The notes below the pieces were generated by a model. That model did no database searches, had not been told where the DNA came from, and saw nothing but the letters and a program-made list of their open reading frames with translations. The translations under genes were made by a program, and so were the position numbers. Positions 1 to 64,000 of a stretch of 64,000 nt of DNA are shown here, piece by piece. How positions within the stretch are numbered: position 1 is the stretch's first letter; every line of letters begins with the position of its first letter. This stretch comes from Candidatus Nanopelagicales bacterium (GTDB taxonomy: Bacteria; Actinomycetota; Actinomycetes; S36-B12): the NCBI GenBank assembly GCA_044374195.1, contig JBILOY010000005.1, positions 4,052 to 68,051 of the forward strand, given 5' to 3'.

Positions 1-1
1 A

Positions 2-1255
2 CTAGTTAGTGACGAGCACCGGGCCAGCAGTCTTGACACTCTTCGCACCGAGTGACTTGCAAGTACCGTCGAGACTGCACACCTGCGAGTACGAGGCGTT
101 GAGCTTGATGGGCTTCTTGGCGCCACTGTCGGTGTAGACCACCTGGAACTTCTTGCCACCCTTGGTGAAGTTGCAGGTGACATTGGTGCCCGTGGTGGGG
201 CAGCCGTTGAAGGTTGCGCCGACGATCCACTTCTGCAGGGTCTGGAAAGCGACTGCGCCCGTGGTGTTGTTGTACATCTGAATGCCCCAGAGATCGTTGT
301 AGGGCTCCCAGCGGTACCAGTACACGCGGCTGATGTTCAGTCGCAGGGCATCGAGGTACGTGCGTGCGACCCAGTCAGCGGCCTTCGTACCCTCGAGATC
401 GACATCGGGATTCTGCGGCCCCGGACCCTTGAGTCCGAAGTTGTTCTCGGTATCCCACAGCGGCTTCTTCGGCGCGCCCGCCGCGGTAAGTGCCTTCTGC
501 CACACCTTGGCGAGTGCTGTGCGATCAACGGGGGTGCCAAGACTGGCCGGGTAGGTGTGAGCTGCCCACACGTCGACGGGCCAGCCGTATGCCTTCAGCG
601 CGGCAAGGTACTTCGGATAGAAGGCCTTGAACGGACCGCCGAGACGAGTGCCGGTACTCGGTGCCACGACCGTGGCTGCCGGGTCAATGCGCTTGATGAT
701 GTCGTAGGCACGCTTGGTGAGATCGGCCATGTCCTGCGGGCTGCCGGTCGAGAAGGTGGCGAGGTTCGCCTCATTCCACGGCTGGTACGAGGTGATCTTG
801 CCCTTGTAGCGCGTGACGACCTGGGTGACCCAGTTATCCCACCAGGCGAGCTCTCGCGGCATGCCGGCAGCACCTGGCTGCGGCAGAGCTGTCGGCGACG
901 GATCGTCAGTGGCCCAGGCGGGGGTGCCGGCGAGCACCATCAAGATGTCGTTGACGCCCTTGGCCCGCGACGTGGCGACCGCGGTGTCGAGTGCAGTCCA
1001 GTCGAAGACTCCCTGGCTGCGCTCGATATTCGCCCACGAGGTGCGGTTATCCCACAGACGCAGTGAGCCGAAGCCGATGGTGGGCCACTCGCCGAACTCG
1101 GCGTTGTAGACATGCATGCCGAAGAGGGAGTCCTTGACGACTGTGCCCTTCGGAGTTTGCGCTGCCTGGGCAGGAGTGGCGATCGCGAGGCCGGTGAGCA
1201 AGGTAGCCGAGGCGGCGATCAGGGCAAGAACACGATGATGGGTGCGAAGTGACAT
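2..1255 (-). CDS. secreted glycoside hydrolase-like protein (clan GH-A TIM-barrel type)
   Basis: 417-aa ORF with stop TAG at 2-4. Signal peptide MSLRTHHRVLALIAASATLLTGLAIATPAQA. Acid/base-like YQPWNEANL and nucleophile-like LWDTENN contexts. Cys-containing C-terminal ~70-aa domain. Family assigned from motifs only. Confidence 0.6.
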   Translation of the reverse strand: MSLRTHHRVLALIAASATLLTGLAIATPAQAAQTPKGTVVKDSLFGMHVYNAEFGEWPTIGFGSLRLWDNRTSWANIERSQGVFDWTALDTAVATSRAKGVNDILMVLAGTPAWATDDPSPTALPQPGAAGMPRELAWWDNWVTQVVTRYKGKITSYQPWNEANLATFSTGSPQDMADLTKRAYDIIKRIDPAATVVAPSTGTRLGGPFKAFYPKYLAALKAYGWPVDVWAAHTYPASLGTPVDRTALAKVWQKALTAAGAPKKPLWDTENNFGLKGPGPQNPDVDLEGTKAADWVARTYLDALRLNISRVYWYRWEPYNDLWGIQMYNNTTGAVAFQTLQKWIVGATFNGCPTTGTNVTCNFTKGGKKFQVVYTDSGAKKPIKLNASYSQVCSLDGTCKSLGAKSVKTAGPVLVTN

Positions 1256-1270
1256 GTGCCCATCGTGCCA

Positions 1271-2827
1271 TTAATCGGTGAATGCAATTGCCACCAGGGT
1301 GACGTCGTCGCGTGTCCAATCCGTCACTCTCTCGCGCATCGACGCAAGAATTCGCTCGAGCGTCTCCTCCGGTTCACTACGAATCTCGGCGGGGATAGAC
1401 AGCAACTCGAGGAGGAGATCCTCGGCCGCTAAAGGCGCGCCCTCCAAAGTGGTTCCTTCGATCAGGCCATCGGTGAATCCGACCAGTGCGTCACCGGTGC
1501 GAGTTACCGTCTGCATGCTCGACCACTGGGCATCGAGTGTCGACAGCAATGGCCCCGTGGGCTCGAGTGCTGTGGTGATCCCATCGCTGTCGACGAGGAA
1601 AGCCGGGTGATGCCCGGCGTTGGCCCAGCGAATCTCGTGCACGGCGGTGTCGATCACCATGACAAGAGCCGTGGCGAAGGTGCGCGAGCCACGAAGTGCT
1701 TGATGTGCCAGTCGGAGAGCGCCATCGGGCTGAGCGCCTGAGGCCAGCGCTGAGCGCAGAAGCGTGCGCACTTGAAGTGCCATAACACCGGCCGGTGCAC
1801 CGTGTCCGGCGACATCCCCGATGACGACCGCCATGCGCCCCGCCGGACACGCGATGACATCCCACCAGTCTCCTGCGATGACGCCCTCGGCAGATGACAT
1901 ACGTCCGCTTACCTGGATGCCCGCGGGCAGCTCGAAGGTGGCGGGCAGCATCGCACTTCGCAGTGAATCAGCGACGGGTGCATCCTGCGCCAGTCCGGTG
2001 CGAGCTTCGCGCGCCTCGTCGATCTCATACACGAGCCTGCGTCGCAGTGCCTCGGCATCGAGTGCGACGGATTCGAGTTCTGGTGGGCCGGTGGCCTCGA
2101 TTGGATGCAGGTGACCGGGCTCGTCGGCAGCCTGTTGCATGTCAGAGCGAATGCGGGTCAGCGGATTAAGCACCCAGCGACGAAGACCCAGGTAGTAGGC
2201 GAGCAGCAGGGCGAGCACGAGTAGGCCGGAGAGAAGCAGCATCCCGCCGAGGACACGTAAGAAATCGACAAGAGTGTCACTTGCCCTGAGACGTCGATCA
2301 TCGACAGCCTCCTGCAGTTCCTGAGTTGCCTGGGTCATTGCCCCGTAGGTCGACCAGGCTGCTTTGGAGTCGGTGATCTCCCGAGCCTTCACCGAGTCAC
2401 CAGCTTCCATTGCCGTGAGCACAGGCGCACCATCAGCGGCCACCCAGGCATTCTGAGCGTCGAGAGAGAGCTCGGCCAGCGGACGAATCTCCGGCGCTGC
2501 ATCGAGTTTCTGGATGATCTGGTCAATGAGCACGTCGGCGCGCTCAATCTGGCGCACGTAGTCCCTGCGACTGGCATCACGATCAAGCAGGACGTAATCG
2601 GAGAGCGAAGCGGAGGCACTCACCTGCGCCAGCACGAGTGCCTCGACAGCGTCGGCGGCAGGCGTGATGCGCGCTCGAATTGCATTGCTCGTGGCGTAAG
2701 TAGCGGTGAACTGGATGAGTACGATCACCGTCGCGATCACTACGCCAATCGCTCCGAGAATGGCCGCGGTCAGGGCGCGTCTTCTCAGGCTCATGCTGAC
2801 ACCGTAGTACGCATCCAGTGGGGCCAC
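1271..2827 (-). CDS. membrane sensor PP2C/SpoIIE-family serine phosphatase with HAMP-like linker
   Basis: 518-aa ORF. Two TM segments flank a ~170-aa helical extracytoplasmic region. Linker RRWVLNPLTRIRSDMQQ. PP2C/SpoIIE motifs GDWWDV, GDVAGHGAPAG, TDGLIE, DDVTLVAI. Confidence 0.8.
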   Translation of the reverse strand: MAPLDAYYGVSMSLRRRALTAAILGAIGVVIATVIVLIQFTATYATSNAIRARITPAADAVEALVLAQVSASASLSDYVLLDRDASRRDYVRQIERADVLIDQIIQKLDAAPEIRPLAELSLDAQNAWVAADGAPVLTAMEAGDSVKAREITDSKAAWSTYGAMTQATQELQEAVDDRRLRASDTLVDFLRVLGGMLLLSGLLVLALLLAYYLGLRRWVLNPLTRIRSDMQQAADEPGHLHPIEATGPPELESVALDAEALRRRLVYEIDEAREARTGLAQDAPVADSLRSAMLPATFELPAGIQVSGRMSSAEGVIAGDWWDVIACPAGRMAVVIGDVAGHGAPAGVMALQVRTLLRSALASGAQPDGALRLAHQALRGSRTFATALVMVIDTAVHEIRWANAGHHPAFLVDSDGITTALEPTGPLLSTLDAQWSSMQTVTRTGDALVGFTDGLIEGTTLEGAPLAAEDLLLELLSIPAEIRSEPEETLERILASMRERVTDWTRDDVTLVAIAFTD

Positions 2828-2926
2828 GTCGGAGCTATTCGTCCACCTCGAACTCGAATCATTGTTCCGATGTCTTCGCGTGCGAGAGGTTCAAACATGC
2901 AGGATCGAATGCGGTGCTCTCAGTGC

Positions 2927-3472
2927 CTACTGATTGATCGGGTACATGCGCTGGGCGATCTTCACCAGCTCATTGCCGCCGATGGCACTGCCCCTCAGAG
3001 TCTCGATCCACACCTGGGTGTGACGCAGATAGGAGTTACCGGGAGGGAAGATCACCGCGAGGTGTCCTCCGTACCGGGCGACATCCTTGAGCGAACAACC
3101 CTTTCCGGGAGGTGGGCAGTAGGCCTGAACTGTGGCCTTCGCACCCTTGATCGTTGTCGTGTAAACGGTCGGACCCTGGCCGATGTCCTGGCAGATCGGA
3201 TTGCCCTCGGTGATGGAGAACTGACGGCCCTTGCTGGTGCCATAAACGGTGTCGAAGGTCGCCTCAGCGGAGCAGCCGGCGTCACCGGCATCGCCGTTGA
3301 ACCTGGTTTGCTTGAGTCCGTTCGTGTACGTCGGCTGGTAAACCGTGTACGACACACCCACTTGGAAGTCGGCGTAGTTGTTGCCGGAGCCCATCGCCTG
3401 CGCTGGGCCGGTTGCGAGCGCGGTAAGTGCGAATCCGGCCACTGCGGCAAGGGCGAGAACGTTCTTCTTCAT
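2927..3472 (-). CDS. secreted hypothetical protein (4 Cys)
   Basis: 181-aa ORF with signal peptide MKKNVLALAAVAGFALTALATGPAQA. Coding-like composition. No family recognised. Confidence 0.55.
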   Translation of the reverse strand: MKKNVLALAAVAGFALTALATGPAQAMGSGNNYADFQVGVSYTVYQPTYTNGLKQTRFNGDAGDAGCSAEATFDTVYGTSKGRQFSITEGNPICQDIGQGPTVYTTTIKGAKATVQAYCPPPGKGCSLKDVARYGGHLAVIFPPGNSYLRHTQVWIETLRGSAIGGNELVKIAQRMYPINQ

Positions 3473-3524
3473 GGTGCTCCTTAGTGTCGCTGCTCAGACT
3501 CGTCGGTCATGTAGTGATTGTGCC

Positions 3525-4304
3525 TCAGGGAGTCATGGCGACGGCGGACAGAAAGCGCGCGCCGAGGTCAAAGTCTCCGTTGATCTGCACTCGTGACTGC
3601 CAGTCTGGATCATCGGAGGCCACACGACCGCAGGTGCGAGCGAAGAAGTCGGGCCATGTCATCGAGATGGTTGTGATCTCGAGGGAGTCACCGAACGAAA
3701 TCGTCTCGCCGATGTCGGTGAGCACGATGCACACTGCATCGAGCGGCGCTTTGTCGAGAGCGCTCCACGCATGCTCGGCCCCGTCGATGATCTGACCGCG
3801 CACGACTCGGCCTGCGATGGACCCCCAGCCCTCATCAATTCCTAGGGCCACGCGCATGTCCTGCAGGTGTACCCATGAGTCGAAGATCCGACGACTCAGT
3901 TGACGTCCGATCGGGGTCTGCTTGCCGAAGAAGCCAGGTACAAGCGCATCGAGATCGTGCGGTCCGGCTTCGAGCTGCGCGATGCGGCGTTCCGTAGTGT
4001 CGCGAAGCTCGGTGATGACCTGCTCCTGAGTTAGCCCGCGGCGCGCATCCACTCCGATCTCGGTGAAGCGGCTGAGATCGCGATCGACCCAGGGCATCGA
4101 ATCCCAGTTCGGCTCGTGCTCCGGTCGGGGATCATCAAGGAGCACCTGTTCGATGTCGATGATGTGCGCGACCAAGTCGGCGACTGTCCAGCCGGTACAG
4201 GCAGACGGGGTCCGCCATTGCTCGGCGGTGAGTCTGGCACCGAGATTGGCAGCGTCATCGAGCACGCCGCAATCGATGGCCACCAATTCTTCAAAAGTCG
4301 TCAT
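3525..4304 (-). CDS. mycothiol-dependent maleylpyruvate isomerase-like (DinB-fold) protein
   Basis: 259-aa ORF. The N-terminus (CTGWTVADLVAHIIDIE, preceded by AEQWRTPSA) is typical of the actinobacterial MDMPI_N / TIGR03083 family. Confidence 0.7.
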   Translation of the reverse strand: MTTFEELVAIDCGVLDDAANLGARLTAEQWRTPSACTGWTVADLVAHIIDIEQVLLDDPRPEHEPNWDSMPWVDRDLSRFTEIGVDARRGLTQEQVITELRDTTERRIAQLEAGPHDLDALVPGFFGKQTPIGRQLSRRIFDSWVHLQDMRVALGIDEGWGSIAGRVVRGQIIDGAEHAWSALDKAPLDAVCIVLTDIGETISFGDSLEITTISMTWPDFFARTCGRVASDDPDWQSRVQINGDFDLGARFLSAVAMTP

Positions 4305-4338
4305 GGCCTCACAGTAGTTCGCGTCGTAGGCTCGCTAC

Positions 4339-5142
4339 ATGGCAACACGTGTGGCATTAATCCAGTTGCGCTGCGATTCGGCCGAACCGATGGCCGATCG
4401 AATCGATCGTGCTTTCGCGATGGTGCGCGAGGCAGCGCCGCGTGCTGATCTCGTCGTGCTGCCTGAGCTTTGGAGCACCTGTGCTTTCGACCTGCCTGCC
4501 ACTCGCGAGGGAGCTCAGCCGATCTCGGGCCCACTAGTAACCGGCCTGGCTGATCTTGCCCGTGAACTCGGCATCTGGATTCATGGTGGCTCACTGGCAG
4601 AGCTCACCGATGAATCTGTTCGTCACAACACCTGCGTGCTCTTCAATGCCCACGGTGATCTCGTCGCGACCTATCGCAAGATCCATCTCTTCGGCTTTGC
4701 CGATGGCGAGCGCACCGTGATGTCGGGTGGTGATGAGCTTGTGGTCATTGACAGTCCGCTGGGCACCACCGGTCTCGCCACCTGCTACGACCTTCGTTTC
4801 CCTGAGCTCTTCCGAGCGCTCACCGCTGCAGGTGCCACGGCTTTTCTGGTGTCATCCGGGTGGCCGTTGTCGCGCATCGAGCATTGGGACATCCTTGCGC
4901 GCGCGAGAGCAATCGAGGATCAGGCCTGGGTAATCGCGTGCAATGAAGTCGGTACACAGGGCGCTGACGGGGTCGTACTCGGAGGCCATTCCGTGGTGAT
5001 CGATCCACGCGGCACGGTAATTGCTCAGGCAGGGGAGACCGAGGAGATCCTCTACGCCGAGATCGATTCTGAAGCGCCAGGACGCTGGCGCGCCGCATTC
5101 CCGGCTCTCGACGATATTCGCATCGGTACCGAATCCGTCTAG
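4339..5142 (+). CDS. carbon-nitrogen hydrolase family protein (nitrilase/omega-amidase-like)
   Basis: 267-aa ORF. Glu-Lys-Cys triad contexts VVLPELW, YRKIHLF, LATCYDLRFPE. Confidence 0.8.
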   Translation: MATRVALIQLRCDSAEPMADRIDRAFAMVREAAPRADLVVLPELWSTCAFDLPATREGAQPISGPLVTGLADLARELGIWIHGGSLAELTDESVRHNTCVLFNAHGDLVATYRKIHLFGFADGERTVMSGGDELVVIDSPLGTTGLATCYDLRFPELFRALTAAGATAFLVSSGWPLSRIEHWDILARARAIEDQAWVIACNEVGTQGADGVVLGGHSVVIDPRGTVIAQAGETEEILYAEIDSEAPGRWRAAFPALDDIRIGTESV

Positions 5143-5885
5143 CTGAGGGCGAGTGCTTTCGCCTTGCCGATCACGATCACCGGATTGCGCTCGAGATCCA
5201 GCCAGTCCATCACTCGTCGCATCTCGCTCTTCTCGATTGAAATACACCCTGCCGTGGGCTCGCCCTTTGATACATGAAGAAAAATGCCACCGCCTGCTCG
5301 AGTATTCGCGGGTTCATCAGTGCGTCGGATTCCGCGCGCATCGGTCGTGATGGTGCCATCGGGAAGGTTGTAGTCCAGTACAGCTACGTAGTCGTATTGC
5401 CGGCCCATTTTCCACAGTCGTTCGACGTATCTGCCATATGACGCCCAGCTCACCGGCGCCGTCTGGAAGACGTTGTACGTGCCAGGCACCCTCGGGTTGT
5501 AGGTCCAGGCATCGTCTTGGTCGACCTTCACGTACGGCAGAGACGTACCGGGGTTTGACTTGCGACCGAAACCTGAAGTGATCGCATAGGTGCCTGCGGG
5601 AGTCGTATTCGTGCCCTGCCTTCGACTCGCACCCGGGACTATTCCGCGAGCACCCACGTATGCGGGTACATCAGTCACCACGGCGACCCAGCGACCATCA
5701 GGCTCCTTCTCGTACGCGCTGAGCAGCGCGCGAGTGGAACGGTAATCGGTGCTCGTGACGATGATGACTTGTTCTGCATCAGTTGCACCGGGAAGGTCAC
5801 CAGGGGTAATGGCCGACGCGGTGGGAGAGAGTGCGACTGCAGCTGCAAGAACGATGAGTGCAGTGACTCCTCTAGCGATTGTCAC
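5139..5885 (-). CDS. L,D-transpeptidase family protein
   Basis: 248-aa ORF with signal peptide. YkuD-type catalytic context GGGIFLHVSKGEPTAGCISI. Its 3' end overlaps the convergent nitrilase gene by 4 nt. Its 5' end overlaps the copD/ctaG stop by 14 nt. Confidence 0.75.
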   Translation of the reverse strand: MTIARGVTALIVLAAAVALSPTASAITPGDLPGATDAEQVIIVTSTDYRSTRALLSAYEKEPDGRWVAVVTDVPAYVGARGIVPGASRRQGTNTTPAGTYAITSGFGRKSNPGTSLPYVKVDQDDAWTYNPRVPGTYNVFQTAPVSWASYGRYVERLWKMGRQYDYVAVLDYNLPDGTITTDARGIRRTDEPANTRAGGGIFLHVSKGEPTAGCISIEKSEMRRVMDWLDLERNPVIVIGKAKALALS

Positions 5886-7851
5886 GCTCGGCCAGACGCG
5901 CCAGTTGATCGTTGTATGCGTTCAGTTCGGCATCTCCGTCACGATCAGCCTGGCGATCCTTGCGCTTGGCCTCGCGGTCATCGCTGCGCGACCACTGGAA
6001 GGCGATCGCGAGCAGCACCATGACACTGGGAATCTCCGCGATACCCCAGGCCACCTGGCCACCATTCAGTGAATCTGCCAAGGGATCAGTGATCCAGTCC
6101 GGTCGCACGATCCCGTACCACTCGGCCGCGATCGGGGTCGTGCCCATCATCAAGATCACTGCGAAGAAGGCGTGAACTGACATCGACAGCAGGAGCAGGA
6201 GCAGCCTGCCCCAGTACGGCAGCGGTTTCGGCCTGGGATCGATGCCGATAAGGACCCAGTAGAAGAGGTAGCCGGAGAACAAGAAGTGCAGCTGCATCAC
6301 GATGTGCCCGACGTGACTGCCCATCAGCCAGCCAAACGCTGGTGTCAGGTAAAGCCCGTACAGGCCAAGTACGTAGACGATGAACACATAGAACGGGTTC
6401 GTGAGAATTCTGGTAACCCAGCTATGCAGGAACCACATGAGCCATTCGCGCGGCCCTCGCTCGGGGCCGGTCGAGGGCTTGAGCGCACGCAGCGCCAAAG
6501 TGGCCGGGGCACCCATCACGAGCAGGATCGGCGCGAGCATGGTCAAGGTCATGTGCTGCAGCATGTGCATGCCCACACTGACGTTCGAGTAGATCGAGAT
6601 TCCGCCATTGGTGCACCACAGCACGACGATCAAGCCGAGGAACCAGCTAATCGAACGCCCGATGGGCCATGCATCACCACGCTTGTGCAGGCGCAGTGCG
6701 CCACCCAGGTAGAGCGCACCCGCGATGAGGACCATGGTGAAGAAGAAGGGCTCAAGGCGGAAGCCGCCGAGCACTGACGAGACGGTGGGCGCTTCGGGAT
6801 ACCGGTATCCGAGTAGTGACTCGCCGTAACTGGGCAGCTCGACGTTCAGGCGTGGCGGTGCGGTCTGCGACAGGGCAACACCAAGACCGAGCGCGATAGC
6901 CATCACAGTGAGCTCGAGCCCGGCGATGCGCGCGAAGATCGATCTCCCTGATTTCGTGCCAGTGGTGGAGGTGATACGTCGACGGATCAGCAACGCGATC
7001 ACGCCGAGTGCCACGATCAGTGAGGTCTTGATCAGCACTAACTGGCCGTAGCCGCTGCTGAGGATCTGGTCGAGAGTCTCGAGCCGCGTGTAAGCATTAG
7101 CGACTCCACTGACCGCGAGTAGTACCAAGCTGCTGCCAGCGATGATTCCGAAGCGTTGGATGGAACGGGTCAGTGGAATATCCCCGCGTACGGCATGCAG
7201 GGCAAGTGCGAGAAGCCCGCCGATCCACAAGGTTGCGGCAGCGATGTGAGCAGCGCCAGCGGTCATGGCAAGTGCGTGATCGCCGAGCCCCGCTGCATGC
7301 CCGCCGAGCGCCGGCAGTATCGCGGCGAGCAACGCCAGGATCAACCACGCAGCGCCTGAACCGACCGTGTACGTCGCTGCGCAGGCAGCCGAGACAACAA
7401 GAGCCAAGATCGCCATGCCGAACAGCGCGCGGGTGGTCGGAAGTTCTAAGCCGAAGGTCGTCAGTACCTCGGGGCTGATTGCTTCGGAGAGCTGAAGCCC
7501 GAGGACGTTGCCTACAACGAACACGCTCTGCGCGAGAGCGAGCAGCGCCCACACCAGGGCGGCAACCGCCGCTCGCATGAGATCACTGCGGCCTGCGCGC
7601 GAGACGGTGCCGTCCTTGCCGGAAGGATCGAGAACGACGGCGGCGAGCAGGAAGCCGATGGTGACGACAGCGGCGATATCGGTGAGGGTACGCAGTACGG
7701 GAGCACCCCAGCCGATCAGGCCACCGACGTCTGGGATACCTACCGGTGGTGCTTCATAGGCGCTGCCACCGATCACGAGACCAACAGCCATAGCCGCTAC
7801 CGCCAGCACGATTAGTGCGGGGGCGAGCAGGCCGATCGGAGAGCGCTTCAT
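5872..7851 (-). CDS. fused CopD-like copper resistance / CtaG-like cytochrome c oxidase assembly membrane protein
   Basis: 659-aa polytopic membrane ORF. The N-terminal half looks CopD-like and the C-terminal half CtaG/caa3-assembly-like (HMLQHMTLTML, HFLFSGYLFYW), with a charged C-terminal tail. Confidence 0.7.
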   Translation of the reverse strand: MKRSPIGLLAPALIVLAVAAMAVGLVIGGSAYEAPPVGIPDVGGLIGWGAPVLRTLTDIAAVVTIGFLLAAVVLDPSGKDGTVSRAGRSDLMRAAVAALVWALLALAQSVFVVGNVLGLQLSEAISPEVLTTFGLELPTTRALFGMAILALVVSAACAATYTVGSGAAWLILALLAAILPALGGHAAGLGDHALAMTAGAAHIAAATLWIGGLLALALHAVRGDIPLTRSIQRFGIIAGSSLVLLAVSGVANAYTRLETLDQILSSGYGQLVLIKTSLIVALGVIALLIRRRITSTTGTKSGRSIFARIAGLELTVMAIALGLGVALSQTAPPRLNVELPSYGESLLGYRYPEAPTVSSVLGGFRLEPFFFTMVLIAGALYLGGALRLHKRGDAWPIGRSISWFLGLIVVLWCTNGGISIYSNVSVGMHMLQHMTLTMLAPILLVMGAPATLALRALKPSTGPERGPREWLMWFLHSWVTRILTNPFYVFIVYVLGLYGLYLTPAFGWLMGSHVGHIVMQLHFLFSGYLFYWVLIGIDPRPKPLPYWGRLLLLLLSMSVHAFFAVILMMGTTPIAAEWYGIVRPDWITDPLADSLNGGQVAWGIAEIPSVMVLLAIAFQWSRSDDREAKRKDRQADRDGDAELNAYNDQLARLAERDNR

Positions 7852-7883
7852 CGCTTCCGATCATAGATCTCGCAATGAAACTG

Positions 7884-9725
7884 TCAGAAGGAGTCTTCGG
7901 CCAGTTCCATCACGTCGAGAGTCGTCGCCTCAGCCACTGAACGCTCACCTGCGATGAGGGGCAGGCGATTGCGTGCGAACCAACGCGCGGTCTCGATCTT
8001 GCCCTCGTAGAACAGGCGGTCACGCTCGGAGACCTCGCCCTTCAGCGCCGCGCTGGCAACCTCGGCCTGGCGCATCAGCAGCCAGCCGATCATGAGATCG
8101 CCGGAGCACATCAGTAGGCGTGTGGTGTTCAGGCCCACGCGATAGATCTCCTGCGGGCTGGCCTGCGCGGCCATGGCCCACTGACCCATGACGCCGACGA
8201 TCGCCTGGACGTCTTCCAGCGCCTTGCCGAGTAGCTCGCGCTCGACGGCAAAGGCGCCGGAGCCGTCATCGCCCTTGACTGTCTCGGTGATCTGCGTGGC
8301 GATGTAGAACAACGCCTTGAACTGATCCTTGACCATCTTGCGGAAGAAGAAATCCAGACCCTGGATCGCCGTGGTGCCCTCGTAGAGGGTGTCGATCTTG
8401 GCATCGCGGATGTACTGCTCCGCCGGGTAATCCTGCAGGAACCCGCTTCCGCCGTATGTCTGTAGTGCGACCGCGAGCATCTCGTACGAGCGCTCAGAGC
8501 CCACACCCTTGACGATCGGCAGCATGAGGTCGTTGATGCGAACGGCCATGTCGAGATCGACGTCGGCATCGCCGGCTTCGGCCATCTCGACCATGTCCTG
8601 CCAGTAGGCGGTGTACGCAATGAGTGCGCGCATGCCCTCGGCGTACGACTTCTGCAGCATGAGGCTGCGGCGCACGTCGGGATGATGCGTGATGGTGACG
8701 CGCGGTGCGGTCTTGTCCATCTGCATGGTGAGATCGGCACCCTGCACGCGCGTCTTGGCGTAGTCGAGTGCGTTCAGGTAGCCAGTGGAGAGCGTGGCAA
8801 TTGCTTTGGTACCGACCATCATTCGCGCGTACTCGATGACCTTGAACATCTGCGCAATGCCATCGTGCACATCACCGATGAGCCAGCCGATTGCCGGCTC
8901 CTTCTCACCGAAGGTCATCTCGCAGGTTGTTGAGACCTTGAGACCCATCTTCTTCTCGACGTTGGTGGCATAGACACCGTTGCGTCCGAGAATTTCGCCG
9001 GTCTCGAGATCAACGAAGTACTTCGGAACGAGGAAGAGCGAGAGTCCCTTCGTACCCGGGCCCGCGCCTTCCGGGCGTGCGAGAACGAGATGCACGATGT
9101 TGTCGGTCATGTCGTGCTCGCCTGAGGTGATGAAGCGCTTGACACCCTGAATGCTCCACGTGCCGTCGCCGTTGTCGATTGCCTTCGTGCGACCAACGCC
9201 GACATCGGAACCTGCGTCAGGCTCGGTGAGCACCATGGTGGCGCCCCAACCGTTGTCGATCATCAATTGCGCCCAGCGCTTCTGGTCGGCATTGCCGAGA
9301 CTGTCGACGATGCTGGCGAAGCCAGGGCCCGACATGAACATGAATGCGGCGGGGTTGGCGCCGAGCAGGAGCTCACTTGCTGCCCAGCGCAGTGACGGCG
9401 GTGCGCCGGAGCCGCCGAGGTGCTCGGGGAGATCCAGTCGCCACCACTCGGAGTCCATCAATGCCTTGAAGCTCTTCTTGAAGCCCTCGGGCATGGTGAC
9501 GGTTTTCGTGGCGGGGTCGTACACGGGAGGGGTGCGATCAGCCTCGGCGAAGGACTCAGCCAGGGGGCCGGTCGCCAAGCGGTCGACCTCATGGAGGATC
9601 TCGCGGGCGGTGTCGACATCCATCTCGGCATAGGGGCCGGAGCCCATGCGCTCACCGGCGCCGAACACCTCAAAGAGGTTGAACTCGAGATCGCGGACAT
9701 TGCTCTTGTAGTGGGACATGGTCAT
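7884..9725 (-). CDS. large acyl-CoA dehydrogenase (FadE-type)
   Basis: 613-aa ORF. N-terminus [22 protein letters not shown] middle and C-terminal domains ([16 protein letters not shown]). Confidence 0.85.
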
Positions 9726-9737
9726 TCCTCATTCGGG

Positions 9738-9753
9738 GTTACTCGCCAGTAAC
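9738..9753. promoter_or_regulatory. candidate operator palindrome GTTACTcgccAGTAAC upstream of the acyl-CoA dehydrogenase
   Basis: Perfect 6-bp arms with a 4-bp spacer, 13 nt upstream of the ATG at 9725, in the divergent intergenic region. Confidence 0.3.
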
Positions 9754-9841
9754 AACATGATGCCCCCCTTTGGTTGCCTTTGCAAGCACTATGGGGAAGG
9801 AGGGAACTGGCTTTGCCCCATGACTTCGGAACAATGTCCCC

Positions 9842-10321
9842 ATGACCGCGTCGTGGAGCACCTCGGTGACCCCGGTGGCGCCGCCGCGCGCCGCGAACCC
9901 CCGGCTCCGCTTCCTTGTCTACGCAGCCACGGTGACCGGCATCTGGTCAGGCCTGCTCTGCCTGCTGGTTTTCGGAATCGGCCACCTGGCCAATGTGAGC
10001 TTTGTTGTCGAGCAGCCCGATGGCTCCATGGCCCCGATTCAGTGGTTTGCCGTGCTGCTCATGCCGCTGGTCATCGCACTCGTCGCCGCGCTGCTTGCCT
10101 CACTCATGCGCGGTCGGGCGCATGCCGGGCGCATCGTGTTCTGGCTGGGCACGGTGATCGCGATCGCAAGTGCCTACGGCCCGCTCGCGCAGCCGATCGG
10201 CTGGTCGTCACGCATCCTCCTTCTCCTCATGCACGCGATCACTTGGGCACTTGTCGTCCCGCAGCTCGCGCGCATCGTCGGGGATTCCGAACCGGGGGCC
10301 TCCGTTGACCGCAGTGAGTGA
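9842..10321 (+). CDS. small 4-TM membrane protein, first gene of the DPA-type operon
   Basis: 159-aa ORF with four hydrophobic helices. Its stop overlaps the GTG start of the next gene by 8 nt (10314-10321). Confidence 0.55.
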   Translation: MTASWSTSVTPVAPPRAANPRLRFLVYAATVTGIWSGLLCLLVFGIGHLANVSFVVEQPDGSMAPIQWFAVLLMPLVIALVAALLASLMRGRAHAGRIVFWLGTVIAIASAYGPLAQPIGWSSRILLLLMHAITWALVVPQLARIVGDSEPGASVDRSE

Positions 10322-11216
10322 GATTCAGCATCGTTCCCTCGCCAAGGCCGCCATCGTTGCAATGCGACCGCGACAGTGGCTCAAGAACGTTCTTGTCTTC
10401 GCAGCTCCGCTTGCCGCCGGTTCGATTTTCGAGCCTGACGTACTCGTCCCGTCACTCATTGCCTTCGTCGCGTTCTGCTTGATCTCGAGTTCGACCTACA
10501 TCATCAACGACCTGCGGGACATCGCTGCAGATCAGCAGCATCCGACCAAGCGCGCACGACCCATCCCTGCCGGACAACTTCCGCGAACGGCCGCCATTAT
10601 CGAGGCCGTCGTTCTCGCTGTACTGGCGATCGCTATCTCTGCTGCAGCGCGGCCCGAACTCGTGGCTGTAGTTGTTGTCTACTTCGTCTTCACGCTCGCG
10701 TACTCGATGTTCCTCAAGCACGAACCCGTCATCGAGCTTGCACTGCTCGCCATGGGTTTCCTGCTGCGCGCGATTGCGGGCGGTGTGGCCTCGAATCTTC
10801 CGATCTCCCAGTGGTTCCTCATCGTGGCGGGCTTTGGCTCGCTGTTCATGGCGGCCGGAAAGCGTGCCAGCGAACTGCAGTCAGCGAATGCTGCTGGCGA
10901 GGGTGCGGCTGCAACACAGCGCAAGAGTTTGGCGGGCTACACCCCGGGCTACCTCCGATTCGTGTGGGGCACCGCAGCGGCAGTGACCATCAGCGCCTAC
11001 TGCTTGTGGGCTTTTGACGTCGCAAGTCAGCCGGCCAGTTTTCCGTGGGCCGAATGGAGCATCGTGCCTTTCGTGCTCGCGATCTTGCGCTACGCAGTCG
11101 TAATCGACAATGGCGCGGGTGAGGCGCCGGAGGACGCCGTGCTCCGCGATCGAGTCCTGCTGTTACTCGGACTCGTGTGGATCATCCTCTTCGGCCTCGG
11201 CGCGCTGGGGGTCTGA
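10314..11216 (+). CDS. decaprenyl-phosphate phosphoribosyltransferase (UbiA family, Rv3806c-like)
   Basis: Start trimmed to the GTG at 10314; the track ORF starts at 10170 but that extension is Arg/Ser-rich and overlaps the upstream gene. RPRQWLKNVLVF, NDLRDIAADQQHPTKRARP (UbiA Asp-rich motif), polytopic. Confidence 0.8.
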   Translation: MSEIQHRSLAKAAIVAMRPRQWLKNVLVFAAPLAAGSIFEPDVLVPSLIAFVAFCLISSSTYIINDLRDIAADQQHPTKRARPIPAGQLPRTAAIIEAVVLAVLAIAISAAARPELVAVVVVYFVFTLAYSMFLKHEPVIELALLAMGFLLRAIAGGVASNLPISQWFLIVAGFGSLFMAAGKRASELQSANAAGEGAAATQRKSLAGYTPGYLRFVWGTAAAVTISAYCLWAFDVASQPASFPWAEWSIVPFVLAILRYAVVIDNGAGEAPEDAVLRDRVLLLLGLVWIILFGLGALGV

Positions 11217-11217
11217 G

Positions 11218-12612
11218 ATGGCGAGCAAGCCGGTGAAGAAAGCCGCCGCACCCGTGAACCCGCTGAAGCGCGATGACGACGAGAGACTGCTGACCGGCTG
11301 GGGTCGCACGGCGCCGAGTATGGCGCATGTCGTCAAGCCGGGCTCCGTCGACGAACTGCGCGATCTCGTCGCCAAGGCCGGTGAACGCGGGATTCTTGCG
11401 CGCGGTCTCGGGCGTTCGTACGGCGATGCAGCGCAAGCCGGTGGTGGCACCGTGCTCGACATGAGTGCCTTCGACTCCATTGATCTCGACACAGTGCATG
11501 GCACGGCCACTACAGGTGCCGGAGTCAGCGTTGACTCCCTGCTGAAAACTCTGGTGCCGGCTGGCTATTTCGTGCCGGTCACTGCCGGAACTCGCATGAT
11601 CACTGTCGGCGGTGCAATCGCCGCAGACGTGCACGGCAAGAACCATCACGTCGAGGGAAGCTTCGGCTCTCACGTGCACGCAATCGATCTCGTCACCGGA
11701 CACGGGCGGGTCGAGGATCTCGCACCCACGCGTAAGGCCGAGCACTTCTGGGCAACCGTGGGTGGCATGGGCCTGACCGGGGTAATCACGAAGGCGACCT
11801 TCGATCTCATTCCGATCACCAGCTCGCTGATCAGCGTTGACACCGTTCGCTGCGCTGATCTCGACGCTGTCATGTCGAGCATGGTCGAGAACGATGATAA
11901 GTACCGCTACAGCGTCGCCTGGATCGACTCGGTCTCACCCTCCGGACGCGGTGTGATTACCCGCGGCGATCACGCACCGTCGTCGCAGCTCGACGCTAAG
12001 CAGGCCGAGTCACCGCTCGCTTACGAACCGAAGATCGTCGCGACTGCTCCGCCATTCGTGCCCTCGGGCTTGCTCAACAAGTTCACTGTGCGGGCATTCA
12101 ACGAGGCGTGGTTCAGAAAGGCGCCGAAGAGTCGCCAGGGTGAACTGCAGCCGATCGGCGAGTTCTTCCATCCGCTTGATGGAGTGCAAGAGTGGAATCG
12201 CGTCTACGGCCCGGGCGGATTCATCCAGTACCAATTCGTCGTGCCCGACTCGGCCGGCTACCTCATCGATTACGCGCTGAAGCGACTGCGCGAGGTCGGT
12301 GCCCCGAGTTTCCTGACCGTGCTCAAGCGCTTTGGCGCTGCCAATCCCGCACCGCTCTCATTCCCGCAGCCGGGCTGGACCCTCGCGGCCGATGTGCCCG
12401 CGCGAGTCGACGGGCTGGGCGCAGTGCTCGATGAGATCGACGGCCTCGTGGCGGCAAGCGGCGGGCGCCTGTACTTCGCGAAGGATTCCCGCCAGTCACC
12501 GGAAATGGTCACGCAGACATACCCGCGCCTTGCCGAATGGCAGGGGCTTCGTGATCAGATGGACCCTCGCGGCATCTTTACCTCGGATCTCGCACGCCGC
12601 CTCTCGCTCTAA
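11218..12612 (+). CDS. dprE1: decaprenylphosphoryl-beta-D-ribose 2'-oxidase
   Basis: Start at ATG 11218, 1 nt after the upstream stop. Collinear with M. tuberculosis DprE1 as I recall it (LTGWGRTAPS, RGLGRSYGD, TVGGAIAADVHGKNHH, FWATVGGMGLTGVI, GRLYFAKDSR). Confidence 0.9.
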   Translation: MASKPVKKAAAPVNPLKRDDDERLLTGWGRTAPSMAHVVKPGSVDELRDLVAKAGERGILARGLGRSYGDAAQAGGGTVLDMSAFDSIDLDTVHGTATTGAGVSVDSLLKTLVPAGYFVPVTAGTRMITVGGAIAADVHGKNHHVEGSFGSHVHAIDLVTGHGRVEDLAPTRKAEHFWATVGGMGLTGVITKATFDLIPITSSLISVDTVRCADLDAVMSSMVENDDKYRYSVAWIDSVSPSGRGVITRGDHAPSSQLDAKQAESPLAYEPKIVATAPPFVPSGLLNKFTVRAFNEAWFRKAPKSRQGELQPIGEFFHPLDGVQEWNRVYGPGGFIQYQFVVPDSAGYLIDYALKRLREVGAPSFLTVLKRFGAANPAPLSFPQPGWTLAADVPARVDGLGAVLDEIDGLVAASGGRLYFAKDSRQSPEMVTQTYPRLAEWQGLRDQMDPRGIFTSDLARRLSL

Positions 12613-12663
12613 TCGCACGAAGCTTCTCGGCACGACACAACAAGGCCTACATAGGGAGATCAC

Positions 12664-13431
12664 ATGATGGACGCACTCGGCGAGCCGCAGTCGGTTCTGG
12701 TACTCGGCGGCAGCAGTGAGATCGCCCTCGAGACCGTGAAGGCATTGCCGCGCAACCGCCTTCGCCGCGTACTTCTCGCTGGTCGTCCTAACGCGGCGCG
12801 TCATGCAGCGGTCGAGTCGCTCACTGCCCTCGGTATCGCCGGAGTCGAAGCAGTGGACTTCGATGCGAAGGACACGGCGTCGCACGGCAACATCATCGAC
12901 GGTGTGTTCGATGCCGGTGATGTTGACCTCGTCATCCTCGCCTTCGGCGTGCTCGGTGATCAGGATGCCGCGGAGGCTGATCCGAGCCTCGCGGTCGAGG
13001 TGGCCACGACCAACTACACCGGTGCGGTCAGCGTCGGCCTGCATGTTGCTCGTCGCCTGCGGAAGCAGGGGCATGGCGCACTCGTTGTGCTCTCCAGCGT
13101 TGCAGCTGATCGTGCTCGCCGTGCCAACTATGTGTACGGCTCGACCAAGGCGGGTCTCGACGCATTCGCGCAAGGACTCGGTGACGCCCTGCACGGCTCA
13201 GGTGCATCAGTGCTCGTTGTGCGCCCCGGTTTCGTGCGCACTCGCATGACTGCCGGAAAGCCTGAGGCTCCGATGACGACCAACCCGCAGGATGTTGCCG
13301 AGATCATCGTCAAGGCGCTGCGTAAGGGCAAGGAAACCGTCTACGCACCCGGGCCCCTGATGTACGTCATGGGTGTCATGAAGAACTTGCCGCGCCCGGT
13401 GTTCCGCAAGATCAGCGAGAAGCAGGGCTAG
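12664..13431 (+). CDS. dprE2: decaprenylphospho-2'-keto-ribose reductase (SDR)
   Basis: 255-aa SDR (LVLGGSSEIAL, YGSTKAGLD) immediately downstream of dprE1. GGGAG RBS-like sequence at 12654-12658. Confidence 0.85.
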   Translation: MMDALGEPQSVLVLGGSSEIALETVKALPRNRLRRVLLAGRPNAARHAAVESLTALGIAGVEAVDFDAKDTASHGNIIDGVFDAGDVDLVILAFGVLGDQDAAEADPSLAVEVATTNYTGAVSVGLHVARRLRKQGHGALVVLSSVAADRARRANYVYGSTKAGLDAFAQGLGDALHGSGASVLVVRPGFVRTRMTAGKPEAPMTTNPQDVAEIIVKALRKGKETVYAPGPLMYVMGVMKNLPRPVFRKISEKQG

Positions 13432-13434
13432 TCG

Positions 13435-13806
13435 TTACTTGGCGCGCTGCTTGCGGTACGTATCGAGATCGAAGTAGTCGCGCCACAGGCAGATCTTCCC
13501 GTCACGCACCTTGAACAGTGCAGCAATCGGAATCTCGATCCAGGTGTCATTGACCAGGAAGCAGTCAATGCGCTCGTTCATGACGATGTCGCCCTGCTCG
13601 ATCTGCTCGAGAATGCGCCACTCGATATCGGTGGCTTCTTGAGTGACGCCGGCACTGAGTACCTTGCGCACGCCGTCAGGGCCGTACACCTTGCCCATGG
13701 GGACGTTGTCGTACTCGATGTCGTCGGTGACCAGCGAGCAGACGCGATCGAGATCGCGAGCTTCGCAGGCACGCACCAGGGCAGTGACGAGTTCGCCTGG
13801 GGTCAT
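13435..13806 (-). CDS. limonene-1,2-epoxide hydrolase-family (SnoaL/NTF2-fold) protein
   Basis: Start trimmed to ATG 13806 (MTPGELVTALVRACEARDLDRV...DDIEYDNVPMGKVYG). ATGA overlap with the P450 stop (13803-13806). Confidence 0.7.
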   Translation of the reverse strand: MTPGELVTALVRACEARDLDRVCSLVTDDIEYDNVPMGKVYGPDGVRKVLSAGVTQEATDIEWRILEQIEQGDIVMNERIDCFLVNDTWIEIPIAALFKVRDGKICLWRDYFDLDTYRKQRAK

Positions 13807-15059
13807 CGGTGAACGACTCGTACGGGCAACTCGAGTAGGCCACGCAGCCCATAGCTCGGGCCGTAGCGAAGCTGCGAACGGTCGACGACCTCGAGTGCAG
13901 TGACATTCTCGGCAAGTGCGCGCAGAGCGGACGAAGCCTCGATGCGGGCGAGACCGGCGCCTACGCACACATGGATGCCGTGACCGAAGGAGAGATGCTC
14001 CTTCACGTTCTCGCGCAGCGGATCAAAGGTGTCTGCATCGGGGAACACTGACTCATCGCGGTTTGCCGAGCTGTAGGCAAGGAAAATGGTGCTCTCGGCA
14101 GGCAGGTGCACGCCGTGGAAGTCAACATCGCGCGTGACTCGCCGCCACAGACCCATCACCGGTGCCGCCATGCGAATGCCCTCTTCGACGACGCCCTTAC
14201 GGAATGCCTCGTCATCACGTACGCGATCCCAGATCGCGGGATCAGTCGCACGCATGTCGTCGAGGTAGCACAGGATCTCGCTCATCGAGCGGATCGTGGT
14301 CTCGTTGCCGGCGACAATGAGTTCGCGTACCAACCAGACGAGTTCTTGATTGGTGAGGGGAGTCTCTCCCTCCACGGCCGTGACCAACTGGCCCAGGAGA
14401 TCCTCGCGTGGATTCGCGCGACGATCGTCGAGGATTTCGCAGATCACGGTCTGGAACTCCAGGATGTCGTTCTCGACGTCGATCCAGCGGTCAGCAGTGA
14501 GCTTGCCGCCGAGGGAAGCGTTCGAGGAATCCGACCAGCGACGGAGATCATCGCGGTACTTATCCTCGATGCCGAGGATGCGCATGATCGCCCAGACCGG
14601 CAGCGGCACCGAGATGTTCTCGACTGCGTCAATTACTTCGCCATCAGTGAGTTGTGTGGCGATCTGATCAGCCACCTCGTCGACGAGGGGCTCCATCCAG
14701 TTCAGTGAGCGCACGGTGAAACTGCGATTGACCAGCTTGCGGTAGCGCGTGTGCTCCGGCGCATCGTTGTTGCCGAGAGCGGGGGTGTACGGGTAGCCCT
14801 TCGAGCGAATCTCTGCGACAGCATCGGCCACCTCGGCTGGCGGCTCGGTGCGGCGTGCATGCGGCATCAAGTTCGAGAACAGACCAGGATCCATGAGCGC
14901 CTCGCGCACATACGGCCAGGTCGTGACGAAGAACAGACCGGGCGTATCGGGGATCTCGTAGATGGGCGCCTCAGCGCGCAGCATCGAATACGAGGGGAAG
15001 GGATTCTGGTAGAACGAATCGTCATGGGGGTTCACGGCGGGGATCGTGGCTGACGTCAT
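13803..15059 (-). CDS. cytochrome P450
   Basis: Start trimmed to ATG 15059. I-helix AGNETT, ExxR (EEGIRMAAP), heme-ligand loop FGHGIHVCVGAGLA. Confidence 0.9.
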   Translation of the reverse strand: MTSATIPAVNPHDDSFYQNPFPSYSMLRAEAPIYEIPDTPGLFFVTTWPYVREALMDPGLFSNLMPHARRTEPPAEVADAVAEIRSKGYPYTPALGNNDAPEHTRYRKLVNRSFTVRSLNWMEPLVDEVADQIATQLTDGEVIDAVENISVPLPVWAIMRILGIEDKYRDDLRRWSDSSNASLGGKLTADRWIDVENDILEFQTVICEILDDRRANPREDLLGQLVTAVEGETPLTNQELVWLVRELIVAGNETTIRSMSEILCYLDDMRATDPAIWDRVRDDEAFRKGVVEEGIRMAAPVMGLWRRVTRDVDFHGVHLPAESTIFLAYSSANRDESVFPDADTFDPLRENVKEHLSFGHGIHVCVGAGLARIEASSALRALAENVTALEVVDRSQLRYGPSYGLRGLLELPVRVVHR

Positions 15060-15201
15060 GTCGCCACGGTAGGGCAGAAACTGGAGTCTCTCAAGAGAAA
15101 CTGGGAACTTAGACGGACCGGATTTAGGGTCGGGGCGCGGGACCACCCGACCACCTCGGGCTTCCGGCCCTGCGCTGCCCGCCAACGGGCAGAATCCTCC
15201 T

Positions 15202-16035
15202 GTGGCCATCAAGCAGCGCGTCGAGAAGCAGATAGAGCGGGGACTCGATACGTACCCCGGCGAGGTCGTGCGTCGATTCTTCGAATTGCAGATCATCGAT
15301 AAGTCATTCGGGCTGTCTGCTCAGGCCTTCATTGCCCTACTGCCCATGCTCATTGTCGTCATTTCAGTAGTGCTGAAGTCCAATGGCGAGGTTGTTGGTG
15401 AATTCATCATCGATCGATTCGCACTCGCCGGCGTGAGCAAGCAGGCAGTCACCGCACTGTTCGCGACATCTACGGCCGTGGCGGCGGTCTCGTGGCTAGC
15501 GATCGTCGTGACGGTGCTCTCTGCTCTCTCACTGGCCCGACGACTCTCAGGGGTGTTTGCCTCGATCTTCGACGCGCCGAAGCTCCCCGGACGTCGTATC
15601 GGGCGAGCATTGCTCTGGATCCTGGTGCAGATGGTGATGATTACCGGGGCCGCCGAGCTTCGTGATCTGTGGCGTAGCGACGGCATTGTGCTCACCGTGC
15701 TGGCGGGAGTGCTGTTGCTCGTCCTGTGGGGATTCGGGGACGCGCTGGGGCTGAGCCTGCTCGTGCCCTCGGTACCGCGCGGACAGCTCGTGGCCGTGGG
15801 CGTGCTCAGCGGAGTAGGCCGCGTTGCTCTCTCGAGTTGGGCGATCTTCTACATGCCTCGGGCGCTTGAATCCGAGGCCGTGCAATACGGCGCAATTGGC
15901 GTGACCTTCGCGCTGTTCACGCTAATTCTCGTGGCTGTCGTCATCATGCTCGTCGCGCCATTGATGGTGTCGACGTGGGTGATGAGGAAAAACAGGAGTG
16001 CTTCGAGCGGGGGCTCTCACCCCCAACTTGGGTGA
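15202..16035 (+). CDS. YihY/BrkB-like polytopic membrane protein
   Basis: 277-aa ORF with GTG start. N-terminus RRFFELQIIDKSFGLSAQAFIALLPMLIV and 5-6 TM helices. Family call is tentative. Confidence 0.5.
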   Translation: MAIKQRVEKQIERGLDTYPGEVVRRFFELQIIDKSFGLSAQAFIALLPMLIVVISVVLKSNGEVVGEFIIDRFALAGVSKQAVTALFATSTAVAAVSWLAIVVTVLSALSLARRLSGVFASIFDAPKLPGRRIGRALLWILVQMVMITGAAELRDLWRSDGIVLTVLAGVLLLVLWGFGDALGLSLLVPSVPRGQLVAVGVLSGVGRVALSSWAIFYMPRALESEAVQYGAIGVTFALFTLILVAVVIMLVAPLMVSTWVMRKNRSASSGGSHPQLG

Positions 16036-16093
16036 CGGGAGCCGTCGCTCCGCTGACGCGAAGCTCCTCCCGATTCCCGACGTGTTTCCTGTT

Positions 16094-16139
16094 CATTGAA
16101 AATGACCCCCTCGGAACCTCGAGGGGGTCATTTTCAATG
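16094..16139. terminator. bidirectional intrinsic terminator (perfect 20-bp stem, 6-nt loop)
   Basis: CATTGAAAATGACCCCCTCG-gaacct-CGAGGGGGTCATTTTCAATG. The GC-rich inner stem is followed by a T-tract on both strands. It lies between the YihY-like gene and the 3' end of tRNA-Gly. Confidence 0.85.
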
Positions 16140-16210
16140 AGCGGGTGACGGGAATCGAACCCGCGCTCCAACCTTGGGAAGGTTGTGTGATGCCATTTCA
16201 CTACACCCGC
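16140..16210 (-). tRNA. tRNA-Gly (anticodon CCC)
   Basis: Hand-folded 71-nt cloverleaf: acceptor GCGGGTG/CACCCGC, D arm GTGA/TCAC, anticodon arm CAACC-TTCCCAA-GGTTG, T arm GCGGG-TTCGATT-CCCGT, discriminator U. CCA is not encoded. Confidence 0.9.
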
Positions 16211-16226
16211 GAGGTGCAGGGAAATA

Positions 16227-16793
16227 CTACCGAGAGGCGTTGATTGTCTTCGTCAGAGCGGTGATCTTCTTGCCCACGACGTCAAACTTCGCCAGCTCGG
16301 CATCGGCATCTCGCTTAGCGCCGAGTGCCTCGAACAGACCGAGCTTCGGCTGCAGAATTGGGGTGATCTGGTTCAGCGCCGCCAAGGCCTGAGCATTCGA
16401 TGTCGCGAAGGCCTTCTCTGCGGCTTTCGAGGCCGCAAGTACCTGCGCCTTGCTCGCACCCTTCGCGGCCAGTGCAGCCGTGCGCGCGGTGGCGTTCTGC
16501 ACGCCGTTCAGGCTCGAGTCGGCCTGAGCAATGAGTCCCTTGACTGTGCTGAGCTCACTGTCACTAAGCCGGTCGCCGTAGTCCCTGAGGTAATTGACAA
16601 GAACGGCATTCATCCCTGCCCGGAAGGTCACCACGGCCTGCGCGACATTGCGGGCTCCAGTGACAGAAGCGGCATTCACGCCCATGCGAATCGTGACCGT
16701 GGAGGTCGAGGCCGAAGCAGCGGTGGGCAGGATGGCCGCGAAAGCCAAACCGCTGAGAGACAGGGCACAGGTGGCCGCAAGGATTCTGCGCAT
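16227..16793 (-). CDS. secreted Ala-rich helical hypothetical protein
   Basis: 188-aa ORF with signal peptide MRRILAATCALSLSGLAFAAILPTAASA. Ends 17 nt upstream of tRNA-Gly on the same strand. Confidence 0.5.
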   Translation of the reverse strand: MRRILAATCALSLSGLAFAAILPTAASASTSTVTIRMGVNAASVTGARNVAQAVVTFRAGMNAVLVNYLRDYGDRLSDSELSTVKGLIAQADSSLNGVQNATARTAALAAKGASKAQVLAASKAAEKAFATSNAQALAALNQITPILQPKLGLFEALGAKRDADAELAKFDVVGKKITALTKTINASR

Positions 16794-16864
16794 GGGTCAT
16801 TGGAACACGTGTGAAGCCAGTTTGACCAACTGCCCTAGGTAGACATTTCCGCTAACCTGCAGTC

Positions 16865-17257
16865 ATGGAGCAGCGAAATGTCTTGGGCGGATCACTCGAG
16901 GTCTGCAGTCTCGAGCCGCTCACCGGTTTCTACCGCGATGGATACACGAACACTGGCCCCGACGATGTCGGCTCGCACACTGTCTGCGCTGTTGTCACCG
17001 CTGATTTTCTGGCCCATCAGGCGTTGATCGGTAACGACCTGTCGACTCCAATGCCGCAGTACGGATTTCCGGGGCTTCAGCCCGGTGACCAGTGGGGCGT
17101 ATGCGCGGGGCGCTGGTTGCAGAGCTTCGAGGCCGGGGTGGCAGCGCCTGTTGTACTCAGGGCTACCAACGAAGCGGCCCTGCAATTCGTTCCCCTGGAT
17201 TCCCTCGTGGAATCGGCGGCCGACGCCCCCGATGATCTTTCGGGCCTGTTGCCGTAA
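16865..17257 (+). CDS. DUF2237 family protein
   Basis: 130-aa ORF. NVLGGSLEVCSLEPLTGFYRDGYTNTGPDDVGSHTVCAVVTADFL matches my recollection of the DUF2237 signature. Confidence 0.7.
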   Translation: MEQRNVLGGSLEVCSLEPLTGFYRDGYTNTGPDDVGSHTVCAVVTADFLAHQALIGNDLSTPMPQYGFPGLQPGDQWGVCAGRWLQSFEAGVAAPVVLRATNEAALQFVPLDSLVESAADAPDDLSGLLP

Positions 17258-17289
17258 CCCCGCTTCAGCCAGGCGAGTAATCTCGTCCC

Positions 17290-17865
17290 GTGCTGCTATC
17301 TGATCGCGATATCAAGGCCGAGATTTCCGCGGGCCGCGTTGCCCTCGAGCCCTACACCGAATCAATGATCCAGCCGTCGAGCATCGACGTGCGCCTGGAT
17401 CGCTGGTTCCGGGTCTTCGAGAACCACAAGTACCCGTACATCGACCCGAGCCAGGAGCAGCCTGATCTCACTCGCATGATTGAGCCCGACGGTGACGAGC
17501 CCTTCGTGCTGCATCCGGGCGAGTTCGTGCTCGGCTCCACCTTCGAGGTAGTCAGCCTTCCTGATGACATCGCCGGTCGACTCGAAGGCAAGAGCTCACT
17601 TGGTCGTCTCGGCCTCCTTACGCACTCGACCGCGGGCTTTATCGATCCGGGCTTCTCTGGCCACGTCACCCTCGAACTCTCGAATGTCGCGAACCTGCCG
17701 ATCGTGCTGTACCCGGGCATGAAGATCGGTCAGCTCTGCCTGTTCCGTCTGTCGTCGCCGGCTGAGCATCCCTACGGTTCTGAGAAGTACGGCTCGCGCT
17801 ACCAGGGCCAGCGTGGCCCGACTCCGTCGCGCTCCTTCGCGAACTTCTACCGCACGCAGGTCTAG
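17290..17865 (+). CDS. dcd: dCTP deaminase (actinobacterial dCTP deaminase/dUTPase type)
   Basis: 191-aa ORF with GTG start. [29 protein letters not shown]. Confidence 0.9.
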
Positions 17866-17877
17866 ACCTGCACAGCG

Positions 17878-19962
17878 TCACTTGTTGGCGGAAGCCGGCA
17901 ACGTGGCGAGCGCACGACTGAAGGTCGAGGCGAGCGCATTGGAGGCCGCGATGCTGATGTGTCCGTCATCGCGGTAGAGGTAATCGTCTCCCAGCTGAGT
18001 CGTACAGATGCCTTCTGCGCAGAAGAAGTCACGCAGGTCCAGCAGCGTGACGCCCAGACGATCAGCAACTGCGGTGAACGCATTTCGTGCGGGCGCCTGT
18101 GCCTTGTCAGCGATCTTGCGAGACATGGTCACCGCCAGATCATCATCTGTAGCAATTCGGATCGCGGAGAACTGCTGCGGATCGGCACTCAGTGGGGCGC
18201 CGAAGTACGGGACGTCCTGCACCAGCACGACCTGGTGCCCGGCCTTCTGCAACCGACTCAGACTCGACTCGAGCCCAACCTCGAGAGCCGCGTGCTTGAT
18301 CTTCGGATCACGCGAGAGCGAATCGGGCGTTAGGCCGGCAGAGAAGACCCGTGAGTTCCAGTAGCTGCTTGACGACGTGACGATCACGATGCCGGGCGGC
18401 TGCTGGTCGAGGTAGTCCAAGGTGCCCTGAACGAACGACCGGCACGGCCACTGTCGCTTCGCCGTCGACTTCAGGTACACGTCAAAGAACGGGCACGCGT
18501 TCGCGGTGGCAATGCGCACCGGATGACCGGTTGCCTCACCTGCAGCAATGACTGCCTCACTGAGGTGATCTGCGTGTGAATCTCCGACAAGGTAGATCGT
18601 GGTGCCGCTCGCCGACTCATTCCAGAGGCATTCAGCCGCCTTCGGTGCATCGAAGGCCCGCGACTCGTTGCAGCCGGCTGCATTCGCCACATGCATGGGC
18701 GTTGCCGCAGCAGTGAAGTCACGAATGCGCTGATTCCAGAAGCCGTTGTCGGCAGCGACGATCAGTAGCAGTGAAATCACCATTGGCGGAACGAGGGTGA
18801 AGGAGACAATCCGAACCATGCGCGCCCGGCTGACCTTCCGAAGGTTGCGAATGGGCTGCTCGACGAATCGATACGAAAGTAGTGCCGGAAGCAATGAGGC
18901 GACCGCGGCAATGACGGCAATGCCCGGGGTTTGCGGGAAGAGCAGCAGTGCGAACACGATGAGCGGCCAATGCCAGAGGTACCACGAGTACGAGATATCG
19001 CCGACGGCCACGAAGGGCCGCGTGCCGAGTAGGCGGCTCACGGCATTCGCGCTCGTGCCAGCGGCAAGGAGTGCGAATGTGCTGACGACTGGCAGCAAGG
19101 TCATCGGACCAGGCCACGCAGTGGCTGGATCAATGAGCCACAGACTCGCGAGGATGCCGGCAACGCCCGCCACGGCGAGAATCAGGGCCGTCGTGGCACG
19201 AAGGGCGCGCATGCCTCCGGCGATCATCAGGGCAAGCAGGGCCCCGGCGGCGAATTCCCAGACTCGAGTGACTGGTCCGTAGAACCCGACGAGCCAGCTG
19301 GGGATGAGTGGGATTCGGTAGCCACCGGCCTGGAGGACGGCCATGAGGAACGACACGACGCCGACAAGCACCACGATCGAGATCACGGGTGTTTGTCGAG
19401 TACGCAGGCGCTTCATCAGCTTCCAGCCGATGAAGAGCAAAAGCGGGAAGATCAGGTAGAACTGCTCCTCGACCGACAGCGACCAGGTGTTGAGCAGCGG
19501 ATTAGCTGCGGCAGGTGCATCGAAATAGCCACCGGTGTTGTTCGCGATGACGATATTTGCAGCCAGCAGAAGCGCACCGATCCCGGTCTCCGCGGTGATC
19601 TGCTGCGCACCGAGCGGAGACTGAATGAGCGCGGAGATAACGACGACCACCAGAACGAGCACTGCGAGAGCCGGCGTGAGCCGACGAAACCTGCGTGCGT
19701 AGAACGTACGGAAACGCAAAGTGCCGGTGCTCCGCCACTCGCGTGCGAGCATTGCGGTAATCACGAAGCCGGATATGACGAAGAAGATGTCCACGCCTGT
19801 GAAACCGCCGGGAACATTCAGCCCCGCGTGAAAAGCGACGACGACGAACACTGCGATGGCACGTAGACCCTGAACATCGAGCCGTCGTGCAGTGCCCTGA
19901 GCAGTCTCAGAGTCCACACGTGGCGCGTTCAATTCTCCTCCAAGAACATGATCGGCCCTCAT
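17878..19962 (-). CDS. acyltransferase-3 family O-acyltransferase with C-terminal SGNH domain (OafA/OatA-like)
   Basis: 694-aa ORF. N-terminus LDVQGLRAIAVFVVVAFH, ~10 TM helices, C-terminal soluble domain with LVGDSHADH. Confidence 0.8.
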   Translation of the reverse strand: MRADHVLGGELNAPRVDSETAQGTARRLDVQGLRAIAVFVVVAFHAGLNVPGGFTGVDIFFVISGFVITAMLAREWRSTGTLRFRTFYARRFRRLTPALAVLVLVVVVISALIQSPLGAQQITAETGIGALLLAANIVIANNTGGYFDAPAAANPLLNTWSLSVEEQFYLIFPLLLFIGWKLMKRLRTRQTPVISIVVLVGVVSFLMAVLQAGGYRIPLIPSWLVGFYGPVTRVWEFAAGALLALMIAGGMRALRATTALILAVAGVAGILASLWLIDPATAWPGPMTLLPVVSTFALLAAGTSANAVSRLLGTRPFVAVGDISYSWYLWHWPLIVFALLLFPQTPGIAVIAAVASLLPALLSYRFVEQPIRNLRKVSRARMVRIVSFTLVPPMVISLLLIVAADNGFWNQRIRDFTAAATPMHVANAAGCNESRAFDAPKAAECLWNESASGTTIYLVGDSHADHLSEAVIAAGEATGHPVRIATANACPFFDVYLKSTAKRQWPCRSFVQGTLDYLDQQPPGIVIVTSSSSYWNSRVFSAGLTPDSLSRDPKIKHAALEVGLESSLSRLQKAGHQVVLVQDVPYFGAPLSADPQQFSAIRIATDDDLAVTMSRKIADKAQAPARNAFTAVADRLGVTLLDLRDFFCAEGICTTQLGDDYLYRDDGHISIAASNALASTFSRALATLPASANK

Positions 19963-20075
19963 GGATTGCAGTGGCGCGTATGCATCTTATGGGGGGTCAG
20001 GGCAGAGCCTTGAATGGCGTATTCTTATGGTCTGTAGTTGGCAGCCCTGCCGAATCCCGAGGAGTCAAACGCCGC

Positions 20076-21749
20076 ATGAATCGCAAGCGACTTTCGGTGA
20101 TCGCGGCGTCGAGCATGACTATCGTCTTCACCCTCGCGCTGTTCGGTGCGCTTTCACTCGCTTCCAGCGGAAGCGCGTCGGCAACCGCCACTCGTGAAGA
20201 GGTCAGCGCATCGCCGACCGAGTCCGCGAGTGAGACTCCTCTCCCGCAGACCGGCCAGATCAGCGACATCAAGAACGTCGTCCTGCTGCTCGCCGATGAC
20301 CTTGACTGGGCGACCTTCAATGAGGTTCCCAGGCTCAAGAACTTGATGGCTGAGGGAACGACCCTCTCCAACTTCGTGGTGACCTCGTCGCTGTGCTGCC
20401 CGTCTCGTACCTCAATTCTGCGCAGCCAGTTCGTGCACAACCACAAGGTGCTCTCGAATGTGCCGGAGACCGGTGGTGGGTGGGCGAAGTTCAACGCCCA
20501 GCGTCTGCAGCGTGACTGCCTCCCGAACTGGCTGCAGTCGAACGGGATCTCAACCTCGCTGGTGGGCAAGTACCTCAACGGCTTCCCGAAGGGTGCGCCT
20601 GCACCAACCTACGTGCCGCCGGGATTCAACAACTTCATTACATCGATCTCGCTGAATCAATCCTACAAGGGCTACAACTACGTGCTCAATGAGAATGGCA
20701 CGCTTCGCAAGTACGGAAATGCGCCCACGGACTTCATCAACGATGTGCTGACGGCGAAGGCCACGAACATCATCGCCGAAGCGACTACGCCCTTCTTCCT
20801 GGAATTCGCCTCATACTCTCCGCACACGCCTGCACCTGTGGCTGCGCGGAATGTCGGTTCGCATGTGGGCTCATTCATTCCGCGCACCCCTTCCTACAAC
20901 TCGCGCGGAATCGACGAACCCGCCTGGTTGCGAAAGATCCCGTCTCTTTCGCCGAATCAACTCGCCAACCTCGATGGGATGTGGACCCGCCGCCTGGAGT
21001 CGAGCGAGAGTCTCGCGGATTCCTACGATGCGCTGGTTGCTCAGCTCAAGGCCAGCGGACATTCGCAGGACACCCTGATCATCGTGACGTCGGATAACGG
21101 CTACCACCTGGCCTCGCATCGATTGCCGTCGGGAAAGCAGACGCCCTATCGCGAGGATTCCGTCGTGCCGGCAGTTCTCATCGGGCCAGGTATCGAGCCA
21201 GGGCGCGTGATTAGCGAGATGACCTCGACCCTGGATCTCGCACCGACGATCGCTCAGATTCAAGGAGTTCAGCCGCCGGGTTGGATTGACGGGCGGAGCT
21301 TGCTGCCGTTACTCAACAAGAGCACCGATGTCGCGTGGCGCACTGGCGCCTTGACCGAAAGCCTGGCACGTGCGCGCCGCGGGGATCCGGACTTCGGACT
21401 GGGTGCCGCACCAACCTTCCGTGCGCTTCGTACCCAGTCGTGGCTGTATGTCGAGTACTCCGATCGCAGCGTGCAGTTGATCGATCTGGTCAATGATCCG
21501 TTCGAAGTCAACAACGTGATTCGCACGACCTCGCCGACCATTGTGCAGCAATTGCAGGCACAATTACGCGCCCTGAGCGTCTGTGCGGGCCCTTCGTGCT
21601 TGATCGCCGACAGCATGCCGACGCCCGAAGCCACGGGTGAACTGATCCCGGTCGAGACTCCGATTCCTGGTCCATCGGCCTCGTCGACGCTGAGCCCTTC
21701 GGCGAGCGCATCTGCGCTGCCTACGCCTACAGCATCACCTGTCGGATGA
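20076..21749 (+). CDS. secreted formylglycine-type (Cys) sulfatase
   Basis: Start trimmed to ATG 20076, with GGAG 12 nt upstream. Signal peptide. NVVLLLADDLDW. Nucleophile motif C-C-P-S-R at 20394-20408 (SSLCCPSRTSILRSQFVHNH). P/S/T/A-rich C-terminal tail. Confidence 0.85.
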   Translation: MNRKRLSVIAASSMTIVFTLALFGALSLASSGSASATATREEVSASPTESASETPLPQTGQISDIKNVVLLLADDLDWATFNEVPRLKNLMAEGTTLSNFVVTSSLCCPSRTSILRSQFVHNHKVLSNVPETGGGWAKFNAQRLQRDCLPNWLQSNGISTSLVGKYLNGFPKGAPAPTYVPPGFNNFITSISLNQSYKGYNYVLNENGTLRKYGNAPTDFINDVLTAKATNIIAEATTPFFLEFASYSPHTPAPVAARNVGSHVGSFIPRTPSYNSRGIDEPAWLRKIPSLSPNQLANLDGMWTRRLESSESLADSYDALVAQLKASGHSQDTLIIVTSDNGYHLASHRLPSGKQTPYREDSVVPAVLIGPGIEPGRVISEMTSTLDLAPTIAQIQGVQPPGWIDGRSLLPLLNKSTDVAWRTGALTESLARARRGDPDFGLGAAPTFRALRTQSWLYVEYSDRSVQLIDLVNDPFEVNNVIRTTSPTIVQQLQAQLRALSVCAGPSCLIADSMPTPEATGELIPVETPIPGPSASSTLSPSASASALPTPTASPVG

Positions 21750-23964
21750 CGTTTTCGGCGGCATGACCGTCGTCGAGTGAACAGAAGCGCTCACGGAAAT
21801 CAGCGAGCAAACGTCGAGACTCATCATTCGAGTACCGGCGCTCGGCCAGAATCGTCGTGAGCTGGGCCTGGTTAACCGCCACGGCGCCGGGCGGCTGTGC
21901 CAGTAGATCGAAGTAGGTGCCCCGTGACTCGCGATAGGCATCCCAGTCATCGGCGTAGATGACGATGGGCCTGTCGAGGATCGCGAAGTCGAACATGACG
22001 GAGGAGTAATCGGTGATCAAGATGTCAGCCGCCAGGTAGCAGTCGACGATCGACGGCAGCCTCGATCCGTTGATGAGCCGCCCTTCGCGCTCGAGTCGAT
22101 CGACTGCGGGGCCGAGCGAGGTCGTGTGATGCGCGCGCACCAGCAGAACGAAATCGTCTGGCAGTGCATCGATCAAGGACTCGAGATCGAGCCGAAGAGA
22201 GGTATCGCCGGCTGCCTCGCGGAAGGTGGGTGCGTAGAGCACCAGGGTGCGCTCCGAACCTACGCCCAGTGCGCTGCGGCAGCGCTCGACGTCATCAGCG
22301 GTCGAGCGCACCAGTACGTCATTTCGCGGGTATCCAAACTCGAGCCACGAATATGAGCACGGGTAGGCGTGGCTCCACATCTCAGTCGAATACGCATTCG
22401 AGCTGAGCGCGTAGTCCCAGCGGTCGCTGCGGCGCAGGAGGTCGACGAACTCCTGACGATTGCGTGCGGCATCCTGCGCAACTACCTGACCGTTCTGCCG
22501 AGGGGTCACCCGATTCGGATCTACGGCAGTGCCGGCAACTGCCTTGCCCATGACATCGAGGCCGCAGTATTTCAGTGGGGTGCCATGCATTGTCTGGATG
22601 TGCACCTGGCCTGGGCGTTTCACGTAGGCACCAGGGAAGTTCACGTTGTTGACGAAGTACTTCGCGCGCGCGAAGGCCGCCCACTGCTTGACCCCATTGG
22701 GTTCAATCGCTTTCACGCCAGGCGGCAGGAGCCCTTGCTTGGACTTATCGAGAATCCACACCGCAGTGAGGTCGGGCGCAATCCGCTGCATTTCCTCGAA
22801 GATTGCCCGCGGATTGCAGCCGAAGCCGGTGCCCCAGTACTCGGAGAACACCACTAGCTTCGGGTTAATCGGGAGAAGTCGCATGAAGCCGTAGTACAGG
22901 CGGCCCAGGGCACGCACCTTGCGAACGGCCCGGCGCACGGGCCAGTAGATCTTGCCGAGGCGGCGTCGGGTAGGCACCCGTCGAACATCGATCCAACTGT
23001 AAGCAGCGAATGCGCGGTAGTCATGCTCGCGAAAGAGACGCCCGCGGATATTGCTGGGTAGGTTCGCGGTCTGCGAATCATCAGCAGGCGGATACAAGCT
23101 CTTGGCCATGATGGCTGCCTGCTCAAAGAAGCGCTTCTTGTCTCTCTTCGCCAGGCGTCCCTTGTGTTGCAGGATCGTGACGAAGTGATTGATCATGATG
23201 TCGTAGAGATGCTTGCGAGTGCGTGGGTCGATACCAAGGCGATCGGCTTCGGCGAACACGAGCTCGTACTGCGCGAAGATGTCGAAATGCTTGGGGCTAG
23301 TGGTCGACAGGATGCTGCCGCCTTCACGACGCTGCCGGTAAAGGAGAACCACGCGATTGATCGTCACTGCGCTACTGGCGTTCAGAAGCACTGTGTAGGT
23401 GAACGAGACATCCTCATAGAAGCCGGTACGGAAGCTCACGCCGAGACGTTCGAGGAAGTCTCGGCGGTACGCCTTGTTGCAGGCGATGGGGAGCAAGTTG
23501 AAGAGCGCGAGGTGATCACTGGGAACGAAGACACCGGGCGACAGGCGGGCCAAGAGCTCGGCGCCCCAGCTGACCGCCTGCTTGCCGTCCCACCAGACGC
23601 GTGCGTAGTTGTAGACGAGCAGCTCGGGAAGTGAGTTGGCCTGCAATTTCGCCGCAATGGCGGAGAGTGAACCGGGTGCGAGGGTGTCGTCACCATCTAG
23701 AAAGAGCACGTACTCGCCGGTTGCTGCAGCAACGCCAGCATTGCGTGCGAGGCCGAGTCCGACGTTCTGGGTCAGATGCAGGGGCTTGATGCGCGAGTCG
23801 GCGCGAGCCATCTCGTCAGCGATTTCGCCACTGTGATCGGGTGTGCAGTCATCGACGACAACAATCTCGTAGTCATCGAAATCCTGATCGAGAACAGAAG
23901 TGATGCATTCGCGCAAGTAGGACTGGACGTTATAGATCGGCACGATGATCGAGAAGAACGCCAC
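21727..23964 (-). CDS. bifunctional GT2 glycosyltransferase / CDP-glycerol glycerophosphotransferase (TagF/TarF-like)
   Basis: 745-aa ORF with GTG start. N-terminal GT2 (FSIIVPIYNV, VVVDDCTPD, FLDGDD). C-terminal TagF-family motifs (MHGTPLKYCG, LYAPTFRE, ITDYSSVMFDF). Confidence 0.85.
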   Translation of the reverse strand: MAFFSIIVPIYNVQSYLRECITSVLDQDFDDYEIVVVDDCTPDHSGEIADEMARADSRIKPLHLTQNVGLGLARNAGVAAATGEYVLFLDGDDTLAPGSLSAIAAKLQANSLPELLVYNYARVWWDGKQAVSWGAELLARLSPGVFVPSDHLALFNLLPIACNKAYRRDFLERLGVSFRTGFYEDVSFTYTVLLNASSAVTINRVVLLYRQRREGGSILSTTSPKHFDIFAQYELVFAEADRLGIDPRTRKHLYDIMINHFVTILQHKGRLAKRDKKRFFEQAAIMAKSLYPPADDSQTANLPSNIRGRLFREHDYRAFAAYSWIDVRRVPTRRRLGKIYWPVRRAVRKVRALGRLYYGFMRLLPINPKLVVFSEYWGTGFGCNPRAIFEEMQRIAPDLTAVWILDKSKQGLLPPGVKAIEPNGVKQWAAFARAKYFVNNVNFPGAYVKRPGQVHIQTMHGTPLKYCGLDVMGKAVAGTAVDPNRVTPRQNGQVVAQDAARNRQEFVDLLRRSDRWDYALSSNAYSTEMWSHAYPCSYSWLEFGYPRNDVLVRSTADDVERCRSALGVGSERTLVLYAPTFREAAGDTSLRLDLESLIDALPDDFVLLVRAHHTTSLGPAVDRLEREGRLINGSRLPSIVDCYLAADILITDYSSVMFDFAILDRPIVIYADDWDAYRESRGTYFDLLAQPPGAVAVNQAQLTTILAERRYSNDESRRLLADFRERFCSLDDGHAAENVIRQVML

Positions 23965-24051
23965 GGAAATGAGGATACAGGTCTGTGATTAGCGCGGAAT
24001 CGCAGGAAACGCCTCACGATCGCATTCATGGCGCTGTAGTAGGGTTTTCGA

Positions 24052-24948
24052 GTGACTTCTTCTGCGAACGATTGCCTCAATCCCATTCTCGTTGGCGGCA
24101 CCGGTCGTAGCGGATCCACCATCTTGGGCCGCCTTCTAGGGCAGCACCCCGATCTCCTCCTGACCAACCCCGAGGAAGTCCGCTTCATCGCGAATGACCA
24201 CGGCATGGCCGAGGCACTCGCCATGAAGCTTGGCCCGTGGCCGCGCCGCATGCGTGCGAAGCGCGAGGCGAAGCTGGCCGTGCAGCGCACGAAGGGTCTG
24301 TGGTACTTCCGCAATAAGAAGACCGGCCTGCATACCTCCATGACCTTGGAGGAAATCGACGAGATCGCCGCCCCCTACTTCGCTGGATTCGGATCAACAC
24401 CTGTCGAGGCAACCCGTGCATTCGTCTATGCAGTGATGGCCAAGGTGACCGATGGCCGTGATGGTCGTCGCTGGGTTGATGGCACGCCCGCAAACGCGCG
24501 CATCACTGACTTCATCGAACCGATCTACCCCGACTGCCAGGTCGTGGCCATGATCCGCGACGGTCGCGATGTCGCTGCCTCATTCGTAGCGCAGAAGTTC
24601 GGGCCGACCGAGATCTTCGCGTCACTTCGCCAATGGGAGACCCGCACGCTGCGCATGCGTCAAGCCGAATTGGCCTGCGCGCCCGGCCGAATCCTGACCA
24701 TCGACATGCTCAACCTTGTCGATGTCGATCGCGACGGAACCCTCCAGCGCATCTGCGACTTCCTGAACCTCCCGATCACCCCCGAGTTCCGCGCTTGGTT
24801 CAACGAGAACGTGCGACTCGAGGATGCCAATGTCGGGCGCTGGCGCACGCAGTTCGATGCCGAGACCGTGAAGAAGATCGATTCGGTGTACGCCGAGATG
24901 GTCGAGCGGGTAGCCGCCGCGGGCGCGCAGGTTCCGCTGCCCTCCTGA
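24052..24948 (+). CDS. PAPS-type sulfotransferase family protein
   Basis: 298-aa ORF with GTG start. 5'-PSB-like loop LVGGTGRSGSTILG. 3'-PB-like MIRDGRDVAASF. No signal peptide. Confidence 0.75.
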   Translation: MTSSANDCLNPILVGGTGRSGSTILGRLLGQHPDLLLTNPEEVRFIANDHGMAEALAMKLGPWPRRMRAKREAKLAVQRTKGLWYFRNKKTGLHTSMTLEEIDEIAAPYFAGFGSTPVEATRAFVYAVMAKVTDGRDGRRWVDGTPANARITDFIEPIYPDCQVVAMIRDGRDVAASFVAQKFGPTEIFASLRQWETRTLRMRQAELACAPGRILTIDMLNLVDVDRDGTLQRICDFLNLPITPEFRAWFNENVRLEDANVGRWRTQFDAETVKKIDSVYAEMVERVAAAGAQVPLPS

Positions 24949-24964
24949 CCGTGATTGTTGTGGG

Positions 24965-25768
24965 CTAGGTCCCGAAGCCGCCGGTCGCTGACACCACGGA
25001 ACCGTTGAGAGCTGCGCCCTCGATGGAGCAGCAGAAGGCGATCGTCGATGCGATCTCGCTGGGGGAAATCAGCCTTCGAATGAGCTGCGATGAAGCGAAA
25101 TCATTGACATCGCTGAGCTCGTAGAGATCAGCGGTCGCCCGCAGCATGTCGGTATCTGTTGAGCCTGGCGACACGGCAACCGCGGTGACTCCCGTTCCGA
25201 CAAGATCGGCCGCGAGCCCTTTGACGATGCCGATAACGGCGTGCTTGGCGGCGTTATAGGCCGCGAGCCTAAAGAGACCTTGTGTACCCGCGGCGGAAGC
25301 GACTGCCACGAATCGACAGCCGCTGGGATTCGAGGATGCCAGCATGTGCGGTACGCATGCGCTAGCGGTGTTCCAGACGCCGATGACGTCAACGTCGAGA
25401 AGCGTTTGCAAGTGCTCCGACGGTGTCTCCCACAAAGGTTTTCCGCCGATAATGACGGCCGCCGCCGCGACTGCTGCATCGAGTCTTCCGAATTCAGTGA
25501 TCGCGAATTGCGCCGCTTTACGAAGACCTTCGGGATTGCGCACGTCAATGATCATCGGTATCACTCGGTCGCCGTACTTTGTCGCAACCTCATTGAGTTG
25601 AACAGCGGTGCCAAGGTCGTAGGCGATGCCGGCGCTGCCTTCCCGATCAGCAGATGCGCACGAGTCGATCGCGATGATCGTGTAATCACGTTGCACCAGT
25701 GCATCAACTGTTGCTGCCCCGATTCCGCGCGCTGCCCCGGTGACCAGGGCGACTCGACGTTCGGTCAT
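24965..25768 (-). CDS. mycofactocin-coupled SDR family oxidoreductase (LimC/carveol dehydrogenase-like)
   Basis: 267-aa SDR (VTGAARGIGAA, YNAAKHAV) with the subfamily-typical insertion after beta2 (AIDSCASADREGSAGIAYDLGT). ATGA overlap with the mftE stop at 25765-25768. Confidence 0.75.
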   Translation of the reverse strand: MTERRVALVTGAARGIGAATVDALVQRDYTIIAIDSCASADREGSAGIAYDLGTAVQLNEVATKYGDRVIPMIIDVRNPEGLRKAAQFAITEFGRLDAAVAAAAVIIGGKPLWETPSEHLQTLLDVDVIGVWNTASACVPHMLASSNPSGCRFVAVASAAGTQGLFRLAAYNAAKHAVIGIVKGLAADLVGTGVTAVAVSPGSTDTDMLRATADLYELSDVNDFASSQLIRRLISPSEIASTIAFCCSIEGAALNGSVVSATGGFGT

Positions 25769-26484
25769 GAGTGAACTCCGCTCGCCGTTGGTATCAACTG
25801 CCCGTGGGTATTCACGAGGTTTCCCTTCACGAACTCTGACACGTCGCGAGCCATTTCCTTAAGGCAGCGTGCACCTTCTGCCGCGGTGGCCCCAGCCGGA
25901 TCACCGAGTACTCCGTTGGACGTGACTGCTGATACTCCTCCGGCGATGATCTCGGGAAGCAGATCGCGAATACTCGCAGTATTGCCAATTTCCGCCAGGT
26001 CTAGACGTACCCGGTGCGGCGCCAAATGAAGCATGATCGAGGTTTCCGTGTAGCCGGCGTGAGCATCGACATCCTCCGTTGCACAGGCCACCCAGGCGCA
26101 GTCGTGGCCCTCGTACCGAAGCTGGTTGACAGCCTCGGCGAGTGCGGTGATGTTCCCTCCATGCGCATTGACGAAGATGACTCGATCTGTCCAGTGCGCG
26201 GCTGAGCGAACGAACTCGATCAGTACGTGGACCAGCGCTTGACGGCCGATCGATACCGTGCCTGGGAACGATTGATGTTCACCGCTGGATCCGTAGACAA
26301 GTGGCGGGAGCACCACTGCATCGGGACCAATGAGCAAGGCCGCGACTTTCGCTACTTCTTCCGCAATGACAACGTCGGTGTCGAAAGGCAAATGTGGACC
26401 ATGCTGCTCGAACGATCCCGTAGGCACTAGGGCAAGAGGCCGCGTGGGCATCGTTGACCAGGTGAGGTTCGCGAGCGATTGCAT
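25765..26484 (-). CDS. mftE: mycofactocin precursor peptide peptidase (creatininase family)
   Basis: 239-aa ORF. LVPTGSFEQHGPHLPFDTD, NAHGGN. Position in the mft operon. Confidence 0.85.
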   Translation of the reverse strand: MQSLANLTWSTMPTRPLALVPTGSFEQHGPHLPFDTDVVIAEEVAKVAALLIGPDAVVLPPLVYGSSGEHQSFPGTVSIGRQALVHVLIEFVRSAAHWTDRVIFVNAHGGNITALAEAVNQLRYEGHDCAWVACATEDVDAHAGYTETSIMLHLAPHRVRLDLAEIGNTASIRDLLPEIIAGGVSAVTSNGVLGDPAGATAAEGARCLKEMARDVSEFVKGNLVNTHGQLIPTASGVHS

Positions 26485-26497
26485 GATCGTCGCTGCT

Positions 26498-27682
26498 TCA
26501 GACTCGGACGGTTGCGCCGGCGGTGCGCGTGAATCCGTCGGGAATGATCACGTCGGCGGGTGAGAGATCGTGGATCGATGAATGGCCAAGTCCGTAGACC
26601 GCGGAGTCGATACCACCGCGCAGCACGTCAAGAACATTCTCGACACCGGCCTGCCCGTTCGCCGCGAGTCCCCACAGGTATGCCCGCCCGATCATGACCG
26701 CCCGTGCGCCAAGAGCCAGAGCCTTGACCACGTCACTTCCGCGACGGATGCCGCTGTCGAGAACGATCTCGACCTGATCACCGACCGCCTCACTCACTCC
26801 GGGAAGGAATCGGATAGGTGCCGGTGTCGAATCGAGATTGTTGCCGCCGTGGTTGGACACGGAGATAGCAGTGACTCCGGCATCGACCGCGCGCCTGGCA
26901 TCGTCGATGCGTGAGATTCCCTTGAGCATGAAGGGCCCGCCCCATTCACGTGCGAGCCAGGCGATGTCAGCCCAGGTAGCCGGCGGGGTCTGCATCCACT
27001 CGAAATAGGCACCGAAGAAAGTCGGTGCTACGCCGGCATCGTTCGCGAGATTGGGCGTCGTGAGATCCGGGAATCCGCCGCTGCGAGCGAAGTCGAGGAA
27101 CCAGCGCGGGTGAGTGAGCACCTCGGGTGCCATCCGGAGCCGCGTCTTCATGTTGACCGATTCCGGGATAACTGGGCTTCCCCAGTCGCGACCGTTGGAG
27201 AAGGACCAGTCCAGGGTGAGAATCAATCCCTTCGCACCAGCTGCGCGTGCTCGATCCAGTCGCTTGACCATCGTCTCGCGCGTACCCATCCAGTACACCT
27301 GCATGAAGACGCTCTGATTCACCGCGCATACGTCTTCTACCGATTTGCTCGCGAATGAGCTGAGCCCCATCACTGTTCCTCGTGCAGCGGCAGCGCGGGC
27401 TACGGCGACCTCGCCTTCGGGGTGAACGGCCTGCACTCCGGTTGGAGAGATGATCACGGGCAGCGAGATCTCTTGCCCCATTACGGAAGTTGTGAGATTT
27501 CGCTCCGCCGAAAGCTCGGCAACATGCGGGGCAAAGCCGAGTTGTCCGAAGGCATCCATGTTGTCTGCGTACGAGATGCCCTTCTCCGAGCCCGCGAGCA
27601 GTGCACTGTAAACCGAACCGGGCAGCCTCTTCTGCGCCCGACGCTGTGCCTCAGCGACACTCTCGAACCAGGAATTTCCCAC
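26498..27682 (-). CDS. mftD: pre-mycofactocin synthase (FMN-dependent alpha-hydroxy-acid oxidase fold)
   Basis: 394-aa ORF. SVSNHGGNNLD, GIRRGSDVVKALALGA. Position between mftC and mftE. Confidence 0.9.
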   Translation of the reverse strand: MGNSWFESVAEAQRRAQKRLPGSVYSALLAGSEKGISYADNMDAFGQLGFAPHVAELSAERNLTTSVMGQEISLPVIISPTGVQAVHPEGEVAVARAAAARGTVMGLSSFASKSVEDVCAVNQSVFMQVYWMGTRETMVKRLDRARAAGAKGLILTLDWSFSNGRDWGSPVIPESVNMKTRLRMAPEVLTHPRWFLDFARSGGFPDLTTPNLANDAGVAPTFFGAYFEWMQTPPATWADIAWLAREWGGPFMLKGISRIDDARRAVDAGVTAISVSNHGGNNLDSTPAPIRFLPGVSEAVGDQVEIVLDSGIRRGSDVVKALALGARAVMIGRAYLWGLAANGQAGVENVLDVLRGGIDSAVYGLGHSSIHDLSPADVIIPDGFTRTAGATVRV

Positions 27683-27699
27683 GAGATGAACCTCTCGAA

Positions 27700-28902
27700 T
27701 CAGACGTGTGACGAATGGGACGTTGGTCGGCCAATGCTGAGCACCGGGCTCTCATTGCAGGAACGAGATGGCATGCGCTCCGGAGTTACGCGGCTGTGAT
27801 CTTGGCTCGGCGCAGGAATGGTGCGACCGATTTGGATAAGCGCCTTCTCGCTGTGTCCTTGGACGCACTCGGGATCGGGACCATCAAGCGGAAGACCGGT
27901 GAAGAACTTCGCCGCCATGCAACCGCCACGACAGGCATCGAAGAAGTTACAACTGGCGCATGCTCCCGCGCTTTGTGGTGAGCGCAATTCGGTGAAAAGC
28001 TCACTCGACTTCCACACTTTGTCGAACCCGCCCGGTGCCAGCACGTTGCCCGCGAGGAAGGTGTCATGAATTGCGAAAGGGCAGGCATAGACATCACCGA
28101 TGGGATCGATGAGGCACACAACGCGGCCTGCACCGCAAAGGTTCAGACCGGGGAGGCTCTCGCCGAACGCAGCTAGGTGAAAGAACGAGTCACCCGTGAG
28201 GACGTTCTCGCCCTCCCTGACGAGCCAGTCGTAGAGCACTCGCTGCTGATCCGCAGTGGGGTGAAGGTCGTCCCACACATCCGCGCCGCGGCCGGAAGGA
28301 CGAAGTCTGGTGAGTCGAAGCGTGGCGCCGTGCTCATCGGCAAGGGCCTTGAACTCATCGAGCTGGGTCACGTTCTCTCGCGTGATGACGACCGAGATCT
28401 TCGCATTGGAGAACCCCTCGGCAGACAGATTCCTCAGCGCCGCGATGGCCATATCGAATGAGCCCTCGCCACGAATTCTGTCATTTACCTCTGCGGTCGC
28501 GCCATCGAGGGAGATCTGGATGTCGACGTAGTCATTGGCGGCAAGCTGTTTTGCGCGCTCGCGATTAATGCGCACGCCATTGGTCGAGAACTTCACCCCA
28601 ACCTGATGTGCGACGGCGTAATCGAGCAGGTGCCAGAAATCCGGACGTACCGTCGGCTCACCTCCACCGATGTTGACGTAGAACACCTGCATGCGCTGAA
28701 GCTCATCGATGATTGCCTCGCATTGCTCCGTCGTGAGCTCACGCGGATCGCGGCGGCCGGAGGAGGACAGGCAGTGCACGCAGGAGAGATTGCATGCATA
28801 GGTGAGTTCCCAGGTCAGACAGATCGGAGCGTCGAGTCCGAGCTCAAACTGCTGGATGAGCGAGCCACCCTGGGGTCGAGGCGCAGCGGTGACGTCAGGC
28901 AT
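27700..28902 (-). CDS. mftC: mycofactocin radical SAM maturase
   Basis: Start trimmed to ATG 28902. CNLSCVHC radical-SAM cluster motif. C-terminal SPASM Cys clusters (CPFAIHD, CASCNFFDACRGGC). Overlaps the mftB stop by 8 nt. Confidence 0.9.
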   Translation of the reverse strand: MPDVTAAPRPQGGSLIQQFELGLDAPICLTWELTYACNLSCVHCLSSSGRRDPRELTTEQCEAIIDELQRMQVFYVNIGGGEPTVRPDFWHLLDYAVAHQVGVKFSTNGVRINRERAKQLAANDYVDIQISLDGATAEVNDRIRGEGSFDMAIAALRNLSAEGFSNAKISVVITRENVTQLDEFKALADEHGATLRLTRLRPSGRGADVWDDLHPTADQQRVLYDWLVREGENVLTGDSFFHLAAFGESLPGLNLCGAGRVVCLIDPIGDVYACPFAIHDTFLAGNVLAPGGFDKVWKSSELFTELRSPQSAGACASCNFFDACRGGCMAAKFFTGLPLDGPDPECVQGHSEKALIQIGRTIPAPSQDHSRVTPERMPSRSCNESPVLSIGRPTSHSSHV

Positions 28903-29170
28903 GTGCGGGCTCCCGTGTTCTCGTGATGAGTTCAGCAGAGGCAAGTGCCTCAAGTGCCTGGACGTAGACCGGCCACTGGGTTGCGGGAATTCCCTGATCG
29001 GCGAGAGCTTCTCGCACCGTGGGGCTGGTGGATAGTGCTTGTACGACCGCTACTAGCTCCGGGCGTTTGAGGAAGGTGAGGCGCCGATTATCGAAGTTGT
29101 ACGCCAGGGCACCGAAGGGCTCCGGCCGAATCGCAACTGCGGGGGCAAGTTCCCAGGATTCGTCGAGCAT
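28895..29170 (-). CDS. mftB: mycofactocin biosynthesis chaperone (RRE/PqqD-like)
   Basis: Start trimmed to ATG 29170. MLDESWELAPAVAIRPEPFGALAYNFDNRRLTFLK matches the MftB N-terminus as I recall it (M. tuberculosis ...VAVRPEPFGALLYHFGTRKLSFLK). Confidence 0.85.
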   Translation of the reverse strand: MLDESWELAPAVAIRPEPFGALAYNFDNRRLTFLKRPELVAVVQALSTSPTVREALADQGIPATQWPVYVQALEALASAELITRTREPAHA

Positions 29171-29172
29171 GT

Positions 29173-29259
29173 TTAGTAGACGCCGCACATGCCGTCGATG
29201 GAGACGTCCTCGATAAGGGTCTCGACGGTGATCTCTTGCTCGGATGCGTTCGGATCCAT
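29173..29259 (-). CDS. mftA: mycofactocin precursor peptide
   Basis: Not in the ORF track (28 codons). Hand translation of the minus strand gives MDPNASEQEITVETLIEDVSIDGMCGVY*, ending in the canonical IDGMCGVY. GGAGGAAACC lies upstream of the ATG. The stop is 2 nt before the mftB ATG. Confidence 0.9.
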   Translation of the reverse strand: MDPNASEQEITVETLIEDVSIDGMCGVY

Positions 29260-29311
29260 GGTTTCCTCCATAAGACTCAACGAAACGGTGGGTTATGCGT
29301 ACTGTGGACAA

Positions 29312-29332
29312 TAATGGCACCGAGAGCCATAA
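29312..29332. promoter_or_regulatory. candidate MftR operator (imperfect palindrome TAATGGC-N7-GCCATAA)
   Basis: 6/7 complementary arms in the 103-nt AT-richer mftA/mftR divergent intergenic region. Confidence 0.25.
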
Positions 29333-29362
29333 AACAAGGGTTTCAAGAGATTCGTTGATGAG

Positions 29363-29986
29363 GTGGTCATAGTGCAGGTCACGGCGGTCACGCGCGGTCG
29401 CCCCCTCACGACTACGCATGCCGACATCGAGGCCGCGGCATTCAGTTTGTTTGCTCGACACGGATTTGATGCCACCACTGTCGACGAGATCGCACAGGCG
29501 GTGGGGATCGGCCGCAGAACCCTCTTCCGGTACTTCCCGTCAAAGAACGACATCCCCTGGGGAAGATTCGATGCGAGTCTCGAAGACTTTGCCGCCAAGC
29601 TTGACGCTTCTGATCCACAATTGCCACTGTCGACAGCCGTGAGCAATGCCATCATCGCCTTCAACGACGTACCTCCGGAAGCAATCAGCCAGCATCGACA
29701 GCGGATGTCCCTGATCTTGCACACGGAAACGCTGCAAGCACATTCCGCTCTGCGATACCGACAGTGGCGTCACGTGGTGGCGGAGTACGTTGCGAAACGT
29801 CTTGGCGAGAAAACAACTGATCTTGTTCCGCGCACTATCGGTCACATCGCGCTCGCGGTCGCCGTGTCTGCCTATGAACAATGGCTGGTGGACCCAGATC
29901 AGCCGTTGGAATCGCTGCTCAGGGAGGCGATGAACTCACTGAATCTCTTCCTTGCCCAATCAGAAAGTGCCGGGCATCGCGTGTGA
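29363..29986 (+). CDS. mftR: mycofactocin system TetR-family transcriptional regulator
   Basis: 207-aa ORF. TetR HTH (FDATTVDEIAQAVGIGRRTLFRYFPSKNDIPWG). Divergent from mftA. The exact start (GTG 29363 or downstream) is uncertain. Confidence 0.8.
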   Translation: MVIVQVTAVTRGRPLTTTHADIEAAAFSLFARHGFDATTVDEIAQAVGIGRRTLFRYFPSKNDIPWGRFDASLEDFAAKLDASDPQLPLSTAVSNAIIAFNDVPPEAISQHRQRMSLILHTETLQAHSALRYRQWRHVVAEYVAKRLGEKTTDLVPRTIGHIALAVAVSAYEQWLVDPDQPLESLLREAMNSLNLFLAQSESAGHRV

Positions 29987-31425
29987 TTCCTCTGTACGAA
30001 GTCTCCGTGAAGTCACGTCCCCCGGAAGCCATCAGAATTCATCCGCGGACAACAGTGCTCTCGCAAGGAGAGATTGTGCTCGGAGGCTCGCCATGGCGAA
30101 TAAGTCGCATTCCCGACGGGTTCCGAATGGTGTTACGAAGGCTGGCTGCCGGCGAGGCCGTACCCGTCGATGAACTAAATGCAAAGATCGCCCTCGAATT
30201 GATTGACCGGGGACTCGCGCTACCGAGATACGCGGAGGAGTCCGCACGTGAGTGCACGATTATCATCCCCGTTTTCGAGAACCCCACTCAATTAGATAAA
30301 TGCCTGAAGGCCTTGGGGAAACGACACATTGTCATCGTGGTCGACGACGCATCGGTGAACGCACAATCGATCCGCGAGGTCTGCGACAGGCATGGGGCTC
30401 AGCTACTGGTGAACACGATCAATGTAGGCCCGGCCGGTGCTCGAAATCGTGGGCTCGCGGAAGTGACCACCGAGTTCGTGGCTTTCATCGACTCAGATTG
30501 CATCGCTGAGGCGTCCGCGATTGACACTTTGCTTGAATCAATGAACGAGCAGCGACTCGCGATCGTTGCACCCCGGGTAATGCCTGAGCGTGCTGCGACG
30601 ATCATCGACAGGTTCGAGAGAACTGATTCCGCTCTCGACATGGGAGCGACTCCAGAGCTCGTCAGGCCAGGTGCGCATCTTGGTTACGTGCCGTCGGCAG
30701 CAATGGTGGCGCGACGTGCCACTCTCGGCGATCAACCATTTGATCCGAATCTCCGCACGGGCGAAGATGTTGATGCAGTGTGGCGGATCACCGAAGCGGG
30801 ATGGCTGGTGCGCTTCGAGCCCTCGGTGAGAGTCCATCACGCAAGTAGGCACAGTCTGCGCGAACTTCTCGGTCGACGAGTGGAATACGGTCTCTCGTCC
30901 AGGGAGTTGAGTAGGCGGTACCCCGCGAATCTCGTGCCCGCTCGGGTGGCTCCCTCCTCACTACTCATCGGAACTGCAATCGCGGTCAGGAAACCTACGT
31001 TGGCTGTTCTCGCAGCTGTCGTGACTGCTGCAGTCGTGGCACGGAAAGTCAGACAACTTCCCGAACCCTCTTCGCTGACGGCGCGACTGACGGCACTGTC
31101 GTTGAACTCCGACACGCGTGCAGCGGGATCCCTCCTTCGGCGTGAGTGGTGGCCCGTCGGGGCGGCCTGTCTGGCATTCGCGCCGAAGAGTCAGGTCGCC
31201 CGTGTCGGCTTCGTGCTGATGCTCGCCCCGATTCTGGCCGACTGGAGATCGCGACGATCAACGCTGGACCCACTGACCTATTCGGCCCTGCGATTACTGG
31301 CCGACGCGGCCTACGGAACCGGGGTCATCGCGGGTGCTGTCTCGTCGCGTAACTCCGACGCCCTGCGTCCCAGATTACGGATAACGAGACGACATACACG
31401 CTGGTCAAACCGCAAAAACCGGTGA
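29983..31425 (+). CDS. mftF: mycofactocin biosynthesis glycosyltransferase (GT2)
   Basis: Start placed at GTG 29983 (GTGTGA overlap with the mftR stop); GTG 30007 is also possible. N-terminal LGGSPWRISRIP region, GT2 core (IIIPVFEN, VVVDDAS, FIDSDC), C-terminal TM helices. Confidence 0.8.
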   Translation: MIPLYEVSVKSRPPEAIRIHPRTTVLSQGEIVLGGSPWRISRIPDGFRMVLRRLAAGEAVPVDELNAKIALELIDRGLALPRYAEESARECTIIIPVFENPTQLDKCLKALGKRHIVIVVDDASVNAQSIREVCDRHGAQLLVNTINVGPAGARNRGLAEVTTEFVAFIDSDCIAEASAIDTLLESMNEQRLAIVAPRVMPERAATIIDRFERTDSALDMGATPELVRPGAHLGYVPSAAMVARRATLGDQPFDPNLRTGEDVDAVWRITEAGWLVRFEPSVRVHHASRHSLRELLGRRVEYGLSSRELSRRYPANLVPARVAPSSLLIGTAIAVRKPTLAVLAAVVTAAVVARKVRQLPEPSSLTARLTALSLNSDTRAAGSLLRREWWPVGAACLAFAPKSQVARVGFVLMLAPILADWRSRRSTLDPLTYSALRLLADAAYGTGVIAGAVSSRNSDALRPRLRITRRHTRWSNRKNR

Positions 31426-31466
31426 CAGCGGGGCAATTTCCTCGAAGAAGGAGGATCCCGACACGA

Positions 31467-31501
31467 GAGAAGCCGCCGACCTAGGCAGGTGGCGGCTTCT
31501 C
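31467..31501. terminator. bidirectional hairpin terminator between mftF and the Fe-S protein gene
   Basis: GAGAAGCCGCC-13 nt-GGCGGCTTCTC, a perfect 11-bp stem between convergent genes. No clear T-tract. Confidence 0.6.
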
Positions 31502-31516
31502 TACGGAAAGCGGGAC

Positions 31517-33715
<2,199 letters not shown>

Positions 33716-33858
33716 GAGGCGACCCTACTGCCGTCGTGGGGCCAGCAATAGGTGAGCAGACACCAGATCCCCCCATATAAGCGTGAGTCTGACCACATGC
33801 CGGGCGAACCGACCGGGCTGAAGGGGTGGGCCGCAAGGACAAGATTCCCGAAGATTTC

Positions 33859-33886
33859 TTGAAATTTCGGCCGGAAAGCGGAATAT
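33859..33886 (+). promoter_or_regulatory. candidate dnaK promoter (TTGAAA-16 nt-GAATAT)
   Basis: -35-like TTGAAA at 33859-33864 and -10-like GAATAT at 33881-33886, just upstream of the HAIR sites. By-eye match only. Confidence 0.3.
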
Positions 33887-33913
33887 CCAAGGCAATGCCC
33901 TGGTTGGAATTGA

Positions 33914-36420
<2,507 letters not shown>

Positions 36421-36435
<15 letters not shown>

Positions 36436-36528
36436 CTCGGTTCCGAAAAGTGCATCGCAGGAACCGACTTGTTCGGTTCCGAAGTAAGAAGCGCAGGCAC
36501 TGACTAGGTGTCGGCACGCAGTAAAGAG
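36421..36528 (+). repeat. three tandem 36-nt repeats; units 1 and 2 each form an 8-bp hairpin
   Basis: Units start at 36421, 36457 and 36493 with GCAGGAACCGAC (unit 3: GCAGGCACTGAC). Units 1 and 2 contain GGAACCGA-5 nt-TCGGTTCC. Unit 1 overlaps the last 15 nt of grpE. Confidence 0.8.
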
Positions 36529-36545
36529 AGCATGAAGGAAGAGAC

Positions 36546-37709
36546 GTGAACAAGGATTGGCTTGAGAAGGACTTCTACGCTCTTCTCGGTGTGTCCAAGG
36601 ACGCCACTGGCGATGAGATCAAGAAGAAGTACCGCAAGCTCGCGCGCGAATTGCACCCTGACAAGAACCCGGGTGACAAGGCTGCCGAGGAGAAGTTCAA
36701 GTCCGTATCCGAGGCCTACGACGTTCTCTCCGATGATGCCAAGCGCAAGGAGTACGACGAAGCACGCACGCTGTTCGCCTCCGGTGGCTATAGCCCCGGA
36801 GGGTTCGGCGGCGGTCAGGGATTCGGTGGTGGGCGCGGCGGCAGTTACAACGTCAACATGGAAGACCTCTTCGGAGGCGACGGCTACGGCGACTTCCTCG
36901 GCGGCATCTTCAACTCCCGTGCACGCGGCGGGCGAGCCCAGCAGCCGCGTCGCGGCGGTGACATCGAGAGTGAGCTGACGCTCTCCTTCGATGACGCTCT
37001 CGATGGCGCGACCATTCCGTTATCGCTGCGCACTGATGGCACGTGCGGCAGTTGCCGTGGCAGCGGTGCGCAGGCAGGCAGTGCAACCTCGACCTGCCCC
37101 ACCTGTGGTGGTCAAGGTCAGGTGGCGCGCAATGCCGGTGGCTTCGCCATTCCCGAGCCCTGCCCGTCGTGCAAGGGTCGCGGTGTTCTCATCGAGAACC
37201 CGTGCTCGAGCTGCCGTGGCTCCGGCCATGGTGTGAGCACTCGCACTGTCCAGGCCCGCATCCCCGCTGGTGTCAAAGACGGCGCGAAGATCAAGCTCAA
37301 GGGCAAGGGAACTCCCGGCACCTCGGGTGGCCCCGCTGGTGACCTGTACATCAACGTGCATGTCACCTCAGACCCCGTGTTCGGTCGTAAGGGCGACAGC
37401 ATCACTATCGAGGTACCGATCACGTTCACCGAGGCAGCCCTCGGTGGCGAGATCACCGTGCCAACCCCGCGTGGTGGCACGGTCACTCTCAAGGTGCCAG
37501 CCGGCACGACCAATGGCCGGACCTTCCGCGTTCGTGAGAAGGGGTTGGCGAAGAAAGACGGCACCTATGGCGATCTGCATGTCACTGTCGAGGTCGCGGT
37601 TCCGCAGAACCTGAGCAGCGAGGCAAAGGCGGCGCTCGAGGAGTATGCGAAGCAGACCCTCGACCATGATCCCCGCAGCGACCTGCTGAAGATGGCCGGG
37701 AGCAACTAA
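36546..37709 (+). CDS. dnaJ: molecular chaperone DnaJ
   Basis: 387-aa ORF with GTG start. J domain (HPDKNPGD), G/F region, four CxxCxGxG zinc motifs. Confidence 0.97.
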   Translation: MNKDWLEKDFYALLGVSKDATGDEIKKKYRKLARELHPDKNPGDKAAEEKFKSVSEAYDVLSDDAKRKEYDEARTLFASGGYSPGGFGGGQGFGGGRGGSYNVNMEDLFGGDGYGDFLGGIFNSRARGGRAQQPRRGGDIESELTLSFDDALDGATIPLSLRTDGTCGSCRGSGAQAGSATSTCPTCGGQGQVARNAGGFAIPEPCPSCKGRGVLIENPCSSCRGSGHGVSTRTVQARIPAGVKDGAKIKLKGKGTPGTSGGPAGDLYINVHVTSDPVFGRKGDSITIEVPITFTEAALGGEITVPTPRGGTVTLKVPAGTTNGRTFRVREKGLAKKDGTYGDLHVTVEVAVPQNLSSEAKAALEEYAKQTLDHDPRSDLLKMAGSN

Positions 37710-38074
37710 TGAGCGCGAATCGGGTTCCGTTCCGCGTACCCGACGACACACCGGTCTACGCGATCAGCGTGGCCGCATCACTTGCTGGGCTGCATCCGCA
37801 GACCCTGCGTCAGTACGACCGCCTGGGCCTGGTGTCGCCCACGCGGGTGGCCGGCCGCAATCGGCTCTATTCCGCGCAGGACATCGCGCGCCTGCGCGAG
37901 ATCGCAGAGCTGTCCTCCGAGGGCCTAAGTCTCGAAGGCATCAAGCGCGTGCTGGTGTTGCAGGAGGAAGTTCTTCACCTGCGCGGCCGGCTCGCGGAAT
38001 TCCACCGCGAGAAATCATCAACCTCACTGGTGGTCTGGCGACCTGAGCGCCGAGCACCGAGATCGAATTCTTAG
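37709..38074 (+). CDS. hspR: heat-shock repressor HspR (MerR family)
   Basis: 121-aa ORF. TAATG overlap with dnaJ. MerR HTH (YAISVAASLAGLHPQTLRQYDRLGLVSP). Confidence 0.9.
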   Translation: MSANRVPFRVPDDTPVYAISVAASLAGLHPQTLRQYDRLGLVSPTRVAGRNRLYSAQDIARLREIAELSSEGLSLEGIKRVLVLQEEVLHLRGRLAEFHREKSSTSLVVWRPERRAPRSNS

Positions 38075-38091
38075 AACGAAGGCAGGACAAC

Positions 38092-40665
38092 ATGGATATT
38101 CAGCTAACAACCAAGAGCCAGGAGGCCCTGGGCGCAGCGGTACGCATGGCTGCATCGAAGGGCAACGCACAGGTCGATCCCGTGCATCTTCTCGACTCTT
38201 TGCTCCAACAGGGCGAGGGCATTGCCACCGCGCTGCTCGATGCCGTCGGAGCGAACGTCCAGGTGCTCACCCGAGAGGTGCGCGCTGAGGTCGATGCACT
38301 CCCGGCTGCGACCGGTAGCTCTGTTGTCGAGCCACGCCTCTCGCAGGCCATGCACAAGGTGCTCACCGCGGCTAAGGATCTTGCCAAGGAGCGCGGCGAT
38401 GATTACGTCAGCACTGAGCACCTCCTCATCGGCCTGTCGAAGACCGGTGGCGTCGGTGTCACCGATCGTCTCGTCGACCAGGGCGCTACCCCGGTCGCTC
38501 TCATGGACGCACTCGCGAAAGTGCGCGGCAGTGCGCGCGTGACGACTGCTGATCCGGAGCAGACCTTCCAGGCACTCGAGAAGTACGGCATCGATCTCAC
38601 CGCGCGTGCACGTGAGGGCAAGATCGATCCGGTCATCGGTCGTGACGAGGAAGTTCGTCGCACCATCCAGGTGCTCTCGCGCCGCACCAAGAACAACCCC
38701 GTTCTCATTGGTGAGCCCGGTGTTGGCAAGACCGCTGTCGTCGAAGGCCTGGCTCGACGCATTGTCGAGGGTGATGTGCCCACGTCACTGCAGGGCAAGA
38801 CTCTCTACTCCCTCGATCTCGGTGCAATGGTCGCCGGTGCGAAGTACCGCGGCGAGTTCGAGGAGCGCCTGAAGGCGGTTCTCGACGAGATCAAGGGCTC
38901 TGACGGCCAGATCATCACCTTCATCGATGAGCTGCACACCGTTGTCGGCGCGGGCGCCGGCGGCGAAGGTGCGATGGATGCCGGCAACATGCTCAAGCCG
39001 ATGCTCGCCCGCGGCGAACTGCGCATGATCGGTGCGACCACCCTCGACGAGTACCGCGAGTACGTCGAGAAAGATGCAGCGCTCGAGCGCCGATTCCAGC
39101 AGGTGCTGGTCAACCAGCCGTCGGTGGAAGACACGATCTCGATCCTGCGCGGTATCAAGGAGAAGTACGAGGCCCATCACAAGGTCGTGATCTCCGATGG
39201 CGCACTCGTGGCGGCGGCGACCCTCTCGGATCGCTACATCACCTCGCGCTTCCTGCCCGATAAAGCCATCGACCTGATGGATGAGTCGGCATCGCGCCTG
39301 CGCATGGAGATCGACTCCTCGCCCGTCGAGATCGATGTGCTCCAGCGTCAGGTTGACCGCCTGCGCATGGAGGAGATGGCGGTTGCCAAGGAGACCGACG
39401 ATGCGTCGAAGGCACGTCTCGAGGCAATTCGCGTCGAGATCGCCGACAAGGACGAAGAGCTTCGCGGCCTTCGTGCTCGTTGGGATGCCGAGAAGTCTGG
39501 TCTTGATCGCATTGGTGAACTCAAGGTGGCCATCGACGAACTCCGCGCTACCGCAGATCGTGCGCAGCGCGCGGGTGATTTCGAGCAGGCCTCGCGCATC
39601 ATCTACGCAGACCTGCCCGCTCTCGAGGCTGATCTCGAGAAGGTGACCGCCGAGACCAATAACCGCGCAGCCATGGTGAAGGAAGAAGTCACCGCCGATG
39701 ACATCGCTGAGGTTGTCGCAGCCTGGACTGGCATTCCTGCCGGCCGTCTGCTCGAAGGCGAAAGCCAGAAGCTGCTGCGCATGGAAGACGAACTCGGCAA
39801 GCGTGTCGTCGGTCAGCATGAGGCAGTTCGTGAGGTTAGCGATGCCGTGCGTCGTGCACGTGCCGGCATTTCCGATCCGAATCGTCCGACAGGCTCCTTC
39901 TTGTTCCTCGGCCCGACCGGTGTAGGCAAGACCGAGCTCGCCAAGGCACTCGCAGAGTTCTTGTTCGATGACGAGCGGGCAATGATCCGTATCGACATGA
40001 GCGAGTACTCCGAGAAGCACTCGGTCTCACGCCTTGTCGGTGCTCCTCCCGGATACGTCGGTTACGAAGAGGGCGGTCAGCTCACTGAGGCTGTCCGTCG
40101 TCGTCCGTACTCGGTTGTTCTTCTCGACGAGGTCGAGAAGGCGCACCCCGAGGTCTTCGACATCTTGCTGCAGGTTCTCGACGATGGTCGCCTGACTGAT
40201 GGCCAGGGTCGCACGGTCGACTTCCGCAATGTCATCTTGATCTTGACCTCGAACACCGGTTCGCAGTACCTGATCGACATGACAATCCCGTTCGAGGAGC
40301 GAAAGGAACAGGCACTGGCGCTGGTACGCCAGCAGTTCAGGCCCGAATTCCTGAACCGACTCGATGGCATGGTGACCTTCGAGCCCCTCGATCATGCGGT
40401 GCTCACGCGGGTTGCTGATATCCAGATCGATCAGCTGCAGTCACGTCTTGACGATCGCCGCATCACCCTTGATGTCAGCGATGCGGCAAAGCGCTGGCTT
40501 GTTGATCGCGGTTTCGACCCGATCTACGGCGCGCGCCCGTTGCGCCGACTCGTGCAGACCGCCATTGGCGATCAGCTCGCGAAGGCAATTCTCAGCGGCG
40601 AGGTTCCCGATGGCAGCACGGTTCATGTGGATGCTGACGGAGAGCACCTGTCGTTGAAGAGCTAG
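38092..40665 (+). CDS. clpB: ATP-dependent chaperone ClpB
   Basis: 857-aa ORF. Two AAA+ modules ([16 protein letters not shown]), coiled-coil middle domain. Confidence 0.98.
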
Positions 40666-40931
40666 GCATTGCGAAGCGAGGGGCGCTGTCGTTGTCCTGA
40701 TGCGTAGAGAGCGGTCACGATCTCACGCGCGGTGACAGGGATAGCGCCCTTTGCTATTGCCTGATCCCGATACTCATCGGGGATGTCGTAGTGATCGCCC
40801 TCGAAGCCGCGTTCTGGAATCCCGAGCTCGCGTGCGAAATCATGCAGTTCGTCTACTGATGTGTCACTGATTAGATGGCACCAGAATCGATCGTGCGCTG
40901 GCCAGATAGCAGTGTCGACCAAAATGGCCAT
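40662..40931 (-). CDS. DUF4031 domain-containing protein
   Basis: 89-aa ORF. WPAHDRFWCHLISDTSVDELHDFARELGIP...GDHYDIP matches my recollection of DUF4031. Its 3' end overlaps the clpB stop by 4 nt. Confidence 0.65.
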   Translation of the reverse strand: MAILVDTAIWPAHDRFWCHLISDTSVDELHDFARELGIPERGFEGDHYDIPDEYRDQAIAKGAIPVTAREIVTALYASGQRQRPSLRNA

Positions 40932-42106
40932 CAGTTGCTGAACCCGGTGCGCAGCCGCTGCAGCGCCTCGTTGAGCACTGCTGGTTGCTTGCAGAAAGCC
41001 CAGCGCACATAGGGGCGACCCACCTCGGGGTTATCGCAGAAGACTTCGTGCGGAATGGCAACGACACCAGCCTTCTCCGGCAGATCGCGACAGAACTGCA
41101 GGCCGCTCTCGTAGCCGAGTGGGCGAACATCGGTAGTCGCGAAGTAGGTGCCCTGCGGGCGGATCACGCGCAGCCCGATCTCTTCGAGGCCATTGCAGAG
41201 CAGGTCGCGCTTGGCGCTCAGATCCATCCGGAACTCGCGGAAGTATTCGTCGGGCAAGCGAAGCCCGGCCGCAATCGCGTACTGGAAAGGTCCGCCTGAT
41301 ACGTACGAGAGATGCTGCCGCACGACTCGCACTGCGCCGATGAGATCGGCAGGCCCGGTTGCCCATCCGACCTTCCAGCCGGTGAACGAGAATGACTTGC
41401 CCCCCGAGCCGACCGTGATGGTGCGCTCGAACATGCCCGGCAGTGTCGAGATCGGAATGTGCTGATGATCGTCGAACCACAAATGCTCGTACGCCTCGTC
41501 GGAGATCACGATGAGGTCGTTGTCGATGGCGATCCGCGCGATGCCCTCGAGTTCGTGACGGGTGAAGACGATGCCGGTCGGGTTATGCGGGGAATTGATC
41601 AGGAGGATGCGAGTGCGCGGCGTTATTGCGGCACGCAAGACATCAATATCGGGTCGATAGTCGTCGCCACCGAGCGGAACGCTGACGCGCGTGCCTCGTG
41701 CGAGAGAGATACCGGCGGCATAGATGTCGAACCATGGCTCGAACATCACCACTTCATCACCTGGCTCAATGAGCGCAAGCAATGCCGACTGCAGGGCCTC
41801 AGATGCCCCGGTGGTGACCACGACGTCAGTGACCGGATTCAGCTGAATGCCGTAGAAGCGCTGCTGGTGGAAGGCGACCGCCTCACGCAACTCAGGAAGT
41901 CCGTGGGCGGGCGGATACTGATTGCCACGGCCCTCGTCGATGGCAGTCTCGGCAACGACCTTGAGCTCCTGCGGGCCATCGGTATCGGGGAATCCCTGAC
42001 CGAGGTTGATCGCACCCACACGTGCAGCCAGCGCTGACATCTCGCCGAAGATCGAAGTCGAATGCTCGGCCATGCGCGGCACCAGCAGGGGATCTCGACG
42101 ACTCAT
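40931..42106 (-). CDS. PLP-dependent aminotransferase (class I/II)
   Basis: 391-aa ORF. INLGQGFPD, NSPHNPTG, GGKSFSFTGWKVGW (PLP-Lys context). Confidence 0.85.
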   Translation of the reverse strand: MSRRDPLLVPRMAEHSTSIFGEMSALAARVGAINLGQGFPDTDGPQELKVVAETAIDEGRGNQYPPAHGLPELREAVAFHQQRFYGIQLNPVTDVVVTTGASEALQSALLALIEPGDEVVMFEPWFDIYAAGISLARGTRVSVPLGGDDYRPDIDVLRAAITPRTRILLINSPHNPTGIVFTRHELEGIARIAIDNDLIVISDEAYEHLWFDDHQHIPISTLPGMFERTITVGSGGKSFSFTGWKVGWATGPADLIGAVRVVRQHLSYVSGGPFQYAIAAGLRLPDEYFREFRMDLSAKRDLLCNGLEEIGLRVIRPQGTYFATTDVRPLGYESGLQFCRDLPEKAGVVAIPHEVFCDNPEVGRPYVRWAFCKQPAVLNEALQRLRTGFSN

Positions 42107-42136
42107 GCCTTCACGCTAGCAAGCCATAATTGACTC

Positions 42137-43195
42137 GTGGACATAGTCGGGTCAGCAAGTGCGGCACTTCCGCAGATTGAGGCCCTCATCGACGAGGTGC
42201 TGGTGCCGGGTGCTGAGCTCGTCGATCAATTCGGAGTTCAGCGCGTCGCACTCGACCACCTTGCCGACGCAGGCTTACTGGGAACCACTCTTGCCACTCC
42301 GGAGCAGCGTGAGCTTTCTGAGCTCATCGCTCGCGCTGACGCATCGACATGGTTCTGCTGGACTCAGCACCAGGCACCCATGGTGATTCTCCGGAACTTC
42401 GCCCTGCCGGAAGCGGAGGCAGCCCACGCGCAGTTGTTGGACGACCTTGCCTCGGGCGAACGTCTTGCGGGTGTCGCCTTTGCCCATGTGCGCCGCCCCG
42501 GGCCGCCGAATCCCTCAGCAACGCGCGTCGATGGTGGTTGGCTGATCAACGGCACCTTGGACTGGGTCACGAGTTGGGATATTGCTGACGTCGTCTTGGT
42601 GATGGTGGCGACCGAAACTTCGTATCTGTGCTTCTTTCTCACTGGGGGAGAAGTCCCCTCCACGCGACCAGGAGTTGACGTGGGTGAACCGCTGCACCTG
42701 CTTGCCATGGGTGGCACGCACACACGCCCTGTGCGCTTCGACGACTGCTTTGTTTCCGACGCGGAAGCCATCACGATTCCTGACGTCGATGCCTGGCGGC
42801 GTGCGGATGATGCAAAGACTGCCAACGTGAACCCGGCGATCTTCGGAATCGCGCGCGGAGCCATCAGCGAGCTCGATGATCTTGCGACGGCGCGCGATGA
42901 TTCGAGAGTGCGAGCATTGGCGTTGAAGCTCGCAGCGGAATGCATCGATATCCGCCAACGCGGTTATGCAGCGATCGATCAGGATCTCGACGTCGACCTG
43001 CGTCTCACGATCCGCGCTGAGGCACTCGATCTCCTGATGCGTGCCTGCCTGGCAGTTGTCACTGCACGGGCAGGTGCATCAATGATGAGTGGGTGCTCTG
43101 CCGAGAGGCGTGTTCGCGAGGCCCTGTTTATGCAGGTGCAAGCTCAAACAGCCGCTACGCGTGCCGCAATGCAAGATCTCGCACTGGAGCGCTAG
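42137..43195 (+). CDS. acyl-CoA dehydrogenase-fold protein
   Basis: 352-aa ORF with GTG start. Overall ACAD-like layout (LADAGLLG, WVTSWDIADVVLV, C-terminal helical domain). Weak similarity by eye. Confidence 0.5.
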   Translation: MDIVGSASAALPQIEALIDEVLVPGAELVDQFGVQRVALDHLADAGLLGTTLATPEQRELSELIARADASTWFCWTQHQAPMVILRNFALPEAEAAHAQLLDDLASGERLAGVAFAHVRRPGPPNPSATRVDGGWLINGTLDWVTSWDIADVVLVMVATETSYLCFFLTGGEVPSTRPGVDVGEPLHLLAMGGTHTRPVRFDDCFVSDAEAITIPDVDAWRRADDAKTANVNPAIFGIARGAISELDDLATARDDSRVRALALKLAAECIDIRQRGYAAIDQDLDVDLRLTIRAEALDLLMRACLAVVTARAGASMMSGCSAERRVREALFMQVQAQTAATRAAMQDLALER

Positions 43196-43196
43196 A

Positions 43197-44657
43197 TCAC
43201 CGCTTAGCGAGAACGGCCTTCGGCGAGGAATCTGCCGAGCCAGCGTTGTTCGTCGTGCGGTGCACGCACGAGTAGAGCACGGGTTTGAGCTTGGTCACGA
43301 CCGCAACCTGGTTCTTTACGGTGCCGATACGGGCCGGGCCGCCGGCAATCGGAGTGCATCGCACGATGTCGCGCGTGACGGCAGATCCGCCGCGCTTGCC
43401 CTTGGCCACGATGAAGGTGATGACGCCCTTCTTCTGCGGAACGGCCTTGGTGATTTCGCCGGACGTGGGGACAGGTTGAGGGGTCGCGCTCACGGGAGCA
43501 GACTCCGGTGAGCTACCCGCAACGTTTCTGCCCACGGCAGTAATCGAGTACGTGGTGCCGTTGACAAGACCAGCGATTGTGCAGTGCGGGTTGAGCCCGT
43601 CCGGATGAGGGACGCTAGAGCACTCATACGCATTGCCTACTGCATCAAGAGCACGTGCGGTGAAGTCCGTCATCGCCGACGTAGGTGCAGGGTCAGCGAA
43701 GGTGACACGAAGTGCACCCGAGAGTGTTCCGACAGAAATTGCCGGTGCTGCTGGCGGAGGATCCATCTGAATGGCCCCCTCTTTCAGCAAGAAGTCGTAC
43801 ATCGCCGAGACCCGTGTGTAGACGCCCGGGTACTTGCTCGCACAGTCATCTCCCCAGCTGACGACACCGATAAGTCGCGCGGGGCCACCGAGAGCAGATA
43901 CGAGGGGTCCACCGGAGTCGCCATAACACGCATCGATCATCCGACCGGAAGTATCAGCAGCTCCGGCGCAGAGCATCGTGCTGGCGTCTGCCTCGGAAGC
44001 ACTGAAACCCTGGAAGGTCACGCCGTTCATGGCATACGTTCCACGTGCCCCGCACATCGAATCGGGGAAGGTGACCAGATTCGCGATTCGGAAGACGTCG
44101 GGGAAGGCCTTGCTGCCAGCGAGAGCGGTGGTGTTTCCCCACCCACCGACGCGCACTGCGCCGCCGCTGGTCACGTACGTGGCCATCTCTGCGGGGCTGA
44201 GTGGCGTCACCGTGGGCACGCCGTCGAGCGGCGAGGCCAAGGTGAGAACGGCAATATCGCTGTCAGACGAGTCGATGTCGTAGTTGGGATGCACGATGAC
44301 CGAGGTGACCGGGACCGGTGCAATGACCGGAGTCTTGAGACTCGGGCCAAGCAGCACCTGGATATCGGCGGCCACGGAAGTTTGCCGAGTCGACGGATCG
44401 ACAACGCAATGCGCTGCCGTCACGACCTTGGTGGGAGTCACGAGCGCTCCGCCGCAGAACTGCGCCTGATAGCCGCCACTCTGCGACATCTGCGAGGTGT
44501 CGACCAGGGCCACCAGATACGGCATTTCGGCGGCCGAGCCCTGTGCACCGTTGATGACGCGCGGGGTAAGGGTCGCGGCCTGGCTCGGTGAAGCGGCAGC
44601 GAACCCGGTGATGAGCATGCCCAGCACAGCGAGTGCGGCAACGAGTCGGCGTCTCAT
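43197..44657 (-). CDS. secreted trypsin-like (S1) serine protease with C-terminal fibronectin-III-like domains
   Basis: 486-aa ORF with signal peptide. RVINGAQG, TAAHC, DIAVL, GDSGGPL. The C-terminal ~170 aa contain FN3-like LVNGTTYSITAVGRNVAGSS. Confidence 0.85.
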   Translation of the reverse strand: MRRRLVAALAVLGMLITGFAAASPSQAATLTPRVINGAQGSAAEMPYLVALVDTSQMSQSGGYQAQFCGGALVTPTKVVTAAHCVVDPSTRQTSVAADIQVLLGPSLKTPVIAPVPVTSVIVHPNYDIDSSDSDIAVLTLASPLDGVPTVTPLSPAEMATYVTSGGAVRVGGWGNTTALAGSKAFPDVFRIANLVTFPDSMCGARGTYAMNGVTFQGFSASEADASTMLCAGAADTSGRMIDACYGDSGGPLVSALGGPARLIGVVSWGDDCASKYPGVYTRVSAMYDFLLKEGAIQMDPPPAAPAISVGTLSGALRVTFADPAPTSAMTDFTARALDAVGNAYECSSVPHPDGLNPHCTIAGLVNGTTYSITAVGRNVAGSSPESAPVSATPQPVPTSGEITKAVPQKKGVITFIVAKGKRGGSAVTRDIVRCTPIAGGPARIGTVKNQVAVVTKLKPVLYSCVHRTTNNAGSADSSPKAVLAKR

Positions 44658-44745
44658 ATCCCCAGATTACGTCGGCAGGCGGCAGCAAGTTCCCGACCAC
44701 CGGCGGTGATCAGGGGTTTGACTGAAGCATCGGAGCGTTGGTTCC

Positions 44746-45156
44746 CTAATGCCGAGTGGAGATTTCCAGGATCAGGTCTCGTAAGCCCGTGACAGGGCCA
44801 GTCTCCCAACCTCGGAGTTCGGCTGTGCGGAGGTCGACCCCCGCAGAGCCCAGCACGTGGACCCGGGCATCGGGCCATCCCTCGCTGACGACCGGGTAAT
44901 CCGGGTCGATCAACACGTAGGCCATCACCTGTCTGCGGGCAGCTCGCTGGGCCAGGGCCACGGCCGGCAGTAGGGCGGCAAGATCTCCGACCGCCACGAT
45001 CACCAAGGGCGGTGTCGGGGCCAAACGGGTGATCTCGGCGCAGACTCGAGCGGCCAGCGGTGCCTCGCCGGCCGGCGCCAGCACCCTCGTCACCGCCAGG
45101 TCGTCAAGGCCTGGCGCATCGCCGAGCACCATCACGTTCGTCACGGCGCTGAGCAT
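44746..45156 (-). CDS. hypothetical protein
   Basis: 136-aa ORF with coding-like composition, divergent from pyrE with only 11 nt between starts. The true start may be ATG 45132. No family recognised. Confidence 0.4.
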   Translation of the reverse strand: MLSAVTNVMVLGDAPGLDDLAVTRVLAPAGEAPLAARVCAEITRLAPTPPLVIVAVGDLAALLPAVALAQRAARRQVMAYVLIDPDYPVVSEGWPDARVHVLGSAGVDLRTAELRGWETGPVTGLRDLILEISTRH

Positions 45157-45167
45157 AGGGTTGGGGC

Positions 45168-45710
45168 ATGCCTAGCGACGCGTGGAATCAGCTCCGTGAC
45201 CAGATCATCGAGAAGGCCGTGGTGCGCGGCAAGGTAATTCTCTCCAGCGGACGAGAGGCCGACTACTACGTTGACCTGCGGCGCGTGACCCTCGACAGCG
45301 TTGCAGCGCCTCTTATCGGCCAGGTCATGCGCGAATTGACCGCTGATCTCGACTTCGATGCCGTCGGCGGTCTCACCCTAGGCGCTGACCCGGTCGCGAC
45401 CGCGATGATGCATGACGCCGCCAGCCATGGCGAGCAGCTCAACGCCTTCGTCGTGCGCAAGTCGGAGAAGGCACATGGTCTGCAGCGCCGCATCGAAGGC
45501 CCCTCAGTGGCCGGCAAGCGCGTGCTGGCAGTCGAGGACACCTCGACCACTGGCTCCTCCGTACTCACCGCAGTCGATGCACTCGCGGAGGATGGCGCGA
45601 CCACCATTGCCTGCGCCGTGATCGTGGACCGCGGCGCGCGAGCGGCTGTCGAGGAGCGCGGATTCGAGTACCGGGCCGCCTACTCGCTGGCTGATCTCGG
45701 CCTCGAGTAG
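45168..45710 (+). CDS. pyrE: orotate phosphoribosyltransferase
   Basis: 180-aa ORF. LSSGREADYYVD, PRPP-binding VLAVEDTSTTGSS. Confidence 0.92.
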   Translation: MPSDAWNQLRDQIIEKAVVRGKVILSSGREADYYVDLRRVTLDSVAAPLIGQVMRELTADLDFDAVGGLTLGADPVATAMMHDAASHGEQLNAFVVRKSEKAHGLQRRIEGPSVAGKRVLAVEDTSTTGSSVLTAVDALAEDGATTIACAVIVDRGARAAVEERGFEYRAAYSLADLGLE

Positions 45711-45851
45711 TCACGCGGGCTGAAGAATTCGGCCTAATGAACAGCGTTGCCCATGTTTTTCCTGGTAACTGGTGCTTTTTCGGTCTCCGCTTAGTCTTAG
45801 TGGAGCGCGCATGAGGATCGTGCGATGCCGATCAGCAGAGGAGGTCGTGAC

Positions 45852-46571
45852 ATGACCGCAGAAGATGTCGACCTGACACCGACCGAGGGCTCGCCCGTCG
45901 GCCGGCGGATCGTGCTGGGCATGGTGGGGGTCGGTGCTGTCGGTGTCGTTCTCGGCAAGCAGCTGACCAGCATGACCTCGAGCGCTGTCGGAGCCGTGGC
46001 TCCACAGCTCCAGAGCGTTATCCCTGCCACCGGCGGGTTCCGCATCTACACCGTCACCAACGGATACCCGGAGATGACGAAGGAGGCGTACCGACTGAAG
46101 ATCACCTCAGGCCCGAAAGTCACGACGCTCACCTTTGCCGATCTTGCCGCGATGCCGCAGACGTCAATGACCAAGGACTTCCAGTGCGTCACCGGCTGGC
46201 GAGTTGAGGATGTCCCGTGGGCGGGCGTTCTGCTCAGCGACATCATCACCGAATTCGGTCTCGATGAGCATGGCACCGCCCTCGCCTTCACTTCCTTCGA
46301 TGGCGCTTACACCGAGTCGCTCACGATGGAGCAGGGGATGCGTCCCGATGTTCTCGTGGCCTCGTCGATGTACGGCGCACCCATTTCGCGGGAGCACGGT
46401 GGCCCGGTCCGCCTGCTCGTCGCGCCCATGTATGCCTACAAGTCGATCAAGTGGCTCGATGGCATTGAGGCGACACCTGTCGTCGAGCCCGGTTACTGGG
46501 AACTCCGCGGTTACGACATCGATGCCTGGGTGGGCAAGTCGAATGGGCGCAGTGATGCTCCGGTCGTCTGA
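45852..46571 (+). CDS. molybdopterin-dependent oxidoreductase (sulfite-oxidase fold, MsrP/YedY-like)
   Basis: Start trimmed to ATG 45852, with GAGGAGG 7 nt upstream. N-terminal RR-containing hydrophobic segment. DFQCVTGWRVEDVPWAGV, HGGPVRLLVP. Confidence 0.8.
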   Translation: MTAEDVDLTPTEGSPVGRRIVLGMVGVGAVGVVLGKQLTSMTSSAVGAVAPQLQSVIPATGGFRIYTVTNGYPEMTKEAYRLKITSGPKVTTLTFADLAAMPQTSMTKDFQCVTGWRVEDVPWAGVLLSDIITEFGLDEHGTALAFTSFDGAYTESLTMEQGMRPDVLVASSMYGAPISREHGGPVRLLVAPMYAYKSIKWLDGIEATPVVEPGYWELRGYDIDAWVGKSNGRSDAPVV

Positions 46572-46575
46572 GGCC

Positions 46576-47193
46576 ATGCTGCGCCGATTCTCCACGGCCG
46601 AGCGATGGACTCATCGACTGATCGCGCTCGACGTCACTCTGCTAATCGTGACTGCTGCATTCCTCTACATCCCGGATATCAGCGCACTCGTGGGTAATCG
46701 GTACTTCTTCAAGATCTCGCACGTCATCCTGGGATTCGCGCTTCCGATACCGATCATCATCGCCTTCTTCTTCCTTGCCTTCCGCCTTGATGTTCGCAGG
46801 CTCAACCGATTCACGAAGGTCGACCGGCAGTGGCTGCGCCCGGGCAATCGCCAGCGGCGAGAACTCGAGGTGGGTAAGTTCAATGCTGGCCAGAAGCTCA
46901 ACTCTGCATTCCAATTCGGCGCGATCATCGTCATGCTCGTGACGGGAGCGATGCTCTGGTTTAACGGACTGTTCTCTGTCGATATCCGCACCGGAGCCAC
47001 CTTCGTGCATGACTGGCTTGCGTTGATCGTCACCGTCGTCGTGATCGGCCACGTCTACATGGCCATGCGTGACCCCTATGCGCGTCAGGGCCTGCGTACG
47101 GGCTTTGTGCCTCGAGAGTGGGCCGAGCGCGAGCACCGCGGCTGGGCACGAGCGATGACTGGCGAAGAGTCGAGCGGCGCGCGCGTCGACTAA
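46576..47193 (+). CDS. cytochrome b-type membrane subunit (MsrQ/YedZ- or FdnI-like)
   Basis: Start trimmed to ATG 46576; the track ORF from 46204 is an out-of-gene extension overlapping the upstream CDS. 4 TM helices with conserved His (RWTHRLIAL, HVILG, HDWLALIVTVVVIGH). Confidence 0.7.
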   Translation: MLRRFSTAERWTHRLIALDVTLLIVTAAFLYIPDISALVGNRYFFKISHVILGFALPIPIIIAFFFLAFRLDVRRLNRFTKVDRQWLRPGNRQRRELEVGKFNAGQKLNSAFQFGAIIVMLVTGAMLWFNGLFSVDIRTGATFVHDWLALIVTVVVIGHVYMAMRDPYARQGLRTGFVPREWAEREHRGWARAMTGEESSGARVD

Positions 47194-47837
47194 GCACGCT
47201 GGCGACGGTGCTTGATCCACTCGATCACGACCGGGATCACGCTGACAAAAATGACCAGGAGCAGGATCAACTCGATGTTCTTCTTGACGAATTCGATGTT
47301 GCCGAGAAAGTAGCCGAGGATCGTGATGCCTCCGGCCCAGATCACGCCGCCGATGGCGCTGAAGGTGATGAAGCGTCGGAAATTCATGCCGCCCATGCCC
47401 GCCATGGCCGTGATGAATGTGCGGACAATCGGCACGAACCGTGCCATGACGATCGCGCGAGCACCGTACTTCTCGAAGAAGTGGCCGGTCTTCTCCACGT
47501 ACACGCGTTTGAACAGCTTCGAGTCAGGCTTTCGAAATAGCGCTGGTCCGGCCTTCTTGCCGATCCAATAGCCCACGGCGTTGCCGACAATCGCGGCGAT
47601 CGTCAGCAGGATTGCGCCAAGCCAGATGTTCATCGAGATGAAGCCCTGGGCGATGAAGAGTCCGGTGACGAAGAGCAGTGAGTCGCCGGGCAGGAAGAAG
47701 CCGATCAGCAGGCCGCACTCAGCGAAGATGATCCCCAGCACGACCCAGAAGGCGATGTCGCCGAAGTTGGTAAGGATGGTCTCGGGGTTCAACCAGGATG
47801 GGCCAAGTGCAGTCACAGCGCTAAGTACGGGGGTCAC
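47190..47837 (-). CDS. DedA family membrane protein
   Basis: Start trimmed to GTG 47837 (47843 also possible); the upstream extension is Arg-rich. FLPGDSLLF motif and TM helices. Confidence 0.8.
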   Translation of the reverse strand: MTPVLSAVTALGPSWLNPETILTNFGDIAFWVVLGIIFAECGLLIGFFLPGDSLLFVTGLFIAQGFISMNIWLGAILLTIAAIVGNAVGYWIGKKAGPALFRKPDSKLFKRVYVEKTGHFFEKYGARAIVMARFVPIVRTFITAMAGMGGMNFRRFITFSAIGGVIWAGGITILGYFLGNIEFVKKNIELILLLVIFVSVIPVVIEWIKHRRQRA

Positions 47838-47860
47838 GCCCACCAGGCTATCGTCGGCGT

Positions 47861-48511
47861 GTGGATGAGCCTGACCCCCGCGCCGACGATGATCTCGAGC
47901 TGAACGGCGTAGGCCCGCATCCGATTCCTTGGCCAAACGATGATCGACTTGATCCTGAACTGCTGGGCAACGGCGACCGCAGAAATGTCGTCGACGAATA
48001 TCGATACTGGCGACTCGAGGCGATCGTCGAGGATCTCGACGCCAGGCGACATCCGTTCCACGTGGCCATCGAGAATTTCAACCACGACTTCAATATCGGC
48101 TCCGTCGTGCGTACCGCGAATGCCTTCTTGGCGAAGGAAGTTCACATCGTGGGCCGCAAGCGCTGGAATCGTCGCGGAGCCATGGTCACCGACAGATATC
48201 AGCATGTGCGTCATCACGAGAGCGCATTGGAGCTCGCCGCATGGTGCCGTGCTAATGACGTTGTGCTGATCGGTATCGACAACCTGCCTGGTTGCGTGCC
48301 GATTGAGACGTTCGATCTGCCCGCGAATTCGATGCTGCTGTTCGGTCAGGAAGGAGAAGGTCTGACTGAAGAGGCGAGGGCTGAGGTCACCGCCGTTCTC
48401 TCCATCGCTCAGTACGGCTCTACCCGCTCCATTAATGCAGGGGCAGCCGCGGCTATCGCCATGCACGCCTGGGTGAGACGACACGCATTCGGGCAGATCC
48501 CTTCGACGTAA
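47861..48511 (+). CDS. TrmH/SpoU-family RNA 2'-O-methyltransferase
   Basis: 216-aa ORF with GTG start. NIGSVVRTANAF, LLFGQEGEGL, GSTRSINAGAAAAIA (SPOUT motifs). Confidence 0.85.
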   Translation: MDEPDPRADDDLELNGVGPHPIPWPNDDRLDPELLGNGDRRNVVDEYRYWRLEAIVEDLDARRHPFHVAIENFNHDFNIGSVVRTANAFLAKEVHIVGRKRWNRRGAMVTDRYQHVRHHESALELAAWCRANDVVLIGIDNLPGCVPIETFDLPANSMLLFGQEGEGLTEEARAEVTAVLSIAQYGSTRSINAGAAAAIAMHAWVRRHAFGQIPST

Positions 48512-48537
48512 CGTCGCGCCAATAGACTCACGCGGCA

Positions 48538-50202
48538 ATGTCTAACCGGAAATCACCTCTGCGCCTATGGCAGCAGCAGGCTCTCGCCCAGTACATCGAG
48601 GCGAACCCGAAGGATTACTTAGTCACGGCAACTCCGGGAGCAGGAAAGACGACTTTCGCACTCGCCCTTGCCCTTCATCTGATGAACAAGCGTGCGATCG
48701 ATCGCGTGATCGTCGTCGTACCAACGGATCACCTGCGCACGCAGTGGGCCGATGCTGCTAGTGCGGTCTCGCTCGTGCTTGACCCGAAGCTCGCGAATGC
48801 CGACGGCCCGGTGCGCGGTGACACGAGCGGTTACATCACGACCTATGCACAGGTCGCCTCGCATCCGATGCTGCATCGCGCACGAGCAACAGCGAAGCGA
48901 ACATTGGTGATTCTCGATGAGATCCACCATGCGGGTGACAGCCTGTCGTGGGGCGATGCCGTGCAGAACGCGTTCAGCGAGGCGCAGCGGCGTCTTTGCC
49001 TGACAGGCACACCGTTTCGCACCAAGCCCGAAGAGCGGATCCCGTTCGTGCAGTACTCATCGCCCTCGTCCGACGAGATCATGTCAATGGCCGATTACAC
49101 GTATGGCTATCGCGAGGCTCTCGCCGACGCGGTCGTACGGCCCGTTGTCTTCGCCGCCTACTCAGGCACGAGCCGTTGGATGAACTCAGCGGGTGATGTC
49201 CTGAGTGCCTCGCTTTCCGATGCAGGAACCAAGCGTCGCGAGGAAACCGCGTGGCGCACGGCGCTCAACCCCGAGGGCAAGTGGATCCCGCATGTGATTG
49301 CCGCGGCTGATCGGCGTCTGTCGGATGTACGTGACTCCGGGATGCCCGACGCCGCCGCCCTGATGCTCGCGACAGATCAGGAGACCGCGCGCGCGTATGC
49401 GAAGTTGGTCAAGAAGATCACGGGTCACACGCCGGTGCTGGTTCTCTCCGATGATCCGAAGTCGAGCAAGAAGATCGAGGAGTTCAATCGCAGTCAGGAC
49501 CGGTGGATGGTCGCCGTTCGACAGGTCTCTGAGGGCGTCGACATCGTCCGGCTGAACGTGTGTGTCTGGACGACTAGTTACCGAACGCCGCTGTTCTTCG
49601 CGCAGGCAGTGGGCCGCGTGGTGCGCGCCCGCAACTCACGGGAAACGGCGACCGTGTTCATCCCCGCGGTTCGCCCTTTGTTAGCACTCGCTGCCGAACT
49701 CGAAGAGCAGCGCAACCACGTCGTCAAGTTCCCGTCAGGCGCGGCTCTCGATGACTCGCAGATTGAGCGCCTCATCTCAGAGCCCGGTCTGCCTGAGTTC
49801 ACCGCACTGGACTCTGAGGCCGAGTTCGCCCACGTACTGCACGGTGGCCGCGCCCACACTGCAGAGGTAGCTCCCGAGGATGCCGACTTCCTCGGACTTC
49901 CCGGCCTGCTCACGCCGGAGCAAACTGCGACTCTTCTTGCCGTGCGCGATGCGGATATTCGCAAGAGCGGAACTCTCTTCGATGAGCTCGACGTAGCCGG
50001 TAACGGCACGCATTGGCGCGATGTTGATGCGCTGCGCAAGGAGGTCGCCGGATTGGTGCGTCAGTGGTCGGCTCGCACCTCTCGTAACCATGCCGAGATC
50101 CACGGTGAACTTCGTAAGGTCGCGCCCGGCCCGCCCAGTGCGGCTGCGCCAGTCGAGGTGCTCATGGCACGCCGCGATTACCTGCTCAGCAAGGTTGGCT
50201 GA
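48538..50202 (+). CDS. superfamily-2 DEAD/DEAH-box helicase
   Basis: 554-aa ORF. Walker A TPGAGKT, DEIHH, LTGTPFR, VSEGVDI, QAVGRVVR. Confidence 0.85.
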   Translation: MSNRKSPLRLWQQQALAQYIEANPKDYLVTATPGAGKTTFALALALHLMNKRAIDRVIVVVPTDHLRTQWADAASAVSLVLDPKLANADGPVRGDTSGYITTYAQVASHPMLHRARATAKRTLVILDEIHHAGDSLSWGDAVQNAFSEAQRRLCLTGTPFRTKPEERIPFVQYSSPSSDEIMSMADYTYGYREALADAVVRPVVFAAYSGTSRWMNSAGDVLSASLSDAGTKRREETAWRTALNPEGKWIPHVIAAADRRLSDVRDSGMPDAAALMLATDQETARAYAKLVKKITGHTPVLVLSDDPKSSKKIEEFNRSQDRWMVAVRQVSEGVDIVRLNVCVWTTSYRTPLFFAQAVGRVVRARNSRETATVFIPAVRPLLALAAELEEQRNHVVKFPSGAALDDSQIERLISEPGLPEFTALDSEAEFAHVLHGGRAHTAEVAPEDADFLGLPGLLTPEQTATLLAVRDADIRKSGTLFDELDVAGNGTHWRDVDALRKEVAGLVRQWSARTSRNHAEIHGELRKVAPGPPSAAAPVEVLMARRDYLLSKVG

Positions 50203-50779
50203 GCCTGTCGAATGCGAGGGAGCCGGCGATCGGTGACCACCGGCTCCCGCCTAGACAGACCTCTGCAGACGCATTCTTCGCGTGTTTGAAACCGAGCAGT
50301 GCCAGAGCCAGGAGCACTAACGCGGCGGCAAACGCTACCCAGGCGGCAATGATCGCGACGGTACCGATCGTCCAGAACGCGTAGGCATTGAGCAGCATTC
50401 CGCGGATCGACTCGCCCATGAATAGCGTGGTGCGAGCTTGTGCGAGCTCGGGATCCTTCATTCCGCCCGCTATCCATTCGCCGCTTACCTCGGAGTAGGT
50501 CTTCCCTCCGCCGATGCCTTGCATGTGCGCGGCGACGAGGTCGCTGTAGGCCTGTGCGGTCGGGCCATCGACGACAGCAACGCCGGCATATGAGACGAGT
50601 TCAGCTGGCAATTCGGCAGAGTCAGCAGCAAAGGTGATCTTCTGCGTGGTGAGCTCTTCGGTAACGGTGTTGTGTGCGAATGACCCACCCCAAAGAAGTA
50701 AGGCACCGGCCGCGGCAATGACAACTGCCATGACAAGACCACTGATCGATACGACGCGATCAACCTTTTGACGACCCAT
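50186..50779 (-). CDS. conserved membrane protein (2 TM helices flanking an extracytoplasmic domain)
   Basis: Start trimmed to ATG 50779, with AGGAG upstream. Its 3' end overlaps the helicase stop by 17 nt. Confidence 0.55.
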   Translation of the reverse strand: MGRQKVDRVVSISGLVMAVVIAAAGALLLWGGSFAHNTVTEELTTQKITFAADSAELPAELVSYAGVAVVDGPTAQAYSDLVAAHMQGIGGGKTYSEVSGEWIAGGMKDPELAQARTTLFMGESIRGMLLNAYAFWTIGTVAIIAAWVAFAAALVLLALALLGFKHAKNASAEVCLGGSRWSPIAGSLAFDRLSQPC

Positions 50780-51042
50780 GATGCTTACTCCTCTTTCCCC
50801 CGCGCCCTCGTGAGGCACGTCGTGCGTGACCACTTGTCACCTGTTCAACTATCGCGCCGATGACTAGGCCCGCAGGTTGCCGAAAGTCGTGGGTATGCGG
50901 GACGTAGGTCCTGCGCGAGTGATCAGGGTTGGAGCGTTCCCACTTATGTGGGCGTCCAGGTACCCGAGCCTGGTGCGACATGTCACATTCGCGAGTGGGA
51001 TGATGACTACGCGTACATCCACCCATCTTCAGGAGTAATCAG

Positions 51043-52065
<1,023 letters not shown>

Positions 52066-52080
52066 TCACACGCGGTATTC

Positions 52081-52118
52081 GAAGGAGCCGGGCGGTTGCC
52101 TCGGCTCCTTCGCTTTTC
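52081..52118 (+). terminator. intrinsic terminator after fbaA
   Basis: GAAGGAGCCG-11 nt-CGGCTCCTTC followed by GCTTTTCTC. Confidence 0.8.
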
Positions 52119-52164
52119 TCGGAGCCAAGTCGCCACGCGCCTGGCCGAGTGAGAGGGTTACGGC

Positions 52165-52572
52165 ATGAGCATTGGCAAGGATCTCCTCGACGGCCCCCCG
52201 CCCACCCTGCTTCCTGCCGACAATGCGGCTGTTGCTGCATTCGCCGCAGGTGCGGATGCCGAGCAGGTGGTGCGCGATAACCCGACCAGCTCGTTGGCCT
52301 GGGCTGTTCTCTCCGATCAGGCGTGGGCCGATGGCCAGGTGGTGCAGTCGTACGCGTTCGCTCGCGTGGGCTACCACCGCGGCCTTGACTCACTGCGCCG
52401 CAACGGCTGGAAGGGACACGGCCCGGTGCCGTGGTCGCATGAGCCCAACCAGGGATTCCTGCGCTGCTTGCGCTCGCTTCAGCGTGCCGCAGCGTCGATC
52501 AACGAGACCGAAGAAGCCGAGCGCATCACGGCATTCCTCAATGACTGCGATCCGCTGATTCCGCATTCATGA
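52165..52572 (+). CDS. DUF3151 domain-containing protein
   Basis: 135-aa ORF. AWAVLSDQAWADGQ...YAFARVGYHRGLDSLRRNGWKGHGPVPW. Position downstream of fba is typical in Actinobacteria. Confidence 0.7.
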   Translation: MSIGKDLLDGPPPTLLPADNAAVAAFAAGADAEQVVRDNPTSSLAWAVLSDQAWADGQVVQSYAFARVGYHRGLDSLRRNGWKGHGPVPWSHEPNQGFLRCLRSLQRAAASINETEEAERITAFLNDCDPLIPHS

Positions 52573-53570
52573 GTGGAGCACTCGTGGTCGGCGCAGGCAT
52601 CAGCGGAATCGCCTGCGCGACTGCGATGGCCGAGGCAGGTGTCATCCCGGTCGTCGTAGATCGCGGTCGTTCTGTCGGAGGCCGCATGGCTTCGCGGACC
52701 CTGCGCGATACCGGCACGTCGTTCGACGGTCGCGTCGTCGACATTGGTGCCTCCTACTTCACTGTCTCGAATCCCGAGTTCCGCGTTGTCGTTGATGACT
52801 GGGTCACCCGCGGTCTCGCGCGCCCGTGGACAGATTCCTTTCACGTGGCCAGCAGCGACGGTGTCGAGGCAGTGCGCACCGGTCCTGTGAGATATGCGGC
52901 TAATGGCGGTCTGCGTTCGTTGATTGCTGATTTGGCATCGAAGCTTCCGCAGGTGTGGTCAAGCATTGATGTCACGTCAGTGAACGCTGATGACACGTCA
53001 CTCATCGTCGATGGTGAACGTCGATCGGCGGTTGCGCTGTGCATGCCCAATGCTCAGGCCCACCGACTTCTTGATGCGTCGCTGATGACCGATTCACTCG
53101 AGACGGCACTAACGGGCATCACGTATGAACCCGTCATCGCTGTCACTGCTGTCTTCGATGAGCAGTGCTGGGAGGACTTCGACGGCATGTTCGTCAATGA
53201 CGATCCGGTGATCACCTGGATCGCGAACGATGGCTCGCGTCGCGGCGACGATGCTCCTGTGCTGGTGGCGCACGTGAACCCGGTTCTGTCTGCTCGCCAT
53301 CTCGAGGATCCGACCGCGGTTCTTCCGGTCGTGTTGGCGACTTTGCGTCGCGTGCTCTCCCTACCCGCTCAGCCCACCTGGGTCGATGCCCATCGGTGGA
53401 CGTTCGCGAAGCCAATGACAGCGCATCTCGAGCCCTTTTATCTCGATGAAGGCAGAGCGCTTGGCCTGGCCGGTGATGCCTGGGCTGACGGCCCCAAGGT
53501 CGAAACCGCCTGGTTATCGGGCCACCTGCTCGGGGCGGAATTGGGCCGCCGCCTTCTCGATTCGGACTGA
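52569..53570 (+). CDS. FAD/NAD(P)-binding oxidoreductase (renalase-like)
   Basis: 333-aa ORF. ATGA overlap with the upstream stop. VVGAGISGIACA dinucleotide-binding motif. Confidence 0.75.
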   Translation: MSGALVVGAGISGIACATAMAEAGVIPVVVDRGRSVGGRMASRTLRDTGTSFDGRVVDIGASYFTVSNPEFRVVVDDWVTRGLARPWTDSFHVASSDGVEAVRTGPVRYAANGGLRSLIADLASKLPQVWSSIDVTSVNADDTSLIVDGERRSAVALCMPNAQAHRLLDASLMTDSLETALTGITYEPVIAVTAVFDEQCWEDFDGMFVNDDPVITWIANDGSRRGDDAPVLVAHVNPVLSARHLEDPTAVLPVVLATLRRVLSLPAQPTWVDAHRWTFAKPMTAHLEPFYLDEGRALGLAGDAWADGPKVETAWLSGHLLGAELGRRLLDSD

Positions 53571-54884
<1,314 letters not shown>

Positions 54885-54972
54885 TCACCCCGATATGTGG
54901 TGAACATTCGCTGTTCTAGTCTTCTCAACACTGGCGCGTTAGATTTGCGCGACCACGATTAGAGGAGTCTCG

Positions 54973-56319
54973 ATGGAATACACGGCAGATCCCGCCTACG
55001 GCAAGACCGTCTACGACATGGATCGCGAATACGTCTTCCATTCCTGGAGTGCGCAGAAGGCTCTGAAGCCGATGTGCATTGCGGCAGCCGAGGGCAGCTA
55101 CTTCTGGGATTACGACGGCAACAAGTTCCTCGACTTCTCCTCGCAGCTGGTCAACGTCAATATCGGCCACCAGCACCCCAAGGTCGTCAAGGCGATTCAG
55201 GATCAAGCAGCACTGCTGTCGACCGTCGCTCCGCAGCACGCAAACGATGCTCGTAACAATGCCGCGAAGCGCATTGTCGAGCTCTCATCGCCGAATATGT
55301 CGAAGGTGTTCTTCACCAATGGCGGCGCAGATGCAGTCGAGAATGCCATCCGCATGGCGCGCATTCACACACACAAGCACAAGGTGCTCTCTGCCTATCG
55401 CTCGTACCACGGCAACACCGGTGCCGCGATCGCCGCCACCGGTGATCCCCGCCGCTGGCCGAATGAGTACGCCTCGCAGCACGTACACTTCTTCGGGCCG
55501 TATGCCTACCGTTCCTCCTTCTGGTCCGACAGCGAGATCCAGGAATCCGAGCGCGCACTGCAGCACCTCGAGCAGGTCATTCAGTTCGAAGGCCCCAACA
55601 CCATCGCGTGCATCATCCTCGAGTCGGTTGTCGGCACCGCGGGCATCTTGGTTCCGCCGCCCTGCTACCTCGAGGGCGTGCGCGCACTCTGCGATAAGTA
55701 CGGAATCATCTACATCGCTGACGAAACAATGTCGGGCTTTGCCCGCACCGGTAAGTGGTTCGCCTACCAGAACTGGGAAGTCCAGCCCGACCTCATCGTC
55801 TTCGCCAAGGGCTCGAACTCCGGCTACGTGCCGGTCGGCGGCGTCGTCATCAGCGCCGAGATCGCGGCGACCTTTGACGAGCGCGTCTTCCCGGGCGGCC
55901 TGACCTATTCCGGTCACCCGCTCGCCACGGCTTCTATCGTCGCGTCCATCGATGCGATGAAGGAAGAGGGAATCGTCGAGAACGCCGCCATGATTGGCGA
56001 GAAGGTTCTTGGCCCGGGCCTGCGCGCCCTGCAGGAGAAGCACCCGGTCATCGGCGAGGTGCGAGGTCTGGGTGTCTTCTGGGCACTCGATCTCGTCACC
56101 AACCGCGCGACCCGCGCACCTCTCGCACCGTACGGCGGAACCTCGCAGGCGATGACTGACCTCGTTGTTGAGTGCAAGGCACGAGGCCTCATGCCGTTCA
56201 CCAACTTCAACCGCATGCATGTCGTACCGCCGTGCACTGTCACGGTCGAAGAGGCCGAAGCCGGTCTCGCCATTCTCGATGACGTCTTTACCATCATCGA
56301 CAAGTACTACGAGGGCTGA
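54973..56319 (+). CDS. class III (omega) aminotransferase family protein
   Basis: 448-aa ORF. YHGNTGAA, DETMSGFARTGKWF, typical class-III layout. GAGGAG RBS upstream. Confidence 0.85.
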   Translation: MEYTADPAYGKTVYDMDREYVFHSWSAQKALKPMCIAAAEGSYFWDYDGNKFLDFSSQLVNVNIGHQHPKVVKAIQDQAALLSTVAPQHANDARNNAAKRIVELSSPNMSKVFFTNGGADAVENAIRMARIHTHKHKVLSAYRSYHGNTGAAIAATGDPRRWPNEYASQHVHFFGPYAYRSSFWSDSEIQESERALQHLEQVIQFEGPNTIACIILESVVGTAGILVPPPCYLEGVRALCDKYGIIYIADETMSGFARTGKWFAYQNWEVQPDLIVFAKGSNSGYVPVGGVVISAEIAATFDERVFPGGLTYSGHPLATASIVASIDAMKEEGIVENAAMIGEKVLGPGLRALQEKHPVIGEVRGLGVFWALDLVTNRATRAPLAPYGGTSQAMTDLVVECKARGLMPFTNFNRMHVVPPCTVTVEEAEAGLAILDDVFTIIDKYYEG

Positions 56320-56331
56320 TTCGCTCTCGCT

Positions 56332-56359
56332 CAACGGCCCCGCCTCGGCGGGGCCGTTG
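56332..56359 (+). terminator. GC-rich hairpin after the aminotransferase gene
   Basis: CAACGGCCCCG-cctcgg-CGGGGCCGTTG. No T-tract (actinobacterial I-shaped type). Confidence 0.6.
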
Positions 56360-56387
56360 TCATGTGCGGGCTCGATAGGCTGATGCT

Positions 56388-57653
56388 GTGAAGATCTTGG
56401 TCATCGGCTCCGGTGCTCGCGAGCACGCTCTCGTCACCGCACTTCTTGCGGACGAATCAGTCACGTCGGTGATCTGCGCGCCGGGCAACGCGGGTATCGC
56501 GCGCGAGATCGATGTTCTTCCTGTCGACGTCAATAATGCGAACGCGATCGGAGAATTGGCCTACGAGCTCGAGGCCGATCTCGTCGTGATCGGCCCTGAA
56601 GTTCCGCTGGTTGCCGGTGCTGCTGATGCAGTGCGTGATCGTGGCATCGCATGCTTTGGTCCTTCTGCCGAAGCTGCGCAACTCGAGGGCAGCAAGGCCT
56701 TCGCCAAGCTGGTCATGGCAGAGGCCGGTGTTCCAACCGCAATGGCGCGGGTGTGCGCAAACCTTGATGACGTTGCGTCAGCGCTCGATCAGTTCGGTGC
56801 ACCGCATGTAGTCAAGGACGATGGACTCGCAGCAGGCAAGGGCGTTGTTGTCACCAATGATCGCGACGAAGCGCTCGCGCATGCCGCTGTATGCCTCTCT
56901 CGCGGGGGAGATGCTCGCGTCGTGATCGAGGAATACCTCGACGGGCCCGAAGTCTCGCTCTTCGGCATCACTGATGGCACGACAATCATTCCGTTGCAGC
57001 CTGCTCAGGATTTCAAGCGTGCGCATGATGGTGATGCCGGCCCCAACACGGGCGGTATGGGTGCGTACTCGCCGCTGCCCTGGGCACCGGCTGGTCTCGT
57101 CGACGATGTCACCGCTCGCGTTCTTCAGCCGATGATCGACACGATGGCCAAGCGCGGCACCCCGTTCAGCGGCTTGCTCTACGCCGGTCTCGCACTGTCC
57201 TCGCGCGGAGTTCGTGTCATCGAGTTCAATGCGCGTTTCGGTGATCCCGAGACTCAGGTCGTCCTCGCCTGTCTGAAGACCCCGCTCGCTGGTGTTCTGC
57301 TGGCCTCGGCCACCGGTCGACTCGCCGAACTTCCCCCACTGCAGTGGCGTGACGGTTCAGCGGTCACCGTCGTCGTGGCAGCCAAGGGCTACCCCGAGAG
57401 CCCGGTCACCGGCGATGTCATCAGCGGTCTCGAACAGGCCGGCGAGGTGGCCGGCGTCTCGATCTTGCATGCCGGCACCAAGATCACTGACGAGGGCATC
57501 ACCTCCAATGGCGGACGGGTTCTCTCGGTCACCGCCCACGGCGGATCCCTCCATGAGGCGCGTGAGCGGGCCTATGCCGCACTCGACCTGATCAGCCTCG
57601 AGGGCTCACATCACCGCCGCGACATCGCCCTGGCAGCCAGCGCATCCCAGTGA
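56388..57653 (+). CDS. purD: phosphoribosylamine--glycine ligase
   Basis: 421-aa ORF with GTG start. MKILVIGSGAREHAL, ATP-grasp motifs. Confidence 0.95.
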   Translation: MKILVIGSGAREHALVTALLADESVTSVICAPGNAGIAREIDVLPVDVNNANAIGELAYELEADLVVIGPEVPLVAGAADAVRDRGIACFGPSAEAAQLEGSKAFAKLVMAEAGVPTAMARVCANLDDVASALDQFGAPHVVKDDGLAAGKGVVVTNDRDEALAHAAVCLSRGGDARVVIEEYLDGPEVSLFGITDGTTIIPLQPAQDFKRAHDGDAGPNTGGMGAYSPLPWAPAGLVDDVTARVLQPMIDTMAKRGTPFSGLLYAGLALSSRGVRVIEFNARFGDPETQVVLACLKTPLAGVLLASATGRLAELPPLQWRDGSAVTVVVAAKGYPESPVTGDVISGLEQAGEVAGVSILHAGTKITDEGITSNGGRVLSVTAHGGSLHEARERAYAALDLISLEGSHHRRDIALAASASQ

Positions 57654-57668
57654 TGGAAGAATGAGGTC

Positions 57669-59093
57669 GTGACCTCATCGATCCCCAATGTCCTCGCCGG
57701 CCGCTATGCCTCCGGGGCCATGACTGACCTGTGGTCGCCTGAAGCCAAGATCGTCATGGAGCGCCAGCTCTGGCTGGCCGTCATGGCCGCACAGGCTGAG
57801 CTCGGCCTGGCCATTCCAGTCGGTGCCCTTGAGGCCTATCGCGCTGTGATCAATCAGGTCGATGTTGCTTCCATCGCCGCTCGCGAACGTGTGACCAAGC
57901 ACGACGTCAAGGCCCGTATCGAGGAGTTCAACGATCTCGCCGGCTTTGAGTCCATTCACTTGGGGCTTACCTCGCGCGATCTCACCGAGAACGTCGAGCA
58001 ACTCCAGATCCGCGACTCACTGCTGCTCGTGCGCGTGAAAGTGATCGCGGCTCTCGAGCGTCTCGCGTCTTTGGCTGTCGCATACTCCGACACCGCGATC
58101 ACCGGTCGCTCGCACAACGTGCCTGCTCAGACCACAACCCTGGGCAAGCGCTTTGCTTCTGCTGCCGATGAATTGCTCGTCGCGTATGACCGACTCAACG
58201 ATCTGATTGCGCGCTACCCGTTGCGCGGCATTAAGGGCCCGGTGGGCACCGCGCAAGACATGCTCGACCTTCTCGGTTCCTCCGAGCGTCTCGCGCAGCT
58301 TGAAGAAGGCGTTGCTCGCCACCTCGGTTTCCAGAACGTGCTCAGCAGCGTTGGCCAGGTGTACCCGCGTTCACTCGACTTCGATGTTGTCGCTGCACTC
58401 GTGCAGGTTGCTGCAGCGCCGTCGAGTCTTGCTACCACGATTCGGCTGATGGCCGGCCATGATCTTGTTACCGAGGGCTTCCGTCCCGGTCAGGTGGGTT
58501 CGTCAGCCATGCCACACAAGATGAACACGCGTTCGTGTGAGCGCGTCAACGGCTTTGCGATCATCCTCAAGGGCTACCTCACCATGACCGCGGAACTGTC
58601 GGGCACGCAGTGGAATGAAGGTGACGTCTCCTGCTCGGTGGTGCGCCGTGTGGCACTACCGGATTCCTTCTTCGCCCTCGACGGACTCTTCGAGACATTC
58701 TTGACCGTGCTCGATGACTTCGGTGCCTTCCCCGCTGTCATTGATCGCGAGCTCGAGCGTTACCTGCCGTTCCTGTCGACCACGAAGGTGCTCATGGCCT
58801 CGGTGCGCAAGGGCGTTGGCCGCGAGACTGCGCATGAGGCGATCAAGGAGCATGCCGTCTCTGTTGCATTGCAGATGCGTGAGGCCGGTCTTTCCGAGAA
58901 TGACCTGCTGATGCGCTTGTCGAATGATGCGCGTCTTGAACTTTCAGTCGATGAGCTCACTGCACTCATCGCTGATCCGCTCGACTTCACCGGCGCCGCC
59001 GGCGATCAGGTGAAGGCCATCGCGCTTCGCGTCGAGGCGATCGTGAATGAGCATCCGGATGCCGCCGGATACAAGCCCGGAGACATTCTGTGA
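57669..59093 (+). CDS. purB: adenylosuccinate lyase
   Basis: 474-aa ORF with GTG start. GSSAMPHKMN signature. Confidence 0.95.
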   Translation: MTSSIPNVLAGRYASGAMTDLWSPEAKIVMERQLWLAVMAAQAELGLAIPVGALEAYRAVINQVDVASIAARERVTKHDVKARIEEFNDLAGFESIHLGLTSRDLTENVEQLQIRDSLLLVRVKVIAALERLASLAVAYSDTAITGRSHNVPAQTTTLGKRFASAADELLVAYDRLNDLIARYPLRGIKGPVGTAQDMLDLLGSSERLAQLEEGVARHLGFQNVLSSVGQVYPRSLDFDVVAALVQVAAAPSSLATTIRLMAGHDLVTEGFRPGQVGSSAMPHKMNTRSCERVNGFAIILKGYLTMTAELSGTQWNEGDVSCSVVRRVALPDSFFALDGLFETFLTVLDDFGAFPAVIDRELERYLPFLSTTKVLMASVRKGVGRETAHEAIKEHAVSVALQMREAGLSENDLLMRLSNDARLELSVDELTALIADPLDFTGAAGDQVKAIALRVEAIVNEHPDAAGYKPGDIL

Positions 59094-59989
59094 CCAATAT
59101 CCCCGTGACTGACTACGGGCTGCCCGAGGGCTACACCCACGTCTATTCGGGCAAGGTGCGCGATCTCTATCGCACGCCTGAGGATCGCTTGCTCTTCATT
59201 GCCAGCGATCGCATCTCGGCCTACGACTGGGTGCTGCCCACGACCATTCCCGACAAGGGTCGCATCCTCACCAAGTTGTCGCTGTGGTGGTTCCAGACGC
59301 TCGAGGGCGTGGTGCCCAACCACCTCGAGACCACTGCTGTTCCGAAGGTTGTTGCCGGTCGCGCGATGATCTGCGAGCCGCTCGAAATGCTGCCGGTCGA
59401 GTGCGTCGTGCGCGGTTACCTCGCTGGCTCTGGCCTTGCCGACTACAACGCGACTCGGCAGATCTGCGGCAACGGGTTGCCCCCGGGCTTGGTTGACGGT
59501 TCCCTGCTTCCGAAGCCGCTGTTCACCCCGGCGACCAAGGCGGCGATCGGCGATCACGATGAGAACGTCACCTTCGATGAGGTGGTGATCAGCATCGGCC
59601 AGGAGGAAGCTCAGGAGCTCAAGCGCCTCTCACTCGACATCTACCGTCGTGCCGATGCTCTTGCGCATCAGCGCGGATTGATTCTCGCTGACACCAAGTT
59701 CGAATTCGGCTTCGGCACCAATGGCAAGAACAAGGGCAAGATCGTGCTCGCCGACGAGGTGCTCACCCCCGACTCCTCGCGCTACTGGCCCCTCGATCAG
59801 TGGGAGCCCGGTCACGCGCAGCCGTCATTCGATAAGCAGTTCGTGCGTGACTGGCTCACGTCACCCGCTTCGGGTTGGGATAAGAACTCCGACACTCCGC
59901 CCCCGCCGCTCCCTGAAGAAATCGTCGAGAAGACTCGTGCCAAGTACATCGAGGCCTACGAGATCATGACGGGGGAGAAGTTCGAATGA
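59090..59989 (+). CDS. purC: phosphoribosylaminoimidazole-succinocarboxamide synthase
   Basis: 299-aa ORF. GTGA overlap with purB. SGKVRDLY, SDRISAYD, LADTKFEFG. Confidence 0.95.
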   Translation: MTNIPVTDYGLPEGYTHVYSGKVRDLYRTPEDRLLFIASDRISAYDWVLPTTIPDKGRILTKLSLWWFQTLEGVVPNHLETTAVPKVVAGRAMICEPLEMLPVECVVRGYLAGSGLADYNATRQICGNGLPPGLVDGSLLPKPLFTPATKAAIGDHDENVTFDEVVISIGQEEAQELKRLSLDIYRRADALAHQRGLILADTKFEFGFGTNGKNKGKIVLADEVLTPDSSRYWPLDQWEPGHAQPSFDKQFVRDWLTSPASGWDKNSDTPPPPLPEEIVEKTRAKYIEAYEIMTGEKFE

Positions 59990-60954
59990 CCACCTGGCTG
60001 CTGACCGGAGGCGCCGGTTACATCGGTGCGCACGTGATTCGTGAACTCCAGTCAAGTGGCCGCAGTGTTGTCGTTCTTGATGATCTCTCCTCGGGCGTTC
60101 GCGAGAACGTTCCTTCCGACGTTCCGTTGATCATCGCATCCGTCTCCAATCGCGATGCTGTCATCGCTGCACTGCGCGAGTACAAGGTTGATGGCGTTAT
60201 CCACTTTGCTGCCAAGAAGGCGGCCGGCGAGTCAGTTCACATGCCGCTGTACTACTACGACGAGAACGTCAACGGCACGCAGTCACTACTCGCTGCCATG
60301 AACGATGCCGGAGTTACGAATTTCGTCTACTCATCCTCGGCAGCCGTCTACGGAACACCGGAAGCGAATCCCATCTCCGAGGATTCCCCGCTGAACCCTG
60401 AGTCTCCCTACGGTGAGACCAAGGTCGTGGGGGAGTGGCTCGCGCGCGGCATGGGCATCGCTCACGGTTTCTCCTGGGTAGCGCTGCGCTACTTCAATGT
60501 CGCCGGTGCCGGCAGCGACGCCCTCGGTGATCGCAGCGTGAACAACCTCGTGCCGATGGTCTTCCGAGCGCTGAGCATCGGCGAACGTCCGAAGGTCTTC
60601 GGTGACGACTACCCGACCCCCGACGGCTCATGCATTCGTGACTACATCCACGTCGCTGATCTTGCTAGCGCGCATGTCGCAGCAGCCGCACGTTGTGAGT
60701 CCGGCGGTCGCGCGGAGTCCTTCAACGTTGGCCGTGGGCAGGGCGCATCAGTGCTCGAGGTCATGGGCATGATCAGCGAGGTCATAGGCACCGATATCAA
60801 CCCCGAGATTGTCGGCCGTCGCGCCGGTGACCCGCCTGCTTCCTTCGCGGCCACAGGGAAGATCGAGCGCGAGCTCGGCTGGAAGGCCACCCGCGATCTG
60901 CGCGACATGGTGAGTTCTGCCTGGTCGGCCTGGCAGTCGAATCACTCGCAGTAA
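59986..60954 (+). CDS. galE: UDP-glucose 4-epimerase
   Basis: 322-aa ORF. ATGA overlap with the purC stop. TGGAGYIGAH, SSSAAVYG, YGETK. Confidence 0.9.
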   Translation: MTTWLLTGGAGYIGAHVIRELQSSGRSVVVLDDLSSGVRENVPSDVPLIIASVSNRDAVIAALREYKVDGVIHFAAKKAAGESVHMPLYYYDENVNGTQSLLAAMNDAGVTNFVYSSSAAVYGTPEANPISEDSPLNPESPYGETKVVGEWLARGMGIAHGFSWVALRYFNVAGAGSDALGDRSVNNLVPMVFRALSIGERPKVFGDDYPTPDGSCIRDYIHVADLASAHVAAAARCESGGRAESFNVGRGQGASVLEVMGMISEVIGTDINPEIVGRRAGDPPASFAATGKIERELGWKATRDLRDMVSSAWSAWQSNHSQ

Positions 60955-60980
60955 TTGCTGACTTCCGTTACATTGCGGCC

Positions 60981-61475
60981 ATGCTGAAGACCCTGCGCCG
61001 CGGAGCGCTCACTGCCCTTACCGTTTCACTCGCTGCCGTCTCGGTGTCGCCCGTGGCTCACGCAGCGAAGGCGCCCCAGCCAGACCTGGTCTGGTACCTC
61101 GGCAGTCCGGATCGCAGCGTCGTTGACCTGCCGCCGACCGGGCCAAGTCTCGGCGACATCACCGTGACCAATGGCGATATCACCGAGCTGCCGGGCAAGA
61201 TCGCGATTGGTTTCTACTCGACCAACCAGACCACGGTTCGCGTGAACATCCCGGGTGGTCGCGAAATCCGCGATATCGATCTCGCGATGTCGGCGCCAGG
61301 TGGCTTCATCTACGCCACGGCGCTCATCCGCGCGAACTCGGGCACCCCGCCGACCAAGACCCAGACCTTCGCCATTGTGGGCGGCACGGGCAAGTACTCC
61401 GGTGTGTCTGGCCAGGCGATCCATAGCGGCTTCACCGCTCAGGGCTCCAAGATCGAGTTCTTCTTCGTCAACTAG
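60981..61475 (+). CDS. secreted small beta-rich protein (dirigent / allene-oxide-cyclase-barrel-like)
   Basis: 164-aa ORF with signal peptide ending VAHA. FAIVGGTGKYSGVSGQ resembles the dirigent-like GGTGxF/Y motif. Tentative call. Confidence 0.5.
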   Translation: MLKTLRRGALTALTVSLAAVSVSPVAHAAKAPQPDLVWYLGSPDRSVVDLPPTGPSLGDITVTNGDITELPGKIAIGFYSTNQTTVRVNIPGGREIRDIDLAMSAPGGFIYATALIRANSGTPPTKTQTFAIVGGTGKYSGVSGQAIHSGFTAQGSKIEFFFVN

Positions 61476-61596
61476 CCGTTGCCTGGACGACCTCTTGCGA
61501 GATTTTCACGGCTAACCGTCGTGTTCGACGTGCCACGGTCGCCGATAGACTGGAGCCCTTCCCCAGCCTTCTGCCTGCACTAGCAATGGAGAGCCC

Positions 61597-61848
61597 GTGG
61601 CCCGCGTCGTCGTCGACGTCATGCTCAAGCCAGAGATCCTCGACCCCCAGGGGCGAGCTGTTCAAGGAGCCCTAGGGCGCCTGGGCCTGTCGGGGGTCGC
61701 TGACGTCCGCCAGGGCAAGCAGTTCGTGATCCAGGTCGACGGTGACCTCACCGGTGATCGCCTGGCGCTGATGCACAAGCTGGCCGAGGAACTCCTGTCG
61801 AACCCGGTGATCGAGAACTACTCGCTCACGGTTGAGGCTGACGCGTGA
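61597..61848 (+). CDS. purS: phosphoribosylformylglycinamidine synthase subunit PurS
   Basis: 83-aa ORF with GTG start. [16 protein letters not shown]. Confidence 0.9.
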
Positions 61849-62522
61849 GCGCTCGCATCGGAGTCGTGACCTTCCCGGGCACCCTCGACGATCGCGATGC
61901 GGCCCGCGCAGTGCGCATTGCCGGTGGCGTGCCTGTTGAGCTATGGCACGGCGACGATGACATCAAGGGCGTCGACGCGGTCATCCTGCCCGGCGGATTC
62001 TCGTACGGCGATTACCTGCGCTGCGGCGCGATCTCGCGCTTCGCACCGGTGATGAACTCGATTGTTGACGGCGCCAAGGGTGGTCTGCCGGTGCTCGGTA
62101 TCTGCAATGGCTTTCAGATCCTGGTCGAGTCGCATTTGCTGCCCGGCGCGCTGATGCGCAATGAGTCACGCCACTTCATCTGCCGAGACCAGAAGCTGCG
62201 CATCGAGAATGCTGACTCGATGTGGACCCGCGATTACTTCAAGAACCAAGAGATCGTCGTGCCGCTCAAGAACGGCGAGGGCAACTACTTCGCTGATCCG
62301 GCCACCCTCGACATGCTCGAGGGCGAAGGCCGCGTCGTAGCGCGCTATCTTGACGTGAATCCCAATGGCAGTGCACGCGATATCGCGGGTATTCGCAATG
62401 AGCGCGGCAATGTTGTCGGTCTCATGCCGCACCCCGAGCACGCCGTCGAGTCGTTGACAGGCCCGACCACTGAAGGACTTCCGTTCTTCACGAGCGTCCT
62501 GACCTCACTAGTGAGTGCCTGA
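61845..62522 (+). CDS. purQ: phosphoribosylformylglycinamidine synthase glutaminase subunit PurQ
   Basis: 225-aa [25 protein letters not shown]. Confidence 0.95.
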
Positions 62523-64000
62523 TGGCCGACACCGTCTCCGCCGCCCAGGCGAACCCCGAGGCATTGCAGCCGTTCGCAGAGCTTGGATTGAAGCCCGATG
62601 AGTACGAGCGCATTCGCGAGATTCTGGGTCGTCGTCCCACGTCCTCTGAACTCGCGATGTATTCGGTGATGTGGAGCGAGCACTGCTCGTACAAGTCTTC
62701 CAAGGTGCACTTGCGCCAGTTCGGCGAGAAGGCCCCGAAGACCGATGCACTTCTCGTTGGCATCGGCGAGAACGCCGGCGTCGTCGATATCGGCGACGGC
62801 TGGGCCGTCACCTTCAAGGTTGAGAGCCACAATCATCCGTCCTACGTCGAGCCGTATCAGGGTGCGGCAACGGGCATCGGCGGCATCGTGCGCGACATCA
62901 TCTCGATGGGGGCCCGCCCGCTTGCGGTCATGGATCCGCTTCGCTTTGGCCCGCTCGATGCGCCCGATACCCGGCGCGTGCTGCCCGGCATCGTCAGCGG
63001 TATCGGTGGTTACGGCAACTGCCTGGGCCTGCCGAATATCGGTGGCGAGGTTGTGTTCGATGCCAGTTACCTTGGCAATCCGCTAGTGAATGCCCTCTGC
63101 GTCGGTTCGATGCGTCACGAAGATATTCACCTGGCAAGTGCGAAGGGCGTCGGAAATCTCGTTGTCCTGTATGGCGCGCGCACCGGTGGCGATGGCATTG
63201 GCGGTGTTTCTGTTCTCGCCTCCGAGACCTTTGACGCCGACGGCCCCGCCAAGCGCCCGAGCGTTCAGGTCGGCGATCCGTTCATGGAAAAACTGCTTAT
63301 TGAGGCCACCCTCGAGGTCCTACACGCCGGCCTCGTCGAGGGCATTCAGGATCTCGGCGGCGCCGGAATCTCCTGCGCGACCAGCGAGCTTGCGTCGAAT
63401 GGTGATGGCGGAATGCACGTGTGGCTCGATCGTGTGCTGCTGCGCGATCAAACCCTTTCACCCGAAGAAATCTTGATGAGCGAGTCGCAGGAGCGCATGT
63501 GCGCGATCGTGACCCCCGCCAAGCTCGATGAGTTCATGGCACTGATCAAGAAGTGGGATGTCGAAGCCGTTGTCATCGGTGAGGTGAATGCCTCAGGTCG
63601 TCTCACTGTCGACTGGCATGGAGAGCAGATCGTCGACGTGCCGCCGCGCAGTGTTGCGCACGATGGTCCGGTCTACGAGCGCCCGTATCACCGGCCTTCG
63701 TGGCAAGACGCCTTGCAGGCCGACACTCCTGACTCGTTGCCGCGCCCGACCGATGGTGAGCAACTGCGCGCCACGCTGATCAACCTCATCGGCGCACCGA
63801 ATCTCGCATCAAAGGCGTGGATCACCGATCAGTACGACCGTTACGTGCTTGGTAACACGGTGCTTGCACAGCCCGAGGATGCCGGCATGATTCGTGTCGA
63901 CGAGAACACTGGCCTTGGCGTCGCGATCTCGACTGACTGCAATGGTCGTTACGCGAAATTGGATCCGTACAACGGTGCGAAGCTCGCACTTGCTGAGTCG
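62522..64000 (+). CDS. purL: phosphoribosylformylglycinamidine synthase subunit PurL (5' part; runs off the window)
   Basis: Not in the ORF track because it is open at the window end. Hand translation from ATG 62522 gives MADTVSAAQ...[12 protein letters not shown]...[30 protein letters not shown] overlap with the purQ stop. Confidence 0.93.

Follow-up and report, generated by a model that had tools for sequence, protein, structure and literature searches.

A conserved sulfatase, TagF homologue and sulfotransferase gene module in uncultured freshwater Actinomycetota: a possible sulfated teichoic-acid-like wall polymer

Could a bacterial wall polymer be sulfated by one enzyme and desulfated by another that is encoded beside it? 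In Gram-positive bacteria the principal anionic polymers of the wall are teichoic acids, whose charge is known to be controlled by phosphate, D-alanine and sugars. The question is raised by a locus of Candidatus Nanopelagicales bacterium (S36-B12; assembly GCA_044374195.1, contig JBILOY010000005.1, positions 4,052-68,051 of the forward strand), in which the gene of a TagF homologue lies between those of a sulfatase and a sulfotransferase. Coordinates refer to the window, the whole stretch of 64,000 nt that was analysed, in which open reading frames occupy 17878-19962 (-), 19887 or 20076 to 21749 (+), 21727-23964 (-) and 24052-24948 (+). The predicted features are as follows.

17878..19962, minus strand: AT3 plus SGNH membrane O-acyltransferase, 694-aa ORF (Pfam, hydropathy)
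19963..20075, no strand: divergent intergenic region between acyltransferase and sulfatase genes, 113 bp
20076..21749, plus strand: exported type I (formylglycine-type) sulfatase, 557 aa (Pfam, hydropathy, invariant residues)
20394..20408, plus strand: C-C-P-S-R nucleophile motif, C107-R111, with Cys107 the predicted formylglycine precursor
21727..23964, minus strand: TagF-type CDP-glycerol glycerophosphotransferase with N-terminal GT2 domain, 745 aa (Pfam, alignment)
23965..24051, no strand: divergent intergenic region between TagF homologue and sulfotransferase genes, 87 bp
24052..24948, plus strand: leaderless PAPS-type sulfotransferase, 298 aa (Pfam, motifs, model fold)
24094-24120, plus strand: 5'-phosphosulfate loop GGTGRSGST, aa 15-23, after a strand at 12-16
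24556-24570, plus strand: 3'-phosphate motif RDGRD, in RDGRDVAAS at aa 169-177, after a strand at 163-168

The four adjacent genes, their domains and the motifs cited in a preliminary description of this DNA were all recovered in their places from the ORFs, Pfam and the translations. C-C-P-S-R was read directly from the sequence at exactly 20394-20408, every one of MHGTPLK, LYAPTFRE, ITDYSSVMFDF, GGTGRSGST and RDGRD was found in the translations, and a Pfam profile search bore out the family assignment of all four proteins. The Pfam E-values, and an arrangement kept in more than 20 species, lie far beyond chance. The sulfatase and TagF genes are convergent with 3' ends that overlap by 23 bp, and the divergent arrangement of the TagF and sulfotransferase genes is common to all related loci. 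A sigma-70-like consensus was looked for in 19963..20075 and not found, which is uninformative in a high-GC actinobacterium. Hydropathy analysis gave one N-terminal hydrophobic segment for the sulfatase, none for the sulfotransferase and the TagF homologue, and at least eight in the N-terminal half of the acyltransferase. From this the cytoplasmic or exported side of each protein is predicted, in agreement with the earlier placement of the sulfotransferase in the cytoplasm and the sulfatase outside.

Judged by its sequence, the protein at 20076..21749 belongs to the type I (S1) sulfatases, with sulfate-ester hydrolysis as predicted activity. Its start is likely the ATG at 20076, which gives 557 aa and is used by gene callers on identical metagenome contigs; the alternative ORF from GTG 19887 is longer and would share sequence with the acyltransferase gene. 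The N-terminus is predicted to form a signal peptide or anchor and the C-terminal tail is rich in Pro, Ser, Thr and Ala. The Sulfatase profile (PF00884) matches with 3e-40 over positions 1-300 of its 301, SGSH_C matches with 3e-13, and at least 58 sulfatases of solved structure are found with E below 1e-5. In an alignment of 16 homologues the C/S-x-P-x-R motif is invariant, as are D74, D75, C107, R111, K165, H250, D340, N341, H344, K354 and the pair C503/C508; by their position with respect to known sulfatases, D74, D75, K165, H250, D340, N341, H344 and K354 presumably have metal-binding or catalytic roles.

The resemblance to the GlcNAc-6-sulfatase branch that had been suggested earlier received no specific support. 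A PDB profile search puts the S1_25 ulvan sulfatase module 6hr5 first among solved relatives (2e-38, full length) and the GlcNAc-6-sulfatase 5g2v 11th (1.5e-27, C-terminal half only); several homologues are named N-acetylglucosamine-6-sulfatase, solely by automatic JGI naming. Next among solved relatives, after the carbohydrate sulfatases, come phosphonate monoester hydrolases; together with multifunctional proteins of the alkaline phosphatase superfamily they are among the best solved matches (4upk, 2w8s, 2vqr). The best NCBIfam match, below threshold, is the phosphoric/sulfuric ester hydrolase PehA. Such matches, and the tail-to-tail position next to a phosphodiester polymerase, are consistent with a formylglycine-dependent, phosphonate-monoester-hydrolase-like phosphodiesterase, a "teichoicase" that trims or recycles a glycerol-phosphate polymer, for example under phosphate limitation, with the sulfotransferase acting independently. 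We consider this very unlikely: the matches concerned cover mainly the C-terminal half, whereas only the carbohydrate sulfatases 6hr5 and 7stt match over the full length, and the constant presence of a PAPS-type sulfotransferase, often with a second one, is left unexplained.

Its sequence makes the protein at 21727..23964 a member of the TagF/TarF family, with a Glyphos_transf domain (PF04464, 1.6e-106, aa 358-744) and both histidines present; Glycos_transf_2 matches aa 5-155 with 2e-36. Residues 4-738 align with residues 4-709 of S. epidermidis TagF (3l7i) with 2.5e-65, which is a full-length alignment. In it His460 and His612 correspond to His444 and His584, which we take, following the published structure, to be catalytic; the LDGDD motif is also conserved. 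Among NCBIfam models TarF scores highest, with 207 bits versus a cut-off of 550, and among solved structures the polymerase TagF matches best, results that would suit a polymerase as well as a single-addition primase. The "GT2::TagF fusion" presented earlier as something special is the ordinary architecture of the Staphylococcus epidermidis enzyme, as the end-to-end alignment shows.

The protein at 24052..24948 has a sulfotransferase domain (Sulfotransfer_3, 4.8e-24), both PAPS-binding motifs and, in its AlphaFold model (pLDDT 91), a sulfotransferase fold; its activity is thus predicted. GGTGRSGST and RDGRDVAAS are invariant across 17 homologues. The top 23 Foldseek PDB matches, all with E of 1e-3 or better, are sulfotransferases or retinol dehydratase, and include TPST1/2, CurM, Stf1, Stf9, NDST and 3-OST. 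The protein is weakly nearest to tyrosylprotein sulfotransferases rather than carbohydrate ones, and groups with no acceptor class. That TPST is the best PDB sequence match (1.5e-6), that TPST1/2 are also the best structural matches, and that the catalytic segment GEETR of TPST, whose Glu reportedly has a catalytic role in TPST2, has an aligned counterpart here in PEEVR, could point to a bacterial tyrosylprotein sulfotransferase (RaxST-like) whose acceptor is a peptide or a protein, perhaps one at the cell surface, with a sulfatase that reverses the modification or is unrelated. This is the least probable of the readings weighed here. The similarity is weak (TM about 0.6, 15-19% identity) and confined to the PAPS-binding core, a conserved peptide or precursor gene was looked for near the triad in related loci and not found, and the partner that is conserved is a glycopolymer polymerase.

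The acyltransferase at 17878..19962, for which gene callers place the start 10 codons further downstream than in the 694-aa ORF, consists of an Acyl_transf_3 domain (PF01757, 7e-27, aa 30-364) fused to SGNH (PF19040, 3e-39, aa 441-682); with at least eight hydrophobic segments ahead of SGNH it has the AT3-SGNH architecture of the OafA/OatA/SucT type. The NCBIfam model of mycobacterial SucT matches only weakly (168 bits, cut-off 1275), below equivalog level.

Conservation of the adjacency in relatives had been set beforehand as a refutation test. It was examined in 30 species-level genomes that encode a sulfotransferase of 54% identity or more to the present one. As far as the contigs extend, all show the gene order sulfatase (+), TagF homologue (-), sulfotransferase (+); the TagF homologue is found in 28/30 and the sulfatase in 25/30, in the same order and orientation, and each miss coincides with a contig end. 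The preliminary description had linked four genes. The linkage of sulfatase, TagF homologue and sulfotransferase stood, in all 30 genomes, contigs permitting; the acyltransferase gene adjoins this triad only in the closest subgroup (11 of 30 loci). The triad is kept despite flanks that differ by lineage: dcd and mycofactocin genes here, SnoaL and ABC genes in locus L007, UvrD and VldE-like in L008, FUR and GT2 in L093, redoxin and 2OG oxygenase in L094. Across 23 species the three proteins diverge together, their pairwise identities correlating with r of 0.93-0.97 and going down to 48-56%. All carriers are uncultured.

What the conserved linkage shows is that the genes share a role; it does not show that the enzymes share a substrate. 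Neither the sulfotransferase nor the sulfatase family is intrinsically tied to teichoic acids, because distant homologues of both occur without TagF or each other: sulfotransferase homologues at or below 51% identity (52 species) occur without TagF or sulfatase, such homologues lying among housekeeping genes, and sulfatase homologues with 47-48% identity have neither TagF nor sulfotransferase nearby but genes for an MFS transporter and for cysteine/methionine metabolism. The closest solved sulfatases, moreover, serve the catabolism of glycans from algae and mucin. All this would suit two enzymes with a common cell-surface role and separate substrates, the sulfatase acquiring carbon or sulfur by taking sulfate off glycans or organosulfates from outside the cell, such as algal exudates and humic matter, and the sulfotransferase modifying a lipid, a small molecule or another component. 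We regard it as unlikely, although as a serious competitor: a scavenger has no obvious reason to stay beside TagF, as the sulfatase gene does in 25/25 assessable species with changing flanks and co-divergence, and neither a glycoside hydrolase nor an uptake system was seen to accompany it in the triad loci examined.

In relatives the module is part of larger clusters, whose further genes encode an ABC-2 permease and an ATPase that best match galactan Wzm/Wzt and TagH, GT4 and GT2 enzymes, a second TagF-like protein (TagF/TagB-like), a nucleotidyltransferase (NTP_transf_3) and a CDP-alcohol phosphotransferase; an LCP gene is found in one relative's locus. A protein with an HKTGTT motif but no Pfam match is encoded beside the sulfatase in 11 species, and a 43%-identical member of its family lies inside a TagF/ABC-2/LCP cluster. 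Its predicted model matches sulfotransferases, by which the family appears to be a previously unrecognised sulfotransferase.

The sulfotransferase gene directly adjoins the Wzm/Wzt-type exporter in many relatives. ABC-transporter-dependent O-antigens can carry methyl or phosphate caps, and this exporter class recognises terminal caps. Sulfate could thus be a transient handle, by which the sulfotransferase caps the chain as length control or export signal and the sulfatase uncaps it after export, leaving a mature polymer with little or no sulfate. The genetic evidence for this is identical to that for a lasting sulfation, but it is a quite unlikely and purely inferential alternative: no carbohydrate-binding extension was seen on the relatives' exporter ATPases (266-281 aa), and decoration at multiple sites would better account for the second protein of sulfotransferase fold that many relatives have.

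The evidence suggests, though it does not prove, that the three-gene core, together with the O-acyltransferase in the present genome, belongs to a wall-teichoic-acid-type glycopolymer pathway. The best reading, to which we assign a probability of roughly 0.45, is that the wall polymer is teichoic-acid-like, carries sulfate and is served by a dedicated sulfatase outside the cell; what the sulfotransferase modifies, what the sulfatase hydrolyses and that both act on one molecule is our inference. The TagF homologue would work on the cytoplasmic side of the membrane, adding glycerol-phosphate from CDP-glycerol to a lipid-linked chain, while its GT2 domain may add a sugar too. The soluble sulfotransferase would then use PAPS for O-sulfation of the polymer, or of its sugar or glycerol hydroxyls, prior to export. 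A Wzm/Wzt-TagGH-type ABC exporter, whose gene adjoins the module in relatives and would lie elsewhere in this genome, would carry the chain out. Outside the cell the AT3-SGNH enzyme may O-acylate the polymer, and the exported formylglycine sulfatase would take sulfate off, such that the degree of sulfation, and with it surface charge, hydration and receptor properties, could be edited or turned over after export. The more far-reaching claim, that a clade of abundant uncultured freshwater Actinomycetota makes a TagF-dependent polymer that is ester-sulfated in the cytoplasm by one or two PAPS enzymes and has its sulfate edited outside by a dedicated formylglycine sulfatase, we make tentatively and with more doubt than assent.

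The companions that this sulfated-polymer pathway would use were searched for. With relatives' genes as tblastn queries, TagO/TagA, TagB, TagD, a TagGH exporter and LCP were not found in the 64-kb window; they must therefore lie elsewhere in the genome, if present at all. A crude motif search found no PAPS-synthesis genes (ATP sulfurylase, APS kinase) in the window or in about 90 related loci, and a motif search found no FGE or anSME in the window or related loci. A neighbouring radical SAM/SPASM gene was considered as sulfatase maturase and rejected, as it encodes MftC (653 bits, cut-off 265). No complete pathway of assimilatory sulfate reduction is present in cultured Nanopelagicales (PMC12817590), hence PAPS supply is not a given in this group.

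Should the far-reaching claim prove true, a sulfated teichoic acid would be known for the first time, and so would a system that writes and erases sulfate on a wall polymer of bacteria; bacterial envelopes would gain a new chemical class with a reversible charge switch. Such sulfation would possibly tune surface charge or serve to evade phages or grazers in phosphorus-poor water; the carriers' lineages dominate freshwater bacterioplankton, where surface properties decide susceptibility to both. It would also give a role in biosynthetic editing to a bacterial sulfatase, enzymes that are usually read as catabolic. The triad is a compact, testable target, consisting of three genes and the putative sulfotransferase family without Pfam match.

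The preliminary description held that a sulfate writer/eraser pair on a bacterial wall polymer is not a described system, and a literature search agrees: it yielded no paper on sulfated teichoic acid, and no described teichoic-acid locus with a PAPS-type sulfotransferase or formylglycine sulfatase. The TagF-TagGH teichoic acid systems of S. epidermidis and B. subtilis share with the present one the full-length TagF alignment, the GT2-like domain and both histidines and, in relatives, the TagH/Wzt-type exporter, a further TagF/TagB-like gene, GT4 and one LCP ligase gene. They differ in that their charge is tuned by D-alanylation rather than sulfation, and the window here is without tagO/A/B/D/G/H. 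Sulfated surface polysaccharides with a PAPS-dependent sulfotransferase in the surface-glycan cluster are known from rhizobia (LpsS/KpsS) and from Synechocystis (synechan). The sulfated capsule of Cobetia marina is made by an ABC-transporter-dependent pathway that likewise has a cytoplasmic PAPS-dependent sulfotransferase in its surface-glycan cluster (PMC11766843). These Gram-negative and cyanobacterial systems, in contrast, have PAPS-synthesis genes in the cluster, no sulfatase, polymers that are not TagF-made and hosts that are not Gram-positive. In Actinoplanes missouriensis the glycan cluster wps-1 has two sulfotransferase genes and a proposed sulfated polysaccharide (PMC13390465), but it follows a Wzx/Wzy pathway, has no sulfatase and uses other sulfotransferase families; its product is putative as well. 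The PAPS-dependent Stf sulfotransferases of mycobacteria share the fold, with Stf1 and Stf9 among the structural matches, and Cys-type sulfatases (Ats) also occur in the phylum; the Stf enzymes act on trehalose lipids, glycopeptidolipids or menaquinone and are not known to form a fixed module with TagF or a sulfatase. The heparan sulfate 6-O-sulfotransferases and Sulf1/Sulf2 of animals follow the same logic, with PAPS-dependent sulfation inside and a formylglycine sulfatase that edits the finished polymer outside. The polymer, compartments and lineage are unrelated and no specific GNS/Sulf affinity of the sulfatase was found, so that the likeness is an analogy only, although one that would amount to a functional parallel if the main reading holds. 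Hydrolases such as AlgL, BcsZ and PslG are encoded in polysaccharide-synthesis operons, are exported to where the polymer emerges and cut its backbone. The present locus resembles theirs in having a degradative enzyme in a biosynthetic setting, with the difference that the sulfatase would remove a substituent and leave the backbone uncut.

The source of the locus is an uncultured freshwater actinobacterium, identical proteins being encoded on ENA lake-metagenome contigs. The four ORFs of the preliminary description are present where it placed them, with C-C-P-S-R encoded exactly at 20394-20408; the other peptide motifs it quoted were all found in the translations, and Pfam agrees with the family proposed for each gene.

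Genes of the module, with Pfam domains
17878-19962, minus strand, acyltransferase (AT3-SGNH): Acyl_transf_3 and SGNH
start ATG 20076, plus strand, sulfatase: Sulfatase and SGSH_C
21727-23964, minus strand, TagF: Glycos_transf_2 and Glyphos_transf (1.6e-106)
24052-24948, plus strand, sulfotransferase: Sulfotransfer_3

The genes form two divergent pairs, acyltransferase/sulfatase with a 113-bp spacer and TagF/sulfotransferase with an 87-bp spacer, while the sulfatase and TagF genes are convergent and overlap by 23 bp. The sulfatase product is 557 aa as called on the identical metagenome contigs; an alternative ORF from GTG 19887 (620 aa) would overlap the acyltransferase gene. By hydropathy scan the sulfatase has one hydrophobic segment, at its N-terminus, the sulfotransferase and TagF have none and the acyltransferase has at least eight.

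A sulfotransferase alignment, used to scan species-representative genomes, hit 80 loci. The genomes concerned all belong to uncultured Actinomycetota and bear labels such as Nanopelagicales or acSTL. Sorting the loci by tblastn with the four window proteins gave a clean split by sulfotransferase identity. Where the sulfotransferase is at least 54% identical (30 loci), a TagF homologue is found in 28/30 and a sulfatase in 25/30, every missing case being a contig that ends too early, and the order and orientation sulfatase (+), TagF (-), sulfotransferase (+) are constant. At 51% identity or below (52 loci) TagF and sulfatase occur in 0/52 within the fetched flanks, the neighbours being housekeeping genes. 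Since the flanks of the triad vary between lineages and the pairwise identities of its proteins correlate among 23 species (r 0.93-0.97, down to about 50%), the three genes have long moved as a unit. The AT3-SGNH gene adjoins the triad in only 11 loci; of the four adjacent genes described first, relatives as a whole keep the sulfatase/TagF/sulfotransferase order.

The sister clade of the sulfotransferase (L010 and 51 more loci: L038, L040-L090) shows 43-51% identity and the same invariant motifs; it is common in Nanopelagicales-type genomes, among genes for Cpn10, Ham1, RNase PH, murI and PALP enzymes. A reverse check identified sulfatase homologues outside triads as well.

Stand-alone sulfatase homologues (47-48% identity)
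locus L091, 10001-11584
locus L092, 10001-11632

These are flanked by conserved housekeeping and cystathionine genes; both lie behind an MFS transporter gene and beside genes for cystathionine gamma-lyase/synthase, MsrA and cystathionine beta-synthase. Both sulfur enzymes thus have cousins that stand alone, which makes the triad a specialised association and not a family property. The surroundings of L091 and L092 hint at a sulfur-related scavenging role of this sister group. That the window enzyme too is a scavenging sulfatase, next to a sulfotransferase with an unrelated target, would follow the example of these cousins and must be set against the constant order of the triad; we consider it unlikely.

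Residues 4-738 of TagF align with S. epidermidis TagF (2.5e-65), His460 and His612 standing opposite its catalytic His444 and His584, and the GT2 part keeps its DxD. Both domains of the GT2::TagF fusion described before are present, but the end-to-end alignment makes this the normal architecture of S. epidermidis TagF and no unusual fusion.

In the sulfotransferase the motifs GGTGRSGST and RDGRDVAAS are invariant. Structural neighbours of its predicted model (pLDDT 91) are all PAPS sulfotransferases, TPST1/2 at the top, followed by CurM, Stf1, Stf9, NDST and 3-OST, so that on this model a PAPS-sulfotransferase fold is certain, with no acceptor class assigned by the matches. A TPST-like protein sulfotransferase would agree with the top-ranked matches; given the linkage to TagF, we regard it as highly improbable.

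D74, D75, C107, R111, K165, H250, D340, N341, H344, K354 and a C-terminal Cys pair are kept in 16 sulfatase homologues, which matches an active, extracytoplasmic formylglycine enzyme. Solved relatives are all distant: in a profile search 6hr5, an S1_25 ulvan sulfatase module, came first (2e-38 over its full length), followed by sulfatases for mucin and algal glycans and by phosphonate monoester hydrolases. The suspected GlcNAc-6-sulfatase assignment stays a candidate: automatic JGI names of homologues are all that points to it, and GlcNAc-6-sulfatase 5g2v is 11th among the solved relatives. The phosphonate monoester hydrolases in this ranking would suit a formylglycine phosphodiesterase, or 'teichoicase', acting on the polymer; with a true sulfatase as best match, this seems very unlikely. 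A reading of the gene as an LtaS/GacH-type glycerol-phosphate transferase, with which it has its Pfam family in common, was rejected because the protein carries a CxPxR motif of the Cys type in place of a Thr nucleophile, and one N-terminal segment in place of a multi-helix membrane domain. The C-terminus (21600-21749; columns 540-609 of the sulfatase alignment) is a Pro/Ser/Thr/Ala-rich tail, present in some relatives and missing from others, which may be a wall-spanning linker or glycosylation region.

In many relatives an ABC-2 permease and ATPase directly follow the sulfotransferase gene, with mycobacterial galactan exporter Wzm/Wzt and TagH as best matches. Gene content is richest at locus L093, an 18-kb cluster of GT2, CDP-alcohol phosphotransferase, AT3-SGNH, triad, exporter, nucleotidyltransferase, GT4, a 924-aa second TagF-like protein and further glycosyltransferases. 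In 11 triad species a 365-390-aa protein that Pfam does not recognise lies upstream of the sulfatase, with the motifs HIGVHKTGTT and TLRN..PSAWQQ and more than 1600 database relatives.

Members of the Pfam-less family
locus L093, 4854-5984, minus strand
locus L008, 4713-5846, minus strand
nine further clade A loci
locus L095, 8001-9173

For the 376-aa neighbour, neither Pfam at E up to 1 nor hhalign with the Sulfotransfer_3 alignment gave a match, and a PDB profile search was equally negative. Its AlphaFold model (pLDDT 85) has sulfotransferases as top PDB fold matches, namely 3rnl (8.6e-4), the NDST sulfotransferase domain and 3-OST-3; judged by that modelled fold, the proteins probably form a sulfotransferase family that has gone unrecognised. 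The operon of one member (43% identical) also encodes an ABC-2 exporter, TagF-like proteins and an LCP ligase; another member has an unrelated gene context. The fold, together with the TagF-type operon, strengthens the view that sulfation recurs in TagF-type clusters of these bacteria. The family is absent from the 64 kb window, and tblastn with the relatives' companion genes found no ABC-2 exporter, GT4, TagB-like or second sulfotransferase-fold gene there.

We class the module as a teichoic-acid-type cluster with sulfation and desulfation enzymes. Protein families, intact motifs, topology and linkage are its established parts. In the model that we favour, with a probability of roughly 0.45, TagF would build a lipid-linked wall polymer containing glycerol-phosphate, the cytoplasmic sulfotransferase would O-sulfate it with PAPS, an ABC exporter would move it out, AT3-SGNH would acylate it and the exported sulfatase would strip off sulfate. 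That this polymer is the sulfotransferase acceptor as well as the sulfatase substrate is what we infer. The same genes could serve a sulfate that is a transient cap, taken off after export, which we hold to be quite improbable.

Cultured Nanopelagicales have incomplete assimilatory sulfate reduction (PMC12817590), so PAPS supply is not to be taken for granted; triad carriers, among them the MAGs JBIJBU01, CANFQC01 and CALFIA01 of this species group as well as JAGWXF01, BJGE01 and WLOE01, are all uncultured. Motif searches of the window and some 90 loci for FGE (GNVWEW-type), APS kinase, CysN, CysD and CysH gave only false positives (a DnaJ glycine repeat; an out-of-frame STGKDS in locus L019) and are too crude to indicate absence.

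To the left the module is bordered by a tRNA, a secreted protein gene, DUF2237 and dcd. The single tRNA gene (16140-16210, minus strand, 65.5 bits), the sole Rfam match, lies 1.7 kb from the module with composition unshifted; GC is flat, without an anomaly pointing to a recent island. Scanning 17200-25900 for sigma-70 promoters and terminators gave nothing useful, the sigma-70 consensus being uninformative for a high-GC actinobacterium. Immediately to the right stands a complete mycofactocin cluster, which has no connection with the sulfation genes.

24965-31425, mycofactocin-coupled SDR, mftE, mftD, mftC, mftB, mftA, TetR regulator and mftF
~29173-29271, minus strand, mftA, 32 codons, C-terminal IDGMCGVY

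Its radical SAM/SPASM gene was rejected as an anaerobic sulfatase maturase because it is the MftC of this cluster. Relatives lack the cluster at this position; in locus L012 (10001-17500; sulfotransferase 94% identical) DnaJ is 7.4 kb from the sulfotransferase, against 12.8 kb in the window (24052-36900), and by this one landmark the cluster is apparently missing. Elsewhere, Pfam domains and gene order at 10170-13431 give a consecutive UbiA-family prenyltransferase, FAD_binding_4/ALO oxidase and short-chain dehydrogenase, in the order typical of decaprenyl-phosphate-arabinose synthesis (DPPR synthase, DprE1, DprE2), which hints at an envelope glycan containing arabinofuranose. At 45825-47193 a protein with a molybdopterin oxidoreductase domain is followed by a cytochrome b561-type membrane protein (MsrP/MsrQ-like pair).

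Full-text literature searches retrieved no sulfated teichoic acid, in line with the initial view that this is not a described system, and no paper joining a sulfotransferase with a glycerophosphotransferase. Sulfated surface glycans with cytoplasmic sulfotransferases are known from Gram-negatives, for instance the Cobetia capsule (PMC11766843), and in actinomycetes are merely suspected (Actinoplanes wps-1, PMC13390465). A polymer edited externally after its synthesis has its closest functional analogy in animal heparan sulfate, on which Sulf endosulfatases act.
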